A DNA stretch of 62,382 bases, filler included. It is 5 parts of 5 records of this genome, joined end to end, with 100 filler letters (N's around TTAATTAATTAA, not from the genome) between each part and the next. Parts side by side here need not be neighbours in the genome. Positions count along the whole stretch, not along the records: positions 38,300 to 62,382 come from SRR31156797_3900; 4 more parts are not named here. The stretch is one strand, 5' to 3'. This document shows positions 1-62,382 of the stretch, one piece after another; within the stretch, counting starts at the first letter, position 1; the number at the start of each line of letters is the position of its first letter. A model generated the notes under the pieces. The model made no database searches, was not told the DNA's origin, and was given only the letters and a program-made list of their open reading frames with translations. The translations under genes and the position numbers were made by a program.

Positions 1-70
1 TGAATCGGCATTCAAGGATATCATTGAAGGGATGTATGCCTGACGACTGCCACCCTTGTCATTCAAGGTC

Positions 71-220
71 CTGGCGGGAAAAGTCACCACCGACATGCAG
101 CAGGTCAGCCAGGCGGCCGAAGAGATGAATACCGGAAGTCTCCAGGTCAAGGAGAGAGCTCAGGAATTATCGGGCCTGGCCGAAAACCTCAACGAATTGA
201 TGAGCAGATTTAAATCTCTA
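71..220 (+). pseudogene. Orphan C-terminal remnant of a methyl-accepting chemotaxis protein
   Basis: Translation KVTTDMQQVSQAAEEMNTGSLQVKERAQELSGLAENLNELMSRFK matches the typical MCP C-terminal helix. The frame is closed just upstream by TGA at 41-43, and no signalling domain is present. Confidence 0.6.
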
Positions 221-257
221 ATCCTTGGAAAGCCTTACACACCAAGGGTTAGTCCCT

Positions 258-1370
258 TTATCTTGAAATCGGGGGAACGATGCCGGTCCCCCCTTTTGAA
301 AGCCGGTTCCTAAGGCTTTTTATCACCATCAGCACAAGCAATAAAATGCCCACATATCCGTTGACGACATACACCAGGTTGACAAATTGAGAAAAAGGCA
401 ATTCCAGGGCCACAAAAAGGCCGATGACAGCCAGGGCCGGGGTCAGCAATTTGAACCGGGTGGTTTTGTCCTGGGTAAACCGGGAAGCGACAGACCATAA
501 AAGCGGCACGGCAGTGGTATAGATCCCTGCAACAATGATCAGGGAAAAAACGGTGGCCAGCTTTGGATGAATTTTCTGGGCTAAGATCAAAGAAGGAATC
601 TGGCTGCCGGCCACATCCTGGATGCAGGCCAGCAGGCCCAGGGCAACAATGATGACTGCGGTTGAAAAGCAGACAGCTCCGATTATGGCCCCGTATGCCG
701 CCTCTTTTTTACTATTGGCGGTGCGCCCTATGGAGGATAGGAATCCTGCCAGCCACAGCATGCAGAAGCCCACATAGGAGCAGGCGGCAAAAAACCAATT
801 GGAAGATGCCCGGGTCAGGTTCAGGGCCGGCAATATCTGATTGGACAGGGCAAGTTGGTCCATATTTTCGATGATTGAAATGACTCCCAGTGCAATGGAG
901 ATGATGACAATGGCCGGCCCGATCCTGCCGATTATTTTGACGATGCGGCCCAGGCCCGCCAACACGGTAATGGCGGCAAGCAGGGTCATGGCGGCGGCCC
1001 CTGCGATTACCGGCAGGCCAAAGTGCTGATGAAAGGTAGCGCCGGCACCGGCGATCATGACGATGAATGACAGATAAATAAAAAGGGTGGAAAAATAATC
1101 AAAAAAAGTTCCCAGGATAGGACCGCAATAGTAAATATAGATGTCTCCTTTTTTTTTGAATTTATTTTCCTGCCCCGCAGTGATGAAGCTTGCCCCCACA
1201 TACAGCAGCAGTACCAGGGTGACCAGTGCCCCGGCGATCCCCATATATCCGTAGGAAGTAAAATATTGCAGCACCTCCTGGCCTGTGGCAAATCCGGAGC
1301 CGATGAGAAAAGCGATAAATGCGCCGGCAAATGAAATGACGTTTTTTATATTGATTGTTTGAGACTTCAT
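258..1370 (-). CDS. YkvI-family membrane protein (putative amino-acid transporter)
   Basis: IGSGFATGQEVLQYF motif and about 10 hydrophobic helices. Confidence 0.8.
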   Translation of the reverse strand: MKSQTINIKNVISFAGAFIAFLIGSGFATGQEVLQYFTSYGYMGIAGALVTLVLLLYVGASFITAGQENKFKKKGDIYIYYCGPILGTFFDYFSTLFIYLSFIVMIAGAGATFHQHFGLPVIAGAAAMTLLAAITVLAGLGRIVKIIGRIGPAIVIISIALGVISIIENMDQLALSNQILPALNLTRASSNWFFAACSYVGFCMLWLAGFLSSIGRTANSKKEAAYGAIIGAVCFSTAVIIVALGLLACIQDVAGSQIPSLILAQKIHPKLATVFSLIIVAGIYTTAVPLLWSVASRFTQDKTTRFKLLTPALAVIGLFVALELPFSQFVNLVYVVNGYVGILLLVLMVIKSLRNRLSKGGTGIVPPISR

Positions 1371-1540
1371 AATGATCCTTTATTTGGGGTCTGATGGCCT
1401 GATACCGGCTCAGCACGAATTTTACGGTCTTTGAAAAAATAAGACGAATCGCGAGACAGGATTACAAGAATTTTAGCGTATTTCTAAAGGGGTATTGTAT
1501 TGCCAGGCGGCTCCGTTGCAGGGGGGATATGGGAAGTACG

Positions 1541-1577
1541 AAAAAGCTGAGACCCCGGGCGGGGTCCAGCTTTTTTT
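1541..1577. terminator. Intrinsic terminator-like hairpin downstream of the racemase gene
   Basis: AAAAAGCTG-A-GACCCCG-GG-CGGGGTC-CAGCTTTTTTT, with A/T tails on both sides. Confidence 0.65.
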
Positions 1578-1617
1578 ATATCTGGATTCGGTTATGGGTC
1601 TTGCTGCTGTCATTGGG

Positions 1618-2400
1618 CTATACGTGGCCGTAATAATCTCTGTGAACAACCACTGAATAGGCATAATCCAACAGGGTGCCCCAGCTGTATACCGGCAGAT
1701 CTACCGCTCTTTGGATGGCCCTTGCAAACGGGGTCATGCTGGTGCATTCAAGGAGCAAGGCCCCCATGCCCGGATTTTTAGCCACAAAGTCCGTTGCAAT
1801 GGCCAGCAGTTCTTTTTCATTTTCATCGTAGTATCCATGGGCCGGACCCAGATCATGGTTCCAGAGATTTTCAAACTGGGGGCAACTGTACTCGTCCCTG
1901 GCACCGGCAATGATAAAGTTGCTGTTCAAATCAATATCTGCCGCCTTAAGATGGTCTGCGGATAAATGATTTTTTTCGGCACAGATGATACCGATGGATT
2001 TTTTGTCCCCAATGGTCTGCCGGATCCAGCTGAACTGAATGAGACTTGACATAAAGGCGGGGATGTCCACATGGTTGGCCACATCTTTCTGAAAATACCC
2101 AAAATAGCCGCACTCGGCCACAAGGGCCCGGCATCCGAATTTTTCCAACTCTGCTGCGGCATCCAGAATGGGCTGGCAACAGGGGGTCTTGTCCTTGCCC
2201 CGTATGAGCATTTCGCAGTCAATGCCCTTTACCACCCCCAATTGCATGGGATAGGGATAGGCGCTGGGATTTCTCAAGTCTCCGGGAAAGGCCGGATAGA
2301 CTTCATCCAGAATAAGGGTGCCAAGCCCCATGCCGTAACCCAGTTTGCCTTGTCTGGCTTTGATGTGACGGATTCCCGGATCTCTGCTGAAATTATACAT
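1618..2400 (-). CDS. Aspartate/glutamate/hydantoin racemase family protein
   Basis: Two catalytic-type Cys motifs (AECGYF, LECTSM) and N-terminal YPAFPGDLRNP. RBS AAGGAG precedes the ATG at 2400. Confidence 0.75.
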   Translation of the reverse strand: MYNFSRDPGIRHIKARQGKLGYGMGLGTLILDEVYPAFPGDLRNPSAYPYPMQLGVVKGIDCEMLIRGKDKTPCCQPILDAAAELEKFGCRALVAECGYFGYFQKDVANHVDIPAFMSSLIQFSWIRQTIGDKKSIGIICAEKNHLSADHLKAADIDLNSNFIIAGARDEYSCPQFENLWNHDLGPAHGYYDENEKELLAIATDFVAKNPGMGALLLECTSMTPFARAIQRAVDLPVYSWGTLLDYAYSVVVHRDYYGHV

Positions 2401-2416
2401 GATCACTCCTTTTCAA

Positions 2417-3874
2417 TTATTCGGGTAATAGATTCAAATAATCTTCCAAATTAAATCCCCGACGGTTGAGAATATCGGACATGGCCCTGTCAAGATCGTT
2501 ATCCTGTGAGGGGGACAGTCTGTTCAGGCTGGATTTGGCCAAAAGCGCATGAACATATTCTGTTGCATGTCCCTGGCAGGAGACCTCTCCTTTGCTTTCC
2601 CAGGCCCCCCTGGCCTTCCGGTCAAAAATGTCGGCAAAATTATATTCTTTTTTAAACCAGTCAAAGGTGAACTTGTTGCTTAAAAAATCTCCTTCAGGCC
2701 CAACGCTTTTTATGACGTCAAACGCCAGAGTTTCCTGATTGATATTGATACCGGATTTAAATTTTTTCACGGATTTGAATATTTCATGGTCCAACACTAT
2801 TTTTTCCAGGCTGTTGCAGTCCATGCCTGCCATGATCCCAAGTCCGTATGCCACATGGGTACCGCTCTGGGCCAGGATCATCTGGCCGATGGCCGAGTCC
2901 GCCCCGGCCTGACAGTCATTTCGTTTACTGTCGCTGTAGCCGAAAATGGCGGCTGTTCCGGCCGGCAGATTGTAAAAATTTGCCATCTGCATGGTGACCG
3001 CGTTCATCATCTGGGCCTCCATGCTGCCCAGGACATTGGAGATATCCCTCATGTCGGCATGGGATGCCCCCCCGCCGTAAACCGTGGGAAGCCCCGGTTC
3101 GACCAGCTGCATGAGAACCAGTCCGCTGAGCAGTTCCACGGTCTGCATGGCAATGGCGCCGGCCATGGTGATGGGGGCGGATACGCCGGCAAAGGGCATT
3201 GCCAACATCAGAGCAGGCATTTTCCGTTTGGCACTTTCCAGAAGATACCCGGAACCTTCCGGGGTCCAGCATAGGGGAGACATGGGACAGGGCTGAACAA
3301 TGGCAAAGGGCTTTTTAACATAATCATCCCCCCGTACCGCCTTGAGCAATTCACAATTGTCCGCCAGGTCAACAAGGTCGATCCCGTCTGCACAGGAGGG
3401 TTTGGCACCGTACTTCAACCTAAGATAAAACCGCCATATTGCGGAAAATTGCTGGGGCACATCCGTTACAAAAGACCCGGGGGCTGTCCAGGACACCTCT
3501 GACAGGTTGTCTGTCAATGTGTACATATTGATCAGATCAGCAGTCTTGGGCGGTCTGATGGTTTTCCCGTCACTGTCCAGAATGTTGATCACCGATCCCC
3601 CGGCGCCCAATTTTAATTCATCGTCTCCCCAGACATATTCTTTTTCCATATCCCTGTCGTACATGCTGAATTCTGCAGGGGCCTGATTCAAGGCGTAGGA
3701 GATCAGATCTTCCGGAATTTTAACCAGTTCCGATTCAAAATCAACCAGGGCACCGGCCTTGTCAAATATTTCAAGGGCCTCTTGGTTATGAAATTTTATA
3801 CCGACTTCGATTAACAATTTCAGAGCAGTTTGATGAATCTGCTCCAGTTGATTGGCAGAAAGTAAATGCGTCAT
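2417..3874 (-). CDS. Trimethylamine methyltransferase (MttB) superfamily corrinoid methyltransferase, non-pyrrolysine type
   Basis: LSANQLEQIHQTALKLLIEVGI start, PCPMSPL, GVSAPITMAG, SDSKRNDCQAG, SLEKIVLDHE and VGPEGDFL motifs. No in-frame TAG. Confidence 0.9.
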   Translation of the reverse strand: MTHLLSANQLEQIHQTALKLLIEVGIKFHNQEALEIFDKAGALVDFESELVKIPEDLISYALNQAPAEFSMYDRDMEKEYVWGDDELKLGAGGSVINILDSDGKTIRPPKTADLINMYTLTDNLSEVSWTAPGSFVTDVPQQFSAIWRFYLRLKYGAKPSCADGIDLVDLADNCELLKAVRGDDYVKKPFAIVQPCPMSPLCWTPEGSGYLLESAKRKMPALMLAMPFAGVSAPITMAGAIAMQTVELLSGLVLMQLVEPGLPTVYGGGASHADMRDISNVLGSMEAQMMNAVTMQMANFYNLPAGTAAIFGYSDSKRNDCQAGADSAIGQMILAQSGTHVAYGLGIMAGMDCNSLEKIVLDHEIFKSVKKFKSGININQETLAFDVIKSVGPEGDFLSNKFTFDWFKKEYNFADIFDRKARGAWESKGEVSCQGHATEYVHALLAKSSLNRLSPSQDNDLDRAMSDILNRRGFNLEDYLNLLPE

Positions 3875-3975
3875 AGTTTACCTCGATCTGGCAGATCCCG
3901 GGCCAGGGGTTGAATTAATGGGATATGAACAGGACGTCAAGGGAATCCCCGTTGGCCGGGGATCCCCACGTTTTT

Positions 3976-4362
3976 TTAATTTGGAATAAGAACAACGGCC
4001 TCAATTTCAACCAGGGCGCCTTTGGGCAGTTTTGACACCTCAACACAGGATCGTGCCGGGCACTCGGTCTTAAAATATTGAGCATAGACCTCGTTTACCT
4101 GGGCGAAACTGTCCATATCCGTGATGAAAATATTAACTTTGACGACATTTTCCATATCAGATCCCAATTCATTGACAATGGTCCGTACATTGTCCAATGC
4201 ATATTTTGCCTGCTCGGCATGGGTCTTTCCTGCGATGTCTCCTGTTGTCACATCAATGGGCAGCTGACCCGATGTAAATGCCAGATTGCCTGCGGTCACA
4301 GCGATTGAATAGGGTCCGACTGCCTCAGGGGCACCTTCGATTTTGGTATATACCTGTTTCAT
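3976..4362 (-). CDS. ridA: RidA-family enamine/imine deaminase
   Basis: APEAVGPYS, SGQLP, VVKVNIF, PARSCVEVSKLPKGALVEIEAV, including the catalytic Arg. Confidence 0.9.
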   Translation of the reverse strand: MKQVYTKIEGAPEAVGPYSIAVTAGNLAFTSGQLPIDVTTGDIAGKTHAEQAKYALDNVRTIVNELGSDMENVVKVNIFITDMDSFAQVNEVYAQYFKTECPARSCVEVSKLPKGALVEIEAVVLIPN

Positions 4363-4386
4363 GAATCTTCCTGCTTTTTAATTGGG

Positions 4387-5640
4387 TTATAACGATACGC
4401 CGTAACTGTTTTTCAACGATTTTGTCAATTCATCCAGTTTGGGCTGTATATAAGGCACTTCCGGCAGATACTTTGCCGTGCTGACAGTGTCTTTTACTCC
4501 TGTAGAGGTCAGCAGCATGACCACATTTTCACCTTCTTTGATCTTTTTTTGTTCAATCAATTGCCGGACCCCGGCCAGACAGGAGGCTGAAGCGGGTTCG
4601 CAGTACAAGCCTTCGTTTTTGGCAATTTCTTTCTGGGCCTGCATTATGGGCTCATCCGTGTCGATCAATACGGTCTTTCCCTGGGATGCCCTGATGGCCT
4701 TCATGGCCTGATAGGCGCCCTTGGAAATGGACATGGAAGCGGCACAGCTTTCCCGGGCCGGAACTTCGGGAATATAGTCCAGGTCTTTGGATATGGCATT
4801 GTGCAGCGGACCATAATTTTCCACTGACACCATCTGGGGAATTTTTTCTATCAATCCCAGTTGTTTCAAGTCTTCAAACCCCTTGTAGATACCGAAAAGA
4901 CCGTCTCCGATGGAGATGGGCACAACAAATTTGTCGGGCAGGGTTTCCATCTGCTCAAAAATTTCATAGGCAATGGTCTTATAGCCTTCGTTGCCCCAGG
5001 CATTGCTGCCCACCAAAGGGTCGACAAAATTGGTTCCCGGGTACCAGCCGAATTCATTGACGCATTTTTCCATGAGCACCCAGCGGTCTTCGTAAGTTTC
5101 CAGAGCCACCACCGCAGCCCCGTACACCTGCATAAAAGCCTTGAATGAGGCCGAGGCTTTTTTCACCGTCAGAATCAGACAGGGCATGCCGGCTTTGGCC
5201 GCATAGGCAGCACCGGAAGCTCCGTTGTTTCCGGTGGTGGCAAAAACCGTTCCCGGGGCCCCCATCTCTCTGGCTTTGTTGATCAGTACCGCATTGAGCC
5301 GGTCCTTCTGGCTCCAGGTGGGGTTCCGGGACTCATCTTTTGCATAAAGATTGATCCCCAGGTCCTGGGATAGTTTATCAAATTTCACCGTGGGGGTGTT
5401 GCCCTCGGACAATGAGATAAACTCTTTTTTGTCCTTGAGGGGCAGCAATTCCTTATACCTGAAAATGCTTTTTTCCGGATTATTTTTCAGGCTGGCAAAA
5501 TAATCTTCGTTCGTATAGTCGTATATGGGGGATACGTTGGAGACAAATCTGTCTGTCTTGCACTGGGGACAGCCTTCGAACATTTTTTCGCTTTCAAAGA
5601 CCGCCCCGCATTTCAAGCATTCCACTTTACCTGTATACAT
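4387..5640 (-). CDS. Threonine-synthase-like fold-type II PLP enzyme with N-terminal zinc ribbon
   Basis: CLKC..CPQC, LSEGNTP, NPTWSQKDR (PLP Lys), TTGNNGAS, EGYKTIAYEI, EGLYCEPASA. Confidence 0.8.
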   Translation of the reverse strand: MYTGKVECLKCGAVFESEKMFEGCPQCKTDRFVSNVSPIYDYTNEDYFASLKNNPEKSIFRYKELLPLKDKKEFISLSEGNTPTVKFDKLSQDLGINLYAKDESRNPTWSQKDRLNAVLINKAREMGAPGTVFATTGNNGASGAAYAAKAGMPCLILTVKKASASFKAFMQVYGAAVVALETYEDRWVLMEKCVNEFGWYPGTNFVDPLVGSNAWGNEGYKTIAYEIFEQMETLPDKFVVPISIGDGLFGIYKGFEDLKQLGLIEKIPQMVSVENYGPLHNAISKDLDYIPEVPARESCAASMSISKGAYQAMKAIRASQGKTVLIDTDEPIMQAQKEIAKNEGLYCEPASASCLAGVRQLIEQKKIKEGENVVMLLTSTGVKDTVSTAKYLPEVPYIQPKLDELTKSLKNSYGVSL

Positions 5641-5673
5641 TATTTGATACCCTTGTTGTTAAATTGTCTTTGC

Positions 5674-6861
5674 TTAAATTATCGTAATCTGTGCCGGGCG
5701 TTCGGAAAACACCTGTGTCCCCTCGCTCGTCACGCGGACGACTTCCTCTACCTGGAGTCCGCCAAACCCGAATTCGTAATAAGGCGTTTCAATACAAAAA
5801 ACCATATTCTCCTCCAGGGGCGTATGGGCAGTCGGGGTTACCAGGGGCGGATCATAGACTTCAATACCAATGCCGTGGCCCACATGGTGGCGCTGGTAAT
5901 GGGGAATACCGTTTTCCCTTACCGCCTTCATGGTGGTTTCATAAACCTGGGATGCCAGGACCCCGGGCTTCATGATGTTGATTCCGGCTTCGGTGCCTTT
6001 ACGGATGGCGGCAAAATAATCCAGGTGTTTCTGGGTGGGCTCGCCCAGGATACCGATTCTGGCCGTGTCAGAATGATAATGACGATAGGTGCAGCCGACA
6101 TCAAACCTTACAAGGCCGCCTTTTTTAATTTTCCTGTCCGTAACCTGGGCATTGGCGGAACCGGAGTGTTCATTAACCCCTACCACGTTCAGGGTCGGTA
6201 TACCTCCGTTCATGACGATTTCCCGGGAAAAAATGGCGAACATCTCTTTTTCGGTCATCCCTTCTTTGACCTCACTCATGGCCGTTTTGATGGCCGACTC
6301 GGTCAGGGCAATGGATTGTTCCAGCCGTTCAAGTTCTTCCCGAGTCTTTACCATCCGGGTTTTTTGCAGCACCTCATAGGCCGGCTCGAATGTTGTATTC
6401 AACTCGGCTTCCAGTTGTCTGACCAGCACAAAAGGAACATTTCGTTCGTCCAGCCCGATTTTCTGATTTTCGCACCCCAGGGATTTCAGGGCATCCACCA
6501 AGGCCTGCAGGGGATCTGAAAATCCACTGGCAATGCTTTTCAGCCGCTTGTATTCGTCTTCCTGGACGGTGAGACCGGTATTGCCGACATCTTCCATGAT
6601 GCAGGTGCCGTAGCTTCTAAACGAAGATATCCAGGAAGGGTTGTCGGACAATATATCGATATCAGACTCGGGTATGACCAGGACGGGCTCTTTTTTCTGG
6701 TCCCGGGGATATACCACATAGGCCTGGGTGCCTTTGAGCTGCCAATGGCCCAGACTCCAGAATTCGGACAGGTAGACCACGTTTTCCGGTGACGATGCAA
6801 TGATAACGTCAAGGCCTTTTTCGTCCATCAGTTTTAATAATCTGCTTTTATTAAACAACAT
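5674..6861 (-). CDS. M24-family metallohydrolase (Xaa-Pro peptidase/creatinase fold)
   Basis: Creatinase-N-like N-terminus, RMVKTREE, and intact metal ligands in RFDVG, HSDTAR, HHVGHGIG, CIETP, VEE. RBS AGAGGA precedes the ATG at 6861. Confidence 0.85.
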   Translation of the reverse strand: MLFNKSRLLKLMDEKGLDVIIASSPENVVYLSEFWSLGHWQLKGTQAYVVYPRDQKKEPVLVIPESDIDILSDNPSWISSFRSYGTCIMEDVGNTGLTVQEDEYKRLKSIASGFSDPLQALVDALKSLGCENQKIGLDERNVPFVLVRQLEAELNTTFEPAYEVLQKTRMVKTREELERLEQSIALTESAIKTAMSEVKEGMTEKEMFAIFSREIVMNGGIPTLNVVGVNEHSGSANAQVTDRKIKKGGLVRFDVGCTYRHYHSDTARIGILGEPTQKHLDYFAAIRKGTEAGINIMKPGVLASQVYETTMKAVRENGIPHYQRHHVGHGIGIEVYDPPLVTPTAHTPLEENMVFCIETPYYEFGFGGLQVEEVVRVTSEGTQVFSERPAQITII

Positions 6862-6923
6862 TTTATGTATCCTCTTTGTAAATTTACGGTTGTTTTCCAA
6901 TAATGCCTTTTGGCTTTCGGGTT

Positions 6924-6952
6924 ATCCCCGGGACGAAAATCGTCCCGGGGAT
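6924..6952. repeat. Perfect 13-bp intercistronic hairpin between BCCT and M24 genes
   Basis: ATCCCCGGGACGA-AAA-TCGTCCCGGGGAT with no U-tract. Confidence 0.7.
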
Positions 6953-6956
6953 CGTC

Positions 6957-8537
6957 TTAGTTGGCTATTTCGTTATTTTGTTTCAGGTAATCAATGGTTA
7001 AAAAGTCACGTTTTTCCATTGGAAAATCCTTGTTAAGCATTTTTACCAATGCCATGCAAAGGATGAGGGAGACCAGCATCAATGGGACTGAAAAGACCAG
7101 AGAAGAGACCTGGATGGCGCTCAAGCCCCCGATGGCAGCCAAAGTGCCGGTCACGGCCAGCAGGATCACCGCCCACAGCAGCTTGTTGGCCGTGGTGGGT
7201 TCTTCGTCACCCTTCAACTGAACCGTTGCGATGGATGCACAGGTAAAGGCGGTGGAATCCAGAGAGGTGGCCACAAAGGTAAACAACAGCAATGTGTGTA
7301 AAAAGACCATGATCCCGCCCATGGGCATGGATTGGATAATCTGGAGTACCGTAGCATTTGTTCCCAGTTCGGAAAGGGTCTTGGCCACATCCAGACCGCC
7401 GTTAAGCTGCATGTCTATGACATAGGCGCCGAATACCGTCTGGATAATGTATACGCAGGCGCTGATGGCCAGGGTCGAACCGAAAACCACCTCACGCACC
7501 GTCCGCCCCTTGGAGATTCTGCCGATGAAAAGGCCTACAGCCGTTGCAAATCCAAGATACCAGGCCCAGTAGAAAACAGTCCAGCTCTCAACAAACCCTG
7601 TGCTTTCAATGGGATCCATGAAGGTGCTAAGCCTAATGATGTTCTGAAGCATCTGGCCACCGGAATTGACGAACATTTTGAGCATAAAAATTGTGGGCCC
7701 CATGAGGGCTACCAGGGCGATGAATATCGAGGCCAGAATGATATTGAAATTACTCAATACCTTGATGCCTTTTTCCAGTCCTCTGTATACACTGATGCCG
7801 AAGACAAGGGTCCAGGTGATCAGAAGACCGGCCATGATTGCCGGGGAGGGTTCCACACCGATCATACTGCAAAAACCTTCCTGAACCACGGGAACTGCCA
7901 TTCCGAATGAGGTGGACATGCCGCCGATGACCCCGAACAAAACCATGATATCAATGGCTTTGCCGATCCAGCCGCTGACGATCCGTTCGCCGAGAATGGG
8001 TTCGCATGCACTGCTGACCTTGAAAAAGGGTTTTTTTCTTACATGGAGGATATAGGCAATGCCCACTGAAAACGGAACATAGCAGGAATAAGCCACCGGG
8101 CTCCAGTGGAACATGGTCTGGGTCAGGGCCCATTCGTAGGCAGCCGAAGAAAAAGCCTCAATGCCGTAGGGAGGGTTTTTATAGTAAAAGACCGGCTCCA
8201 CAAACCCCCATACCATAATACTTGCGGCCATGGTGGTCATAAATATCATGGCAAACCAGCTGAAAACAGAGAATTGTGCTTTTTCATCCGGGGCACACAG
8301 CTTGACCTTGTTGAACCTGCCGAAGGCCAGCCAAAGTGAGAAAAAAGATGTTCCGATGATACACAGCAGGTAGGCCCAGCCCAATTTGTACTCACACCAT
8401 GTAAGAATGGATTTAATTACCTTGGTGCTTTGTTCAACATCAATCATCAAATATAAACAAATGGCTGCCAGCACCAGCAGTGCCGGCCACATAATTACAT
8501 GATCAATAGAACTAAACGGTCGGTTGTCGTTACGCAT
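6957..8537 (-). CDS. BCCT-family (betaine/carnitine/choline) transporter
   Basis: About 12 TM helices, FSVFSWFAMIF, TMFHW, GLEKGIKVLSNFN, WTVFYWAW...FIGRISKGRTVRE. Confidence 0.92.
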   Translation of the reverse strand: MRNDNRPFSSIDHVIMWPALLVLAAICLYLMIDVEQSTKVIKSILTWCEYKLGWAYLLCIIGTSFFSLWLAFGRFNKVKLCAPDEKAQFSVFSWFAMIFMTTMAASIMVWGFVEPVFYYKNPPYGIEAFSSAAYEWALTQTMFHWSPVAYSCYVPFSVGIAYILHVRKKPFFKVSSACEPILGERIVSGWIGKAIDIMVLFGVIGGMSTSFGMAVPVVQEGFCSMIGVEPSPAIMAGLLITWTLVFGISVYRGLEKGIKVLSNFNIILASIFIALVALMGPTIFMLKMFVNSGGQMLQNIIRLSTFMDPIESTGFVESWTVFYWAWYLGFATAVGLFIGRISKGRTVREVVFGSTLAISACVYIIQTVFGAYVIDMQLNGGLDVAKTLSELGTNATVLQIIQSMPMGGIMVFLHTLLLFTFVATSLDSTAFTCASIATVQLKGDEEPTTANKLLWAVILLAVTGTLAAIGGLSAIQVSSLVFSVPLMLVSLILCMALVKMLNKDFPMEKRDFLTIDYLKQNNEIAN

Positions 8538-8660
8538 TTCACCTCTCCTTCTTGGGATTAAAAAAATTACGATACGCTTTCGTTATTACAGTGATTTGTC
8601 TAGATGGGATTCGTCACCGGGGCTTCGCCCTTAAAAACCGGATTGTCTAAACAACACTAT

Positions 8661-9326
8661 CTATTTTTCATTTGGCTTTTTTCCGGATGCGCTTTCTCTG
8701 ATTTCTTTCAAGTACGAGTATACGGTAAATTTTGAGATCCCCATTCCGTTTCCGACAATTTCGACAGCCCCCTTGATCAGAAACGCCCCCTGTTCTTCCA
8801 GAAGGCCGATCAGATCGATTCTTTCCGTCCGGGTCATGGCCTTGGGGGCCTTGCCAATGGCTTTAATAGCCTTTTCCAGAAAGGATTCAACGGTTTCGTT
8901 CTTGGAGGATGCAAAGGTCTCCTGGCTGTCATTGCCTGCGGGTTCGGGAATGGCGGTCAGTTCTTCTATAAACGAAGAAAATCCAATGGCATCGGTGATA
9001 TCAAAATTCACACAGAATGCCCCGATAATGGAGCCTTCAGGGTTCCGGATAAACGTGGTCGAAGACTTGAGGGTTTTACCGTCTTTGGAGGTGTTCCGAT
9101 AAAAGGGCATATCCTGGGCAGCGTCTCCGTTCCGGCGCAATACACTCAAAACCATATCCGTTAAAGGAGCACCGATTTCACGGTTGGTCACATTGCCGGA
9201 AACATGAATGACCGACTGGGAGACATCAGCGAAATCATGAATCACAACCTCGCATCTTGAACCAAAGGCTTTAACTATGGTTTGACTCACCCGGATAAAG
9301 TTTTGCCAAATATGCGAATTGTCCAT
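8661..9326 (-). CDS. YheO/DauR-like PAS domain plus HTH transcriptional regulator
   Basis: CEVVIHD, GNVTNREIGAPLTD, DGKTLKSST, GAFLIKGAVE..MGISKFTVYSYL. Confidence 0.88.
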   Translation of the reverse strand: MDNSHIWQNFIRVSQTIVKAFGSRCEVVIHDFADVSQSVIHVSGNVTNREIGAPLTDMVLSVLRRNGDAAQDMPFYRNTSKDGKTLKSSTTFIRNPEGSIIGAFCVNFDITDAIGFSSFIEELTAIPEPAGNDSQETFASSKNETVESFLEKAIKAIGKAPKAMTRTERIDLIGLLEEQGAFLIKGAVEIVGNGMGISKFTVYSYLKEIRESASGKKPNEK

Positions 9327-9379
9327 GATCAGCCTCCCGGTTGTTAGGGTAATAATAAATCTGTTTTTTATTGTCGGTG

Positions 9380-9436
9380 ATAATACGCAACCCGCCCCGG
9401 CCTGTCAACAAAAAATTGTATGTCTTACAATTTTTT
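9380..9436 (-). promoter_or_regulatory. Sigma70 promoter with an adjacent palindromic operator upstream of the PAS-HTH gene
   Basis: Minus strand TTGACA (9408-9403), 17-nt spacer, TATTAT (9385-9380). Inverted repeat AAAAAATTGTA-N5-TACAATTTTTT at 9410-9436. Confidence 0.65.
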
Positions 9437-9617
9437 TTATATTTCAAATAATTTTTGTGTTTCTTACTAGAGCAGCAGGGAATACAACAGAAAAGGCTGT
9501 GTGGCGGCAGGGGAACATACGTTAGGAGAAAGGAGGGTAAAACGGTGCTGACGGTTGACCCGCAGCACCGAAAAATTAAAATGATCCCTATTATCGGAAT
9601 TTGCACACATGGCGAGA

Positions 9618-9803
9618 TCAGCTTTCAATAACGCCGGAACGGACTCCCTTAAGGTACTCCATGCAGAATGGGTCATGGCCCAGCAGCATGTCGGCGGTTC
9701 TGATGGTAGCCATAATTTTTTTATCCAATGGATCGATAATCGCCGAGTCCATGCCGGCATCCATCATCAGGGTTACAAAGGTCCGGTTGATGATATGGCG
9801 CTG
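9618..9803 (-). CDS. Methyltetrahydrofolate:corrinoid methyltransferase (AcsE/MT2-like), C-terminal part, truncated at the contig edge
   Basis: Manual translation QRHIINRTFVTLMMDAGMDSAIIDPLDKKIMATIRTADMLLGHDPFCMEYLKGVRSGVIES*. GMDSAIIDP and LLG.D.FC..Y are characteristic of MeTr/AcsE. Confidence 0.85.
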   Translation of the reverse strand, partial: QRHIINRTFVTLMMDAGMDSAIIDPLDKKIMATIRTADMLLGHDPFCMEYLKGVRSGVIES

Positions 9804-9804
9804 G

Positions 9805-9904
9805 NNNNNNNNNNNNNNNNNNNNNNNNNNNNNNNNNNNNNNNNNNNNTTAATTAATTAANNNNNNNNNNNNNNNNNNNNNNNNNNNNNNNNNNNNNNNN
9901 NNNN
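9805..9904. other. Artificial contig linker
   Basis: 100 nt: N-run, TTAATTAATTAA (stops in all six frames), N-run. Confidence 0.98.
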
Positions 9905-9906
9905 TA

Positions 9907-11490
9907 TTAGAGCGTTATAAAGAAGATATTAATGCGCTGAATGTTTTCCCTGTACCAGATGGAGATACAGGAACAAATATGGGATTCACCATGAAAGGTG
10001 CAGTAGCTTCAGTAAACTCTGCTGAAATAAATGGCATAGATATCATGGCTGAAGCACTCTCAAGAGGTGCACTAAAGGGTGCAAGAGGAAACTCAGGCGT
10101 TATTTTATCACAGATTTTCAGAGGCTTTTACCTAGGTATGAAGGGTAAATCTACAATTAATGCACAGGAATTAGCTAAGTGTTTTGAAAGTGCAACAGAG
10201 ACTGCATATAAAGCAGTTATGAAACCAAGGGAAGGTACGATTCTGACCGTTACACGTGCATTTGGCGAAGCAGCAGTCAAAAAGGCAGAAGAGACGGACA
10301 ACATAATTGAAGTGATGGATGCTGCAATGGAATACGGCAGAGAAATACTCTTAAAGACTCCTGACATGCTGGAAGTTTTGAAAAAAGCAGGGGTAGTTGA
10401 TGCCGGCGGTGAGGGACTGCTACTAATTTATCAAGGCTTTAGAGCAGCAATGGTTGGAGAAGAACCAGTTGGAGACATGTCTGATCTTAATATCAATACA
10501 TCAGCAGATATGTATGAACCTATAGAAGACGATATCGGAAGTCTGGAAGATATAACATTTGGATACTGCACGGAATTTTTTATTATTAATATATACGAAA
10601 ATGTTGATCAGAAGGACAGAGATTTACTGAAACAAAAGCTGAGTAATTTAGGTGATTCTATTGTACTTGTCGGCGATGAAGAGATGATAAAAATTCACGT
10701 TCATACAGATATGCCTGGTAAGGTATTGCAGTATGCACAAAGATTAGGTGATCTAGACGGGCTAAAAATAGAAAATATGCGTGAGCAGTTCAAAAATATT
10801 CATGGAGATAAAAAGAAAGACGAGCCTAAAAAGCTAAATGGTTTGGTTGCTGTCACAGCAGGCGATGGTCTGGCTGCTATATTTAAGGATATGGGAGTAG
10901 ATGTAGTTGTAGAGGGCGGGCAAACAATGAACCCAAGCATAGATGATATTATTAAAGCTGCAGATGAAGCACATGCTGAAAACGTATATGTTTTGCCAAA
11001 TAATTCAAACATTATTCTTGCAGCTGAACATGCGGCAGAAGCTGTAGACTATAAAATGCATGTAATAAAGACAAAGACATCACCGCAGGGGATTGCGGCA
11101 CTGCTGCCGTTTAATCCTGAAAATGCTGAGGATATGACCGAAGAGATGACAGAATCCTTTGCTGATGTGACAACCGGACAGATTACATTCGCAGTTCGTG
11201 ATTCCAACTATGATGATTTGGAAATCAAGGAAGGCGATATTATGGGTATGATAGATGGTAAGATTTCTGTAGTTGGCACAGATGTTGCGCAAGTTGCAAA
11301 TGATTTGATTGAAAAAATGACAGAAGTAAACGAAGACGGTGAAATGATTACTATCTATAAGGGTGCTGATACAAAGGAAGAAGATGCAGAGAAACTTCTT
11401 GGTGAATTCGAAGAAAAGTATCCTGACTTTGAGTTAGACCTTCAAAATGGTGAGCAGCCATTGTACTATTACATCATTTCATTGGAGTAA
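9907..11490 (+). CDS. fakA: DAK2-domain fatty acid kinase FakA (YloV), 5' truncated
   Basis: Frame is open from the contig edge: INALNVFPVPDGDTGTNM, GARGNSGVILSQ, VVDAGG, FGYCTEF, GGQTMNPS, QPLYYYIISLE. Confidence 0.9.
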   Translation, partial: LERYKEDINALNVFPVPDGDTGTNMGFTMKGAVASVNSAEINGIDIMAEALSRGALKGARGNSGVILSQIFRGFYLGMKGKSTINAQELAKCFESATETAYKAVMKPREGTILTVTRAFGEAAVKKAEETDNIIEVMDAAMEYGREILLKTPDMLEVLKKAGVVDAGGEGLLLIYQGFRAAMVGEEPVGDMSDLNINTSADMYEPIEDDIGSLEDITFGYCTEFFIINIYENVDQKDRDLLKQKLSNLGDSIVLVGDEEMIKIHVHTDMPGKVLQYAQRLGDLDGLKIENMREQFKNIHGDKKKDEPKKLNGLVAVTAGDGLAAIFKDMGVDVVVEGGQTMNPSIDDIIKAADEAHAENVYVLPNNSNIILAAEHAAEAVDYKMHVIKTKTSPQGIAALLPFNPENAEDMTEEMTESFADVTTGQITFAVRDSNYDDLEIKEGDIMGMIDGKISVVGTDVAQVANDLIEKMTEVNEDGEMITIYKGADTKEEDAEKLLGEFEEKYPDFELDLQNGEQPLYYYIISLE

Positions 11491-11513
11491 TAGAAAAAAT
11501 CATGGAGGAATCT

Positions 11514-12206
11514 ATGAGTAAACTAAAAAAAATTGTATCAATTATATTGATATTTGTTATGGTGTTGGTATTTGCGTCCTGCGAAGAGGATGTCAGCCTG
11601 CAAACAATAAAATATAAAGGATACATATCAGTAGGCTATTATCCGGGCTCGTATATAAACGAGCCCGTAGCTGGTGTTATTGAAACTATTGCAAAAAATA
11701 TAGATGTTGAAGTAACTTATGTATCTCAGACTCCTGAGACATGGCAGGCTGATCTGCATAATGGCGTTATTGATGTGATGATTGATGAAAGCAATGATAT
11801 AGATATAAAATCTGATGTTATCATGAATACCAGAATTCTGCTGGTAAAGGATAAGGGTTTGGATATGTCAAGTGCAGGTAAAATCGGAATCATTGATACT
11901 GATGTGGTCAGAGATAGTGCTGACGCAATTGCCAGCTTTCACAGCGGTGAATATAAGTACTATGCTTTGCCTGAAGTATTGGTTGCAGATTTACAGTCAA
12001 AGAATGTGGACGCTATTATTATAAATGATTATGAATATCAGAAGCTGGCATCTCTAGATGATGTTGATTATGATATTATTAATCATAGGGATGTGTATGT
12101 GACGTTTAATGATGGCGATACTACCTTAGTAACTGAATTTAATATGAGATTACGAGAGTTGCGTGAAAGCGGTCTTTTGTCTGGAATTATTTATAATTCT
12201 AAATAA
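11514..12206 (+). CDS. Polar amino-acid-type solute-binding lipoprotein
   Basis: Lipobox VFASC, SLQTIKYKGYISVG, and C-terminal FNMRLRELRESG. RBS GGAGG at 11504. Confidence 0.6.
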   Translation: MSKLKKIVSIILIFVMVLVFASCEEDVSLQTIKYKGYISVGYYPGSYINEPVAGVIETIAKNIDVEVTYVSQTPETWQADLHNGVIDVMIDESNDIDIKSDVIMNTRILLVKDKGLDMSSAGKIGIIDTDVVRDSADAIASFHSGEYKYYALPEVLVADLQSKNVDAIIINDYEYQKLASLDDVDYDIINHRDVYVTFNDGDTTLVTEFNMRLRELRESGLLSGIIYNSK

Positions 12207-12486
12207 ATTACTGATATATATTAGCTGTAGAATAATATTCACAGCTAGGGAATTAGTTATATCTAGAGAATAATATTTAATGCTAATATTATTACTGTAT
12301 ATTACTCTTAGGAGAGATATACAGAATGGCTGAAAGCAGAACAACTAAGGGTATTTATTGATTATTGCATTATTAATAGTGAAATACAGATATGAAAAGT
12401 ATACTAATTATAAAAAGCCTGATAATATCATATAATTTTGTTTTTCAGATAATATCAATATAAATATACAAAATATTATAAAAAGA

Positions 12487-12534
12487 TTGACATATTTAGA
12501 CTTATGGTTTAATATCGAATTATAATTCGATATT
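12487..12534 (+). promoter_or_regulatory. tetR promoter overlapped by a perfect 24-bp palindromic operator
   Basis: TTGACA (12487), 17-nt spacer, TAATAT (12510). Palindrome AATATCGAATTATAATTCGATATT at 12511-12534. Confidence 0.8.
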
Positions 12535-12544
12535 GGAGGAAAAC

Positions 12545-13108
12545 ATGGTACAGGTATTAAAAGATGATATAAGACAAAAAATTGAAGAATCAGCATTGAA
12601 TGAATTCTATAAAAAAGGCTATAAATTTGTGACAATGAAAAGCATAGCGCAGAATTCCAATATAGCCACAAGTCTTATTTATTCATATTTTAAAAACAAA
12701 GAGGACTTGTTCAGATGCATTGTCTCTCCTGTAATAATAATGCTGGATTCTATTTTTAATAGTGAAAACAAAGGCAATATTGAAAATTTTGTTGAGTTTG
12801 AGCTGTTCCAGTTAGTATCATCAATGGAAAAGTATAATAAACAGTTTGTAATTCTAATGGATAAAAGTATGGGAAGTTCTTTTGCTTACCATAAGGATAA
12901 GATTATAGACAGTGTAGCTCTTCATTTGAAGGAAGATACACTTCTGAAAAATACATCATATGATGATATTTTATATCATATACTTGCCTCTAACTTTGTA
13001 GAGGGGGTTTTGGAAATATCAAGGCATTATGTTGATAAAGATTGGGCAGAGACAATGTTAAGTCTGATTGTTCAGCAATTTCTTTATGGAGCCAGTTCTC
13101 TTACATGA
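12545..13108 (+). CDS. TetR/AcrR-family transcriptional regulator
   Basis: ALNEFYKKGYKFVTMKSIAQNSNIATSLIYSYFKNKEDLF HTH. RBS GGAGG. Confidence 0.9.
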   Translation: MVQVLKDDIRQKIEESALNEFYKKGYKFVTMKSIAQNSNIATSLIYSYFKNKEDLFRCIVSPVIIMLDSIFNSENKGNIENFVEFELFQLVSSMEKYNKQFVILMDKSMGSSFAYHKDKIIDSVALHLKEDTLLKNTSYDDILYHILASNFVEGVLEISRHYVDKDWAETMLSLIVQQFLYGASSLT

Positions 13109-13224
13109 GAAAACCTGTATTTGTAATGATTAATACATCATTGTGCTTTTTACTATACTGATTTAGCGTTAAATTTGCTTAGTATAGGTATAATTGTGAT
13201 TATAATGATAGTTTTTTTTAATTC

Positions 13225-13248
13225 AAAATCGAATGAATATTCAATATT
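13225..13248 (+). promoter_or_regulatory. Second copy of the TetR operator upstream of the MATE gene
   Basis: AAAATCGAATGAATATTCAATATT matches the 12511 palindrome at 19 of 24 positions. Confidence 0.7.
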
Positions 13249-13269
13249 AACAAAAAGTGAGGTAAAAAG

Positions 13270-14628
13270 ATGGAAAATAAGAATCAAAAAGCACTAAAAT
13301 TGACTGAAAAACTAGCTACTGAAAAGGTCCCAAAAATCCTAATGAAAATGTCACTGCCTATGATTATAGCAATGGTTGTAAACGGCATTTATTATTTGGT
13401 TGACACAGCTTTTGTAGGTTTGGCTGAAGGAGCTGATGCAATAGCGGGACTTGCGGTGGTTTTCCCTGTACAGATGGCGGCTATAGCTATTGCAACTATG
13501 ATTGGCATAGGTGCATCATCATTGGTATCGAAGCATCTGGGAGAAGACAAAAAAGAAAAAGCGTCATATGCGGTATCAAATACACTAGTATTATGTATCT
13601 ATTTGGGTATTGCTTTTTCAGCTGTTTTATTAATCTTTAAATCCTTTATATTAACTGGATTAGGAGCAACACAGCAGATATATTATTATGCAGAGTCTTA
13701 TTACGATATTATTGTTCCGGGACTAATACTAGTATTTTTAAGTTTTGCAGAGACTAATATGATTAGAGCAGAAGGGAATGCAAAACTAGCGGCTATAGTT
13801 ATGACAGCAGGATCAGTTCTAAATATAGCGTTTGACGCATTGTTTATATTTGTTTTTGACATGGGAGCTGCAGGTGCGGCTTTGGGAACTGTTACAGCAA
13901 GACTGATTACTACATTATGGCTGTCAAGCTATTATATCCGAAAAAAAGGTGTTGTAAAAGTCGCATTGAAATCATGGAAGCCAGACGGAAAATTGTCTGC
14001 TAAAATCTGTGCTTTAGGCATGGGAGCATTTACTAATCAGATAGGGTTCTCGCTGTTGGCTATGATAATAAACATTTCTCTTAAAAAATACGGAGGCTTA
14101 ACTGATTTATCAGTGTATGGAGTCATAAGCAAAATACATATATTTGTCACTATGCCGCTAATGGGGCTGGCACAAGGTTTCCTAGCAGTTGCGACATACA
14201 ATATTGGTGCGAAAAACTATGACAGGGTTAAATCAACATTCAAATATTCAATATTGTATTCGGTTATAATAGGAATAATAATATTTGTTTTTCTAATATT
14301 TATGCCAAAGAGTATTATCAGGTCTTTTACAAATGACTTAAACGTTATAACAAACGGGATTATGCCCCTAAGAATAACTATGATTACAGTGCCTGTTATT
14401 GGAATACACAGCATAGCATATTTCTACTTTATAGCAACTCATAATCCTAAAAAGGCAATTTTGGTTTCTATGTTCAGACAGGTTATATTCTTAATTCCTT
14501 TTGTAATTATTCTCCCTTTGTTTATGGGGAAAACAGGATTGTGGGCAGCTTACCCCATTGCAGATATAATTTCGGCTGTTGTTGGTTTGATAATGGTCAG
14601 AAGCCATATTAAGAGGACGGTTATTTAA
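13270..14628 (+). CDS. MATE-family efflux transporter (MepA-like)
   Basis: IYYLVDTAFVG, IRAEGNAK, LNIAFDALFIFVFDMGAAGAALGT, YNIGAKNYDRV, RQVIFLIP. Confidence 0.92.
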   Translation: MENKNQKALKLTEKLATEKVPKILMKMSLPMIIAMVVNGIYYLVDTAFVGLAEGADAIAGLAVVFPVQMAAIAIATMIGIGASSLVSKHLGEDKKEKASYAVSNTLVLCIYLGIAFSAVLLIFKSFILTGLGATQQIYYYAESYYDIIVPGLILVFLSFAETNMIRAEGNAKLAAIVMTAGSVLNIAFDALFIFVFDMGAAGAALGTVTARLITTLWLSSYYIRKKGVVKVALKSWKPDGKLSAKICALGMGAFTNQIGFSLLAMIINISLKKYGGLTDLSVYGVISKIHIFVTMPLMGLAQGFLAVATYNIGAKNYDRVKSTFKYSILYSVIIGIIIFVFLIFMPKSIIRSFTNDLNVITNGIMPLRITMITVPVIGIHSIAYFYFIATHNPKKAILVSMFRQVIFLIPFVIILPLFMGKTGLWAAYPIADIISAVVGLIMVRSHIKRTVI

Positions 14629-14870
14629 AATCTATGAAGTGTAGTGTTTTCACAAGTATTATATATTATAGAAGTAAATCTGTGTGAGCTGTATACTGCA
14701 AGAAGTAATAATGCTAAATATCAGGTTATTATAATTGTATGAATACAACGATTGCAATATATACATTTGGATACATTGCTGAAAAATTATGGATTGAAGA
14801 GCATGTTATTAATTATCGTGTTTTATCCACGTAATAGGAATAAAATGGTCTGGTATTACAAATAATATAT

Positions 14871-14975
14871 GTAAATTCGCAAAAAACACGAACATTATAA
14901 AAAAAGCGGTAAATAATATATGATATTCTATTGTAATAATAAAAGTGGTTTGTTAATATAAGACGAACCACTTTT
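14871..14975 (+). promoter_or_regulatory. pur operon promoter with PurR box
   Basis: AAAACACGAACATTA (14883-14897) resembles the Firmicutes PurBox. TTGTAA (14931), 17-nt spacer, TAATAT (14954). Inverted repeat AAAAGTGGTT/AACCACTTTT overlaps the promoter. Confidence 0.6.
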
Positions 14976-14999
14976 TTGATACTGAAAGGAAGGTAAAAT

Positions 15000-15488
15000 T
15001 TGTCACAGGGAAAAGTAACGATTGTAATGGGATCTACATCAGATATGCCTGTAGTGGAGAAAGCAATTAAATTGCTAAAGGAATTTGATGTAGAAGTGAA
15101 GGCTATGGTGTGCTCTGCTCACAGGACACCTGAAGCGGCGGCAGACCTTGCAAAGAATGCAAGAGAAAATGGAACAGATGTTATTATTGCAGCAGCAGGA
15201 AAGGCAGCTCATCTGCCTGGGGTTCTGGCTGCATTTACTACATTACCAGTTATAGGGCTGCCTATTAAGTCATCTTTTATGGACGGTATGGATAGTCTTT
15301 TGTCTATAGTTCAAATGCCAACCGGCGTACCTGTAGCAACGGTAGGAGTAAATGGTGCTGACAATGCGGCTGTTTTAGCAGTGCAGATAATGTCGCTGAA
15401 ATATAATATATTGGCTGATAAGCTGGCACAATATAAAGAAGACATGGCAGCAAAAGTTGTAAAAAGCAACGAAACACTTGAATACTAG
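15000..15488 (+). CDS. purE: N5-carboxyaminoimidazole ribonucleotide mutase
   Basis: IVMGSTSD, SAHRTP, AAGKAAHLPG, DSLLSIVQMPTGVPVATV. TTG start. Confidence 0.95.
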   Translation: MSQGKVTIVMGSTSDMPVVEKAIKLLKEFDVEVKAMVCSAHRTPEAAADLAKNARENGTDVIIAAAGKAAHLPGVLAAFTTLPVIGLPIKSSFMDGMDSLLSIVQMPTGVPVATVGVNGADNAAVLAVQIMSLKYNILADKLAQYKEDMAAKVVKSNETLEY

Positions 15489-15497
15489 GAGATAATA

Positions 15498-16217
15498 ATG
15501 AATATAGAAAAAACCAATCAGCTGTATGAAGGCAAAGCGAAAAAGGTATATGAGACTACTGATGAGGATAAAGTGATAGTATCCTACAAGGATGATGCTA
15601 CTGCATTTAATGGTGTAAAAAAGGGCACAATCGTAGGTAAGGGTGCTGTTAATAATCTGATGAGTAATCATATGTTTAAAATATTAGAAGAGAAGGGCAT
15701 ACCTACTCACTATGTTGAAGAACTAAGCGATAGAGAGACTGTAGTAAAAAAAGTCGAAATTGTCCCAGTTGAGGTTATTGTACGAAATATTGCTGCTGGT
15801 TCACTGTCAAAGAGATTGGGTTTGCCAGAGGGCACAAAGCTAAAGAAAACAGTGCTGGAATACTGCTACAAAGATGACGATCTGGGCGATCCTATGATTA
15901 ATGATTATCATATTGCGGCAATGGAACTGGCGACAGAAGATGAAATGGACAAGATTGCTAAGTATTCATTTATGGTAAATGATATCATGACAGATTACTT
16001 GAAAGAACTAGATATAACGCTGATTGACTTCAAGCTGGAATATGGCAGATACAAAGGTGATATTGTTCTAGCTGATGAAATATCACCAGATACATGCAGA
16101 TTCTGGGATATAAATACAAATGAGAAACTGGATAAGGATAGATTCCGCAGAGATCTAGGCGGTGTGGAAGACGCTTACCAAGAGGTACTTAAGAGACTGA
16201 TGGGAAAGAAGGATTAA
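15498..16217 (+). CDS. purC: SAICAR synthetase
   Basis: [41 protein letters not shown]. Confidence 0.97.
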
Positions 16218-16221
16218 TTCC

Positions 16222-17673
16222 ATGCACAAGTTACCTCCATTTGAACTGATAAAGCCATATACGGACAGAATGCCGGAGGAATGCGGCATTTTTGGTGCAT
16301 ATGATATTGAAGGACATGATGTAAGTGATGCAATTTATTATGGGCTTTATGCTATACAGCACAGAGGGCAGGAATCTGCAGGAATAGCTGTGAGCAATGG
16401 TAAGAGAATTTCTCATTATAAGAATATGGGGCTGGTTACAGAAGTCTTTAACGATGACAGTATACATGAAAATTTGGACAGCGGATATTTCGGTATAGGC
16501 CATGTTCGATATTCTACCAGCGGAGAGTCCCAGCTCATCAATGCACAGCCTTTGGTAATATCATCAAAGAGAGGCAAGATGGCTCTGGCTCACAATGGTA
16601 ATCTGGTTAACTATCAAGCTCTAAAGAATGAATTGCTTCAGCTAGGTCATATTAATCAGACTTCGCTGGACACTGAAGTTATAGCCCATCTGTTGGCACG
16701 GTATTCTGATGATGATATTGAGTCAGCTATTATTAAAACCACCAGATGGTTAAGGGGTTCATATGCGTTAGTAATTATGGTTAATGATAAATTAATTGGT
16801 GTACGTGACCCAAATGGAATTCGTCCATTGGCTTTAGGAAAACTAAATGACATGTATATCCTATCTAGTGAAACATGTGCTTTTGATGCCCTGAATGCTG
16901 AATTTGTTCGTGATATCTTGCCTGGAGAAATGGTTGTAATAGATGACAGAGGTATCACATCAACAATATTTGATAAGACATCTGCAAAAAAGCTGTGTAT
17001 ATTCGAGTATGTATATTTTGCCCGCAAAGACAGCCATGTGGATCGCATATCAGTATACGATGCCAGAGCTGAAGCAGGAAGAATATTAGCAAAAACAGCT
17101 CCCGTAGAGGCAGATTTGGTGGCAGGAGTACCCGACTCTGCCGTGCCTGCAGCAATTGGTTACTCAAAGGAGAGCGGTATACCATATGGTGAAGCATTGG
17201 CAAAAAACAGGTACGTAGGCAGAACCTTTATAACACCTAAACAGCAGAAAAGAGAGCAGAGCGTAAAGGTAAAACTCAATGCTATTAAGTTGAATGTACA
17301 GGGGAAAAGGGTTATTCTGGTAGATGATAGTATAGTTCGTGGAACAACATCCAGAAAAATAGTTGAAATGCTGCGAGAAGCAGGAGCCAGAGAAGTTCAT
17401 ATGAGAATATCATCTCCTCCGGTTAAGTGTCCATGCTACTTTGGAATCGATACACCTACATCAGCTCAGTTGATTGGTGCAAATAATACAATTGAGGAAA
17501 TACGAAAGATAATAGGAGCAGATTCTCTTGCTTACTTAACTACTGATGAACTACTGGAAAGTGTTAGCATAACGGATAATGGATTCTGTACTGGATGCTT
17601 TGACGGTAATTATCCAATGCCTTTGGAGTGCAAGAATCATGGATGCGACGGAATAAACAAGGAGTTAACATGA
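16222..17673 (+). CDS. purF: Amidophosphoribosyltransferase
   Basis: EECGIFG, QHRGQESAGI, GHVRYST, CIFEYVYFAR, VDDSIVRGTTS, CTGCF. Confidence 0.97.
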   Translation: MHKLPPFELIKPYTDRMPEECGIFGAYDIEGHDVSDAIYYGLYAIQHRGQESAGIAVSNGKRISHYKNMGLVTEVFNDDSIHENLDSGYFGIGHVRYSTSGESQLINAQPLVISSKRGKMALAHNGNLVNYQALKNELLQLGHINQTSLDTEVIAHLLARYSDDDIESAIIKTTRWLRGSYALVIMVNDKLIGVRDPNGIRPLALGKLNDMYILSSETCAFDALNAEFVRDILPGEMVVIDDRGITSTIFDKTSAKKLCIFEYVYFARKDSHVDRISVYDARAEAGRILAKTAPVEADLVAGVPDSAVPAAIGYSKESGIPYGEALAKNRYVGRTFITPKQQKREQSVKVKLNAIKLNVQGKRVILVDDSIVRGTTSRKIVEMLREAGAREVHMRISSPPVKCPCYFGIDTPTSAQLIGANNTIEEIRKIIGADSLAYLTTDELLESVSITDNGFCTGCFDGNYPMPLECKNHGCDGINKELT

Positions 17674-17686
17674 AATGTTAACGAAT

Positions 17687-17786
17687 NNNNNNNNNNNNNN
17701 NNNNNNNNNNNNNNNNNNNNNNNNNNNNNNTTAATTAATTAANNNNNNNNNNNNNNNNNNNNNNNNNNNNNNNNNNNNNNNNNNNN
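17687..17786. other. Artificial contig linker
   Basis: N-run, TTAATTAATTAA, N-run. Confidence 0.98.
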
Positions 17787-18017
17787 CAGCTCTTCGGAGA
17801 GAAGGCGACGAAGAAGATAGGCTTCATCACCATGGCCGGCGGCCTGGTCCAGTACGCGGCCATCTGGGGCGTCGGCCTGATGAGCGACCGCTGGGGTATC
17901 GGCGTAGGCTTTCCCTTTATGCTGGTCTATCTCTTCTTCGGCGCCCTGGCGGTGACAGGGATTATGATACGGGAGGCCAGGAGACCGGCCGAACTCAAAT
18001 CCGGCACGGCCGCCTGA
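17787..18017 (+). CDS. C-terminal fragment of a membrane transporter (MFS-like), 5' truncated
   Basis: Frame is open from the contig edge, with two TM helices joined by GLMSDRWG (MFS loop motif). Confidence 0.6.
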   Translation, partial: QLFGEKATKKIGFITMAGGLVQYAAIWGVGLMSDRWGIGVGFPFMLVYLFFGALAVTGIMIREARRPAELKSGTAA

Positions 18018-18078
18018 GATCCTCCGGCTTCCCGGCAGAGAGCGCAGGGAATGAGAGAAACCGTTACCCGGGCAGAGC

Positions 18079-19653
18079 CTATTCCAGATAGACAGGATTG
18101 GAGAGCGCCATGGGCCTGCCGCACTCCCGGTCACTGAAGAACTCGAAGCGCAGCCAATCCGCGTTCCGAACGGCCTGCGGCAGGGGCATGGTGTGCCAGC
18201 TGTTCACGGGCAGAGAGAAGGTCTCGGCAATCCCCCGGGAAGCGACTATCCTCATGTAACAGCCATCGGGAAGGGGATGCCCGTTATCATCTATGCCGAT
18301 TCGAACCCTCAGCTCCGGACATCCCTCATCTCCTGAGCGGCGCAGAGTGCCTCCCGGCATAACCCTCCGGCCGTCCGGGTCTATCTCAAGGTCCAGGGCC
18401 GCCCGGTTGGACATATAGAAGTCGCCCTGCCTGAGGGCCTCCACCAATGCCCTTTCGCTGTTCTCTCCGACATGGATGACGTTATAGGGGAAGGCCTCGC
18501 TGCCGGCGGGCCTTTCCGGATCATGCAGATCGATACTGGCGGTCCCTGATATCCTGTACCCCCGGTCCAGCTGGGAGTCCCAGAAATCAAGGGTCTTCCG
18601 CATCTCATGGATACGCTCTCCAAAGGGGTGTCCCCATACCTCGATGAAGTCCACCCTGCGGTAGTCCGTATCCTCGTACTCCCAGCGGCACTGGGCGCAG
18701 ACAGGGTAATCGATCACAAAGGGATGGGCCACACCGAAAACGCCGCCCCGGGCGTGAACCTCATCGGCCAGATCGTTGACCGGGCGGAGTTCCCCGTCGG
18801 AGGATCTCCAGTCGATGTGTCCGTCTATCCCCAGCCCCAGTGCGTGACCGGCGAAGGCCCCCATCTCGATCCCTCCGATCAGAGTCAGGGCCGGCTCCGC
18901 ATCCATCTCTTCCCAGCCTGTGACCGTATTATGATCGGTGAGGGCGAAAAAATCGAAGCCCCTTTCTGCCAAAAGGCGGCACAGCTCCTCGGGCGCGGCC
19001 TTGCCGTCGCTGTGGTTGGAGTGTACATGAAGATGCCCTTTCAGCCAGCCTCCCTCGCTGTTCCTCTTCATTGATACGGAGCCATTTTTCGCAGGCAAGC
19101 GGTTGCTTGCTTTTTCTGAAGTCGAACGTGTCATTATGGATATCTCAAGATCGAAGCCCATGGCGAGGGTCAGGACGCTGCCTATCTGTATCTCAACGGT
19201 CCATTCACCGGCCATTGCGCCGGCTCTGTGGAGTCCCGGCGATGCCCGGTCCGGGCTTATGAAAAACTCATTCCACTCCCTTCCGTAATCCTGGGCTCCC
19301 TCGCCCAGGCAGCGTCCTTCGGGATCGGTCACGAAGACCCTCAGGATATTCCTGAGGGGCGCGCACCAGGAGTAGACCTGATCCACCGCGTCTTCGAAAG
19401 GAAAGCCCTCATTGAATCCTTCGCAGTAATCCCTCAGAGCGCGGCGTATGGGCTCCTCATGGGCCGGGCGGCCCTCTATGGCTTTGGGGCTGTGGGCGAC
19501 GCGTATACGCAGCTCCTGCGCCCCGGAAGGCACGCTGAAACGGTAGCGGTAGAAGCTGCCCACGCTCCCTTCGTCCAGCCCACGGCGCGAGGCCCGGAAA
19601 AGGCCGTCGGCACCGGGTTCCAGGATCTCCCTGAAAAGGCGGAGCCTATTCAT
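18079..19653 (-). CDS. PHP-domain metallohydrolase (CehA/McbA-like)
   Basis: WLKGHLHVHSNHSDG, FFALTDHN, GHALGLG, VAHPF, IEVW, DLH, C-terminal ALSNPVY. Confidence 0.8.
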   Translation of the reverse strand: MNRLRLFREILEPGADGLFRASRRGLDEGSVGSFYRYRFSVPSGAQELRIRVAHSPKAIEGRPAHEEPIRRALRDYCEGFNEGFPFEDAVDQVYSWCAPLRNILRVFVTDPEGRCLGEGAQDYGREWNEFFISPDRASPGLHRAGAMAGEWTVEIQIGSVLTLAMGFDLEISIMTRSTSEKASNRLPAKNGSVSMKRNSEGGWLKGHLHVHSNHSDGKAAPEELCRLLAERGFDFFALTDHNTVTGWEEMDAEPALTLIGGIEMGAFAGHALGLGIDGHIDWRSSDGELRPVNDLADEVHARGGVFGVAHPFVIDYPVCAQCRWEYEDTDYRRVDFIEVWGHPFGERIHEMRKTLDFWDSQLDRGYRISGTASIDLHDPERPAGSEAFPYNVIHVGENSERALVEALRQGDFYMSNRAALDLEIDPDGRRVMPGGTLRRSGDEGCPELRVRIGIDDNGHPLPDGCYMRIVASRGIAETFSLPVNSWHTMPLPQAVRNADWLRFEFFSDRECGRPMALSNPVYLE

Positions 19654-21691
19654 ACTCGACGACCACGGCTCCGTGGATATAGAGCTCAGGCAGGGTGATC
19701 TCCACGGCTCCGTCCTTCATCATCCAGGGAAGGGTCTCATCGCTGTAGGCATCGTAAATCCTGACGGGACGCTCCGCTATGCGCAGGCTGGCGTGAACCT
19801 CTCTCAGCCTGGGCACATCCTCGATGATCTCAATGGTCAGGGTCCGCCCGTCCTGGGAGGGGGCGCTGCTCCCCCGGTTCTGGGTCGGCGCGTAGAGCAG
19901 ATTCAGAAGGTACCGCCCCTCCTGTTTGAGCAGGGAAACCCGCCCCGCGGAAGGGAGATCCGTTCTGACCAGTTTCTCGGGAAGCAGCTGCTCCAGCACG
20001 CCCCGCAGCATGTACTTGTACAGGGGCTGCCCGTAGTCATGGTACATGGTAAAGATCTCATGGGCGAAGTAACAGCCGTAGGCGGTCCTTACGATGCCCT
20101 CGGAATAGGGGGCGGCGCCCTCGTTTACCGGCGTATGGAGATGGGAACAGAAATGATCCCAACGGCGGTTGAAATAGGGGGCCAGGCAGCTTCCCAGGCT
20201 TCTGCCGCTTCCAGGCTGAACCTGATAGGGAGCTCCGTACATGACGATGGGGGAGCCGGGCAGATCCGGGTCCAGTCCTACGGAGGGATGGATATAGTCC
20301 GGATCCCAGGGACTCCGCTCTCCGCTGTAGACAGGGGCGTCCTTAAGGAGGAAGCGCTTCTTCTCATGATCCATTCCGGATGAACCGGAGTGGATGATCA
20401 GGCCGCCCTTGCCGGCGTAGTCGTTCAGCCGCCTGGCCAGATCCTCGTCCACTGTGATCTCGTCGGGGATTATCAGAAGCCTGTAATCTTCAAAGCCGGT
20501 CTCTCCGTCGATCACATCAAAGGGGTATTTCAGCTCCAGGAGCATGCGGGCCGCCCCCGCGTCGCTGCGGCTGATCCGCTCGCCCCTGTCCTCGAATCCC
20601 TGACCGAATGCCTCTGCCGAGAGGATGGCGATCTGCCTCTGATAGCGGCTGCCCCTCAGATAGGGCTCCAGCTTCTTCACCCTGCCGTAAGCGGGTGCGA
20701 TGATCCTGTAGGTCTCAGGATCGATCCTGCCGGAAGGATGGAGCTGGTCGCCGATGCTGCATTTCGTGCCCAGGGCGCTCATATGGGAGCATTCGAACTC
20801 CAGGGCGGCGGGCCGTTTGAATCCGCCGAACTCACCCCAGTGGGAGTGAAACTTGCCGGTCATGCCCAGAAGCTCCATCCCCAGGGTATCGGCGTAACGG
20901 GCGGAGAGGGGGAAGTGATCATAGCCCCATCCGCCGGTGGGCAGAGACTCCAGCTCCAGATGGGAGTAGTGCTCGTAGCGGTCCCTCTCGCCCTTGTAGA
21001 TATGCCCGGAGTTGAAGAAGATGCGGCAGTCCGCCTTCTTCGCGCGAATCGCCTCGCCGAAGATACGGAAGAACTCCAGATTCACGTTCCGGTCATTCTT
21101 CTTCCGATCCTCGCTGTTCTCCGGATCCAGGCCGTCCCTCTGCATCCGCTCGAGGCAGGCGGGGCAGACGCACTCATGGGAGCCCAGTATATCCATAAAG
21201 AATCCCTCGGCGTCGTAGAGCTCGATCAGCTCGAGGGCCAATGCTATCAGATAGTCCACATACTCCCTGTGGTTCAGACAGAGGGTATGCCAGCCATGGG
21301 TGAGCTGATTCATGGCCGACGGCTCCATGCCCGGCCAGTGGGGACAGCTGTTATAGGCGCTCATCACCCGCCATTCGGGGTGCTCTCGGGCCATCCTCTC
21401 ATCCCACTGCACCGTCAGGTAGAGGGGTGTGGCGATGTCCTTCTCCCGGCAGGCCGAGATCATCTCGCCCAGAAGATCGGGACGGGCCAGATGGGGGTGC
21501 GCTTTTCCCAGCTTCGTGGGATAGTAGCACCAGCCGTGGTGGCAGCGGGCGAAGAGCGTGGCCGAGTCCACGTTGCCCTCCAGAAGGGTGTTTGTGAATT
21601 CCTCGGGATCGAATGCGGCTCCTACGTTTTTGATATGCTCGCTGGTGTGGAAGTCCAGATGGATCTGCCGGTATCTCAGTGTGTCATTCAT
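19646..21691 (-). CDS. Glycoside hydrolase, GH151-like (putative alpha-L-fucosidase) with trimerisation domain
   Basis: RQIHLDFHTSE, FARCHHGW, EGFFMDI, HLELESLPTGGWGY, MTGKFHSHWGEFGG, SIGDQLHPSG. Confidence 0.75.
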   Translation of the reverse strand: MNDTLRYRQIHLDFHTSEHIKNVGAAFDPEEFTNTLLEGNVDSATLFARCHHGWCYYPTKLGKAHPHLARPDLLGEMISACREKDIATPLYLTVQWDERMAREHPEWRVMSAYNSCPHWPGMEPSAMNQLTHGWHTLCLNHREYVDYLIALALELIELYDAEGFFMDILGSHECVCPACLERMQRDGLDPENSEDRKKNDRNVNLEFFRIFGEAIRAKKADCRIFFNSGHIYKGERDRYEHYSHLELESLPTGGWGYDHFPLSARYADTLGMELLGMTGKFHSHWGEFGGFKRPAALEFECSHMSALGTKCSIGDQLHPSGRIDPETYRIIAPAYGRVKKLEPYLRGSRYQRQIAILSAEAFGQGFEDRGERISRSDAGAARMLLELKYPFDVIDGETGFEDYRLLIIPDEITVDEDLARRLNDYAGKGGLIIHSGSSGMDHEKKRFLLKDAPVYSGERSPWDPDYIHPSVGLDPDLPGSPIVMYGAPYQVQPGSGRSLGSCLAPYFNRRWDHFCSHLHTPVNEGAAPYSEGIVRTAYGCYFAHEIFTMYHDYGQPLYKYMLRGVLEQLLPEKLVRTDLPSAGRVSLLKQEGRYLLNLLYAPTQNRGSSAPSQDGRTLTIEIIEDVPRLREVHASLRIAERPVRIYDAYSDETLPWMMKDGAVEITLPELYIHGAVVVEYE

Positions 21692-21712
21692 TATCTTATC
21701 CTTGTGTATGCA

Positions 21713-22537
21713 TCAGCCCTTTCCGCCGCTTCCGATGGAGGCGCCGGCGCTGAAGTGTTTCTGGTTGTAGAGAAAAAAGGCCAGGGGGACCGCCGCGGTG
21801 ATGATGACCGCCACCGCCTGCAGGTCCCAGTTGGGCTCATTGGTTCCCTGTATGCGGGCCAGGAGTACCGGCAGGGGAACGCGATCCCGGATAAACATCA
21901 GGGGCAGAAGCAGGGAGTTCCAGCTCCACATAAACTGGAGTATGGAGATAGCCGCCACAGGGGTGCCTGTGTTGGGCAGAAAAATACTTCTAAAGGTCCT
22001 CAGATTGCTGGCGCCGTCAATGCGGGCAGCCTCGATCAGCTCCATGGGGAAGTCCTGGATAAAGCTCTTGAGCATAAAGATGGACCAGGCGAAACCGGCA
22101 CCCGTAAAGGGGATGATGCAGCTTAAGAGATTGTCGGTAAGGCCGATCTTCCTCCAGAGGATTAGGAGGGGGATCAGCAGCACCTGCTGGGGCATCACAT
22201 AGGAAGCCACATAGAGGATCAGGGTGAACTTTTTGCCATAGAAGTGCAGAAACCTGTAGGCATAGGCCGCAGAGGCGCTGCAGACAACGGTTAGAACCGT
22301 CGCCGATGCCGCGATGATGACTGAGGAGAGGAAGGCGGGAGCCAGGGCGTAGCGGGTCCAGACCTCTCTCCAGGCGTTCAGGGTGAAGGTGAAGGGATCC
22401 AGGCGCCACCAGCCCTGTACGATCTCGACCTCGGGACGGAAGGCCATCATGATGATGCCTATTATAGGGAGGACCCAGACAAGTGCCAGGGCGCAGAGTA
22501 CGATCAGGGGCCATTTGTTTTGATTGTATAGGGTCAT
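21713..22537 (-). CDS. Carbohydrate ABC transporter permease (MalG-like)
   Basis: EAA loop PMELIEAARIDGAS and FMWSWNSLLLPL. Confidence 0.92.
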   Translation of the reverse strand: MTLYNQNKWPLIVLCALALVWVLPIIGIIMMAFRPEVEIVQGWWRLDPFTFTLNAWREVWTRYALAPAFLSSVIIAASATVLTVVCSASAAYAYRFLHFYGKKFTLILYVASYVMPQQVLLIPLLILWRKIGLTDNLLSCIIPFTGAGFAWSIFMLKSFIQDFPMELIEAARIDGASNLRTFRSIFLPNTGTPVAAISILQFMWSWNSLLLPLMFIRDRVPLPVLLARIQGTNEPNWDLQAVAVIITAAVPLAFFLYNQKHFSAGASIGSGGKG

Positions 22538-23409
22538 ATCGATTTGGACCTCTCTTTCAGGATGGGGATGGAGATCAGACCGACGAAGAGGGTCATAACG
22601 ACCACGCTGGCCGATCCGTAACCCAGCTTGAAGAAGGAAACCGTCTCCTGGTACATGAAGTAGCCGATGGTCTCGGTGGATCTCAAGGGGCCTCCCCCGG
22701 TCATGATATGGATGATGTCGAAGGTCTTCAGGCTGTTGAGCAGGTTGATGAATATGGAAACCTTGACCCCGGGCATACTGAAAGGCACCATCAGGTAGCG
22801 GAATATATCCCGGGGACCGGCCCCGTCGATATGGGCCGCCTCGAAAAGCTGGTTGGGAATGCCCCGGACGGCGGCGTAGCAGTTTAAGAGGGGAAGCCCC
22901 GTCTGAGTCCAGACAAAGCTGAAGATCAGCACCCAGAGAGCGGTTCTCTGAGACCCCAGCCAGGGAACGGCCATATTGTCCAGGCCCACGGCCCGGAGGA
23001 TGCCGTTGAGCATGCCGATGTCGGTTTGAAAGATCCCTTTGAGCATGATGCCGCTGGCAACGGCGGGGATGCCGTAGGCCATAAAGATGGCCAGACGGAA
23101 GATACCGCTCCGTTTGGGATTCAGTCCCGCCAGAAGGGCGATCAGCCAGCCCAGTCCCACCGAGAGGGTGGTGCTGGATACGGCCCAGATTATAGTGACT
23201 CTCAAGGAGCGCAGGAAGTTGGGGTCCTTCATAAGAAGGCGGAAGTTTTCAAGGCCTACGAAGGTGATCGGTCCCAGCCCCTTCCATTCGGTGACGCTCA
23301 ATCTGAGGGTGTAGAGGGCTGAGTAGACCATAACCAGGCAGAAAAGAAAGAATGCCGGCCCGATCAGGATATAGGCGTCCCAGTCTATTTTTCTATTTTT
23401 ATTTATCAT
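22534..23409 (-). CDS. Carbohydrate ABC transporter permease (MalF-like)
   Basis: FVGLENF, IPNQLFEAAHIDGAG, FDIIHIMTGGGP, LGYGSA. Confidence 0.92.
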   Translation of the reverse strand: MINKNRKIDWDAYILIGPAFFLFCLVMVYSALYTLRLSVTEWKGLGPITFVGLENFRLLMKDPNFLRSLRVTIIWAVSSTTLSVGLGWLIALLAGLNPKRSGIFRLAIFMAYGIPAVASGIMLKGIFQTDIGMLNGILRAVGLDNMAVPWLGSQRTALWVLIFSFVWTQTGLPLLNCYAAVRGIPNQLFEAAHIDGAGPRDIFRYLMVPFSMPGVKVSIFINLLNSLKTFDIIHIMTGGGPLRSTETIGYFMYQETVSFFKLGYGSASVVVMTLFVGLISIPILKERSKSI

Positions 23410-23472
23410 TATCCTGTTCCTAATACGCAAAGCCCCCCGATACAGGGGACTCTGCGTGGTAACTTAAAACAC

Positions 23473-24777
23473 TTACTTGTAAATTACCGAGGCTCTCTCT
23501 TCCAGCTTATCGCAAACGGCCTTGATATTGGCGTCCGAGGGATCGGCCAGGAAGGCCTGGATACCGCTGCGGAACTCGGCGCTCATCTCGGCGGGAAGCA
23601 TGTCGTCCATGACGAAGAACACCTGAGAGGAGGCGAAGAGCTCGGAAGACATCTGAGCCGTGGGATCATAAGCTCCCAGGTCGGCGGAACTGCTGGGGGT
23701 CATCATCTTGTGCTTAGCCACGATAGCGGAGCCTTCCGGGCTCAGAACGAAGTCCAGGAAGAGGGCGGCGGCATCGGGATTCCTGGCATCAGCCATCATG
23801 ATCCAGCTCTTGCCGTCGATGCTCAATGTATCGCCGAACTCCTTCTTGATGGAGGGGAAGGGAGCGAAGCTGTAATCCTTACCGGGCTCCAGTCCGTACT
23901 CCCCGTGGGCTCTGTTGCTGAACCAGCTTCCGATCAGGGTAAAGCCGGCGGTTTTCTGGCGGAGCACGGCGTCCTGTGCGGAGTCCCAGTGGTTGCTGAA
24001 CATAGTATTGGCATCATCAAAGAAACCGTCTTCCAGAAGCTCCTGCCAGTAGCCGAACACCTCAAGTACCATGGGATCGTTCCAGGCCATCCTGTGTGCA
24101 GCCAGATCGGCGGAGGCCTTGGTACCTCCCACCTTGAGGATCAGGTTCTCAAACCACTCCGTCTGGGCCCATTTCTTGGCACCCAGGGCGACGGGAGTCA
24201 ATCCGGCAGCCTTGAGCTTGGCACCTGCGTCCATGAACTCATTCCAGGTCTCTGGAACCTTGTCGATTCCGGCCCTGGTAAAGGCCTCATCCGAGTACCA
24301 GAGACCGCTTCTGTTTCCGGCGAGGAAGTAGACGCTCCAGGTTTTGCCGTCCTTGCTGCCCAGCTCTCTCCAGCTGTCGTTCAGGTACTGATTCCAGCCG
24401 TAGGAATCCCAGTAAGCGTCTACGCTCTTAAGCATGCTCTGTTCTCTCAGCTCCGCCTCCAGGGAGGGCCAGGTATTGAGGACCAGGTCAAACTTGTCGC
24501 CTGCGAGGAGGGCAGTCTTGATGCCGCTTCTGGCATCCCCGCCTCCTGCAGAGGTGTTCACGTCTTTGATTGTGATTCCGGGGTATTTGGCCATAAAGGC
24601 CTCTTCCAGTTCTATGATCGGCTCCCGTTCGGAACCTCCGAGCCAGTTGAGCAGAACCAGTTCGCCCTTGATCTCGCTGTCACCGGAGGCTGCGGCCTCT
24701 TCCTGGGAGCCGGCGGCCCAGAGGGAAGCGGCTAAAAGGGTCATCAGGATGATGGATAGGGTTCTTTTCAGTTTCAT
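23473..24777 (-). CDS. Sugar ABC transporter extracellular solute-binding protein
   Basis: Signal ending LWAAGSQE (spirochaete-style), PETWNEF, GSW. RBS AAGGAG precedes the ATG at 24777. Confidence 0.88.
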   Translation of the reverse strand: MKLKRTLSIILMTLLAASLWAAGSQEEAAASGDSEIKGELVLLNWLGGSEREPIIELEEAFMAKYPGITIKDVNTSAGGGDARSGIKTALLAGDKFDLVLNTWPSLEAELREQSMLKSVDAYWDSYGWNQYLNDSWRELGSKDGKTWSVYFLAGNRSGLWYSDEAFTRAGIDKVPETWNEFMDAGAKLKAAGLTPVALGAKKWAQTEWFENLILKVGGTKASADLAAHRMAWNDPMVLEVFGYWQELLEDGFFDDANTMFSNHWDSAQDAVLRQKTAGFTLIGSWFSNRAHGEYGLEPGKDYSFAPFPSIKKEFGDTLSIDGKSWIMMADARNPDAAALFLDFVLSPEGSAIVAKHKMMTPSSSADLGAYDPTAQMSSELFASSQVFFVMDDMLPAEMSAEFRSGIQAFLADPSDANIKAVCDKLEERASVIYK

Positions 24778-24805
24778 AACATCTCCTTTGCTTGATATTA
24801 AACCC

Positions 24806-24835
24806 ATTGTAATTATAACGTTTCAATTCTGTCAA
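24806..24835 (-). promoter_or_regulatory. Sigma70 promoter with a LacI-type operator in its spacer
   Basis: Minus strand TTGACA, gaATTGAAACGTTATAAT (18 nt), TACAAT. A related site AATGAAACGATTAAAT lies at 24956-24971. Confidence 0.65.
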
Positions 24836-24989
24836 ATGAATTTCTTACTGCTTTCTGCTTTAAAACAAGCATAAACACATTAAATACAACTTCATATTAT
24901 TACATAGTAGATATTTAAACGATCACCAAGACAAACAAAAATACAGCAGATAATTAATGAAACGATTAAATTTGCATTTGAAATGAATC

Positions 24990-25021
24990 AAAAAAAGGCC
25001 CCGCTGAGCTGTGCGGGGCTT
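24990..25021 (-). terminator. Intrinsic terminator after the LacI gene
   Basis: Minus strand AAGCCCCGC-ACAGCTCA-GCGGGGCC-TTTTTTT. Confidence 0.75.
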
Positions 25022-25036
25022 GAAAGGGAGGGAGGA

Positions 25037-26041
25037 TCAGCCGCAGTAGGAGACAGAGTTCCTCAGGATAAGGTTGCATCTGAGCTTCAGCTCGCGTCCC
25101 GGTCCGCTGTAGCGCCCCGTTATGCGATCCAGAAGGAACTCCGAGATCTGCTCCCCCACCTCCCTGGTGGGCTGGGCGATAGAGGTCACCGGAGGAGACA
25201 GTATGTCAAAGAAGTCGGGATCGTCGAAACTGATCAAAGAGAGATCCTCAGGGATTTTCAATCCCAGCTCCCGCACGGTCTTCATGCCCCCCACGGCCAT
25301 CAGGTAATTGCTTGTGAACAGAGCCGTAGGAGGAGCGTCCAGGCGCATCAGCTCCTTCAGCCCGAGATAGCCGCTGATATCATTCCAGTTTCCGTAGACC
25401 ACCAGAGATTCGTCGAAGGGTATATTATTTACCTCCAGCGCTCTTTTATAACCATTCAGCCTGTTCTGCGCCGTACTGTCCTGCATGTTTCCGGTAATGA
25501 AGGCTATGCGCTTGTGGTTCATCTGTATCAGATAGCTAACCGCTTCGAAGGTCGCGTCTTCGTCGTTGACCATGACCCTGTCCAGATCCAGTCCGGGTAT
25601 GTCGTTATTGTATACGGCTACGGCCTTGCCCATCGCCAGATACTCCTGCACCTGCTCCAGACGGCAGTCCAGGCCCGACAGTGCGATCCCGTCGAACTGA
25701 CGGTCCATAAAAAAACTGAACACATTGTCGAAGATGGTCGCCTTGTCCTCATGGTGATAGGTCACAAGGGTATAGCCCTCCTCACGGAAGAGCTTGACCA
25801 TGGTGGATTGAACGCCCGTATTAAACTGATCGTAACCTGAGATGATCAGGCCGACGGTGGAGGACTTTCCCGTTTTCATGGAGCGGGCCAGATGGTCGGT
25901 GCGGTAATTCAGATCCCGGATTGCCTTTTCGACGGCCTTCCTGTTGCCCTCTTTGATTTTATATCCGTTAAGGAAGCGGGAGACCGTTCCGATACTGACG
26001 CCGGCAGCCGAAGCCACATCTTTGATTGTCGCATTTTCCAT
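25037..26041 (-). CDS. LacI-family transcriptional regulator
   Basis: TIKDVASAAGVSIGTVSRFLN, IPEDLSLISFDD, PPVTSIAQP. Confidence 0.95.
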   Translation of the reverse strand: MENATIKDVASAAGVSIGTVSRFLNGYKIKEGNRKAVEKAIRDLNYRTDHLARSMKTGKSSTVGLIISGYDQFNTGVQSTMVKLFREEGYTLVTYHHEDKATIFDNVFSFFMDRQFDGIALSGLDCRLEQVQEYLAMGKAVAVYNNDIPGLDLDRVMVNDEDATFEAVSYLIQMNHKRIAFITGNMQDSTAQNRLNGYKRALEVNNIPFDESLVVYGNWNDISGYLGLKELMRLDAPPTALFTSNYLMAVGGMKTVRELGLKIPEDLSLISFDDPDFFDILSPPVTSIAQPTREVGEQISEFLLDRITGRYSGPGRELKLRCNLILRNSVSYCG

Positions 26042-26133
26042 AGATAAGAAAATACCATTAAAAAGGCCTCCGGTGCAAATAATAAGCAGGCGTCACCCTG
26101 TCAATCCTGGGGATTGATCGGTTAGAATGGGCC

Positions 26134-27090
26134 ATGAGCCAATGGAACCTACTACAGAATCATCTTACAGAGAAGAAGTCCCCCATCGACGGGGCATGTG
26201 AAAAACTCTTTAACGGACCCGCGGGAAAGGTCCCCGGCCTCGAACAGCTACACATAGACCGCTTCGGCGATCATATCTTCGTCCTTACCTATCTGGAGCT
26301 AAGGCCCGAGGACCAGGAGCGGCTGAAAGCCATGCTGAACGAGCTTTACAGGGACTGCTCCGTCCGGATACAGCAGCGGGAATCCGGAGAATTCCGGGAG
26401 CTCTTTCTGAGCGAAGGGGCGAAGAAGGATTTCCAGGTCGAAGAGGGAGGACTGAATTACAAGGTCCATACCGGCAGGGGCCAGAACACGGGATTCTTTG
26501 CCGACATGAAAGAGGGAAGACGCTGTGCGAGAGAGCTCTGCAGCGCTAAAAAGGGGTCGGGGATTCCGAACCTGAAGGTGTTGAACCTGTTTGCCTACAC
26601 CTGCTCCTTTTCCGTGTCCTGTCTTGCCGGAGGGGCTGACACGGTCGACAACTGGGATATGAACAAGAACTCCCTGAAGATAGGAAAGGAGAACCATCGA
26701 TTAAACGGATTTGACGAAAGGAGAGCCTCCTACTTCGGTTACGACATCTTCAAGTCCTTCAGCAAGATCATCCGCAGGGGCCCCTATGATCTGGTGATCC
26801 TGGACCCGCCGCCCCGTCAGGGACGGAGCTTCAGCTGGAAGAAAGACTACCCCCGGCTCATGCGGAGACTCCCCGGAATCCTCAAGCCCGGGGGCTCTGC
26901 ACTCTTCTGCCTCAATGCTCCCGACTGTGGCAGGCAGGAGTTTCTGGATATGATAAAGAGACTGACTCCCGGTGATTTCTCCGGCATTAGAGAGATCCCC
27001 TGTCCTCCCGAGTACCTGGGACGCTACCCCGACAGGGGATTAAAGACATTTCTTGCCGATGATTATAAAGCAGCCCCCTTGGAAGCTTGA
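26134..27090 (+). CDS. Class I SAM-dependent methyltransferase (RlmI/RlmK-like)
   Basis: QNTGFFADM, VLNLFAYTCSFSV, YDLVILDPP. Confidence 0.8.
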   Translation: MSQWNLLQNHLTEKKSPIDGACEKLFNGPAGKVPGLEQLHIDRFGDHIFVLTYLELRPEDQERLKAMLNELYRDCSVRIQQRESGEFRELFLSEGAKKDFQVEEGGLNYKVHTGRGQNTGFFADMKEGRRCARELCSAKKGSGIPNLKVLNLFAYTCSFSVSCLAGGADTVDNWDMNKNSLKIGKENHRLNGFDERRASYFGYDIFKSFSKIIRRGPYDLVILDPPPRQGRSFSWKKDYPRLMRRLPGILKPGGSALFCLNAPDCGRQEFLDMIKRLTPGDFSGIREIPCPPEYLGRYPDRGLKTFLADDYKAAPLEA

Positions 27091-27134
27091 AGAGCGGCGC
27101 TCCCGGGCATAGAATAGTAGTAAGGACGACTGAA

Positions 27135-27278
27135 GTGAGAAAGTTTGGGATACTTGTATTGATGACTCTGATTCTGGCCTGCGAGCAGCCTGACGATTCC
27201 CTGTCCGGGGACTTTGTCCTGAACAACGGCGGCGGCATCCTTCTCCCCATGGAGGAAGCCGTCACACCACCGGCCTTC
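27135..27278 (+). CDS. Putative lipoprotein, 3' truncated
   Basis: GTG start, MRKFGILVLMTLILAC lipobox; runs into the linker. Confidence 0.45.
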
Positions 27279-27378
27279 NNNNNNNNNNNNNNNNNNNNNN
27301 NNNNNNNNNNNNNNNNNNNNNNTTAATTAATTAANNNNNNNNNNNNNNNNNNNNNNNNNNNNNNNNNNNNNNNNNNNN
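27279..27378. other. Artificial contig linker
   Basis: N-run, TTAATTAATTAA, N-run. Confidence 0.98.
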
Positions 27379-27397
27379 GCCACTCGGCCACTCCTCC
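27379..27397 (-). tRNA. 5' fragment of a tRNA, probably tRNA-Ser (anticodon not in window)
   Basis: Minus strand GGAGGAGTGGCCGAGTGGC is the acceptor 5' strand plus D-arm typical of tRNA-Ser. It is preceded by TTGACC (27439-27434), a 17-nt spacer and TGc-TATATA. Confidence 0.65.
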
Positions 27398-27476
27398 GAA
27401 AGACCAGGGATATATAGCACTATGGTTTGGTCAGGTCAAGCATTAAATCAATATTTTTTTTAAATGTATCTTGATG

Positions 27477-27504
27477 TTGACAGACAGGATAATTGAACTA
27501 TAAT
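27477..27504 (+). promoter_or_regulatory. Consensus sigma70 promoter for the hypothetical-argS operon
   Basis: TTGACA, 16-nt spacer, TATAAT. Confidence 0.7.
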
Positions 27505-27562
27505 TTTAGATTTACTGTCTGCAAAGAATCAGGTTATATATATAGGTAAAGGGAGATATGCG

Positions 27563-28018
27563 ATGAAACAGAAGTTTACATTTGAAATTGATGAGAAAAA
27601 AGGCAGGTTGACGCTTTCGGAATCGGCAGAAGCCGATCCCGGTACCTTTTTGAAACTGCACTTTGAAGAGTATGATATTGAAGAGGTTAAGGAGGCTGCG
27701 GCCAAGGGACAGGACGCCTTTATCGAGATCTTGAGGCGGAAAAACCTTTTTCCTTCCTATGCTCTTGCCGAAAAGCTGTTTGAGGCCTTTGGCAGCTTTA
27801 TTAAGGAAGGTGGGGAGAAGTTCGTGATGGACTACGATGATGTAGACACCTTCCCCTCCCTGGAAGCCGAAGGGGCGGAGGATGAGGAAGATGTCGAGCT
27901 GGACGAGCTGTTGGCCACCGATGACAACGATCTGAGCGAGGATGATATCAAAGAGATCGATTCCGAGGACGATACCCCGAAATTTCGAATTGACGATAAT
28001 TCAGAGCAAGAGAACTAG
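27563..28018 (+). CDS. Hypothetical protein with a highly acidic C-terminal tail
   Basis: RBS AGGGAG; ends 8 nt before argS; last ~60 aa are D/E-rich. Confidence 0.75.
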
Positions 28019-28026
28019 CCCCCATA

Positions 28027-29697
28027 ATGAAAGAATTCATAAAACAACTCATCCTTGACAGTGCCCGGAAGGCTTATGAAAAGGGTCTCCTGAAATCCGA
28101 CAGCTTTCCTGAGATGGAGATCGAAGAGCCCCGTTTTGATGCCCAGGGCGATTTTTCAACCAACTTTGCCATGGTTTCTGCCTCGGTGCAGAAGATGGCC
28201 CCAAGAAAAATTGCCGAGGCCGTGGTCTCCTGCATGAATGATACCGAATCGGTCATTGAAAAGACCGAGATTGCAGGTCCGGGCTTTATTAATTTCTTTT
28301 TAACCACTGCTTCCTGGCATCCGGTTCTTGATACCATTGTCCGGAAGGACGACCGGTACGGCTCTTCCGGGTTCGGGGGCGGCAAAAAGGTCCAGGTGGA
28401 GTTTGTCAGCGCCAACCCCACCGGCCCCCTCCATGTGGGCCATGCCAGGGGCGCTGCCGTTGGCGATGCCATGGGCCGGATCCTTGCTTTTGCCGGCTTT
28501 GATGTCCAGAAAGAGTACTATATCAACGACTCCGGAAGGCAGATCCGGACCCTGGGACTCTCTGTGTGGCTGAGGCTTTGCCAGATGCTCGGCAGGGAGG
28601 TGGATTTTCCCCAGGACTGCTATCAGGGAGATTATATAAAGGATATCGCCCGGGAACTCCATGAAAAGATGGGCACGGATCTCACCGAGAAAGAAGAGGC
28701 AGAGGCTGTTTCCACCTGCGCCAAATACGCCGCTTCCGTGATTCTTGAGGGGATCAAGGAGGATCTGGCCGGATTCGGTGTCGAGTATGACCAGTGGTTC
28801 AGCGAGCAGAGCCTTTACGACTCCAACCGTGTTCAGAAGGCCATCGAGGATTTCAAGGCCAAGGACCTCATCTATGAAAAAGATGGCGCCCTCTGGTTCA
28901 GGACCTCTGATTTCGGTGATGAAAAGGACAGGGTCGTTGTGAGAAACAACGGCATCACCACCTATTTCGCCTCTGATATTGCCTATCACATGGAAAAGTT
29001 TGACCGGGGCTTTGACCGGGTTATCGATGTGTGGGGGGCGGATCACCACGGCTACATCAACCGGATCAACGCTTCCATCGACGCCTCTGGTAAAAACAGC
29101 GACCAGTTCGACGTAATCCTGGTTCAGCTTGTCAACCTGCTCAGGGGCGGCCAGCCCGTTGCCATGTCCAGCCGGTCCGGTGAGTTTGTCACCCTCAAGG
29201 ACATTGTGGACGAAGTCGGCAAGGACGCGGCGCGCTTTCTCTTCCTGAGCCGGAGCTATGACAGCGGTCTTGATTTCGATCTTGAGGTGGCCAAGCAGAA
29301 GACCAGTGAAAACCCCGTCTACTACGTGCAGTATGTCCATGCCAGGATCGCCGGTATTGTGGCCAAGGCCGTAGAGGAAGGGATTCTTGACAGCGATGAA
29401 CGGGAGTGGGCAGGCTGTGCTGCCAGGCTTGTGGAACCCGAGGAGATCAAGCTGATCAAGATCCTTAATTCGTTTCCCGAAATCGTTGAAAAGAGTGCCG
29501 ACACCCTCCATCCCCATGTTGTTTTCACATATCTCATGGGACTGGCTTCGGCCTTCCACGGCTACTACAATAAACACAAGGTTATCACCCAGGACAGGGA
29601 ACTTTCCCGGGGCCGGCTCTTCCTTGTCACTGCTGTGAAAACGGTAATCAGGAACGGTTTGTCGCTTCTGGGCGTGTCTGCCCCTGAAAGAATGTAG
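28027..29697 (+). CDS. argS: Arginine--tRNA ligase
   Basis: [57 protein letters not shown]. Confidence 0.98.
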
Positions 29698-29709
29698 GAC
29701 TTAATCGCT

Positions 29710-30414
29710 TTGGCCGGAAAACAGCTATCTGCAAGAAATGCTCTCGTCCTGGCGATGGGGCTTTTTGTCTGCTTCTGGATGTTTATCCTGGGGGTGCTGG
29801 TGGGGAGGGGAACCTCCCCGGTCACCTTTGACACCAGGGAGTTTCAGGACAGCCTTGCCCGGATTGTCAATGGGGCTGAAGATCAGCCGGAGACCTTTGA
29901 AAAGCCGGAGCTGGAATTCTACGAGGTGCTGAAAAGTCCCGCTCGTACGGCCCGTTCGACATCCGAAACCCACAGCGAGATCCTGCCGGCCGCAGTTGAG
30001 AAGGCTTCTTCCGATGCCAAAGGGCTAAGTTCGCAGCCGCCTGTCAAAAAGAGCCTGAAGGCCAGGACCTTTCGGCTGGCAAAGATGGTCAAAGCAACGT
30101 CCCCTGTTGTCAGTTCGCCAAAACCCATTTCAACCCCCCCGCCGGTTCCGAAAAAAAAGGTGGAAAAGCCTGTCCGGAACGAGGGCGTCTATACGATTCA
30201 GGTCGCGGCATACAAGGAGCTGAAGGATGCCAAGGAGCTGATGGATCGGCTCCGGGCAAAGGGCTTTCATTCCTACAGGACCATGGGTAAAGTGGGGGAT
30301 GATATCTGGCACCGGGTCAGGACGGGTTCGTTCAAGGATATGGCAGCGGCCAAACAGGAGATACAGCGCCTCGGTAAAAAGAGGTTCAAGGGAATGATAA
30401 TTAGAAAGGAGTGA
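29710..30414 (+). CDS. SPOR-domain cell division protein (FtsN-like)
   Basis: N-terminal TM, LEFYEVL, low-complexity linker, YTIQVAAY...WHRVRTGSF; follows argS. Confidence 0.8.
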   Translation: MAGKQLSARNALVLAMGLFVCFWMFILGVLVGRGTSPVTFDTREFQDSLARIVNGAEDQPETFEKPELEFYEVLKSPARTARSTSETHSEILPAAVEKASSDAKGLSSQPPVKKSLKARTFRLAKMVKATSPVVSSPKPISTPPPVPKKKVEKPVRNEGVYTIQVAAYKELKDAKELMDRLRAKGFHSYRTMGKVGDDIWHRVRTGSFKDMAAAKQEIQRLGKKRFKGMIIRKE

Positions 30415-30416
30415 TA

Positions 30417-30704
30417 ATGAAGATCTCAAAAGAAGATGTGGAGCACATCGCACATCTGGCCCGCCTGGAAGTGGATGATTCCCTGGTTGAGAAGTTCTCG
30501 ACCCAGGTGAGCGGAATATTGGATTATATAGACGTATTAAAGAATGCCGATGTCTCCGGGGTTCCCCTGGCATCGGGTGCCGCCCAACAGACCAATGTGT
30601 TCAGGCAGGACAGGGTGGACCCCTCTCCGGGGCCTTCCGTTACATTGACCAACGCACCCGATCGGGATGACGATTTCTACACGGTTCCCAAGGTTGTGGG
30701 ATAG
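30417..30704 (+). CDS. gatC: Asp/Glu-tRNA amidotransferase subunit C
   Basis: [26 protein letters not shown]...FYTVPKV. Confidence 0.95.
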
Positions 30705-30717
30705 AGGAGAGACATTG

Positions 30718-32190
30718 ATGGAATTACACGCGCTTACCATAGACCAGGCCAAGAAGCTGCTTGCCTCCGGGGAGATTACCTCCGTCGACCTTGTTTCCGC
30801 CATGCTGGACAGGATCGAGGCCCATGACGCCAAGGTCGGGGCCTTTCTCACCGTTGACCGGGAGGGCGCCCTTGCCGCGGCAGCCGCGGCGGACGAACGT
30901 CTGGCCGCCGGAGAGGATGCACCGCTTCTTGGCATCCCCGTGTCCCTGAAGGACCTTCTTTGCACCACCGGGGTCAGGACCACCTGCGGCTCAAATATTC
31001 TGGAAAATTTTGTTCCCACCTATGACGCCACGGCGGTTGCCCTGATAAAACAGGCCGGGGCCGTGATTGTCGGAAAGACCAACATGGATGAGTTCGGCAT
31101 GGGCTCCTCAACGGAAAACTCCGGCTTTCATCCGACCCGGAATCCCTGGAACCTGGACCATGTTCCGGGCGGTTCCAGCGGCGGATCGGCAGCTGCCGTT
31201 GCCGCACAGATGTGCACGGCGTCCCTTGGCACCGACACCGGCGGGTCCATCCGCCAGCCGGCATCCCACTGCGGCATCGTGGGGCTCAAGCCCACATACG
31301 GCAGGGTGTCCCGGTTCGGCCTTGTCTCCTATGCCTCCTCCCTGGATCAGATCGGGCCCATTACCCGCACGGTCCGGGATGCGGCCATCATGATGAATGT
31401 CATTGCGGGCCACGATCCAAAGGATTCCACGTCGGCGGCGGTAGACACGCCTGATTTTACCTCTGCCCTTGACGCGTTCGACGCCAAAGGCCTTGCCGGC
31501 ATGAAGGCGGGTATCCCCAAGGAGTATCTGGGCATTGAGGGGTTGGACCCCGAGGTGGAAAACGCCTTTGCCAATGCCCGAAAGGTCCTGGAGGATCTCG
31601 GGGTGGAGGTCGTGGAGGTATCCCTTCCCCACACCGATTATGCCGTTGCGGCTTACTATGTGCTGGCCCCTTCCGAGGCAAGTTCCAACCTTGCCCGGTA
31701 TGACGGCGTCAAGTACGGGGTACGGCAGAAGGAAGCCGACGGTCTCATCGATATGTACAAGAAGACCCGGTCCAAGGGGTTCGGCCCCGAGGTCCAGCGC
31801 CGGATCATCGTGGGCACCTACGCCCTGTCCGCAGGCTACTATGACGAGTACTACGGCCGGGCATCCCGGGTGAGAACCCTGATCATGGATGATTTTGCCA
31901 AGGCCTTTGAAGACTGCGACATCATCATCTCCCCCGTGGCTCCGACGCCTGCATTCAAGATCGGAGAGAATGTGGATGACCCGTTGACCATGTATTTGAG
32001 CGACATCTTCACCCTTTCGGCCAACATGGCCGGTATTCCGGGACTCTCTGTCCCCTGCGGCGTCTCCTCGACCGGGCTGCCCATGGGTCTGCAGATCCTT
32101 GGAAAGCGGTTTGATGAGATGAGCGTTCTCAGGTCAGGTTACGGATTCGAGCAAAGCGCCCCAGCATTTCCTGGGCTGCCGGAACTTTAA
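30718..32190 (+). CDS. gatA: Asp/Glu-tRNA amidotransferase subunit A
   Basis: [49 protein letters not shown]. Confidence 0.97.
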
Positions 32191-32290
32191 CCTGTGGTAG
32201 TTGCACTTGAATTGATGCCTGCTTGTCTAAAAAGCAGGCGCGATTCATATGCAATGAGCTAAAATACTAAAACACCCTTGGGAGGAGCAA

Positions 32291-32473
32291 ATGACCCATC
32301 CAATACCTGAAGGCGAAAACATAAGGGCCGCTGTCCGCTGGATTTCGGAAGAGCGGACAGCCCATCCGGAAAAGAGTCCGGTCATCCTTGTGGACGAGGC
32401 CAGCATCCGGTTTGATTTAAGTCCGGGGGAAGGGGAGTTCCTCCTGAGGTTTGTCCGGGAGTCCGACAGGTGA
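32291..32473 (+). CDS. Small hypothetical protein (60 aa)
   Basis: Strong RBS GGAGGAG, helical protein-like sequence (PEGENIRAAVRWISE..RFDLSP), ends 6 nt before mutL. Confidence 0.65.
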   Translation: MTHPIPEGENIRAAVRWISEERTAHPEKSPVILVDEASIRFDLSPGEGEFLLRFVRESDR

Positions 32474-32479
32474 TCTGCC

Positions 32480-34393
32480 ATGGCTGATGTACGAATTCTT
32501 CCGGATATCCTTTCCAACAAGATCGCTGCGGGAGAGGTGGTGGAACGGCCGGTTTCCGTTGTCAAGGAGCTCGTTGAAAACGCCCTTGACGCCGGAGCCA
32601 CACGGATCGTCGCCGAGATTGAAAAGGGCGGCCGGGATCTTATCCGGATCTCGGACAACGGCTCGGGCATGTCCCGGGACAATGCCATTCTCGCCATCGA
32701 ACGCTACGCCACCAGCAAAATTTATAACGATGACGACCTCTTCGCCATCAAGACCTTTGGTTTCAGGGGGGAAGCCCTTCCCTCCATGGCATCGGTATCC
32801 AAATTTACCCTGACCACCCGGGAGCATGACTGCGATGTGGGGACGAGGATCCACATCAGCGGCGGCAAAATCATGGATGTCTCCGACGCGGGTGCGCCCC
32901 CGGGGACCATGATCGAGGTGGGCCGCCTCTACTTCAACACCCCGGCCCGCAGAAAATTTCTAAAGGGAGTCAACACCGAGATGGGGCACATTGCCGATGC
33001 ATTTTCCGGCATGGCCCTTGGAAATCCCCATGTGGGGTTCCGTCTTCTGCACAACAATCGCCTGGTAAAGGCGTTTTCATCCCCCGCCGACATGAAGACC
33101 CGTGCTGGGGAGGTGTTTGGCATGGCTGCGCTGCCCCATCTGTGCAAGGTGTCCATGACCCAGGGGGAGATCGGCGTGACCGGGTATGTGTCTGATCCTT
33201 CCCTCACCCGGAGTACCTCCAGGAATCTCAGGCTTTTTGTGAACAACCGGCTCATCAGTGACAAAGGGATTGTGGCGGCCATCTTCAAGGGGTACAAGGG
33301 CAGGCTGATGAAGGGGCGCTATCCCCTGGGGATTCTCTTCATAACGCTTCCCTTTGACCAGGTTGACGTCAATGTCCATCCCTCCAAGCTTGAGGTGCGG
33401 TTCTCGGACCAGCGGCAGGTTTTTGGCCTGGTGGTCCGGGCGGTGAACCATGCCCTTGCGGAAGCGGAAAGATCCGGATTGGACGAATCCCTGCCCCCGG
33501 AGGAACCGGAGGAATTCGAGTCAGAGTCCCCGTCCGGTGACGAACCTGTTGATGGCGACCTGCCGCGCCCCGTGCAACCAGTCCGGACCGCTTCCGGACA
33601 AAGGAAAAAGGCGCCGGCGGTGGACCGATCCCTGTTCCAGTGGGGAAAACCCGCTGGGGAACCGGTTAAGCCCAGGGTGTCGGAGCTTGAATCGGATCTG
33701 CCCTTTCCTGAAATTGAGCCGGTCGAAGCGCCGTTTGAAAAAGAGGTTCCCAAACCCGAGCCCGGCATTGTGAAACCCGATTCCGGGAAAGTCAGTCAAA
33801 AGAGCGGATCGGATCCCGTGGTGATCGGGCAGGTGCTGGGAACCTATATCGTTCTTCAGGCAGACAACGGCATGGTCCTTGTGGATCAGCATGCCGCCCA
33901 TGAGCGGGTCGTCTATGAGCGATTGAAGAAACGGTCGGATTCCTATCGTCCCCCCTCCCAGACTCTGGCCGTGCCCGAAACCCTGGAGCTCACCTATAAG
34001 GAGGCCGATCTTCTGGAGCAGATCATTCCGGAGCTTGAAGCCGTGGGCATGGAGATCGAGCCTTTCGGGGGAACCGCCTTTATCGTCAAGGCCGTGCCCG
34101 CCATCATCGATGACAAGGATATCCGGCCGATGATCCTGGATATCGTGGAGAAGCTCCTGGAATCAGGCGGGGATGCCGTGGGCGACACCCGGGAGTGGCT
34201 TGACGAGTGCATTACCCTCATGGCTTGTCACACCGCCATCCGGGCCAACCAGGTGCTGAACCGTCAGGAGATGGAGGCCCTGATCCGGGATCTTGAGCAA
34301 TGTGAGAATCCCAACCATTGCCCCCATGGGCGCCCGACTAAGATTCAATGGGGCCGCCAGGAGATTGAAAAGCTTTTTAAGCGAATTGTCTGA
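32480..34393 (+). CDS. mutL: DNA mismatch repair endonuclease MutL
   Basis: IAAGEVVERP, GFRGEALPS, DVNVHPSK, DQHAAHERV, CPHGRP. Confidence 0.97.
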   Translation: MADVRILPDILSNKIAAGEVVERPVSVVKELVENALDAGATRIVAEIEKGGRDLIRISDNGSGMSRDNAILAIERYATSKIYNDDDLFAIKTFGFRGEALPSMASVSKFTLTTREHDCDVGTRIHISGGKIMDVSDAGAPPGTMIEVGRLYFNTPARRKFLKGVNTEMGHIADAFSGMALGNPHVGFRLLHNNRLVKAFSSPADMKTRAGEVFGMAALPHLCKVSMTQGEIGVTGYVSDPSLTRSTSRNLRLFVNNRLISDKGIVAAIFKGYKGRLMKGRYPLGILFITLPFDQVDVNVHPSKLEVRFSDQRQVFGLVVRAVNHALAEAERSGLDESLPPEEPEEFESESPSGDEPVDGDLPRPVQPVRTASGQRKKAPAVDRSLFQWGKPAGEPVKPRVSELESDLPFPEIEPVEAPFEKEVPKPEPGIVKPDSGKVSQKSGSDPVVIGQVLGTYIVLQADNGMVLVDQHAAHERVVYERLKKRSDSYRPPSQTLAVPETLELTYKEADLLEQIIPELEAVGMEIEPFGGTAFIVKAVPAIIDDKDIRPMILDIVEKLLESGGDAVGDTREWLDECITLMACHTAIRANQVLNRQEMEALIRDLEQCENPNHCPHGRPTKIQWGRQEIEKLFKRIV

Positions 34394-34430
34394 TTTTTAA
34401 TTTGGAAGAATAGCACTGGGGTAAAGAAGC

Positions 34431-34476
34431 AAAGGGCCGGCGGCCAGGATTAATATCTGGTCGCCGGCCCTTTTTT
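34431..34476 (+). terminator. Intrinsic terminator after mutL
   Basis: AAAGGGCCGGCGGCCAG-gattaatat-CTGGTCGCCGGCCC-TTTTTT. Confidence 0.8.
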
Positions 34477-34511
34477 ATGCCTTAGGGGGTATGCTTAGTT
34501 CACATTTCAGT

Positions 34512-34580
34512 GGTCAGGCTTAGCTTATTGTGATTAAGCTCAAGAACTTGAGCAATTACGCCAATAAGCTAAGCCTGACC
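34512..34580. repeat. 69-bp nested inverted repeat (REP/MITE-like)
   Basis: Perfect 19-bp arms GGTCAGGCTTAGCTTATTG / CAATAAGCTAAGCCTGACC, plus inner GCTCAAG-AA-CTTGAGC. Confidence 0.7.
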
Positions 34581-34595
34581 CCGTTTTTTGTTTTT

Positions 34596-36122
34596 TTAGA
34601 AGGCTTCGTTGTAGCTAACGGAAAGCCTGTCCTGGGAGTAGAGCCGGGAACTGTGCTTCTGATCCACGATGCCGTCTGATCGGGAAATGCTGTAGACCAG
34701 CTCCTTTTTTCCGTCGTTGTCCTGATCGGCCAGGACATAGTCGGAGATGTAGCCCGGGAAGGATCGTGTCCGGCCCTCGGGGATGAGGCCCATTTCATCC
34801 CACATCAGTGATTTTATGTGGCCCTTTGAGAAGAACTTGGCCTTGGCAAGGAGCCCGCTTGAGGAGTCGACGTTCTTCACCACCAGGACGGAGTTCTTTC
34901 CGTCATTGTCAAGATCCGCCACATGAATTCTCTGCTGGAGGAAGATTCTGCTCATCTGGTAGCCGTCATCCTTATTGTATCTATGGCCCTTGTACTCGAC
35001 AAAGGCGGTTGTGCCGCCGAAATCGGCGTTGCTTCTCCATACCTCATCTCCCTCAGGGGTGAACAGCTTGATTCGTCCGTCAAGGGTGAGGGCGACCAGC
35101 ATTTCCGCTCCCGTGTTCTGGGGATCGCCATAGGTGAAGCTATAGAGGGAGAGTCCCTTGGGGAGCTTGAGGTCGGTTTCAATCAGTCCTGTGTCCTGCC
35201 AGGTGATTCGATAAACGGGGGAGCGCAGCTGCTTCTCTTTGCCGTTGACGTTTTGTCCGAGGAGCATGGTTCCCCTGGTCTCGGTTTCAAGGATCCTGAA
35301 CAGCCATGGCTGCCGGGCAGCGATCTTGTTGAATCCGGAGCCGTTCCACTCCATGATAAAGGATGACGAAAGATTGGATCGCTTGTCCACACAGCTGACA
35401 TAGATCTCCGAGCGTCCATTGGCGTTGATGTCTCCGGCGTCGATTGAGATGACCCGCTCATTGGGTCCTAAGCCAAATTCTGCCAGACGTTTCAATGTCC
35501 TGTTTTCCCGCAGGAACACCTGAACATTTGTTTTCGAACATACTATGGTTTCGTTTTTAGAATCCCCGGTTACATCGCTGACGGCAAGGCTGATGATTTT
35601 ATCCTTGATTGCGGGGCTTCGCCACAGCTTGGCCTTTTCACGGGGCTGCCAGGCCTGGGCCTGTTGCTGCTGGACGGGCTGCTGTACCACGGTTTTTGCT
35701 TTTGGCCCGACGCCAAGGATGCCGGTTTTGATCTCCTGGGCAAGGAGATCAACATGGGCAAGCACGTCTCCCTTTGTCTTGCCGAATTGGTTGAACGACA
35801 GGGCTGCCGCGCCGGTAGCCGAGTCCGTCAGTTTGGCATCGGTGCTGATGCCGTCGCCAAAGATCAGGATGGTTCCGGTCAGGACATAGTTGGCAAGGGA
35901 CGCCTCGGGGTCGTTTTCAAGGACCGGGGAGCAGATTCCCGGAATTTCAAGGCGGGAAAGCAGCATTTTGAAAACCCCTTTTTCAAGAAAAGGGTATTCC
36001 TGATCTGCCTCGATGCTGAACGGTTTCACAAGGATTCGGGTCTTTTCTGCCAGGGCCGGTGCGGCAAGGCAGAAAAGAAATAATAGAACGGTTATAAATG
36101 CAGGTGATTTACGGATTTTCAA
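34596..36122 (-). CDS. Exported FG-GAP/VCBS repeat (beta-propeller) protein
   Basis: Signal peptide and repeated DxxGD/DxDNDG motifs (SDVTGDSKNE, GDINANGRSEI, ADLDNDGKN, ADQDNDGKKEL). Confidence 0.8.
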   Translation of the reverse strand: MKIRKSPAFITVLLFLFCLAAPALAEKTRILVKPFSIEADQEYPFLEKGVFKMLLSRLEIPGICSPVLENDPEASLANYVLTGTILIFGDGISTDAKLTDSATGAAALSFNQFGKTKGDVLAHVDLLAQEIKTGILGVGPKAKTVVQQPVQQQQAQAWQPREKAKLWRSPAIKDKIISLAVSDVTGDSKNETIVCSKTNVQVFLRENRTLKRLAEFGLGPNERVISIDAGDINANGRSEIYVSCVDKRSNLSSSFIMEWNGSGFNKIAARQPWLFRILETETRGTMLLGQNVNGKEKQLRSPVYRITWQDTGLIETDLKLPKGLSLYSFTYGDPQNTGAEMLVALTLDGRIKLFTPEGDEVWRSNADFGGTTAFVEYKGHRYNKDDGYQMSRIFLQQRIHVADLDNDGKNSVLVVKNVDSSSGLLAKAKFFSKGHIKSLMWDEMGLIPEGRTRSFPGYISDYVLADQDNDGKKELVYSISRSDGIVDQKHSSRLYSQDRLSVSYNEAF

Positions 36123-36450
36123 TTGGGGTGCTCCTCTGTATCAAATTAATGGTTTTGTGTTTTTTCGAAAAATACCTGTTTTTATCATAATAGCCGGAAA
36201 AGTAAAGTGAATAAGCGGCTCCGGCTGGTTGGAAAAAACGCATTGTAAGCAAAAATACTTGACACAAATGTCTTCCATTGATATTGAGTCTATGTTCTTT
36301 TGTCAAAAAGAGCAATTTAACCCGATTATGCCGTTCGTATCTGCTTGTGATAAGGGAGAATTAAAGGAGCTCCTTTAGATCAATAGAGTCCTGCGAAGAC
36401 ACGGTGTCCAAGCGGGGGTGATCGGCATGTTTAAGAAAAGGAGAAAAAAG

Positions 36451-37659
36451 ATGAAGAAGATGATGATTGCAGCTCTGGTTGCTATCGTGGGAATCGCTTT
36501 CACAGCTCCCGCGTTTGCAGTCGAGCATGAGTTCGGTGGTTACTGGCGTGTAAGGGCTTTCACTGCAGAACAGTTTTCCGGAGATGACTCCGGCTCAGCT
36601 GATTCCCAGATGATCGACACAAGAACCCGTCTCTACTACACTGCACAGATCAATGATAACCTCAAGTTCGTCAACAAGTTCGAGATGGACACTGACTGGG
36701 GCAGCAATACCTATGGTAAGGTTGGCGCAGACTCCGTAGCTGTTGAGGTAAAGAACTCTTACGTTGACTTCAACGTCGGTGCTCTCAATGCCAAGATCGG
36801 TACCCAGGGTGTTGCCCTTTCCCGTGGTTTCATCTTTGATGATGACTTCTCCGGTGCGGTTCTCTCTGTTGGTTCCACCGCCTTCGCTTTTGCAAAGGTT
36901 GACGAGTCCGGTGACGACATGGGCGATGACGCCCAGTTCTTCACCCTGATGCACACCGTTGCAACAGACACTTTCTCCATTACGCCTGAGGTCACCTATG
37001 TTGACCTTGCTGACAGCTCCTACGCTTACTTCCTCGCTCTCAATGCAGATGTAAACCTCGGTGCAGCTTCCCTGTGGACCTCCCTCATCTACGAAGGTGG
37101 TGACATCGACGCAACTAATGAAGATATCTCTGCATATCTCGTTGCCCTTGGTGGTGACTTTGCTGCAACCGACGCTCTCTCCATCCACGGTCAGGCTTTC
37201 TACGCTTCCGGTGATGATGATGCTAACGACGGTGATGTCGAGGCATTCGGAACGCTTACAGATGCGCTTGATGCGAACGGCAACATCCAGTACATGCCCG
37301 GCAACTCCTACTACTGGGCAGAGATCATGGGTCTCGGTACCTTTGATGACTACGCTTCTAATGGTTCTTCCGCCGATGATATCTCCAACCTCGTTGCTTT
37401 CAACCTGGGAACCACTTTCAAGGCTTCCGAGAAACTCTCTCTCTCTTGCGATCTCTGGTACGCAATGCTCGCCGAGGATGATGCAAACGGTGAGGACAAG
37501 CTCGGAACAGAGGTTGATCTCCAGGCCAGCTATCAGCTGATCGACGGTCTTACCCTCGACGTTATCGCCGCATATCTCTTTGCAGGTGATGCAACCTACA
37601 AGGGTTCCGACGACGAAGATCCCTATGAGCTCGGTGCTCAGCTCAGCCTCAGCTTCTAA
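36451..37659 (+). CDS. Major outer-membrane beta-barrel protein (porin-like)
   Basis: Signal peptide ending AFA, FGGYWRVR start, alternating beta-strands, C-terminal YELGAQLSLSF, strong high-expression codon bias. Confidence 0.8.
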   Translation: MKKMMIAALVAIVGIAFTAPAFAVEHEFGGYWRVRAFTAEQFSGDDSGSADSQMIDTRTRLYYTAQINDNLKFVNKFEMDTDWGSNTYGKVGADSVAVEVKNSYVDFNVGALNAKIGTQGVALSRGFIFDDDFSGAVLSVGSTAFAFAKVDESGDDMGDDAQFFTLMHTVATDTFSITPEVTYVDLADSSYAYFLALNADVNLGAASLWTSLIYEGGDIDATNEDISAYLVALGGDFAATDALSIHGQAFYASGDDDANDGDVEAFGTLTDALDANGNIQYMPGNSYYWAEIMGLGTFDDYASNGSSADDISNLVAFNLGTTFKASEKLSLSCDLWYAMLAEDDANGEDKLGTEVDLQASYQLIDGLTLDVIAAYLFAGDATYKGSDDEDPYELGAQLSLSF

Positions 37660-37693
37660 GACAGCCTAACAGCTGATCTGATTTAGTTGATAT

Positions 37694-37734
37694 AATGCCG
37701 TGGGGGTGCAGAATGCATCTCCACGGCATTTTTT
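37694..37734 (+). terminator. Intrinsic terminator after the porin gene
   Basis: AATGCCGTGGGGGTGCA-GAA-TGCATCTCCACGGCATTTTTT. Confidence 0.85.
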
Positions 37735-37873
37735 GTTTCTTTTTTCCTGCCGGTCGACGTCCTTCGGCCTTTCCCTCTATTTTTCCTCCCTTCAATTAGT
37801 TCTTTATTTTTAGGTTACGATTGTATAACGTTAATCCATTTTCAGAATTTAACCTAAAAAAAGGAGCGGTAAA

Positions 37874-38199
37874 TTGGGCAATAAACGTGGAGTTTCATTT
37901 TGTCTCGCTGTTTTAACTGTTTTATCCTTGTTTGTGACTACTGACCGGGTTTGCGCAGGCAAGTCCCAAACCATAGCCATCTTTCCCTTTGAGGTCTTGT
38001 CCCAGGATGATGCTGCATTTCTCGGCAAGGGCCTTACCCGAATGGTCTGTTCCAGGGTCGGGGATACCGGCGAGATTCAGGTACAGTGCAGGCAGAAAAG
38101 CCTTAAGGATTCCAATATTGAAATCGTTCCAGGGGCGCTGGAAGCCCTGGCTGGGAAAAAAGCCCTTGCCGGGATCGATTATCTTGTAAAGGGCAGCCT
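37874..38199 (+). CDS. Exported protein, 3' truncated; N-terminal domain resembles that of 34596-36122
   Basis: RBS AAGGAG, TTG start, signal peptide, TIAIFPFEVLSQDDAAFLGKGLTRMVCSRV. Confidence 0.6.
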
Positions 38200-38299
38200 N
38201 NNNNNNNNNNNNNNNNNNNNNNNNNNNNNNNNNNNNNNNNNNNTTAATTAATTAANNNNNNNNNNNNNNNNNNNNNNNNNNNNNNNNNNNNNNNNNNNN
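38200..38299. other. Artificial contig linker
   Basis: N-run, TTAATTAATTAA, N-run. Confidence 0.98.
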
Positions 38300-39478
38300 T
38301 TTACCCCCACCTTCACGGTAACGTCTTTCTTTTTCCAGGATTTCCCGTTTATGATTCCAGGCCAGAAGAAGCGTGTAGGGCGGGTTATCCCGGAGAAAAT
38401 GGTTGTGGGACTTAACGGGAATATGTGTTCCCGGAGTATATTTTCCGATCTTTGTGGGCGTTGTATCCGACACGTAATCGATCAGATCCGGACCGATCCG
38501 TGAGTGGATCAGAAGGGTCGTGCTTTTGGATGTGGCGCCGTAAGCCGCAATCCGGTTCCCCTCTTCCTTTATTTTTACAAGGGTCCGTTTCAGGTCCGAG
38601 CATACCCTGTCCACATTTTCCTTGAACGGAACATATCCCCTAAATTCATGAAGGTCCAAAGCCTTTTCCCGGGACAAGTGAACCGACACATCTTCCCGCT
38701 CCGAATGGTTGCCCCCCCTCCTTAAATAATAACGCATGGATCCCCCGTGGACTTGTTTCGGGACCATGCCCACGAGCTGAAAACCATGTTGTTCGGCAAG
38801 TTTTGAGACCGCCAAGCCTGAAAAATAGTAAACATGTTCATCATAGATTTGATCAAAAGAGACTTTTCTTACGATATCCGGTAAATAGGGGTCTTGGAAG
38901 AAAAATACGCCGTCAGGCCTCAACAAAAGGCCGACCCCTTCAAATACCGAGTTGATATCCTCAATATGACACATGACATTGGCGCCACAGATGATATCCG
39001 CTTGACCATGAAGTTTTCGAATTTCCAAGGCAGTTTCAGCATTAAAAAATTTCCCAAGAACCTGAACCCCTTTATTCCTGGCAATGGTTGCCACGTTTGC
39101 CGAAGGTTCGATGCCCAGATGGGATAAGCCGAGGCCGGCAATATGTTTAAGCATGATGCCGTCATTGCAACCAAGTTCTACGATAAACGGGTCAGGTCGG
39201 CCGGAAACAAATTCAGCGATTTCTTGGGCCATTTCTCGGAAATGATTTTCCATGGCCGCTGATATGGATGAAAAATAGGCATAGGAATCGTTAAACATCA
39301 TGGCCGGATCAACGCACGATTCAAGCTGCACCATCAGGCATTTGGGGCACCATCCGAGCGATAGATGGTAACCATACTCATCCGCACCCGGATCGGTCAC
39401 AAACCTGTTGGAGATCGGCATTTTCCCAAAAGAGATAACGGTTTTGAGCTCATGAAGGCATATGTTGCAGTTGCCCAT
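38300..39478 (-). CDS. NDP-hexose C-methyltransferase (TcaB9/TylCIII-like), 3' truncated
   Basis: Zn motif CNIC..CPKC, VELGCNDG, FDQIYDEH, HGGSMR, YGATSK, LLLAWNH. Confidence 0.85.
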
Positions 39479-39542
39479 TGATTCCTCCGGGGAAAAGATT
39501 CAAACTACGGTAGTCGATGCTTAACATTTTTGGGCCTGGTTT

Positions 39543-39926
39543 TTAATAAACGGATCCCGGTGGATGTGATTCGGAAAATCCCCGTGTTGCCAGATTTTCG
39601 GGAAACTCCTGAATGCTGGAGATTTGTTCCACCGAAGGGAAATCATTTAATACACCCGCCTTTTCCAGATACAGTGTTTTTCCGATGGCGAGGACTTTAG
39701 CGTTTTTCTGGCGGATACAGGCCATCTTTACCAGTTCAAGTTTGTTATCGATGGGTAATGTCAGATCCACGACCACCATGCCGAAAGAATCCATTTCCAG
39801 GGCACGCATGGCAGAGCCCTGATTGGGGTATCGTATGGGTTTCATATGATGAGACCGGATATGATGGTTCAGATAGTTGGCACGATCCGGACTGTCACTG
39901 ACAATTAAAACACGCGTGTTTTTCAC
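39543..39926 (-). CDS. Atypical single-domain response regulator receiver
   Basis: RVLIVSD and MVVVDLTLP; RBS AGGAGA. Confidence 0.55.
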   Translation of the reverse strand: MKNTRVLIVSDSPDRANYLNHHIRSHHMKPIRYPNQGSAMRALEMDSFGMVVVDLTLPIDNKLELVKMACIRQKNAKVLAIGKTLYLEKAGVLNDFPSVEQISSIQEFPENLATRGFSESHPPGSVY

Positions 39927-39957
39927 AATCTCCTCCTAAAGCATTTTCTTGATTCAC

Positions 39958-41163
39958 TTATGTTGTTTGATCAACATGATATCCGGAAGATCTGAGGGCA
40001 TTCAAAAGAGTATGAAGGTGGGAAAGCCCTCTGGTTTGTACCACAAATTCCACTTCAGCGGATTGAAGGGGTAGATCCGTAAAGGCTCTCTGGTGGTGCA
40101 CCTCCACAATATTGGCGCCGGCATCGGCGATACAGCGGGTTACATGCGATAAGGCCCCGGGAAAATCTCGCAGTTCCACCCGCAACCGGACGAGCCGTCC
40201 GGTCCGCACCAGGCCCCGCTGAATGATGGAAGAAAGGGGGAGCAGATCGATGTTTCCCCCGGAGAGGATCAGGCCTGTTCTTTTTCCTTTGAAGCGTGAT
40301 TTGTGCTTCATGACGGCGGCAAGTCCCACGGCTCCTGCGCCCTCTACCACCGTTTTTTCAATCTCCAGAAGCAACAGCACCGCCTTTTCGATATCCGCTT
40401 CGTCCACCAGGAGGATATCGTCAACCTTCTCTTTGATAATTGGCAAAGGCAGTCGTCCCGGTTCTTTGACGGCAATGCCTTCGGCAAGGGTGCATTTTCC
40501 CCATACGGGAGATGTTTCCTTGAGGGTGCAATACATGGATGCATAACCTTTGACTTCAATCCCGATGATGGATATCTCGGGGTTTAAGGACTTGGCGGCA
40601 ACGGCGCATCCCGCAATAAAGCCGCCGCCCCCGACGGGTACCACAATGGCCTCCAGATCGGGAAAAGCTTCCAGCATTTCCAAGGCGACCGTCCCCTGAC
40701 CCGCCATGACTTTTTCATCGTCATAGGGATGGATTAATTCAAGGCCCCTTTCAACGGCCAGCTCTTTTGCAAAAACGCTCGCTTCGTCAAAATCTTCCCC
40801 TTCGAGGATGACTTCCGCTTTGAAAGCCCGGGTATGTTCCACTTTGAGGTTGGGGGTATATCGGGGCATGATGATGACCGCCGGGATTTCCAGGTTCCGG
40901 GCGTGGTAGGCCACGGCCTGGGCATGATTTCCCGCGGACATGGCGATGACCCCGGCTTTTCGACTTTTCGGGGATAGGGAAAGCAGCTTGTTTAGTGCGC
41001 CGCGTTCCTTGAAAGAACCCGTGAACTGGAGATTCTCAAACTTCAAAATCAGGGACGTGCCGGTAATTTCAGAAAGGGTGGTAGACGGGGCGCAATGGGT
41101 TTTTACAATTCTCCCGTGAATGTTTGTTGCGGCATTGGTTATGTCTTTCAAGGTGAGGGCCAT
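39958..41163 (-). CDS. ilvA: Threonine ammonia-lyase with C-terminal ACT domain
   Basis: KFENLQFTGSFKERGA, SAGNHAQA, PVGGGG, SGGNID, DFPGAL. Confidence 0.88.
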   Translation of the reverse strand: MALTLKDITNAATNIHGRIVKTHCAPSTTLSEITGTSLILKFENLQFTGSFKERGALNKLLSLSPKSRKAGVIAMSAGNHAQAVAYHARNLEIPAVIIMPRYTPNLKVEHTRAFKAEVILEGEDFDEASVFAKELAVERGLELIHPYDDEKVMAGQGTVALEMLEAFPDLEAIVVPVGGGGFIAGCAVAAKSLNPEISIIGIEVKGYASMYCTLKETSPVWGKCTLAEGIAVKEPGRLPLPIIKEKVDDILLVDEADIEKAVLLLLEIEKTVVEGAGAVGLAAVMKHKSRFKGKRTGLILSGGNIDLLPLSSIIQRGLVRTGRLVRLRVELRDFPGALSHVTRCIADAGANIVEVHHQRAFTDLPLQSAEVEFVVQTRGLSHLHTLLNALRSSGYHVDQTT

Positions 41164-41188
41164 GTTTTCGAAATCCCCTTATTTGAAA

Positions 41189-41228
41189 GGATGGGGCTTC
41201 GGGACGTTACACGTCCCTAAGCGCATCC
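41189..41228 (-). promoter_or_regulatory. Candidate bacterial SECIS hairpin immediately 3' of UGA
   Basis: UGA-GGAUG-C-GCUU-A-GGGACG-UGUAA-CGUCCC-G-AAGC-CC-CAUCC. Confidence 0.55.
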
Positions 41229-42365
41229 TCAGGTTGGTGTGGTACAGGTGCCGGATGAAGTGTCGGGATTGGATTCCGTTTTTGGGTGATTCCGATCCGG
41301 TTTGAATCGAGATCGAAAACTTTCAAGGACCGGCTTTATGGACAAGAGCAGAAGGAACAGTGCACCTGTCCATTCTCCCCATGCCGGCATGATTTCAGCC
41401 GCCCGGCCCAGAAGGGCTTGCGGGTGAAAACCGAGAAAGCGATAAACATGATCCACCATGAGCCCAAAGAAAACGGCGGACAGGCAAATGGCCGTGAGAT
41501 AGATGGCCGTGGCCCGTTTTCCCAGGGTCCCCCAGAGCACTGTCAGGGACGTTACGTTGGTGGCCGGACCGGCCAGGAGAAACACCAGCGCCGCTCCGGG
41601 GCTGACCCCTTTTAAAATGAGAGCTGCTGCCACGGGAGTTGATGCAGTGGCGCAGATGTAAAGGGGAATTCCCACCGCCAGCATGAGGAGCATGGATGGC
41701 AACCCCCCTCCCAGATGGCGAACAAGCATTTCATCGGGAACCAGGGTTGTAATCAGCCCCGCCAGGAGTATCCCCAGCAGAAACCAGCCGGCCATGTCAC
41801 CCCATACATCGGTCAGGGCGTATTTAAAGCCCGCCATGATTTTTTGTGTTCGGGTGTGGTGTTTTTTATGGTCATCGGGATGACAGTCCTTTCCGTCGCA
41901 GCAGGCGTCTACGGGACAGGTGAGGTCTTCTGAAACCGACCGTTCATCTTCTGAAGCGTTGAAGGTGTTTTCAGCCATACCGGCAACGGTCGCCGTTGTG
42001 AACGCTGCAACGGGGCGTGCAATGGTCATCACCGGGTCCAGGAGCGCATAGGTAATGGCCAGGGAATCAATGCCGGATTCAGGGGTTGATATCAAAAAGG
42101 CGGTGGTTGCGCCGGTGTTAGCGCCCTGTTTGCGGAGAGAAACGGCTGCCGGCAGTACACCGCAGGAACACAAGGGTAGCGGGATCCCCAGAAAGGCGGC
42201 CTTGAAAACCGATTTGAATTTTCCCTGCCCCAATTGCCGCGAGACGGCACTGGGGTTCAGGAAAACACGAAGAAGGCCGCTGACCAGGAGCCCGAGAATG
42301 ACATAGAGGGAGGATTCCAGGAGCAGGTGCCACGCTTCAAGCAAAATATTGATGATAAAGGTCAT
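41217..42365 (-). CDS. DUF318/ArsP-type heavy-metal permease (SO_0444-like). End is 41217 if UGA at 41231-41229 is read as Sec, otherwise 41229.
   Basis: GIPLPLCSCGVLP, FLISTPE, GIPLYICATASTP, FLLAGPATN, Cys/His loop CPVDACCDGKDCHPDDHKKHH. Confidence 0.88.
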
Positions 42366-42400
42366 TTGTTTTCAATCCTGTGACAATCCTGTTATGGCGG

Positions 42401-42775
42401 TTATTCGCGCACGTGGGCCAGACCGATTTTGAGCAGTTCAACCACGTGATCATCGTTTAAGGAATAGTATAGAATCTGTCCGTCCCTCCGCTGTTTGACA
42501 AGATCCAGATCCTTCAAGCGTCTGAGTTGGTGCGAAACCGCTGAATCGCTCAAACCGGTGAACGCCGCCAGGTCGCATACGCACATCTCACCACACTCAA
42601 GGGCCATCACCATTTTAAGACGGGTATTATTCCCAAGGACCTTGTAGGTCAGCGCCAATCGTTCCAGATCATTTTCAGGGATAGATTCTTCCCAGGCGCG
42701 TTCAACCCGCCTGAAATTTACCACGTGAACCTGGCACCCGTCTTCCTTAAGAATTTTGTTTTTGCGTTGGGGCAT
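42401..42775 (-). CDS. ArsR/SmtB-family metal-sensing repressor (ZiaR/CadC-like)
   Basis: N-terminal Cys, EMCVCDLA (alpha3 site), SAVSHQLRRL, DDHV..HVRE (alpha5 site). Confidence 0.92.
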   Translation of the reverse strand: MPQRKNKILKEDGCQVHVVNFRRVERAWEESIPENDLERLALTYKVLGNNTRLKMVMALECGEMCVCDLAAFTGLSDSAVSHQLRRLKDLDLVKQRRDGQILYYSLNDDHVVELLKIGLAHVRE

Positions 42776-42790
42776 GATTTGACCTTTTGA

Positions 42791-42841
42791 GTATATGAAC
42801 ATTTGTTCATATACGATAATGTGTAAACCCTTTCCTGTCAA
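42791..42841 (-). promoter_or_regulatory. ArsR/SmtB operator palindrome and sigma70 promoter
   Basis: GTATATGAACA-TT-TGTTCATATAC (42791-42814). Minus strand TTGACA (42841-42836), 17-nt spacer, TATCGT. Confidence 0.85.
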
Positions 42842-42903
42842 GGCGTTTGTCCCCGACGTTCGAGCGTTAGCGCAATAATGGGTTATGTTTTTTTGCCGAG
42901 CGC

Positions 42904-43620
42904 CTAAAAGGCGGATTCCCCTGCTTCACGTATTTTTTCTTGTTCAGTCAGGTTTTTGGCTTTTTCAATTTTCAGCATTTCTTCCAGGTTATTCACATAA
43001 TAGATGCAGAAAAGATATTCCGGGTTGCCCAGCCTGTCTTTGGTCGATGACACAACAAAGAAATCCGTGTCGTCTTTCCAGAAAATGGTTTGGCCCTCTT
43101 TATCCTGCCACTGGAACTGTTCAGGCGGGCCGTATTTTCTTTTGATGGTTTCAACAATGGCGGCGGCATCCGGTCCGGCGGATATTTTGAAAAAGAGGGG
43201 CTTTTTTGTGTCGTTTGAAAAATAAAGGGTTATATCGTTAAAGGGAGTTTCTTTTAAACGCGCGTAGCGGTACATGAGTTTGGTGGTATTATGTTCAATA
43301 CGCTCACCTTCGGGCAGGTTCAGTTCACGGTTCAGTTTGAAAAGCTGGGGGAAATGTTTTTTGAAAAAGGCATTGGAGTAAATGGTTAGATCAATGACGT
43401 TCTGCCGGCTGATGGCATCGGAACCGAGTTTTTCTCCCAGTTTCCGGCGCACAGCCCTCGAATAATGCGAGTTGGCGCCCAGATCGAAAAAGGCAAACCC
43501 CTTTATGACTTCCGGTTGCGGCGGTGTTTTTGAATTTTCGGTATTGCACCCGTAGCACAGGCACAACAGGATGGCGATGAGCCACATGGTCAGATGCATA
43601 AAAGGTTTGCGTTTATCCAT
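42904..43620 (-). CDS. Hypothetical lipoprotein
   Basis: RBS AAGGAGG, then MDKRK, a hydrophobic stretch and YGC lipobox. Confidence 0.65.
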   Translation of the reverse strand: MDKRKPFMHLTMWLIAILLCLCYGCNTENSKTPPQPEVIKGFAFFDLGANSHYSRAVRRKLGEKLGSDAISRQNVIDLTIYSNAFFKKHFPQLFKLNRELNLPEGERIEHNTTKLMYRYARLKETPFNDITLYFSNDTKKPLFFKISAGPDAAAIVETIKRKYGPPEQFQWQDKEGQTIFWKDDTDFFVVSSTKDRLGNPEYLFCIYYVNNLEEMLKIEKAKNLTEQEKIREAGESAF

Positions 43621-43886
43621 TTTCGCCTCCTTTTTATTTTGATTTTGGCAGTCAAAATAACGATATATTATTCTAAAACAGGATAACACCTTCGTATGTG
43701 GATTAAAACCCATAAGTTGGAACCGGATGGTTTTCTCAACATTCGTCGGCATGGGGAATGTGTCTAGGGTCCGGCAGCCGTCTATTTCCCTTGCACCTTT
43801 TTTGCACCTGCTATACTTTATGGGGCAAAGTTCATCGGTGATAAATGGTTTGCAATAGCGAAATTTGACATGAAGGAGGAGATCGG

Positions 43887-44429
43887 ATGACAGATCTAAT
43901 GGATATTATCAAGGGAAGGCGGAGCATTCGGAAATATCAGGATAAGGATATCCCGGAGGAGTTGCTTAATCGGATCCTGGAATCGGTCCAGTGGGCCCCA
44001 TCCTGGGCCAACACCCAGTGCTGGGAAGTGGTTGTGGTGAAGGATCCTAGTGTTAAAGAGGCGCTTTCGGAAGTTCTGCCCAAGACCAACCCCGCACGTA
44101 AACATTTTACCGAAGCACCGGTGATTCTGGTGCTGTGTGGTAAACTCGGAAGCGCCGGCTATTACAAGGATCAGGTGACCACCAAATTCGGGGACTGGTT
44201 CATGTTCGACCTTGGGCTGGCTGCCCAGAATCTGTGCTTGACGGCCCATGACCTGGGTTTGGGAACGGTCATTACCGGGCTTTTTGACCATGGCAAAGCA
44301 GGTGAGGTTTTGGGGGTTCCCGAAGGGTATGAACTGGTGAGCTTGATTCCGTTGGGTTTTCCGGCCCATGATTCAAAGGCCCCTAAACGGCGGGAGATCA
44401 GCGATTTTACACATTACGATAAATTTTAA
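43887..44429 (+). CDS. Nitroreductase family protein
   Basis: RRSIRKY, APSWANTQCW, DLGLAAQNLCLTAHDLGLGT. Confidence 0.92.
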   Translation: MTDLMDIIKGRRSIRKYQDKDIPEELLNRILESVQWAPSWANTQCWEVVVVKDPSVKEALSEVLPKTNPARKHFTEAPVILVLCGKLGSAGYYKDQVTTKFGDWFMFDLGLAAQNLCLTAHDLGLGTVITGLFDHGKAGEVLGVPEGYELVSLIPLGFPAHDSKAPKRREISDFTHYDKF

Positions 44430-44455
44430 TGAATAACTGAAAATGTCAAGGCGTT

Positions 44456-44489
44456 GACCGCACAGGCCAAAATCATGGCCTGTGCGGTC
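44456..44489. terminator. Hairpin between convergent nitroreductase and AOR genes
   Basis: GACCGCACAGGCCA-AAATCA-TGGCCTGTGCGGTC (14-bp stem). Confidence 0.65.
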
Positions 44490-44508
44490 GGTGTTGGGTC
44501 TTTAGCGC

Positions 44509-46239
44509 TTAAAAGTCAAATACCGAATCCAGGTGTTCGTCGGGAACATCAAATACAACGTCATGGGGCGGAAGCTTTTCCGTCCTGAAAAATTCAGGAA
44601 GCCTGTCATCTGCCCGGGTAAACCCTGCACGGGTGTTGAAATCCGTCTCCATTTTTAAAACCCGCTGACCGAGTGCGCCGATATCATCTCCGGTGAGGGT
44701 GAGGCCGTATTTGGCGTTTACCATATCCACGATGGCGGTAAAGGCATCTGGAATGTCCAGTACCGGAAAGGCCACGAAAAGACAGAGTCCGGCCGTGTCG
44801 ATGGCGGCCGTGGCCACCTGTAGATCGCTCGACAGCTTGGCCTGGCTTTCGGTTCTGAGGGGGTGGACATCTCCGCCCACTTTCATGATGTTGGTGGCAA
44901 CGGCATAGCCGGCCGTATGGTCTCCGCCCATGGGCGATGTGGCATAGGTTACGCCCACACCCTTTACGGCCCTTGGATCATAAGCGGGAAGCGCCTGGTT
45001 TTTGACGACGGGAACCCGCCTTACACCAAAGGTTTTTCCCGTAACGCCTGCGCCGGAACCCAAGATTCGACCCAGGGGAGTCCCTTCGCCGATCTCATTG
45101 ACCAACGCCTCGGCCCCTGCCGTGTCGCCGAATTCCTTGATGCCGCCTTCCATGGCCACGGCCACGGCATTACCGGTTTCAATGGTATCGATTCCGATGT
45201 CGTCGCAGGCCCGATCCATCCGTGCGATGGCGTCCAGGTCTGAGATTTCGCAATTGGGTCCAAATGCCCACACCGTTTCATATTCCGGCCACTTTGAAAC
45301 ATGATCCCCTTTTTCATTCAGGTAAATTCCGGAGCACCGGATCACGCAACCGGACATGCAGCCGTGGGTCGGATCCCCCTTACGTTCAACTGTGATTTTG
45401 TTCAAGCTTTCACCGCCTACCAAATCAGCGCTTTCGAAACGTCCGGAACTGAAGTTGCGAGTGGGGAGTGCCCCGGCCTCGTTAATCACGTTGATCAGAA
45501 CGTCCGTGCCGTAGGTGGGCAACCCCTGGCTGGTCACCGGATGTTCCATCAGGGCTTTTGCAAAGCGTTTGGCGGCTGCCTTGAACGCCTCTTTGTCCGC
45601 CAGGGGTGCCAATTCTCCGCCTTCCGGATCAATGATAATGGCTTTGAGGCCCTTGGAGCCCATGACGGCACCCAACCCACCGCGGCCGGCGTGTCGGGTG
45701 GGACGAAGTTCCCTATCCGTGAAGGCCACGCTGGCGGAAGCCAGCTTCCACTCGCCTGCTTGACCGATACTGACGTAACCCATGTCGAGTCCGTATTCAT
45801 CTTTGAGCCTCTCCACCGTGGCATAGTTTCCCATGCCTTTCAGTTCATCGGCTTCCTGGAGTTCACATTTGTCTTTACCGACGAGCAGTTTGTAGAGTTT
45901 ATCTTCTTTGGGCATGCCCTCAACGATGATGGCTGAAATGCCGAGTCGGGAGAGATATCCTCCTGCCTGGCCACCTGAGTTGGCTTCCTTTATGCCGCCG
46001 GTCAGCGGGCTTTTTCCGCCCACGGAAATACGCCCGGAGTTGGCACAGTTGGTTCCCCCCAGAAGCCCGGGAGCAAATACGAGTTTGTTGTTGGGACCAA
46101 TGGGAGAACAAATGGGATCCACTTCCTTGTTGATTATTGCAGCCGTCAGCCCTCTCCCCCCCAGACCTTGATAGTCGCCGGATATTTCTTCGCTGCTTGT
46201 GGAGAGTTCCGTCATGTTGACCCTCAGGATTTTAAACAT
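44509..46239 (-). CDS. aor: Aldehyde:ferredoxin oxidoreductase (tungsten AOR family)
   Basis: KILRVNM, KSPLTGGIKEANSGG, GRGGLGAVMGSKGLKAI, CMSGCVIRC, PEYET, GLCLF. RBS AGGAGG. Confidence 0.92.
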   Translation of the reverse strand: MFKILRVNMTELSTSSEEISGDYQGLGGRGLTAAIINKEVDPICSPIGPNNKLVFAPGLLGGTNCANSGRISVGGKSPLTGGIKEANSGGQAGGYLSRLGISAIIVEGMPKEDKLYKLLVGKDKCELQEADELKGMGNYATVERLKDEYGLDMGYVSIGQAGEWKLASASVAFTDRELRPTRHAGRGGLGAVMGSKGLKAIIIDPEGGELAPLADKEAFKAAAKRFAKALMEHPVTSQGLPTYGTDVLINVINEAGALPTRNFSSGRFESADLVGGESLNKITVERKGDPTHGCMSGCVIRCSGIYLNEKGDHVSKWPEYETVWAFGPNCEISDLDAIARMDRACDDIGIDTIETGNAVAVAMEGGIKEFGDTAGAEALVNEIGEGTPLGRILGSGAGVTGKTFGVRRVPVVKNQALPAYDPRAVKGVGVTYATSPMGGDHTAGYAVATNIMKVGGDVHPLRTESQAKLSSDLQVATAAIDTAGLCLFVAFPVLDIPDAFTAIVDMVNAKYGLTLTGDDIGALGQRVLKMETDFNTRAGFTRADDRLPEFFRTEKLPPHDVVFDVPDEHLDSVFDF

Positions 46240-46554
46240 ACCAACCTCCTTTTTCTTGGTCGTTTGAAATTGCTTACATCCGCCTTTGAGGTGCCTCATC
46301 AGCGGTGCCGCCGGTTCAGGTTGTCTCAATTTTTCTTTGAGGAAAACCACACCGCTATCAGCATGCATCAAAAAAATAGGAATATCAAGAAAAATATGCA
46401 TAGAATTCAATTGTTTAGATCAATCTTGATATAAGCCCCGGTTGATAGAAAAGATTGACAGGTATTGAAATATAGTGATAATCAAAAAAGTTAAGCTTGC
46501 TTTCGTTGGATGGTTGTACTTCCTTTGATATGAACGTTTTGCAGGATTGTGCTG

Positions 46555-46794
46555 ATGGCTCTCCAGGTTTTTTTAAGTTCCACATTGAGAAAATGCCATC
46601 CCGGGTATGAGCCCTCGACGGGAATTACGCTTCATCTGGAAGGTGATATTTCCGTGGCAGCGCTTCTTCGAAATTTGAAAATTCCACAAAAATCGGTCAA
46701 AATTGTCATGGTTGATGGTGTAAACACGCCTTTTGACCATCGGCTGGAAGGAAATGAACGGGTGGCGTTTTTTCCGCCGGTGGGAGGGGGGTAG
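46555..46794 (+). CDS. MoaD/ThiS-family sulfur carrier
   Basis: Beta-grasp pattern ending VAFFPPVGGG. Confidence 0.85.
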   Translation: MALQVFLSSTLRKCHPGYEPSTGITLHLEGDISVAALLRNLKIPQKSVKIVMVDGVNTPFDHRLEGNERVAFFPPVGGG

Positions 46795-46831
46795 AAACAG
46801 ATGTTGAAACCAAATTGGGGGCGTGTGAAAG

Positions 46832-47155
46832 ATGGTTATGGATGAAAACCAAGCGGTTACCATCCGAATATTCGGATTTTTGCGCCGTTATCTGGATGAA
46901 CGCGGGTTGCCCTATGTGTTAACCGAGGAAGTTCCCGGGGAGGGGATAAGCGCATATGATCTGGTTAAGGGTCTTTCCATTCCGCCTAAGGCGGTAGAGG
47001 CTGTTTTCAAGAACGGCCAGGTGGTCAATATCTATGACCTTATTAATCAGGGGGACAGGGTTGCGCTGCTTCCCCATGGGACGCCCGGACCGTACCGTTT
47101 TTTCCTGGGAATGGCCAGGGAGAACCGCGAGCGCGCCAAGAAAGAAAACAATTAG
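46832..47155 (+). CDS. MoaD/ThiS-like ubiquitin-fold protein lacking the C-terminal GG
   Basis: VEAVFKNG...GDRVALLP followed by the extension HGTPGPYRFFLGM. Confidence 0.7.
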   Translation: MVMDENQAVTIRIFGFLRRYLDERGLPYVLTEEVPGEGISAYDLVKGLSIPPKAVEAVFKNGQVVNIYDLINQGDRVALLPHGTPGPYRFFLGMARENRERAKKENN

Positions 47156-47175
47156 ATGACGGGAGGCAGATTACG

Positions 47176-48390
47176 ATGCTTAAGGGCCGTCTTTTTTCAT
47201 GGAGCAGGAACCAGGATTCTTTTCTTAGCAGTTGTGGTTCCGCGGGCATATGGTTGATTGCAACCATTTGTTTTTCAATCGTTTTTTTGGGAATTATATT
47301 GTTGCTTTTGCGGGGCAGGACGTCTGACCGGAAACCGCCAACGGTTCCGACCACGTTTAATGGGGAAGTTCGGGAACCCATCAAATCATACGCTTTTTCA
47401 AAAAAGGGGGTCGAAAAACGTGAAAAGCCTGCTCAGAAACCCATTACCCCTTCAGAAGATCGGTTACCTGGAAAACCGGACACATCTCCTCAAGAGCCTT
47501 TAACGGCAGGTCCTTCCCCAATACAGGATGTGTCTCCCGATGATCCGCCCGGCAAGGGGATGTTGTCCCGGGACCTGAAGAAACAGGGTCCCCCCGATTT
47601 GTCTGAAACCCGCAAAGTTCCCCCATCCCAGCCTGTGGTAACACCGCCTTTGGTTGCTGAAAACTCAAAGCTTACCCATGAGACGTTACCGTCCGATGTT
47701 GAAAAAACCACGCCGGCTGTGCTTCCCGAAGCCTCAGTCCCTACCGAAAGGACGTCTGCGCTGTTATCTGAAAAACCGGTGGGGGCGAAGGTCGAATCCG
47801 TTGAGAAAGACCCAAAAGAAATGACGGTGCGGGTAGTCATGGGAAATGTTCGTAAAGGTCCATCCGTCAAGGAAGAGGTTGTATTTACCGTTGCCCGTGG
47901 GGATACCCTTCAGGTGACCGATCGGAAAGGGAACTGGTATGCGGTGCGTCTTCATAACGGTCGATCGGGCTGGGCCCATCATACCCTTCTTCAAGGACCT
48001 TCCGTACGGCTTTCAAAAACGGCCCCTTCAAGTCCCAAAAGCGGAGGGAAAAGCGTGATCAACGGAATTCGTACGGTGGTTACGGATCCCAATCGTGCGC
48101 AAATCATCTTTGAACTCAGTGGATACCATCCACCTGAAATTATGGTTATCGAGGGTGAGGTGCCTCGAGTTGTGTGTGATTTTTTTTCAGCGCGACTGGC
48201 GCCGGGTGTCAAAAAAAATATATCGGTCAAAACAGGCGTGGTGAAGCGGATTCGGGTAGGGGTTCACAAGGGATCCAAACCGAAGGTACGCGTGGTGCTT
48301 GACCTTAATGCCGGGCAAAATTACGCCGTTGAACAGTTTTTCTTTGAAAAAGAGAATTATTATGCACTGATGGTTAACTCGGGCAAGTGA
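47176..48390 (+). CDS. Membrane-anchored protein with SH3b and AMIN-like domains
   Basis: TM helix, Pro-rich linker, GNVRKGPS..GNWYAVRLHNGRSGWAH (SH3b), PRVVCDF..VKRIRVG..KVRVVLDL (AMIN). Confidence 0.7.
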   Translation: MLKGRLFSWSRNQDSFLSSCGSAGIWLIATICFSIVFLGIILLLLRGRTSDRKPPTVPTTFNGEVREPIKSYAFSKKGVEKREKPAQKPITPSEDRLPGKPDTSPQEPLTAGPSPIQDVSPDDPPGKGMLSRDLKKQGPPDLSETRKVPPSQPVVTPPLVAENSKLTHETLPSDVEKTTPAVLPEASVPTERTSALLSEKPVGAKVESVEKDPKEMTVRVVMGNVRKGPSVKEEVVFTVARGDTLQVTDRKGNWYAVRLHNGRSGWAHHTLLQGPSVRLSKTAPSSPKSGGKSVINGIRTVVTDPNRAQIIFELSGYHPPEIMVIEGEVPRVVCDFFSARLAPGVKKNISVKTGVVKRIRVGVHKGSKPKVRVVLDLNAGQNYAVEQFFFEKENYYALMVNSGK

Positions 48391-48459
48391 TGCCCGAAAG
48401 TCGGGATCAGAGCATTATGGAGCGAGCTTCGTTTGTTGGGATAAGTGCCGGGAAGGCCA

Positions 48460-49038
48460 TTATGGCACATAAAGATCGCTTTTTTTCCAGTCCCTGCGTG
48501 TCTCCTGAAAAGACTTCAGAAAACTGCGGCCTTTTTTGTCACGAAGATCATAAACGGCGTGTCTCAGGATGGCAACCGGCAGGCCCCCTTTGAGGCTGCA
48601 GGTGATTTCGTACCGGCTGAAGCCGGTTATGAGCCCCTTGATAATTTCCCCCTCAAGCAGTGTGAAGAAAACCACCTTCCTTTCTTTCATCAGGGGGAAA
48701 AGGGATTTGTTTTTGATGTGGTGCCTCTGGGCGGGCGCAATAATCGGGTCCAGTGCCGCCTTTACAACCTTTGGGTCTGTTTTTAGAAGTGGTCGGACTT
48801 TATCCGAAATCTCCAGTGGATAAAGGATCTTAATATCTGTTTTTGACAAAACCGATTCTTTGGTGTCACTGCTTTTGATTTTCAGATCGTAGACCAGATT
48901 CTTGCGGATCTCCGCACGGATAATGCGATGACCGTGAAGGTGGAATTCCCATGGCGCTTTGGATTTACAGGCCTGATCAAAAACCGAAGTGCCGTAAGTC
49001 TCCTTCAAATATTCCTGAAGCCCTGAAAGAAATCCCAT
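48460..49038 (-). CDS. Hypothetical protein with two Hfq/Sm-like repeats
   Basis: Residues ~109-166 align by eye with Hfq (see findings); residues ~17-74 are a more divergent copy. Confidence 0.6.
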   Translation of the reverse strand: MGFLSGLQEYLKETYGTSVFDQACKSKAPWEFHLHGHRIIRAEIRKNLVYDLKIKSSDTKESVLSKTDIKILYPLEISDKVRPLLKTDPKVVKAALDPIIAPAQRHHIKNKSLFPLMKERKVVFFTLLEGEIIKGLITGFSRYEITCSLKGGLPVAILRHAVYDLRDKKGRSFLKSFQETRRDWKKSDLYVP

Positions 49039-49130
49039 GTCAATCTCTTAAACCGAGGTGTAAAAAAAAAGTTTCCGGCCCCTTCATATTTGGGGGCATG
49101 CAGATCTCGAAAAGAAGATGGTATTAGAAA

Positions 49131-49631
49131 CTAATCTCCCATATCTTCTTTCAGTTTCTCTTCAAATTCCTTGAAAAACTGATCCTTTTCTTTCCAGTCG
49201 GGTCCAAAACGCTTACTGAAATACTGTCCCAGTTTTCTGAAGAGTTTCTCCCATACCGGTTTGCCCTCTCCCAGGACCACGTCTTCGAGGAATGTATTGA
49301 GTTCGGCAATTTTTTCCTTGGGGAGGAATGAAACAGCGCCCAATTTGATGGATCTTTTTAAGGATTCCGGAGAAAGGGCGTGAGCGGTCAGCATTACGGT
49401 TGGAAATTCCCTGGATACGGCCGTTTTAAGGAGTTCAAACCCGTTTACTCCCATAATGTCAAGAATGACGATGTCATAGGTATAGCTGAGAAGGTATTGG
49501 AGCGCCGTATCATAATCCGTTGCCTTGTGGATGAGACACATGTCCAGTTCTTCCTCTACGGTTTCCAACACATCGGGCTCGTCGTCCACCACCAGGATAA
49601 CTTTGTCCGTTAAAGCACTTTTTTGAGCCAT
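49131..49631 (-). CDS. Response regulator receiver protein with C-terminal extension
   Basis: ILVVDDE, ILDIMGVNG, MLTAHA, FLPK. Confidence 0.88.
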   Translation of the reverse strand: MAQKSALTDKVILVVDDEPDVLETVEEELDMCLIHKATDYDTALQYLLSYTYDIVILDIMGVNGFELLKTAVSREFPTVMLTAHALSPESLKRSIKLGAVSFLPKEKIAELNTFLEDVVLGEGKPVWEKLFRKLGQYFSKRFGPDWKEKDQFFKEFEEKLKEDMGD

Positions 49632-49845
49632 TATAAGATTGTCCTCCTGTTATTCCCTATTTTCAAAATACTCATAATGAGCATGTTTTACCATAAATCA
49701 GTGATCAACTCCCAAACTTTATACTAGAAATCCATGTTTTATCAAGAGAAAAATATGATGGGTCTGCCCGTTTTAACCCGTATGTCGATTTCAATATTGC
49801 TCCAATGGGTCATTTCGGATATGCTCATGGCGAGGATGTTTCCAT

Positions 49846-50442
49846 ATGTGTATACGTACCATTGAAAATCCCTACCGTTTACGGTCATATTGGAGGGCGG
49901 GTCGTTTTCTCCATGTAATGACCCTTGCCGAGCTGGCCTTGCTTTGCATGGTTTATTCGTGTTTTCCCATATCTTTTGGGGATTTGACGGCTGTCGGCAT
50001 CTTTTTCAAATTGATACTGATGTCTTTTCTTGCCGCGCTCCCCCTTTTCAGCCAGTTGGATGCCCGTTCCCGCTACCAGAACTACAAACAGCTCAAGGAC
50101 CAGTTGTTTTTGTACGGTTTCGACAGGCGCATCTTTAAGCCGATTTTGCAGTCCCGTTGTCAGCGGGATGCCGCCTTGGCGGCTGCTGAGGAACTGGGAT
50201 ACGGGAACAGATGTCGTCATTATTTCAGAACCTGTGGTTACAGATGGTACCATCTGGTGCCCGATTTTATTTTCCGGTCCCCGTACTTTCTTCTGACCGG
50301 GGCTTTTTGGCGAAGGACCTTTTTCATGCCGACCTATGAACCCAAGGTCGATTTTAAAATGATGGTGGGGAATGTTCAACATTCTTTGAAGGTTTCCCCC
50401 ATGATGAAAAGACGGTTGAAACCCGTGGAGGAGAAGTCATGA
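49846..50442 (+). CDS. Hypothetical membrane protein
   Basis: Two TM helices then LDARSRYQNYK..SRCQR..GYRWYH; stop overlaps the next start (ATGA). Confidence 0.65.
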   Translation: MCIRTIENPYRLRSYWRAGRFLHVMTLAELALLCMVYSCFPISFGDLTAVGIFFKLILMSFLAALPLFSQLDARSRYQNYKQLKDQLFLYGFDRRIFKPILQSRCQRDAALAAAEELGYGNRCRHYFRTCGYRWYHLVPDFIFRSPYFLLTGAFWRRTFFMPTYEPKVDFKMMVGNVQHSLKVSPMMKRRLKPVEEKS

Positions 50443-51209
50443 AGATCATCGCTGTCAATGGGACCTATCGTTCGGGAAAAACCACAACATTGTTGACCCG
50501 GAAGGCGCTGGAAGGGTCTGCGTCAATGGGCGCGGAAACGGAGATGCTTCTGCTTAAGGAGAAGCGGATAGAATATTGCCGCAATTGTTTGACCTGCTAC
50601 GGGGATTTATCATCGGAAATCGCGCCGTGTGTTATTGACGATGATATGGATGAAATTCTTGAAAAGCTTAATAATGCGGATGGTATCATCTTTGCCTCAC
50701 CGGTTCACAATGGCTTTATGACAGGATTGATGACCGTTTTCTTTGAAAGGAGCGCCTGGCGGGTATGCCGTCCCACCCGGAAAATGTTCGGTATGAAAGG
50801 CTTGCCCGAATCGCGCCTTACCAATAAACCGCGGGCCATTGCCACAATCGTCAGTGCAGGCGGTATGCCCACGGGGTTGCGGAAACTCTGTGACCAGGGA
50901 ACGGCATTTCTAAAGGATAACGGACCGTGGTTTTTTAACGGTAATTTCATTGGAGATCTATACGCGGGCGCTGAACTTACGCGGATGCCCGAATGTGATG
51001 AGGATTGGCATAAACTCTATTTCATGAGAAAACTCTCCCGGGGTCAACTGCGGAAGGCCCATGACCTGGGCGTCAAAATGGCCGTAGCCATCCGGGAGAA
51101 GAAACTGAAGGATTTTCAACCGGCCGGACCCATCGCCGAAACCGTTATGGGGGTCCTGTTGAAATTTTGGCCCACATACAAGACCGCGGACAACATTGAC
51201 GAAAAATGA
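50439..51209 (+). CDS. Flavodoxin-like iron-sulfur flavoprotein / NADPH-dependent FMN reductase family
   Basis: IIAVNGTYR, CRNCLTC..C..DDM, ADGIIFASPV. Confidence 0.82.
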   Translation: MKIIAVNGTYRSGKTTTLLTRKALEGSASMGAETEMLLLKEKRIEYCRNCLTCYGDLSSEIAPCVIDDDMDEILEKLNNADGIIFASPVHNGFMTGLMTVFFERSAWRVCRPTRKMFGMKGLPESRLTNKPRAIATIVSAGGMPTGLRKLCDQGTAFLKDNGPWFFNGNFIGDLYAGAELTRMPECDEDWHKLYFMRKLSRGQLRKAHDLGVKMAVAIREKKLKDFQPAGPIAETVMGVLLKFWPTYKTADNIDEK

Positions 51210-51239
51210 AGTGAACCTGTTTGTGCCGGATTAAAAAGA

Positions 51240-52004
51240 TCACCCCATAAAATCCGATCCCTGAACCATGGGGAGCAGGGAGGCGGCCTCCCGATCCAGC
51301 AGCCAGGTCAGTTTCCCGGACCGGGGCCGGATTCCCAGAGCCGGAAGGCCCCGTTGTTTTTTTTCGAGTATCGCCTGAACAATACCCGCTTTGCCTTTTC
51401 CCGATGCCAGGAAAACGACCTCCCGCGCCCGGTTCAGGATGGGGTAGGTCATGGTTAATCGGTTGACGTTCGGCGTTCCGTCCTTGACCGTTGAAATAAG
51501 TTTTTTTTGTTCCCGTAATGCCGATGTTTTTGGAAACAGGGATGCCGTGTGTCCGTCGGTTCCGATACCCAGCAGGATGAGGTCAAATGCGGGGATTTCA
51601 TGGGTGCCGGTTTCAAAAAAAAACGTGATTTCCTTCTGGTAATGGAAGGCACCCTCATCAGGGGCCATGTGGACGGGCATGGGGTGGATGTTTTTCCTGG
51701 AAATGGGGAGCCCATCAATGAAATCCTTACGGGCTGCGCCGTAATTGCTGGCGGGGTCTTCCACGGGAACACACCGTTCGTCAACCCAGAAAAAGTGGGT
51801 TTTGTTCCACGAAATGCTCGAACGAAAAGGTTCTTCCGCCAGTCGCCGGTGCATGCCCCTGGGGGTAGAGCCCCCTGAAAGGGCCACCGTAAAAAAACCC
51901 TTTCGTTCGATGGCATGTCCGGCACTTTGGGCGAAAAGGGTTGCGCCGGCATCTGAAAGCCGGGCGGGATTCTCTTTAATCATCACTTGAAATTGAGTGG
52001 GCAT
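51240..52004 (-). CDS. pgl: 6-phosphogluconolactonase
   Basis: ALSGGSTP, FWVDERCVP, LLGIGTDGHTASLFP, RLTMT. Confidence 0.93.
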   Translation of the reverse strand: MPTQFQVMIKENPARLSDAGATLFAQSAGHAIERKGFFTVALSGGSTPRGMHRRLAEEPFRSSISWNKTHFFWVDERCVPVEDPASNYGAARKDFIDGLPISRKNIHPMPVHMAPDEGAFHYQKEITFFFETGTHEIPAFDLILLGIGTDGHTASLFPKTSALREQKKLISTVKDGTPNVNRLTMTYPILNRAREVVFLASGKGKAGIVQAILEKKQRGLPALGIRPRSGKLTWLLDREAASLLPMVQGSDFMG

Positions 52005-52112
52005 GAGCGGTGTCTCCTTTTTTTGTTTACCCGTATCTCCGGCATTCTATAATGGAAGCGACTATTGGCAAGGAAAATCAGATGCTCACCACGGAAAGAG
52101 GAGAAATGTGAC

Positions 52113-52922
52113 ATGGCTTTTGAAACGGTGTTGTATGAAAGAAACGGGTTTATCGGGATCCTCAGGTTGAATCGTCCGGAGCGCATGAATGCGGTGATTG
52201 AGCAGATGTATCTGGATATACGGGCGGTTCTGGCAGAGGCACGGCAGGATGGAAACGTCCGAGTGCTCGTTATTACCGGTTCGGTCCGGAAAGGACCGGC
52301 GGGCGGGAAGCAGGCCTTCTGCGCGGGGGCGGATTTAAAGAAACACGCTGCCGGGGATCGGACCATGTGGCAGAAGCGGGAGTATATCCTGTTGGCCCAC
52401 GAGACCACCCGAATGATCTACGAATTTCCCAAACCGGTCATTGTGGCCGTCAATGGTCCGGCCAGGGGGGCGGGAACGGAAATGGCTCTGAACGGGGATT
52501 TCCTGTTCATGGCGGATACGGCCACCATTGCCTTTCCGGAAACCGGCTTGGCAACCTGTGTGGGTGGCGGCGCCACTTACCTCCTGGCCCGACTGGTGGG
52601 AAGTATGCGCGCCAGGGAATTGATTTTTACGGGGAGAATTGTTCATGGGCCGGAGGCGGTGGCCATGGGCTTGGCATTAAAATCGGTACCGGTTGAACAA
52701 TTGATGCCCCAAGTCCTTTCCTTTGCATCCGCCCTGGCGGAAAAGGCGCCCATATCCTTGTCCCTGACCAAAGAGTTGATCCGCCGGGGGCCGCACCGGG
52801 ACATGAAAACTGTTTTGCTTTGCGAGTCCGAGGCGATTCTGGCCTGTATGAACACGGAGGATTGGCAGACGGGAATCCGCTCTTTTGCGGAAAAATGTAA
52901 ACCCGTGTTCAAGGGGAGATAG
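52113..52922 (+). CDS. Enoyl-CoA hydratase/isomerase family protein
   Basis: LNRPERMNA, AFCAGADL, PKPVIVAVNG, GAGTE, FPET. Confidence 0.9.
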   Translation: MAFETVLYERNGFIGILRLNRPERMNAVIEQMYLDIRAVLAEARQDGNVRVLVITGSVRKGPAGGKQAFCAGADLKKHAAGDRTMWQKREYILLAHETTRMIYEFPKPVIVAVNGPARGAGTEMALNGDFLFMADTATIAFPETGLATCVGGGATYLLARLVGSMRARELIFTGRIVHGPEAVAMGLALKSVPVEQLMPQVLSFASALAEKAPISLSLTKELIRRGPHRDMKTVLLCESEAILACMNTEDWQTGIRSFAEKCKPVFKGR

Positions 52923-52925
52923 GTT

Positions 52926-55082
52926 ATGGGGCTGGAACATGTGTTGAACGCAACGTCCGTTGCGGTGGTGGGTGCGTCCAAAAAGGAAACCAAACGGGGA
53001 TACCAGGCCGTTAAGACCCTCTTGGATCAGGGTTTTGAGGGGCGGATCTATCCCGTGAATCCCAAGGAAAAAAGCGTTCTCGGATTCCCATGCCATGGCA
53101 AGGTGTCCGAAATCGAAGGCCCTGTGGAAATGGTCCTGATTACCACTCCTGCCGGGACCATCCCCGAAATCCTTGATGATTGTGGCAAAAAGGGCGTGGC
53201 GGGTGCGGTCATTATCGCCGGTGGCTTTGGCGAGATGGGCCAGGCCGGAAAGGATTTGGAAAAAGAGATCATTACCATTGCCAAGGAGCATGAAATCCGG
53301 GTGGTCGGTCCCAATACTTCGGGCATGATGAATCTCCACACCAACATGAACCTGGTGGGCCTGAAGGATGTGCCAAAGGGCCATATCGCCCTGATTTCAC
53401 AGAGCGGGAATATGGCTTTGTCCCTGATTACGGAAGCTGCCATCAAGAGTCGCCAGGGGTTTTCCTATTACGTGGGTATCGGAAACGAAGCGGACGTCAA
53501 GTTCCATGAGTACTTAGGTTTTTTTCAGGAAGATCCCAATACACGGGCCATTCTCATGTATGTGGAAGGGATGCGGGATGCTCGACGTTTTCTGCAACAG
53601 GCCTATCGGACCACCCGAAAAAAGCCGATCGTAATGTTGAAAAGCGGCCGTTCCGCCACGGGAAAACTATCAGCCGGTTCCCACACCGGTGCGCTGGCGG
53701 GCATGTCTGAAGTGGCCCGGACCGCATTTCAACGGGCGGGGATCGTTGTCATCGAAGACTCCGATGCCCTATTCCCCGCCGCGGAAACATTGGCCAGCCT
53801 TCCCCACATCAAGAACCGGTCCGTCGCCATCCTTGCGGACGGTGGGGGGCATGCCACCATTGCAGCGGATAAACTGACGGATCTCGGTGTCCATATCCCT
53901 CCCATGGGAGAGAAAACCCAAGAAAAGCTCAAAGCGCTGCTCCCTGCGGGGGCATCCACCCGAAATCCGGTTGATATTGCGGGAGGGGGCGATGAGAATC
54001 CGGCGGTGATTGCGGACTGCGCGGAGATAATGCTGCACGATCCTAAGGTGGGTGGGTTGCTGGTGGTGGGCCTTTTCGGCGGTTACAATATTCGGTTTTC
54101 CGAAAGCCTGGGATTTGTGGAGGAAGATGCGGCCCACCGAATGGGAAAACTGGTCAAGGATATGGGCAAGCCCATTGTGGTTCACAGCCTGTATAATTAT
54201 GCCAGACCCCATTCCTTGGACCTGCTTCGCTATTACAATATCCCCGTTTATGACTCCGTTGAGGTGGGTTGCAAAAGCATTTCCGTTCTTTCCGAGTATG
54301 GGAATTACCTGCGCAGTTACCAGGCAAAACGGAAATTCGTGTTCAGCAAGGGGAAGAAAGCCAAGCCCCGGGGACGGAAGATCTTTCAAAGGGCCCGAGA
54401 AGAAAAACGGAATGCCCTGTTTGAGCATGAAGCCAAGGAGTTGATCGCTCTGCATGGTGCCAGGCATTTTGAAAACAGCCTGGTCCATTCGGCGGAGGAA
54501 GCGGTGGCGGCGGCGTCTTTAATGGATGGGCCCTTGGCCATGAAAATAGTATCCCCGGATATCCTGCACAAAACCGAGGCGGGTGGTGTGAAACTTAATG
54601 TGACCATTGCCTCGGAAATTGAGGCTGCCTATGATGCCATCATGGAAGGTGCCATCCGTTATAATGCAAAGGCACGTATTGAGGGAATCCTGCTGGAGCC
54701 CATGATGAGGGGTGGATTGGAATTGATTGTGGGCACCAAAATGGATGATCAGTTTGGCCCGGTGATCATGTTCGGGATCGGGGGTACCCTGGTGGAGGTG
54801 TTAAAAGATGTGGTATTCCGTGTATTGCCCATATCGGAGCGTACCGCCCGAAGGATGATTGAGCGGATCCGGTCCGTGGATCTGCTCAACGGGTTTCGGG
54901 GCAACCCGCCGGTGGACCGAAAGGCGCTTAAGAATCTTCTGTTGGCCATCTCTGAAATTGTGGGGTCCTACAATGAAATTCAGGAAATTGATCTCAATCC
55001 CGTAATCGCCTATGAAAAAGGTCTTGCCGTTGCGGATGCTCGGATTTTACTCAAGAAAGATGAGGATTTAACCGATTGGTAG
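52926..55082 (+). CDS. ADP-forming acyl-CoA synthetase (acetate--CoA ligase family, fused alpha/beta)
   Basis: SVAVVGAS, VVGPN, SQSG, SHTGALAG, NPVD, KIVSPDILHKTEAGGV, IDLNPV. Confidence 0.92.
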   Translation: MGLEHVLNATSVAVVGASKKETKRGYQAVKTLLDQGFEGRIYPVNPKEKSVLGFPCHGKVSEIEGPVEMVLITTPAGTIPEILDDCGKKGVAGAVIIAGGFGEMGQAGKDLEKEIITIAKEHEIRVVGPNTSGMMNLHTNMNLVGLKDVPKGHIALISQSGNMALSLITEAAIKSRQGFSYYVGIGNEADVKFHEYLGFFQEDPNTRAILMYVEGMRDARRFLQQAYRTTRKKPIVMLKSGRSATGKLSAGSHTGALAGMSEVARTAFQRAGIVVIEDSDALFPAAETLASLPHIKNRSVAILADGGGHATIAADKLTDLGVHIPPMGEKTQEKLKALLPAGASTRNPVDIAGGGDENPAVIADCAEIMLHDPKVGGLLVVGLFGGYNIRFSESLGFVEEDAAHRMGKLVKDMGKPIVVHSLYNYARPHSLDLLRYYNIPVYDSVEVGCKSISVLSEYGNYLRSYQAKRKFVFSKGKKAKPRGRKIFQRAREEKRNALFEHEAKELIALHGARHFENSLVHSAEEAVAAASLMDGPLAMKIVSPDILHKTEAGGVKLNVTIASEIEAAYDAIMEGAIRYNAKARIEGILLEPMMRGGLELIVGTKMDDQFGPVIMFGIGGTLVEVLKDVVFRVLPISERTARRMIERIRSVDLLNGFRGNPPVDRKALKNLLLAISEIVGSYNEIQEIDLNPVIAYEKGLAVADARILLKKDEDLTDW

Positions 55083-55120
55083 GGATTTTATATGTTTTCC
55101 GAGTGGAGAGCGCTTGGGTT

Positions 55121-56038
55121 TTACCGCGTCCAGTGAAGGAGTTCCGTTGTTGCGGATTTTTTCAGCCGTTCCAGATGATCCGGTGTGTTAAAAAGCGTTT
55201 CGCACAGGTTGCATTTCCTGTATTTGACAATTTCGCTGGCTTTAAATCCCAGAAATGACGCCATGGCCGTTAGCCCCATGGTTTTGATCAGGTGGAAAAG
55301 GAGGTTCTTTTCCTTTTTTTGAAACAGATGGTCGACGGAATGGCTTTTCAGGTTGCCCAGGTGAAAAGCGTCTGTTTTTGTAAACTGGGTTCCGGCATCA
55401 CAACAGGCGAACATGTCCAGTTCGGGGGATAGGTAGGGGTTCATGGTACACCGATGGGGGGCGTAATCCGTAAAAACAGGGGGTCCATTGATTCCCGTTG
55501 CATTGCCGAAATAGATGAGGGGTTCCGGAAAATACTTCAATTGATGGTTCCGGAGAAACTGTTCCCGGGCGTTATCTTCCTCTGTAAAATCCGTAACAAA
55601 AGATATGAAATAATTAAGTCCGTACTTTTGGCAGCTCAGCGCGGCGTTGAGGATGTTTTCCCGGCTCACATTCTTTTCATGCCAGCGGCTGAAGCTGATT
55701 CTCAGTTGGGATAATCCGGCATCCTTCAGCGCCGAGACCATCTTATCGGAACGGTCCCGGGTTTTGCCGAAGTAGCCGTTGGTGACAATCCTTGAATAGA
55801 TGTTATGCATTTTACAGGATCCGACAAGTTCCTTCATTTCGTTTACATAAAGTAACGGTTCTCCCGCGGTGAAACTGATGCCCGTGACGTGAGATCGGGC
55901 CATTTCCTCAATAATTCGAACGGCGTTTTCAAAGCCCATTTTCCTTTCCGGCGAGCCGTCATGGGCGGCCACGCAATGATCGCATTTAATGTTGCACCGG
56001 GTTGAAAAACCAAAGGCAATTTGGCGTGTATTGTTCAT
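55121..56038 (-). CDS. Radical SAM enzyme, EpeE/YydG-like architecture
   Basis: RCNIKCDHC, ISFTAGEP, TNGY; auxiliary C..CC..CxxC (HRC, FACC, CNLC). Confidence 0.8.
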   Translation of the reverse strand: MNNTRQIAFGFSTRCNIKCDHCVAAHDGSPERKMGFENAVRIIEEMARSHVTGISFTAGEPLLYVNEMKELVGSCKMHNIYSRIVTNGYFGKTRDRSDKMVSALKDAGLSQLRISFSRWHEKNVSRENILNAALSCQKYGLNYFISFVTDFTEEDNAREQFLRNHQLKYFPEPLIYFGNATGINGPPVFTDYAPHRCTMNPYLSPELDMFACCDAGTQFTKTDAFHLGNLKSHSVDHLFQKKEKNLLFHLIKTMGLTAMASFLGFKASEIVKYRKCNLCETLFNTPDHLERLKKSATTELLHWTR

Positions 56039-56495
56039 TTTTTTCCATCATAATGATATTTTTTTTAACCACTGAAACCCTCATGCCGGATTCGGGCATA
56101 CCTTTTAACCGGTGGAGGAATGGAAAAGGGAGGTCTCAATAGCATAAACCCAATCCCTGTCATCTTATCATTCAAGATTCAAAAATGGAAGGGGCGGATG
56201 AATGCCCCATTGAGTGCCCGGCAAGACGCAGATTCGAAGGATTGTGGAGGGCATTGCCGTAAAAGATCTGTGTCACCCCTTTTCCCGAATATAGGTCTTC
56301 CGAAAACCCATGCTGAACAGCTTGAGGATTTTTTTCACTTGAGCCGAAGGGGAAAAATTGGTAATCCTGTTATTCGACAGGAGGGCCATGACGAGGCTTT
56401 ACCCTTACACCTCTGCCGCGGTCCGATTTATATTGCCCGGCAGGTCGGGGTTTGAGTCCGCTGATCCAACACCTAAGCAGACAAAGGAGGGCGCC

Positions 56496-56819
56496 ATGAA
56501 GATCACATCCATTGAAAAGGTCAAATTTGCCCCCGGCAAATGGGAAGAAGCCGGTCAAGTCATGAAAACTTTTACGGAACTGGCCAAAAAAATGGGGTTT
56601 CCGGAATACAAGATTTACGGTGTGGTGAGTGGGGGCGACGTGGTGCAGACGCTCTATTTCAAAACGGAGTGGGAAAACATGGCGGAGATGGAAACCCTCA
56701 TGGAAAAAATGTTTTCGGACGCGGAGATGCGGGAAATGATGGGCAAATGGGCAGGTGTGGTGGAATCCCATGGGGTTACCCTGCTAAAAGAACTATCAGC
56801 CCAAGATTTAGGCATCTGA
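56496..56819 (+). CDS. Small dimeric alpha/beta-barrel (NIPSNAP-like) hypothetical protein
   Basis: RBS AAGGAGG; KFAPGKWEE..EWENMAEME pattern. Confidence 0.6.
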   Translation: MKITSIEKVKFAPGKWEEAGQVMKTFTELAKKMGFPEYKIYGVVSGGDVVQTLYFKTEWENMAEMETLMEKMFSDAEMREMMGKWAGVVESHGVTLLKELSAQDLGI

Positions 56820-56924
56820 ACAAGGTTATGTTTCGTTGAAACCGTTTCGAGGCCCGGGCCCCTAATTGTTTGGACCATTCAAGGGGTTGGGCCTCTTTTT
56901 GTATGAAAGATGGAGGCTCAAACC

Positions 56925-57971
56925 ATGAAATCTTTGCCCCATATCGGTATTACCATGGGCGATCCGTCGGGAATCGGTCCAGAGATCATCGTTATGGCAC
57001 TGGCCGACCCGATGCTTTATACGGTCTGTCGCCCCCTGGTTCTGGGCGACGGTTCCGTTCTCATGGATACCATTTTGAGAATGGCGAAAACACCCCTTGA
57101 ATCCCTTGTAAAGAGTGTGACCACCCATAACATTTCGACACCTGCCCAGGCCATGGGCAAGCCGGGTGTAATTGATTTGATCCCCCTGTCGGACTTGGGT
57201 TCGGGGACCATGGTACCGGGTAGACCCGTGGTGGCGGGGGGGAAGGCCATGGTGGACTATATCCTGCGGGCCGTGGACATGGCGGTTCAAAATGAAATAC
57301 AGGGGATGGTGACCGCTCCCATCAGCAAAGTGCTCATGTATCGGGCAGGATATCGGTATGACGGGCATACCCAGCTCATTGCCCATGAAACGAACGCCGA
57401 AGATTATGTAATGATGCTGGCAGGGACTAAACTCCGGGTGGTATTGGTGACCATCCATTGCGCTCTCAAGGCCGTTCCTGATCTTCTGGACCAAGATGGG
57501 GTATACAAAACCATTCTGATCACGGCCAAAGCCCTGAAGGAAGACCTGGGATTTTCGAGACCGCGCTTGGCGGTGGCTGCCCTGAATCCCCATGGGGGTG
57601 AAGAAGGGCTCTTTGGCGTTGAAGAGCGGGAAATTATTACGCCGGCCATCTCCCGGGCGCGTGAGCAGGGCATTGATGTGGAAGGGCCGTTTCCCGCGGA
57701 CACCCTGTTTAACCAGGCTGCTGCCGGTCGTTATGAAGCGGTTGTGGCCATGTACCATGATCAGGGGCTGATACCTTTGAAATTACTTCATTTTTCCGAT
57801 GCGGTCAATGTGACCCTGGGCCTGCCCATTATCAGAACTTCGGTGGACCATGGTACCGCCTATGATATTGCGGGGACCGGCCGGGCCGACCCTTCAAGCC
57901 TCAAGGCCGCCATCCTCATGGCCGCCGAGATGGTGAAAAACAGAAGTGCCTCAGCCGGGATCCGGAATTGA
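56925..57971 (+). CDS. pdxA: 4-hydroxythreonine-4-phosphate dehydrogenase
   Basis: [50 protein letters not shown]. Confidence 0.93.
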
Positions 57972-57972
57972 C

Positions 57973-60786
57973 ATGTCCATCGACACCCTTAAAATCCGAG
58001 GCGCCCGCCAGCACAATCTCAAAGATATTTCCGTTGATATTCCCCGGAATCGTTTTGTGGTGATTACGGGGCTTTCCGGTTCTGGCAAATCGTCCCTCGC
58101 TTTCGATACCATCTATGCCGAGGGACAGCGGCGGTATGTGGAGTCTCTTTCCGCTTACGCCAGACAGTTTCTGGAGCAGATGGACAAACCGGATGTGGAC
58201 GCCATCGAGGGCCTTTCCCCGGCCATTTCCATTGAACAACGCGGGTTCAGCCGAAACCCCCGTTCAACCGTGGGGACGGTTACGGAAATATACGACTACA
58301 TGCGGGTTTTTTTTGCACGGGTGGGGCAGCCCTATTGTCCGGAGTGCGGCATTGAGATCAGCTCGCAAACCATCCAGCAGATTGTGGACCAGATTCTGGC
58401 TTGGGAAGAAGGGGGCCGGATTCAAATCATGGCACCCCTGATGGAAAATCGAAAAGGCGAACATCTGCGGTTACTCCAGGGGCTTCGAAAAGACGGGTTC
58501 ACCCGGGTGAGAATTGATGGGGAAGTGCATCTTTTAGATGAGGATATTCTCTTACAGAAGAATCAAAAGCATACGATCCAGGTGGTGGTGGACCGTTTGG
58601 TGGTTAAAGGGGATATTCAGCGGCGTTTAACGGATTCCATGGAATTGACACTTTCCCTGGGCCATGGAAGGGCAGTGGTGGAGGTGTTGGGATCGGGGGA
58701 TGTCTTCTTCAATCAGAAGGCGGCATGCCCCAAATGCGGTCTCAGTATGCCGGAATTAACGCCACAAATGTTTTCGTTTAACAATCCCGCAGGTGCGTGT
58801 CCGGAATGCAGTGGCTTGGGTACAAAGCGGGCCTTTGACCCGGCGTTGGTTGTTTCCAACCCCGCCCTTTCTCTGCCGGATGGTGCGATCACCGCATGGC
58901 CCAAGCGCTTCGCCGGGTACTACCAGCAGATGCTCGCTGCCGTGCTGGACCATTACGGCATTGAGCGGAATCGACCTTTCAAGGATATCCCGGTTGACAT
59001 CCAGGAGGTGATTCTGTTTGGTTCCGGCAGGGAAAAAATCCCCTTTGAATTCAAAACAGCCCGTCGAAAACATTCGCGGAACCGTCCCTTCGAAGGGGTG
59101 ATTTCAAATCTTGAACGTCGTTATCGTGAGACCAACTCTTATCGTGTGCGTTATGAAATCGAAAAGTTCATGAGCATTCGGCCCTGTTCCGTTTGTCAGG
59201 GCGCCAGACTGAAGGACACCAGTCTGGCGGTCCGCGTGGGAGATAAGTGCATTCATGAACTCACGTCCCTTTCCGTAGACGGGGCATATGGATTTTTTGA
59301 GGGTTTGGCGCTGGGCTCCAGGGAAAAAGTGATTGCCAAGGGTGTGCTGAAGGAAATCAAGGAACGTTTGGGCTTTTTAAGGAGCGTCGGCCTTGATTAT
59401 CTGACACTTGACCGTGCTTCCGGTACCCTGTCGGGGGGAGAGGACCAGCGGATTCGACTGGCCACGCAGATCAGTTCCAGGCTGGCCGGGGTGCTCTATG
59501 TACTGGATGAGCCGAGCATCGGTTTGCATCAGCGGGATAACATGAGGCTGCTTGAGAACCTGAAGCAGTTGAAGGAATTGGGGAATACGGTTCTTGTGGT
59601 GGAGCATGACGCGGAAACCATCCTCATGGCGGACCATGTCATCGATATGGGACCCGGTGCGGGAATACGGGGAGGGGACGTGGTCTTCAGCGGGCCACCC
59701 GGTGCATTGGTTGGGTCGCAGGATTCTCTCACGGGGCAGTATCTTTCCGGGCGGCGGACCATCCCGGTTCCCGCAGCCAGAAGAAAGGGGAACGGCAATG
59801 CTCTTTTGATTAAGGGCGCAAGACTTAACAATTTGAAGAACATTTCAGCCAGAATTCCCCTTGCGACCTTCACTTGTGTAACCGGTGTGTCCGGATCCGG
59901 AAAGAGCAGCCTGATCAACGGTATTTTGTATCCGGCGCTCAGTCGTCATCTTTATAATGCCAAGGCCCCGGTGGGGCCTTTGGATGCGCTAACGGGAATA
60001 AAACACCTGGATAAAGTGATCAATATCGACCAAAGTCCCATCGGCCGGACCCCCCGCTCGAATCCGGCGACCTATACCGGGGCATTCACCCATATTCGGG
60101 ACCTTTTTTCCATGTTGCCGGAATCCAGGGCCAGAGGATATAAACCCGGCCGTTTCAGCTTTAACGTAAAGGGCGGGCGATGCGAAGCCTGCAAGGGGGA
60201 CGGCATCAACCGGATTGAAATGCATTTTCTGCCGGATGTCTATGTCACCTGCGAAGTTTGCGGGGGGTTGCGCTACAACCGGGACACCCTTGAAATCAAA
60301 TACAAGGGGCACAGCATCGCGGACATCCTGAGCATGACCGTGAATCAGGCCCTGGCTTTTTTTGAGGCCATTCCGCCCATTCAAAAAAAATTGAAGACCC
60401 TGGTGGATGTGGGGGTGGGGTATATCAAACTGGGACAGCAGGCCACCACCCTTTCAGGGGGTGAAGCGCAACGGATTAAACTCTCCAGGGAATTGAGCAA
60501 ACGAAGCACGGGAAAAACACTCTATTTGCTGGATGAGCCGACCACCGGGCTCCATTTTGCCGATATCGAGAAGCTGTTGGAGGTATTAAACAGACTGGTG
60601 GAGCGAAAAAATACGGTTGTGGTCATAGAGCACAACCTGGATGTGGTCAAAGGCGCCGATCATGTGATCGACCTGGGCCCTGAAGGGGGTGCAGGGGGCG
60701 GGCAGGTGGTGGCGGCGGGTACACCTGAAGCCATTTCAAAAATAGATTCGTCTTATACCGGCCAATATCTGAAAAAGATCCTTTAA
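57973..60786 (+). CDS. uvrA: Excinuclease ABC subunit A
   Basis: [48 protein letters not shown], zinc fingers. Confidence 0.98.
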
Positions 60787-60890
60787 GTTTCAGGTTCCTT
60801 ACAATCTTACGGCGTAGTGCTGAAACTCCTTTTGCTCATGTTAGGGCCTCTGTTTGACAACTATCGTTTTATAATATTTTGCCTTCTGTT

Positions 60891-61232
60891 TCATCCCATC
60901 CAAACAAACCACTGCGGGTCCACTTTTCCTGCCAGCCAAAATAGCAGCATCCCCACTACCACCGTTCCACCCAATGACTGCGTCCACCATGCAAAAACAA
61001 ACGTCGGCAAGGCCACCCACAACTCAGGCCGCAGAAGGTCGAGATATCTGTCCCCCCCGTCGAGGATTAAAGCCGGCAGCAGCAGAGCGCTGAGAATGGC
61101 GGCCGGTATCAGTTCCAACCACTGGATGAACCATTCCGGGAGAGATCGCCGGGAGAGATAGTGCAAGGGTAGCCAGCGGGGCAGGTAGGTCGCCAGGCCC
61201 ATTCCCAAAAGAAGTAACAGGTAATCAGCCAT
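60891..61232 (-). CDS. azlD: AzlD-family branched-chain amino acid exporter small subunit
   Basis: TYLPRWLP, IPAAILSALL; overlaps the azlC stop. Confidence 0.82.
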   Translation of the reverse strand: MADYLLLLLGMGLATYLPRWLPLHYLSRRSLPEWFIQWLELIPAAILSALLLPALILDGGDRYLDLLRPELWVALPTFVFAWWTQSLGGTVVVGMLLFWLAGKVDPQWFVWMG

Positions 61233-61950
61233 TGTTCGGATTATTCCTTATCATTTTCCGTTGGATGATGACCCCCACTGTAGCGGCGGCAATGGAGGCG
61301 ATGACGATATGGGTATTGCCTGGAATCATTAGGGCCAGGCCCACAGCCGTTAATCCGGCAATCACGGCAGTTAACAGGTGGATCAGATTTCTGATTTGGT
61401 AGATCAGCAGGCAGATAAACATGGCGATGAGGGCATAATCGATACCCAGTGCCCCTTCAGGGATAAAGCGGCCTCCGATGCCACCCGCCACGGTACTGAT
61501 GAACCAGGTCAGGTTGGCAGCGTGATTGACCACCAGTGCTCTGTCAAGACACCAGGTACGGGCATTGAAACGGGGCAGATTGACGGCAAAACTTTCGTCC
61601 GTTACGCCATAAGCGTACAATGCGAGCAACCCCCGGTGGGCGGCCCGCAAATAGACAGCCAAGGCCGAGCTCATCAGCACATGGCGTAAATTGACTACAA
61701 AGGTAGTGGTGATGATGGCCGGCGCCGAGGCCCCGCCGGCCAGCATGGCGACGGCAATAAATTGGGCGCTGCCGGCAAAGACCATGATGGACATCAGGCC
61801 GATCTGGAGGGGTGTGAGTCCGGCCTTTTGGGCCAAAACCCCGAATGCCATACCGATGGGCAGGTAACCCAGGCAGATGGGCCATCCGGCGTTCAACCCC
61901 TCTTTAAGGATTGTTGACCTGGCAGCAGATGAAGTAGACGTCACACTCAA
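61225..61950 (-). CDS. azlC: AzlC-family branched-chain amino acid exporter
   Basis: GYLPIGMAFG, FAGSAQF, VNLRH, TDESFA. Confidence 0.9.
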   Translation of the reverse strand: MSVTSTSSAARSTILKEGLNAGWPICLGYLPIGMAFGVLAQKAGLTPLQIGLMSIMVFAGSAQFIAVAMLAGGASAPAIITTTFVVNLRHVLMSSALAVYLRAAHRGLLALYAYGVTDESFAVNLPRFNARTWCLDRALVVNHAANLTWFISTVAGGIGGRFIPEGALGIDYALIAMFICLLIYQIRNLIHLLTAVIAGLTAVGLALMIPGNTHIVIASIAAATVGVIIQRKMIRNNPNNG

Positions 61951-62111
61951 ATACCTCGATATAATTGGGCGTTTCAGGTTACATTATGACATTTGTTAAG
62001 CGAGCCCATACGGTTCAGAAGGCGGCCGCAGAAAATATGTCACGACCGCTTTTTGAAAAGCGTACTGCATTTATCAATAACGCACTATTAACAAAAATTT
62101 GGAGGTATGTC

Positions 62112-62300
62112 ATGGCTTCTCGATCAGGGCGAGGTGGCTACAGGGGAAAACCAAAACCCAAACTGTCTGAGCCTCTCAAACGTGTACCGGTTAATACTCG
62201 AATCCAGAAATGGATGCTTGATCAGTTAAAAGAAGGAGAGGTCGGATATCTTTTGGAAGAAATCTTGATTCAATCCGGTTTCCGTTATTGTGAAAAGTAA
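62112..62300 (+). CDS. Small basic ribbon-helix-helix-like protein
   Basis: RBS GGAGG; GRGGYRGKPKP then KRVPVNTRIQKWMLDQLK (strand-helix pattern). Confidence 0.5.
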   Translation: MASRSGRGGYRGKPKPKLSEPLKRVPVNTRIQKWMLDQLKEGEVGYLLEEILIQSGFRYCEK

Positions 62301-62382
62301 GGCCGCCTACCCAACATACCCAAAAAATCAAATAAAACTATCGGAATTGCCTGGGTGTAAATCACGGCTGTTGGAGAGTTCC

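Follow-up and report, generated by a model that had tools for sequence, protein, structure and literature searches.

The best described relatives of the locus analysed here are the systems MtgB/MtgC/MtgA of Desulfitobacterium hafniense and MtpB/MtcB/MtyB/MthB of Eubacterium limosum, with which it shares a non-pyrrolysine (non-Pyl) TIM-barrel methyltransferase of the MttB superfamily. The characterised systems of this family (MtgB, MtpB, MtcB and MtyB) remove one methyl group, and backbone degradation is not known from them. In a close relative (G002) the orthologue adjoins a corrinoid protein gene; the 3' end of an MT2 gene lies next door to the present locus, and relatives encode RACo in trans. 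Unlike in the MtgB-type systems, the MttB gene appears to be co-operonic with genes for a BCCT carrier, an M24 hydrolase, a ThrC-like PLP enzyme and RidA, and it has a two-cysteine racemase-fold partner, a pairing of which we found no mention in the literature searched.

Three other systems invite comparison. The ectoine pathways (EutA-E/DoeA-D) bring together the same superfamilies (M24, fold-type-II PLP enzyme and Asp/Glu racemase), so that the parallel with eutD/B/A drawn in the preliminary description stands at the superfamily level; it does not extend to orthology, because the proteins score far below the NCBIfam cut-offs or, for EutA, give no match, EutC and EutE are absent, and it is MttB, not the hydrolase and lyase, with which the racemase-like gene varies together. 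In the aerobic proline-betaine/hydroxyproline-betaine pathway the 2-epimerase HpbD is followed by demethylases, and this coupling of stereoisomer interconversion to betaine demethylation, which makes both stereoisomers usable, resembles the arrangement proposed here. However, HpbD belongs to the enolase superfamily and the demethylases of that pathway are oxygenases or flavoenzymes, whereas an Asp/Glu racemase fold and a corrinoid-dependent, oxygen-independent demethylase are predicted here. Finally, D-amino-acid catabolism in Pseudomonas aeruginosa is regulated by DauR; in both cases a PAS_6 + HTH_22 regulator heads an amino-acid catabolic operon where stereochemistry matters, but the present operon has no DauA or DauB homologues and would serve a different substrate class.

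The window (the whole stretch of DNA analysed, 62,382 nucleotides with filler) consists of five contigs joined through N44-TTAATTAATTAA-N44 linkers, and the host of the cluster is a relative of sediment sulfate-reducers. A frame check and family profiles located nine minus-strand reading frames between positions 258 and 9803 (Table 1), corresponding to the nine co-oriented genes of the preliminary description. From the MT2 piece to the YkvI-like gene the intergenic gaps are, in order, 291, 123, 56, 33, 24, 101, 10 and 247 bp, those inside the block of seven genes (YheO, BCCT, M24, ThrC-like, RidA, MttB and racemase-like; 9326 down to 1618) being of 10-123 bp. These seven genes, YheO through racemase-like, are bracketed by a promoter-like site and an intrinsic terminator. 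The former was the best among 17 found and is a consensus match only, in a region where chance alone would give 11.2 +/- 3.7 sites; the latter falls between the racemase-like and YkvI-like genes, and its hairpin (-23.4 kcal/mol, z -3.3) was equalled in stability in 0 of 200 shuffles. The short gaps, the promoter-like site and the terminator support the earlier reading of one unit, suggesting that the seven genes form a single tight operon-like unit.

Table 1. Features of the locus, with positions counted in the window.
Feature	Position	Strand	Remarks
Methyl-THF:corrinoid methyltransferase (MT2), 3' end	9618..9803	-	61 codons + stop; NF005719 positions 205-263 of 268, E 9e-20
Promoter-like site TTGACA-17-TATTAT	9380..9408	-	Upstream of YheO gene; 11/12 consensus positions
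YheO/DauR-type regulator, PAS_6 + HTH_22	8661..9326	-	PF08348 115.2 bits, PF13309 70.5 bits; first operon gene
BCCT-family carrier	6957..8537	-	PF02028 456.5 bits
Palindromic hairpin, perfect 13-bp stem	6924..6952		Between BCCT and M24 genes
M24B-type metallohydrolase, Creatinase_N + Peptidase_M24	5674..6900	-	All five metal ligands
ThrC-like fold-type-II PLP enzyme	4387..5640	-	PALP PF00291 201.5 bits; N-terminal CxxC...CxxC zinc ribbon
RidA enamine/imine deaminase	3976..4362	-	TIGR00004 155.3 bits (cut-off 106.25)
Non-Pyl MttB-superfamily methyltransferase	2417..3874	-	PF06253 270.4 bits (cut-off 25)
Two-cysteine racemase-fold protein (PRK07475)	1618..2406	-	10 bp after MttB; NF005679 239 bits (cut-off 231)
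Intrinsic terminator	1542..1576	-	A-tract, 15-pair stem, U-tract; ~40 nt past racemase-like stop codon
YkvI-like membrane protein, putative permease, 370 aa	258..1370	-	Downstream of terminator

The two outermost genes, which had been counted as members of the cluster, probably lie outside it. The cluster's contig stops at 9804, where 9804/9805 is an artificial joint followed by a linker (9805-9904), and the MT2 gene is broken at this point because the assembly contig ends there, not in the organism. The MT2 piece is of the Pterin_bind type, and its orthologues in G002 (84-87%) close MttB/corrinoid/MT2 operons; like them, it probably closes an operon of its own, with MttB-paralogue, corrinoid and MT2 genes, that lies further upstream. 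At the other edge, the 370-aa membrane protein matched no Pfam or NCBIfam model and its name stems solely from language-model look-alikes (score 0.98, 29/30 matches). Its gene was not found in related loci, including beside the cluster of G002, and with its position past the terminator it is probably a separate transcription unit outside the conserved set. In G002 its place is occupied by a corrinoid protein gene (L001:2384-3016), directly after the racemase-like gene. As had been noted before, the window itself lacks such genes: tblastn of the whole window gave no match for a corrinoid protein, for an activase of the RACo type or for an MT2 of the URO-D type, and of these partners the window holds just the MT2 3' end. 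Both relatives, G001 and G002, carry RACo-type activase genes elsewhere (4 matches each).

The assignment of the methyltransferase as a non-Pyl MttB was confirmed by a full-length family match, residues 2-472 covering positions 31-495 of the 500 of the MTTB TIM-barrel model, and by an uninterrupted ORF of 485 codons with no in-frame UAG (pyrrolysine) codon; this last feature and a TIGR02369 score of 346.7 bits, below the cut-off of 525, do not fit trimethylamine methyltransferase proper. The BCCT carrier, clearly a member of its family, fell under all specific NCBIfam equivalog cut-offs, the best being CaiT (400.8 bits, cut-off 541), followed by betaine BCCT (360.3, 650) and BetT (242.6, 695). 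The M24 protein keeps its metal ligands, as the preliminary description had stated: its D/D/H/E/E set aligns, five of five, to D209, D220, H284, E313 and E327 of 1pv9, which we take to be the ligand numbering of that structure and whose residues match at those positions. It was rejected as PepQ (136.7 bits against 630) and as the DMSP lyase DddP (32.4 against 600).

The ThrC-like enzyme resembles threonine synthase in its fold type II, in its PLP lysine, which aligns to the SFKDR lysine of ThrC (the Schiff-base lysine is kept), and in its best PDB matches, which are bacterial ThrC (149-165 bits). Nevertheless, it does not qualify as a threonine synthase by the equivalog models (216.7 < 421, 207.9 < 303 and, for TIGR00260, 139.6 < 167.1). 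The protein carries an insertion of 6 residues, and its PLP-phosphate loop is altered. Arg160 of the Thermus enzyme, the phosphate-binding arginine (numbering checked on 1uim), is replaced by Gly, and all 14 ThrC-like family members in the alignment have Gly or Ala at this position. Unlike ThrC, its gene precedes that of RidA, which would fit elimination to a 2-oxo acid and not threonine synthesis.

The preliminary interpretation holds in part. We tentatively propose, as a reading with somewhat less than an even chance, that the seven genes are a catabolic operon for a chiral onium amino-acid derivative as the candidate substrate class. Gene content and conservation are what was observed, and we infer all of the following steps from them. 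The YheO-controlled operon would take up and consume one quaternary-ammonium (possibly sulfonium) amino-acid derivative with a chiral centre. The compound would be imported by the BCCT carrier, and the racemase-fold protein would interconvert stereoisomers of the substrate or of its demethylated product, opening the whole pool to a stereospecific MttB. The MttB-clade enzyme would then pass one methyl to a Co(I) corrinoid protein, which here presumably comes from the adjacent methyltransferase operon (the one with the MT2 3' end at 9618-9803), and MT2 would hand the methyl to tetrahydrofolate. The M24 enzyme may open an amide bond in a metal-dependent manner (prolidase-like, N-substituted), and the ThrC-like enzyme may eliminate a beta or gamma substituent from the primary amino acid so released; the enamine would then be hydrolysed by RidA to a 2-oxo acid and ammonia. 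As candidate substrates that would suit the enzyme set we guess at C4 amino acids with an onium side chain, S-methylmethionine for example, or at amides that carry a betaine. We infer that methyl removal and the dismantling of the backbone concern the same molecule. Against this reading, PLP enzymes cannot act on N,N-dimethyl amino acids, so that a single MttB would not suffice to turn an alpha-betaine into a substrate for them; the 101-bp gap dividing RidA from MttB and the lack of a corrinoid protein gene in the window also count against it.

Conserved co-occurrence of these families, suggested earlier as a check, held among close relatives and broke down beyond them. In G002 the gene order is kept at 79-88% amino-acid identity, BCCT-M24-ThrC-like-RidA and MttB-racemase-like recurring split over two contigs, and apart from the window this is the one genome in which the complete set was observed directly. 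Orthologues of MttB, ThrC-like and racemase-like proteins (67-79% identity) are each recorded on a single contig of length 11760 (ENA) and on one of 10031 (JGI), and those of MttB and ThrC-like additionally share contigs sized 32657 and 5973, so that, judging by equal contig sizes and source alone, the set probably recurs on four further metagenome contigs. Outside close relatives the set divides, by gene content, into an MttB + racemase-like and an M24 + ThrC-like module. In G001 the 68%-identical MttB-racemase pair is accompanied by SHMT and by an ABC transporter of the Opp type, in a locus with no M24, ThrC-like, RidA or BCCT matches, and the ThrC-like query had no match in that genome at E <= 1e-20. 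Conversely, M24 and ThrC-like genes occur together without MttB in three of three Bacillota-phylum matches, in clusters carrying their own EutA/Amdase-like genes, SHMT and RidA.

This division is what would be expected if the operon were a mosaic of two independent modules behind one promoter and acting on different compounds, namely a YheO-controlled deamination of amino acids or dipeptides (M24, ThrC-like, RidA and perhaps BCCT) and a betaine demethylation (MttB and racemase-like), co-transcription mirroring the co-occurrence of substrates as in osmolyte and peptide scavenging. We consider it rather unlikely, even though G001 also has a YheO-RidA-PALP-ABC-racemase row (with two YheO paralogues, 41-42%, one heading it and the other at its far end), the 101-bp gap, called the largest internal gap, sits exactly at the module border (the 123-bp gap follows the regulator gene), and the 11-32 MttB-family matches that these genomes each carry make new juxtapositions easy. 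Among the terminator-like sites listed, none with a T tract falls in that 101-bp gap, and G002, as probably also the four contigs, preserves the junction at 67-88% identity. Moreover, the sole transporter of the operon is a BCCT carrier, of an onium-compound family, heading the supposed deamination module. M24 genes also adjoin racemase-like and MttB genes in an unrelated Bacillota-phylum locus (L100), where a regulator, racemase-like, M24, M24, MFS, MttB, MttB and corrinoid protein genes are all co-oriented. In another (L102), a PLP enzyme of the Cys/Met gamma type comes after BCCT-MttB-racemase-MttB. Hydrolases and PLP enzymes of the elimination type are thus found repeatedly next to MttB and racemase-like genes, in favour of the operon proposed above.

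The racemase-like protein was under the cut-off of Pfam PF01177 (24.7 bits against 31). Its structural model (pLDDT 78.9) gave Foldseek TM values of 0.54-0.68 with Asp/hydantoin racemases at probability 1.00, pointing to a fold of the Asp/Glu/hydantoin racemase superfamily. Of 33 loci with a PRK07475-family gene, 21 have a gene of the MttB family no further than 1.5 kb away. The earlier placing of this racemase in a hydrolase/lyase/racemase trio was thus not sustained, since the gene travels with MttB and the M24 and ThrC-like genes occur without MttB in the Bacillota-phylum matches. The racemase-like genes adjoin at least seven divergent MttB lineages and their products are 53-61% identical, whereas the accompanying MttBs are at most 38% identical to each other. 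Such uneven conservation would be explained if the protein were a generic MttB accessory, acting on a common product or with a structural or regulatory role, and not a substrate racemase. This is nonetheless improbable: all 19 sequences compared have both catalytic-type cysteines, C99 and C221, the fold is like that of active racemases, and 12 of the 33 loci have no MttB gene within 1.5 kb, three of them with none found within ~5 kb and with aminotransferase, enolase-superfamily or OYE genes instead.

An anaerobic ectoine/hydroxyectoine (Eut/Doe-like) pathway, with M24 as ring hydrolase, the PLP and racemase-like proteins as EutB and EutA analogues and MttB incidental, is very unlikely. Besides the family-level parallel, it draws on the ectoine carriers among the BCCT family, on the Bacillota-phylum M24-ThrC-like clusters, which contain genes matching ectoine_eutA at 110-122 bits, and on an OCD/mu-crystallin (EutC family) gene by the racemase-MttB-BCCT locus L088. 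However, the window M24 reached 82.7 and 76.7 bits against the DoeA/EutD ectoine hydrolase cut-offs of 575 and 613, the racemase-like protein had no match to EutA TIGR02990 at E <= 0.001, and the cluster's contig carries no EutC or EutE/DoeB gene, in agreement with the preliminary description. Since ectoine has no N-methyl group, such a pathway would give no account of MttB, although it is MttB genes that the racemase-like gene follows.

The closest solved structure to the onium-compound methyltransferase proposed here is MtgB (9yce/2qne, 181 bits), with Pyl-type MttB near at 162 bits. In a pairwise alignment with 9yce (chain numbering offset of 2, confirmed at all four positions), the glycine-betaine-contacting residues Y97, R312, H348 and F356 of MtgB, as given in PMC13080624, align to G93, G306, Y343 and M351. 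G93 and G306 are invariant across the MttB clade. This clade is very small: among the 150 best representatives, drawn from 1.84 billion, just 3 reach at least 47% identity, and outside it identity within these 150 is at most 36%. The enzyme belongs to this rare subclade and is not an MtgB. Ordinary MtgB-type glycine betaine demethylation amid unrelated neighbours has hardly any likelihood: Desulfobacterales demethylate glycine betaine and MtgB is the best structural match, but its score is close to that of the Pyl-type enzyme, all four glycine-betaine contacts are replaced, identity outside the clade is low, and an achiral substrate would give the racemase partner no sense.

The nine frames that the preliminary description had placed on the minus strand were all present at those positions, and each one matched the family assigned to it. 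The intergenic gaps, from the MT2 (methyl-THF:corrinoid methyltransferase) piece to the YkvI-like gene, measured 291, 123, 56, 33, 24, 101, 10 and 247 bp. Seventeen promoter-like sites were found in the region against 11.2 ± 3.7 expected by chance, a total near chance, and therefore only the position of the best one, upstream of yheO, counts. The terminator hairpin after the racemase-like gene had an energy of -23.4 kcal/mol (z -3.3), and 0 of 200 shuffles were equally stable. Because of the gaps, this promoter-like site and this hairpin, the yheO, BCCT, M24, ThrC-like, ridA, mttB and racemase-like genes were read as a single unit, and this tight seven-gene set is probably expressed as one transcript. 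The MT2 piece would be part of the preceding unit and the YkvI-like gene part of the following one. The latter, whose product gave zero matches in Pfam and NCBIfam, was ruled out as a conserved member of the cluster, since it lies beyond the terminator and YkvI matches were absent from nine related loci. A search of positions 1-9804 against Rfam gave no match at E <= 0.1 and therefore no recognisable cobalamin or other riboswitch. The palindromic hairpin between the BCCT and M24 genes is a candidate processing site, attenuator or protein-binding site.

Features of the cluster, of the other parts of the window and of the compared loci (window positions unless a relative's contig is named)
Feature	Position	Strand	Description
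MT2 piece	9618-9803	-	61-residue open frame; NF005719 model positions 205-263 of 268, E 9e-20; last quarter
Best promoter-like site	9408-9380		TTGACA-17-TATTAT (11/12)
Palindromic hairpin	6924-6952		perfect, 13 pairs, within the 56-bp gap
RidA	3976-4362	-	
MttB	2417-3874	-	
Racemase-like	1618-2406	-	
Terminator hairpin	about 1542-1576		~40 nt past the racemase-like stop codon; A-tract, 15-pair stem, U-tract
YkvI-like	258-1370	-	370 aa; language-model resemblance to clusters named YkvI membrane protein only
Linkers between contigs	9805-9904, 17687-17786, 27279-27378, 38200-38299		N44-TTAATTAATTAA-N44
Second contig	9905-17686		FakA/YloV, TetR, MatE and purE/purC/purF-like genes
Fifth contig, two genes	39958-41163 and 44509-46410		further PALP enzyme and aldehyde:ferredoxin oxidoreductase
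L100 (Bacillota-phylum locus)			regulator, racemase-like, M24, M24, MFS, MttB, MttB, corrinoid protein
L101 (Bacillota-phylum locus)			PanB-like, octopine-DH-like, MttB, racemase-like, BCCT, MttB, corrinoid protein, MT2
L102 (Bacillota-phylum locus)	G526:C1:276000-295000		GlpB/GlpC-like genes, sigma-54 activator, BCCT, MttB, racemase-like, MttB, Cys/Met gamma-type PLP enzyme, FGGY (glycerol-kinase-like) kinase, MttB, PanB-like
L002 (relative G001)	G001:C1:1812188-1831587		MttB + racemase-like pair
L054 (relative G001)	G001:C4:660000-679900		YheO-associated set
L051 (relative G002)	G002:C501, 2931-3815 and 3830-4363		MttB-family gene as two successive ORFs (294 + 177 aa)
MT2 operon 1 (G002)			MttB paralogue, corrinoid protein, MT2
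MT2 operon 2 (G002)			MttB paralogue, MFS, MttB in two ORFs, corrinoid protein, MT2

The racemase-like protein of the window reached the NCBIfam PRK07475 cut-off. A PDB sequence search gave no relative at E <= 0.01, and the protein was placed by fold search only, its model (pLDDT 78.9) having the fold of the aspartate and hydantoin racemases (TM 0.54-0.68, 11-17% identity). All 19 aligned sequences kept C99 and C221, and the mean column identity was 75%. The family was present in 48 of the 401 genomes of the order Desulfobacterales, with proteins 49-61% identical to that of the window. When the best 30 of 57 places were inspected with 1.5-kb flanks, an MttB-family gene was found near the racemase-like gene in 19, two of them being the known loci of the relatives G001 and G002; a wider view added an MttB at 3.2 kb in L085, and no MttB was found within about 5 kb in L086, L094 and L096. 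Five genomes of the order had 11-32 MttB-family matches each in 4.2-7.0 Mb, and by a rough estimate a random site falls within 1.5 kb of an MttB gene about 2% of the time, so that 19 of 30 greatly exceeds the chance expectation. The accompanying MttBs formed at least seven groups with a mutual identity of 38% or less. In the Bacillota-phylum sample the racemase-like family occurred in 3 of 401 genomes, with an MttB gene within 1.5 kb in two of them and at 3.9 kb in the third. The pairing of MttB with a racemase-fold protein is conserved over two phyla. The literature searched held no mention of a racemase partner of MttB-type (glycine betaine, corrinoid) systems, and in one paper that names both MttB and a racemase, the latter is a lactate racemase.

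Other genes were seen beside the MttB and racemase-like clusters, including octopine/nopaline-dehydrogenase-family genes (L101, L093 and L092) and PanB-like genes of the ketopantoate hydroxymethyltransferase family (L101 and L102), and DAO-family oxidoreductases adjoined MttB genes in L085 and L091. As pure speculation, L102 might demethylate a glycerol-linked C4 amino-acid betaine step by step, which would fit its three MttB paralogues, glycerol genes and gamma-lyase-type enzyme.

The window MttB is a full-length MttB-superfamily protein with an uninterrupted frame, and its score of 346.7 against the model of the true trimethylamine enzyme was below the cut-off of 525. In an index of 5.8 billion proteins, 26 of 69 matches were at least 46% identical to it and the next was 35% identical; an exhaustive search of 1.84 billion representatives gave 1080 at E <= 1e-30, and among the best 150 of these, three were at least 47% identical (one a fragment) and the rest 36% or less. 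The closest solved structures were MtgB (181 bits) and the Pyl-type MttB (162 bits). In the abstract of PMC13080624, Y97, F356, H348 and R312 of MtgB are named as the residues that touch glycine betaine. The residues opposite them in a pairwise alignment were G93, M351, Y343 and G306 in the window MttB, with G93 and G306 invariant across a 16-sequence clade alignment. Because all four contacts are replaced, the protein is not an MtgB, and glycine betaine was rejected as its substrate on the same pairwise alignment. It is a member of a rare MttB subclade distinct from MtgB.

The ThrC-like family is large (2320 matches), with relatives of 50-54% identity named from Enterocloster, Bacillus and Synergistes. 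Three of the 401 genomes of the Bacillota-phylum sample had a ThrC-like match at E <= 1e-90, and an M24 gene was adjacent in all three; the pairing of M24 with the ThrC-like gene is also conserved. Two of these loci had EutA/Amdase-like genes, a D-glutamate-cyclase-like gene and an FMN reductase, and one of the two (L045) additionally had SHMT, a CysK-like PLP enzyme and RidA. The window M24 retained the five metal ligands of the Pyrococcus prolidase and scored far under every equivalog cut-off; orthology of the window enzymes to Doe/Eut, the ectoine system to which the preliminary description had likened them, was rejected on equivalog scores. A literature search on anaerobic ectoine degradation (Desulfobacter, hydrolase) found no described pathway in the 15 papers listed out of 664.

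The window ThrC-like protein retained the PLP lysine, had a CxxC...CxxC motif at its N terminus and a 6-residue insertion, and bore Gly at the position of Arg160, the phosphate-binding residue of the Thermus threonine synthase (numbering checked on 1uim). The same position was replaced by Gly or Ala in 14 of 14 aligned family members. The PDB ThrC alignments serve as the reference here, since the putative housekeeping ThrC sequences from Desulfobacterales loci were unsuitable for it: two were wrong ORFs and two were also without the Arg. A true threonine synthase was rejected because the protein fell below the equivalog cut-offs and Arg160 is replaced. Since ridA lies directly downstream, the likeliest chemistry of this enzyme would be elimination to a 2-oxo acid. 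Nothing relevant was found in the literature on a threonine synthase-like/RidA/M24/BCCT/racemase gene set.

A contig scan with the lone MttB protein gave no relative and an alignment-based scan gave three loci; nine related loci from public contigs were compared. The racemase-like gene followed the MttB gene in all three loci whose MttB was 68-81% identical and whose downstream sequence was long enough (L001 of G002, L002 of G001, and L004), and in none of the four informative loci at 47-48% identity (L003, L006, L007 and L009); L008 was too short for this comparison and L005 held a truncated MttB and a racemase remnant. TRAP or ABC transporters were present in the 47-48% loci, and L006 also had a corrinoid protein, a URO-D-type MT2 and a RACo activase. 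The nine loci had no matches at E <= 1e-5 to M24, ThrC-like, RidA, BCCT, YheO or YkvI. A 3958-base contig of G002 carried BCCT (83%), M24 (82%), ThrC-like (88%) and RidA (79%) genes in the same order as the window and stopped just past ridA, and L001 begins 63 bases ahead of mttB; there, a 210-aa corrinoid protein (B12-binding and B12-binding_2) is encoded directly after the racemase-like gene on the same strand. ThrC-like matches at E <= 1e-40 occurred in 37 of 401 genomes of the order, with only G002 above 36% identity, and the G001 genome had none at E <= 1e-20. Orthologues of MttB, ThrC-like and racemase-like proteins were each recorded on contigs of 11760 bases (ENA) and 10031 bases (JGI), and those of MttB and ThrC-like on contigs of 32657 and 5973 bases, the matching sizes in the records pointing indirectly to co-location. 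In the lineage of the window, MttB and the racemase-like gene are fused with M24 and the ThrC-like gene, and a corrinoid protein has been added in one relative.

In G001 the MttB and racemase-like pair, close to the end of a 1.83-Mb contig, is flanked by transposases, an Opp-type ABC system and SHMT; the bracketing transposase and integrase genes (DDE_Tnp_1, rve, IS21 IstB) suggest that the module, with its Opp-type ABC and SHMT genes, may be mobile. Elsewhere in this genome, two YheO paralogues (41-42% identical to that of the window) surround genes for RidA, a PALP dehydratase-like enzyme, a polar amino-acid ABC transporter and a classical Asp/Glu racemase, with a Fic gene and 2-oxoacid:ferredoxin oxidoreductase genes past that row. 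This row (L054) is a second set of amino-acid deamination genes associated with YheO in the order.

The preliminary description had joined MttB demethylation to the breakdown of an amino-acid backbone. In such a pathway, one imported onium compound would be both demethylated and degraded, the racemase-fold enzyme would equalise stereoisomers and the ThrC-like enzyme would eliminate instead of synthesising. We hold tentatively, at a little under even chances, that the whole operon serves this single pathway. The two M24 and ThrC-like loci with EutA/Amdase-like genes (L045 included) had no MttB, and a mosaic of two separate pathways or modules in one operon is a possible, though rather unlikely, alternative; one pathway was favoured over it because M24 (L100) and a gamma-type PLP enzyme (L102) recur beside MttB and the racemase-like gene. 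One MttB alone is unable to make a PLP substrate from an alpha-trimethyl amino acid; under a single pathway, the substrate therefore probably carries its onium group on the side chain or in the other part of an amide. Our guess would be an S-methylmethionine-like or betaine-amide compound.

A broader proposal, which we consider doubtful, is that MttB and its PRK07475-type racemase would define a class of demethylation systems, so far unrecognised and spread across phyla, that depend on a corrinoid, convert stereoisomers and act on chiral amino-acid betaines or on sulfonium amino acids. The window operon would be the first in which such a system is connected to complete mineralisation of the carbon-nitrogen backbone, by the hydrolase, a gamma/beta-eliminating ThrC-like PLP enzyme and RidA, in place of excretion of the demethylated product. 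It would act on a marine C4 onium amino acid similar in kind to S-methylmethionine or homoserine betaine. The major osmolytes include quaternary amines and sulfonium compounds, which fuel the production of methane and sulfide in anoxic sediments. To our knowledge, substrates have been assigned to very few non-Pyl MttB enzymes, against the 11-32 MttB matches per Desulfobacterales genome searched, and the racemase-fold partner and the coupled operon may be guides to the discovery of others. The partner implies chirality for the substrates of many uncharacterised MttBs, which are probably alpha-amino-acid betaines. An operon that links a hydrolase and an eliminating PLP enzyme with demethylation is a hint that entire molecules, beyond one methyl, are used by some anaerobes.

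Two orthologues of the MT2 piece (84-87%) were found in G002, each one the last gene of a canonical operon. Because these orthologues end such operons, the window piece most likely closes an operon of the MttB/corrinoid/MT2 type beyond the contig end at 9804, and this operon could provide the window MttB with a corrinoid protein and an MT2. RACo activases gave four matches elsewhere in each of the G001 and G002 genomes. The split MttB-family gene of L051 lies in an MttB-MFS-MttB-corrinoid-MT2 operon. One in-frame TAG, as expected in pyrrolysine-type genes, occurred in several further MttB matches of these Desulfobacterales genomes.

Finally, the other four contigs of the window carried unrelated genes, with no corrinoid protein, RACo activase or URO-D-type MT2, and were ruled out as context of the cluster, since they lack physical linkage and methyltransferase components. 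The two genes tabulated for the fifth contig are no evidence on the cluster because they are not physically linked to it. The G+C content ranged from 0.31 to 0.61 across the window, and the second of its five contigs, far A+T-richer than the cluster contig, may originate from another organism of the bin.

Follow-up and report, generated by a model that had tools for sequence, protein, structure and literature searches.

A candidate Hfq/Sm-like protein with two fused domains, encoded downstream of a stand-alone response regulator

The window analyzed here is a stretch of 62,382 nucleotides in which five parts from five records of one genome are joined by filler letters, and positions 38,300 to 62,382 come from SRR31156797_3900. 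Within this last part, the minus strand carries a gene for a tandem Hfq/Sm-like protein and, directly upstream of it, a gene for a response regulator. The features of the locus are as follows, in the order in which they would be read:

49638..49745, minus strand: two sigma-70-like promoter candidates ahead of the regulator gene, by consensus match alone
49131..49631, minus strand: gene for a stand-alone response regulator, 166 aa (Pfam Response_reg, PF00072, E 1.2e-12, 48.5 bits versus a cut-off of 30.2)
49039..49130, minus strand: spacer of 92 nt between the regulator gene and the tandem gene (from gene coordinates)
48460..49038, minus strand: gene for the tandem Hfq/Sm-like protein, 192 aa (ATG-started ORF; stop codon at 48460-48462)
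48817..48990, minus strand: N-terminal Sm-like domain, residues 17-74 (model, hhalign and structural match)
48715..48816, minus strand: inter-domain linker, residues 75-108 (two short helices, 75-84 and 89-94, in the AlphaFold2 model)
48538..48714, minus strand: C-terminal Hfq-like domain, residues 109-167 (Pfam, phmmer, profile, hhalign and structural match)
48463..48537, minus strand: basic C-terminal tail, residues 168-192, pI 10.3 (helices 175-181 and 183-186 in the AlphaFold2 model)

The start codon of the tandem gene is supported by the N-terminal residues of the protein, since M1, G6, E9, Y10 and L11 were nearly invariant in 30 homologues. With a pI of 9.75 and 36 Lys and Arg versus 22 Asp and Glu residues, the protein is basic, which would suit contact with nucleic acid. 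Two residues of the linker, P98 and R105, were nearly invariant, being kept in 90% or more of 49 relatives. Eight tail residues (F173, L174, K175, S176, Q178, D183, W184 and K186) were invariant in 30 sequences of the close family, and the tail was missing in many distant relatives. The homologue search yielded 621 homologues of the tandem protein, and no match to it could be identified in phage and plasmid collections (tblastn, E <= 0.01). A search of positions 46000-52000 with Rfam gave one sub-threshold match only (SNORA16, E 0.5), which was taken as chance. RNA runs containing the locus were absent from the listing of sequencing runs.

When the query was used alone, its relationship to Hfq was faint. 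It matched the Pfam Hfq family (PF17209) over residues 113-152 with E 0.11 and 12.6 bits, under the cut-off of 27, and a phmmer search of the PDB returned three matches, all of them Hfq or Hfq-like (E 0.5-0.9). With a profile built from 49 relatives, the first 37 rows of the PDB search consisted of Hfq or Hfq-like sequences throughout (best E 3.2e-6). Pfam Hfq was matched at E <= 0.01 by 32 of 92 relatives (best 1.4e-11), and the relative P0207 exceeded the cut-off of that family with 33.4 bits. In the reverse direction, a profile of the tandem family matched G394, a canonical Hfq gene, with E 1.2e-4. At the level of sequence, the Hfq kinship of the single query is weak, but it goes well beyond chance when family profiles are used.

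The first-pass annotation had aligned residues 112-165 with Escherichia coli Hfq. These residues were confirmed in the ORF as they had been quoted, and so was their likeness to Hfq: against a reference set of canonical Hfq (20 sequences of the same phylum), the C half was matched by hhalign over residues 109-167 (96.3%, E 1.7e-9) and the N half over residues 18-71 (91.1%, E 1.1e-6). The more divergent repeat that had been placed at about residues 17-74 was likewise recovered, in that a profile comparison related residues 20-71 to residues 113-164 (94.4%, E 9.3e-8). Judged by these profiles, both halves are homologous to Hfq. The description of the protein as unannotated stood only in part. No family for the tandem protein above cut-off was found in NCBIfam or Pfam, and NCBI records say 'hypothetical protein'; on the other hand, the label 'sRNA-binding regulator protein Hfq' had been given by the JGI pipeline to 8 of the 120 homologues among the matches listed. 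The prevalence of the annotation 'hypothetical protein' is due to the Pfam and NCBIfam models, which miss the tandem family at their cut-offs. A separate candidate, FljA/Flag1_repress (PF03614), was suggested by protein atlas clusters at feature scores of 0.90 but found no support in profile searches: PF03614 was absent from the Pfam scan of the query (E <= 1), and its profile had no match at the tandem loci of five holder genomes (E <= 10).

The predicted structure agrees with the idea, put forward in the first-pass annotation, of a fused protein with two Sm domains, an idea that thereby withstood the structural test set for it in that annotation. The Sm fold is made up of an N-terminal helix and, after it, a bent antiparallel sheet of five strands. 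In the AlphaFold2 monomer model (pLDDT 96.9, pTM 0.91), a helix followed by five strands, which is the Sm topology, is present twice: helix 19-26 with strands 30-34, 38-47, 51-56, 62-65 and 69-74 in the N domain, and helix 110-118 with strands 122-127, 131-140, 144-148, 154-158 and 162-167 in the C domain. The best structural matches of both domains were Hfq. Hfq structures filled ranks 1-11 of the Foldseek search, at target-normalised TM-scores (TMt) of 0.75-0.86, and a structure search independent of Foldseek again ranked Hfq at the top. In a second alignment of the matches, which located Hfq on both domains, the C domain was superimposed on Hfq structures at Z 6.6-6.8 (rmsd 0.7-1.6 A, 58-65 residues), including Staphylococcus aureus Hfq at Z 6.6 (rmsd 0.7 A, 58-59 residues), and the N domain at Z 5.2-5.9 (rmsd 1.4-1.7 A, 57-63 residues), including Synechocystis Hfq at Z 5.9 (rmsd 1.6 A, 63 residues). 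Structural Z values of 5-7 fall short of 8, the level at which the tool regards a match as clearly above a common arrangement, which makes the case dependent on the combination of sequence profiles and structure. Both halves are thus predicted to adopt the Hfq fold, and the tandem protein is a variant of the Hfq/Sm family with two fused domains, which we judge to be new.

Conservation across 92 relatives was highest at K66, R105, L113, G130, G135, E144, R159 and H160, of which G130, G135, E144, R159 and H160 were each kept in at least 90% of these sequences. G130 and G135, which were invariant and kept in at least 90%, respectively, among 49 relatives, align with the Sm1 glycines of Hfq; at the equivalent positions of the N domain the query has H37 and A42, so that Sm1 glycines are found in the C domain only. 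The Sm2 motif of Hfq is of the [Y/F]KHA type, and its basic residue and His line the pore. The Sm2-like motif of the C domain is RHAV at residues 159-162, with R159-H160-A161 aligned with the K-H-A of Hfq, whereas K66-T67-D68 of the N domain keeps the Lys and has T67 in place of the His. In addition, Y143 of the C domain and Y50 of the N domain align with the Phe of Hfq. In Hfq, the counterparts of R159-H160 and K66, together with those of Y143 and Y50, form the uridine-binding pocket at the pore. The C domain would then retain R159-H160 as the basic-His pair lining the pore and Y143 as the stacking aromatic, and the N domain would retain K66 and the aromatic Y50, without the His. With the Sm2 His lost from the N domain and T126 of the C domain at the position of the distal-face aromatic of Bacillus subtilis Hfq, the tandem protein does not keep all the RNA sites of Hfq.

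In many bacteria, regulation by small RNAs depends on Hfq as its central matchmaker, and there are many bacterial lineages without a recognisable hfq. The tandem family is conserved and single-copy in the genomes that hold it, and comprises more than 600 sequence clusters. It is present at least in the Desulfatiglandales and Desulfobacterales groups, in Entotheonella and in a small number of further labelled lineages. The search for a canonical hfq that had been proposed earlier was run on the genomes of relatives, and none could be identified in any holder. Canonical Hfq was found in 0 of the 151 genomes of the class sample, 52 of which hold the tandem gene, and in 0 of 10 individual holder genomes, including Entotheonella, Calditrichaceae and 'Cytophagia'. 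In the phylum sample, it was found in 0 of 15 holders versus 83 of 286 non-holders (one-sided Fisher p = 0.007, uncorrected for relatedness). The tandem family, a conserved family with two Hfq-like domains, is confined to genomes in which a canonical hfq could not be identified. However, this mutual exclusion is largely a clade-level pattern. Since hfq is missing from the entire class sample, and neither gene was found in 99 of its 151 genomes, it may reflect few evolutionary events. The presence of the tandem gene in relatives of sulfate reducers that have no ordinary Hfq implies that it may encode their missing RNA chaperone.

On this basis, we propose that an Hfq-like domain was duplicated and the copies became fused, giving rise to the tandem protein, which would bind single-stranded RNA and may serve as the Hfq-type RNA-binding protein of Hfq-less lineages. 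Taken as a whole, this reading (a duplicated and fused Hfq-like domain producing a basic two-domain Hfq/Sm protein, with a presumed Hfq-type RNA-binding role) is given a probability of about 0.6.

Not all roles of the Sm fold involve RNA; for example, the WYL domain is an Sm-like module in DNA-bound transcription regulators. The tandem protein could accordingly have the Sm/Hfq fold and yet be a protein- or DNA-binding regulator, modelled on WYL or on Rof, an Sm-like protein by which the transcription terminator Rho is blocked, rather than an RNA chaperone. Rof/YaeO (6jie_A) ranked high in the structure search (Z 6.0, rmsd 2.5 A, 70 residues), where regulators with WYL domains were listed at Z 3.9-4.1, but every significant sequence-profile match was to Hfq proper and none to Rof or WYL. 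Fusions in long, distant relatives point both ways: a C-terminal HTH_3 DNA-binding domain was present in 4 of 63, whereas the N-terminal cold-shock domain found in 8 of 63 points to single-stranded nucleic acid. The missing Sm2 His of the N domain and the Thr at the distal-face aromatic position fit a regulator of this kind, as does the inhibition of Rho by Rof, a homologue of Hfq, described in the abstract of PMC11018626. Nevertheless, the best-conserved residues are those aligned with the pore-lining Lys-His and the stacking aromatic of Hfq, and the holder lineages are without Hfq. We therefore consider a non-chaperone regulator to be unlikely and favor an Hfq-type RNA-binding role.

With regard to assembly, the most likely arrangement would be the pseudo-hexameric ring of three chains suggested in the first-pass annotation, in which six Sm domains are arranged with N and C domains alternating. 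In Hfq, ring formation through pairing of strand 4 with strand 5 is the rule, and fusing two ring-forming domains usually halves the number of chains, both of which argue against the other arrangement to be weighed, that is, an RNA-binding but self-contained pseudo-dimer, or another non-hexameric assembly, whose Sm domains pack within one chain. Such packing would be in line with the monomer model, which forms one rigid unit predicted with very high confidence and has extra short strands (residues 3-4, 86-87, 172 and 190-191) as well as terminal helices that could cap the edges. No solved chain spanning both domains as one unit was found in the structure search. Furthermore, Sm proteins with 5 to 8 or more subunits, as well as Sm modules that do not oligomerise, are described in the relevant part of PMC3710371. 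A self-contained pseudo-dimer appears to be a real but minor possibility next to the three-chain ring.

The upstream gene matches what had been claimed from the sequence, namely that the tandem gene lies downstream of a co-oriented, stand-alone response regulator. The latter consists of a receiver domain (residues 12-111) and an acidic tail of about 55 aa that is conserved; no recognised output domain was found in it by Pfam or NCBIfam. Its candidate residues for the acidic pocket, the phospho-acceptor Asp, the Thr and the Lys of receivers (D16/D17, D58, T82 and K105) were assigned only by the pattern typical of such domains. Besides the window, 40 of 70 loci had the regulator immediately upstream in the same orientation, with a median spacer of 47 nt (range 1-233), and this adjacency persists over 53-90% identity in the tandem protein. 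A scan of positions 48300-50000 detected no terminator-like site. By eye, the spacer in the window contains a hairpin-like, GC-rich stretch with a T-run after it; it fails the rules of the terminator scan, and no claim is made for it. The two promoter matches, TTGATA-18-TAAAGT at 49745-49716 and TTGAAA-17-GACAAT at 49666-49638, each agreed with the consensus at 9 of 12 positions, and they are weak evidence because the region contained 6 such sites versus 2.7 +/- 1.7 in shuffles. In the clade of the window, the regulator and tandem genes are probably co-transcribed. Co-transcription with the regulator would tie the expression, and possibly the activity, of the tandem protein to a phosphorylation signal.

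It is conceivable that the relationship goes further, with the tandem protein acting as the effector in trans of the regulator, so that the phosphorylated receiver docks on it and switches its activity. The persistence of the adjacency over such a range of divergence, the opposite charges of the two proteins (the regulator is acidic, pI 4.7, versus the basic tandem protein) and the want of an output domain in the regulator would all suit this arrangement. However, the regulator family is multi-copy and is present in 128 of the 151 class genomes (up to 19 copies), versus 52 for the tandem gene, and near-identical regulator copies (82-90% identity) occur in other contexts without a tandem gene. 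No residues telling adjacent from non-adjacent regulators could be identified (0 positions, 37 versus 7 copies), and no receiver-tandem fusion was present among the 63 long relatives. The regulator was also missing from 26 loci with upstream sequence; no conserved neighbours were found in these 26 loci, where the largest shared cluster comprised 4 loci. The link to the regulator is thus weaker than synteny suggests, and we regard docking in trans as distinctly improbable.

A more ambitious proposal would combine these elements. The tandem protein would be the long-missing Hfq equivalent of this Desulfobacterota class and of scattered Hfq-less lineages, forming a heterotypic three-chain ring with two kinds of RNA pocket, and it would be gated in the Desulfatiglandales-type clade by a docked phosphorylated receiver. 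We consider the combination very unlikely as a whole; if true, the gated form would amount to an RNA chaperone under two-component control. Irrespective of this, the question of Hfq replacement has become directly testable, as two cultured organisms, strain NaphS2 (locus L007) and Desulfosarcina variabilis (locus L063), carry the tandem gene.

Compared with known systems, the closest is bacterial Hfq (PF17209; PDB 1kq1 from S. aureus, 3ahu/3hsb from B. subtilis and 1hk9 from E. coli), whose helix-plus-five-strand Sm fold is predicted in both tandem domains and whose Sm1 glycines, aromatic and usual KHA-type Sm2 (here RHAV) have counterparts in the C domain. Hfq assembles into a homo-hexameric ring and binds both sRNA and mRNA, whose pairing it promotes. 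By comparison, Hfq is a single Sm domain in a chain of about 70-100 aa, whereas the tandem protein has two domains in 192 aa joined by a 34-residue linker, carries in addition a conserved helix at its N-terminus and a basic tail, and is without the Sm2 His in its N domain. The Hfq-like protein MJ1435 of Methanocaldococcus jannaschii (2qtx, 4x9c and 5dy9) was the best single PDB match of the family profile (E 3.2e-6 to 4.8e-6) and was matched to the N domain at Z 5.2-5.3 (rmsd 1.4-1.6 A, 57-58 residues); unlike the tandem protein, it is archaeal and has one domain of 71 residues. Rof/YaeO shares a small Sm-like fold, but has no sequence-profile match to the tandem family and, according to the abstract of PMC11018626, acts on a protein (Rho) and not as an RNA chaperone.

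In 2002, Sun, Zhulin and Wartell reportedly mentioned an Hfq with a repeated domain. The phrase 'tandem Hfq' did not occur in the literature searched, in which nothing was found on Hfq-like proteins of Desulfobacterota either; for tandem Sm or two-Sm-domain proteins, only off-topic literature was among the matches listed. More than one Hfq-type domain per genome is also a feature of organisms with two separate hfq genes, such as Burkholderia (Hfq and Hfq2), Bacillus anthracis and Novosphingobium aromaticivorans, in which, in the parts of PMC6200039 and PMC3474761 that concern them, the genes are separate and not fused. 'Augmented' Sm proteins, in which an Sm/Hfq domain is fused to others, are exemplified in the relevant part of PMC3710371 by Pyrobaculum SmAP3 and zinc-finger-Hfq proteins on Thermococcus plasmids. 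They resemble the tandem family in that the Sm domain is a module in a larger polypeptide, as is also the case for the distant tandem relatives fused to cold-shock or HTH domains. Unlike in the tandem protein, the partner in the examples of that part of PMC3710371 is not a second Sm domain, and no Sm-Sm fusion is described there. If the fused pair forms a ring as proposed, it would exemplify a homo-oligomeric Sm ring that has been turned heterotypic without separate paralogous genes, which may be compared with the Sm/LSm rings of eukaryotes.

The open reading frame at 48460-49038 (-), which starts with ATG and encodes 192 residues, is a real and conserved gene, and its translation contains residues 112-165 as they had been quoted in the first-pass annotation. 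Among 5.8 billion protein clusters searched there were 664 candidates, 621 of which were homologues at E ≤ 1e-3; the 120 homologues listed among these showed 62-90% identity and lengths of 182-230 aa. Across 30 aligned homologues 43 columns were invariant, and since the N-terminus is among them the start codon could be fixed. NCBI names these homologues 'hypothetical protein', and the JGI labels among the 120 listed included 'sRNA-binding regulator protein Hfq' (8/120) and 'ribosomal protein S1' (2/120). A word-free HMMER scan covering 1.84 billion representatives identified 216 relatives at E ≤ 1e-3, of which 102 passed 1e-10 and 26 passed 1e-30; many of the relatives are longer proteins that carry the entire two-domain module (query residues ~10-166) at their C-terminal end. 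No match was found in phage or plasmid collections.

Taken as a single sequence, the tandem protein gave only faint Hfq signals: Pfam Hfq scored 12.6 bits (cut-off 27; E 0.11) over residues 113-152, the NCBIfam scan gave no match, and the three phmmer matches among PDB sequences, all Hfq or Hfq-like, had E 0.5-0.9 (residues 107-168). By its cut-off the protein is outside the Pfam family, whose single-domain rule it also breaks. Family profiles gave 37 consecutive Hfq or Hfq-like rows among PDB sequences, all at residues ~100-188 (best E 3.2e-6; profile A3, from 49 relatives without extra domains), and the profile of 92 sequences (A2) also matched Caulobacter Hfq (E 2.3e-4) and Aquifex Hfq (E 0.01) in the N-domain region. 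At E ≤ 0.01, Pfam Hfq was matched by 32 of the 92 relatives and Hfq_1 by 21, with a best value of 1.4e-11; in the reverse direction, the tandem-family profile retrieved a canonical hfq gene (G394; E 1.2e-4). We also split A2 into two halves, query residues 1-95 and query residues 96-192, which were aligned by hhalign, with 20 canonical Hfq sequences from genomes of the same phylum as reference. The N half matched this reference over residues 18-71 (91.1%, E 1.1e-6) and the C half over residues 109-167 (96.3%, E 1.7e-9), and the internal repeat that had been claimed was recovered between the halves, residues 20-71 aligning with 113-164 (94.4%, E 9.3e-8). Both halves are Hfq-like, the product of a duplicated Hfq-like domain.

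The AlphaFold2 model made with A2 had a mean pLDDT of 96.9 and a pTM of 0.91. It shows the Sm topology twice, with a 34-residue linker containing two short helices between the copies and a basic helical tail after the second:

N domain: helix 19-26; strands 30-34, 38-47, 51-56, 62-65 and 69-74
C domain: helix 110-118; strands 122-127, 131-140, 144-148, 154-158 and 162-167

Foldseek against the PDB gave 13 matches at E ≤ 1e-3, and ranks 1-11 were Hfq (target-normalised TM-scores 0.75-0.86); the remaining two, YdgD and the 53BP1 Tudor domain, had rmsd values above 12 Å. With a second structural aligner, residues 109-185 were matched by bacterial Hfq (Z 6.6-6.8), S. aureus Hfq superposing on the C-domain region with an rmsd of 0.7 Å over 58-59 residues, and residues 14-74 by the M. 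jannaschii Hfq-like protein (Z 5.3; 1.6 Å over 58). In a Foldseek-independent search of 48,161 chains, 12 reached Z ≥ 5, headed by Aquifex Hfq (Z 6.3), and none of the chains spanned both domains as one unit. The N domain (13-77) matched Hfq of Synechocystis, Caulobacter, S. aureus, M. jannaschii and T. maritima (Z 5.2-5.9, rmsd 1.4-2.0 Å). As the Z values are below 8, the comfort level of the tool, the fold assignment depends on the combination of structure and sequence profiles. On this basis the protein is predicted to contain the Sm/Hfq fold twice, and the two-Sm-domain fold proposed in the first-pass annotation was borne out in the model by Hfq matches of Z 5.2-6.8 across both domains.

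Eight positions (K66, R105, L113, G130, G135, E144, R159 and H160) were conserved in at least 90% of the 92 relatives. Residue equivalences were read from alignments to B. subtilis Hfq and the Hfq of the phylum. In the C domain, R159-H160-A161 aligns with the Sm2 K-H-A, Y143 with the conserved Hfq Phe, and G130 and G135 with the Sm1 glycines; K109 aligns with the N-terminal Gln, and K118, E119 and R120 with the basic patch of the Hfq helix. In the N domain, K66 is found at the Sm2 Lys, Y50 at the Phe and T67 at the Sm2 His position. Hfq has its uridine pocket around the pore on the proximal face, built from these Gln, Phe, Lys and His residues. The aligned pattern therefore suggests that the C domain keeps a pore-type site in full and the N domain part of one. 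The distal site does not obviously appear to be kept; T126 aligns with the distal-face aromatic. With a pI of 9.75 and 36 K+R vs 22 D+E, the protein is basic.

Among 63 relatives of at least 236 aa (22 of which were viewed in closer detail), an N-terminal cold-shock domain was present in eight, a C-terminal HTH_3 domain in four and a receiver domain in none. The cold-shock-fused relatives (P0205, P0213, P0232, P0244, P0253 and others) sometimes also carried a C-terminal Xre-type HTH. The N-terminal extension of ~90 aa common to most ~250-aa forms had no Pfam match. Since cold-shock domains bind single-stranded nucleic acid, these fusions fit a putative RNA-binding role of the tandem module.

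With one GTDB genome per species, 71 loci were found to encode the tandem protein. Most were labelled Desulfatiglandales, Desulfobacteraceae or 'Deltaproteobacteria', and the holders include strain NaphS2 and Desulfosarcina variabilis, which are cultured; further holders belonged to Entotheonella/Tectimicrobiota, with single records labelled Calditrichaceae, Cytophagia and SM23_31. A check for a canonical hfq had been called for earlier, and we ran it on genomes of relatives of the window: none was found in any tandem-holder genome (10 searched individually, 52 in the class sample and 15 in the phylum sample). In the ten individual genomes Pfam Hfq never scored above its cut-off, and the weak matches with checkable coordinates (genomes G001, G002, G003 and G446) fell within the tandem gene itself. 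Of 151 genomes sampled from the class to which G001 belongs, none gave a canonical Hfq and 52 gave the tandem gene, as a single match in 51 of these (in the exception the gene was split over two contigs); 99 had neither. In the phylum sample (301 genomes), 83 genomes had Hfq, 15 had the tandem gene and none had both (one-sided Fisher p = 0.007, with no correction for relatedness). Identical searches recovered Hfq in 5 of 14 control genomes. As some sampled genomes are incomplete, 'not found' does not equal 'absent' here; the tandem gene occurs only where hfq was not found.

The surroundings of the tandem gene in the window are as follows:

44509-46410 (-): aldehyde ferredoxin oxidoreductase gene, with AFOR_N and AFOR_C (E 1e-60 to 5e-79)
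46549-46794 (+): small ORF beside the preceding gene, ThiS (E 1.1e-8), ending Gly-Gly-Gly
46832-47155 (+): small ORF adjoining the ThiS ORF, no Pfam match at E ≤ 1e-5
47176-48390 (+): SH3/AMIN-domain gene, 404 aa, downstream of and convergent with the tandem gene
49039-49130 (-): spacer of 92 nt between regulator and tandem gene
49131-49631 (-): stand-alone response regulator, 166 aa, preceding the tandem gene
49846-50442 (+): ORF of 198 aa, upstream of and divergent from the regulator gene, first half hydrophobic

The farther neighbours are metabolic (aldehyde ferredoxin oxidoreductase, ThiS, FMN reductase, and 6-phosphogluconolactonase-type, enoyl-CoA hydratase and acyl-CoA synthetase-like genes). 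In the SH3/AMIN product, a hydrophobic stretch at the N-terminus and a long region rich in Pro, Ser and Thr accompany the bacterial SH3 domain (residues 224-272) and the AMIN domain (residues 304-384). In 16 other loci a homologue of this product is encoded immediately downstream of the tandem gene. The 198-aa ORF had no Pfam match at E ≤ 1 and a homologue in only one of the other loci.

The co-oriented stand-alone regulator noticed at first pass is indeed present upstream. No terminator-like site meeting the rules of the scan separates it from the tandem gene; read on the minus strand, the spacer holds a short GC-rich inverted repeat and, some bases on, a run of nine T, which could be a leaky terminator, an attenuator or nothing. 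A callable tandem ORF was available in 70 of the 71 loci, and the regulator was directly upstream and co-oriented in 40 of these, plus the window (identity 73-96%, median gap 47 nt). Adjacency was flagged outright in 37 of 71 rows (70 loci and the window), and in four further adjacent rows (loci L014, L020, L048 and L068) the overlap came only from an over-extended longest-ORF start. Of the remaining 30 loci, four had less than 400 bp of upstream sequence and 26 had upstream sequence without the regulator; no other conserved neighbour was found in these 26.

The regulator, whose family is also represented at loci L098-L105, consists of a receiver domain and a conserved acidic tail of ~55 aa; the tail had no Pfam match. 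The family is very large, unusually conserved and multi-copy: the protein collection contains 7931 or more of its clusters, and 128 of the 151 class genomes have members (up to 19 in one genome, 63-96% identity over full length). Copies occur in many different contexts. Eight copies of 82-90% identity were taken from genomes without the tandem gene, and all seven with enough downstream sequence lay in other contexts; no residues separated the 37 adjacent from the seven non-adjacent copies. The regulator is not a dedicated partner of the tandem protein. Given the multi-copy family, its other contexts and the lack of distinguishing residues, the synteny supports co-transcription in one clade and argues only weakly for a physical or specific functional link.

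Computational support comprises the domain duplication, the fold, Sm2-type residue conservation, basic charge, nucleic-acid-binding fusions and restriction to genomes in which no hfq was found. We propose that three chains would assemble into a ring of six domains, N alternating with C, and that the protein may bind single-stranded RNA at pore-type pockets. The protein would serve as an Hfq-type factor in its holder lineages, probably co-expressed with the receiver protein in the clade of the window, and may offer a concrete candidate for Hfq function in a large Hfq-less group.

Part of the family is already labelled Hfq by automatic annotation. Sun et al. in 2002 reportedly mentioned a repeated-domain Hfq, and the phrase 'tandem Hfq' did not occur in the literature searched. 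The relevant passages of the review PMC3710371 describe fusions of Sm domains with domains of different types and no Sm-Sm fusion, and in organisms with two hfq copies the corresponding portions of PMC6200039 and PMC3474761 present the copies as separate genes. Among known proteins, Rof/YaeO resembles the tandem protein in structure (Z 6.0 in the Foldseek-independent search). The tandem protein is homologous to Hfq and putatively works alike, with two domains per chain where Hfq has a single one.
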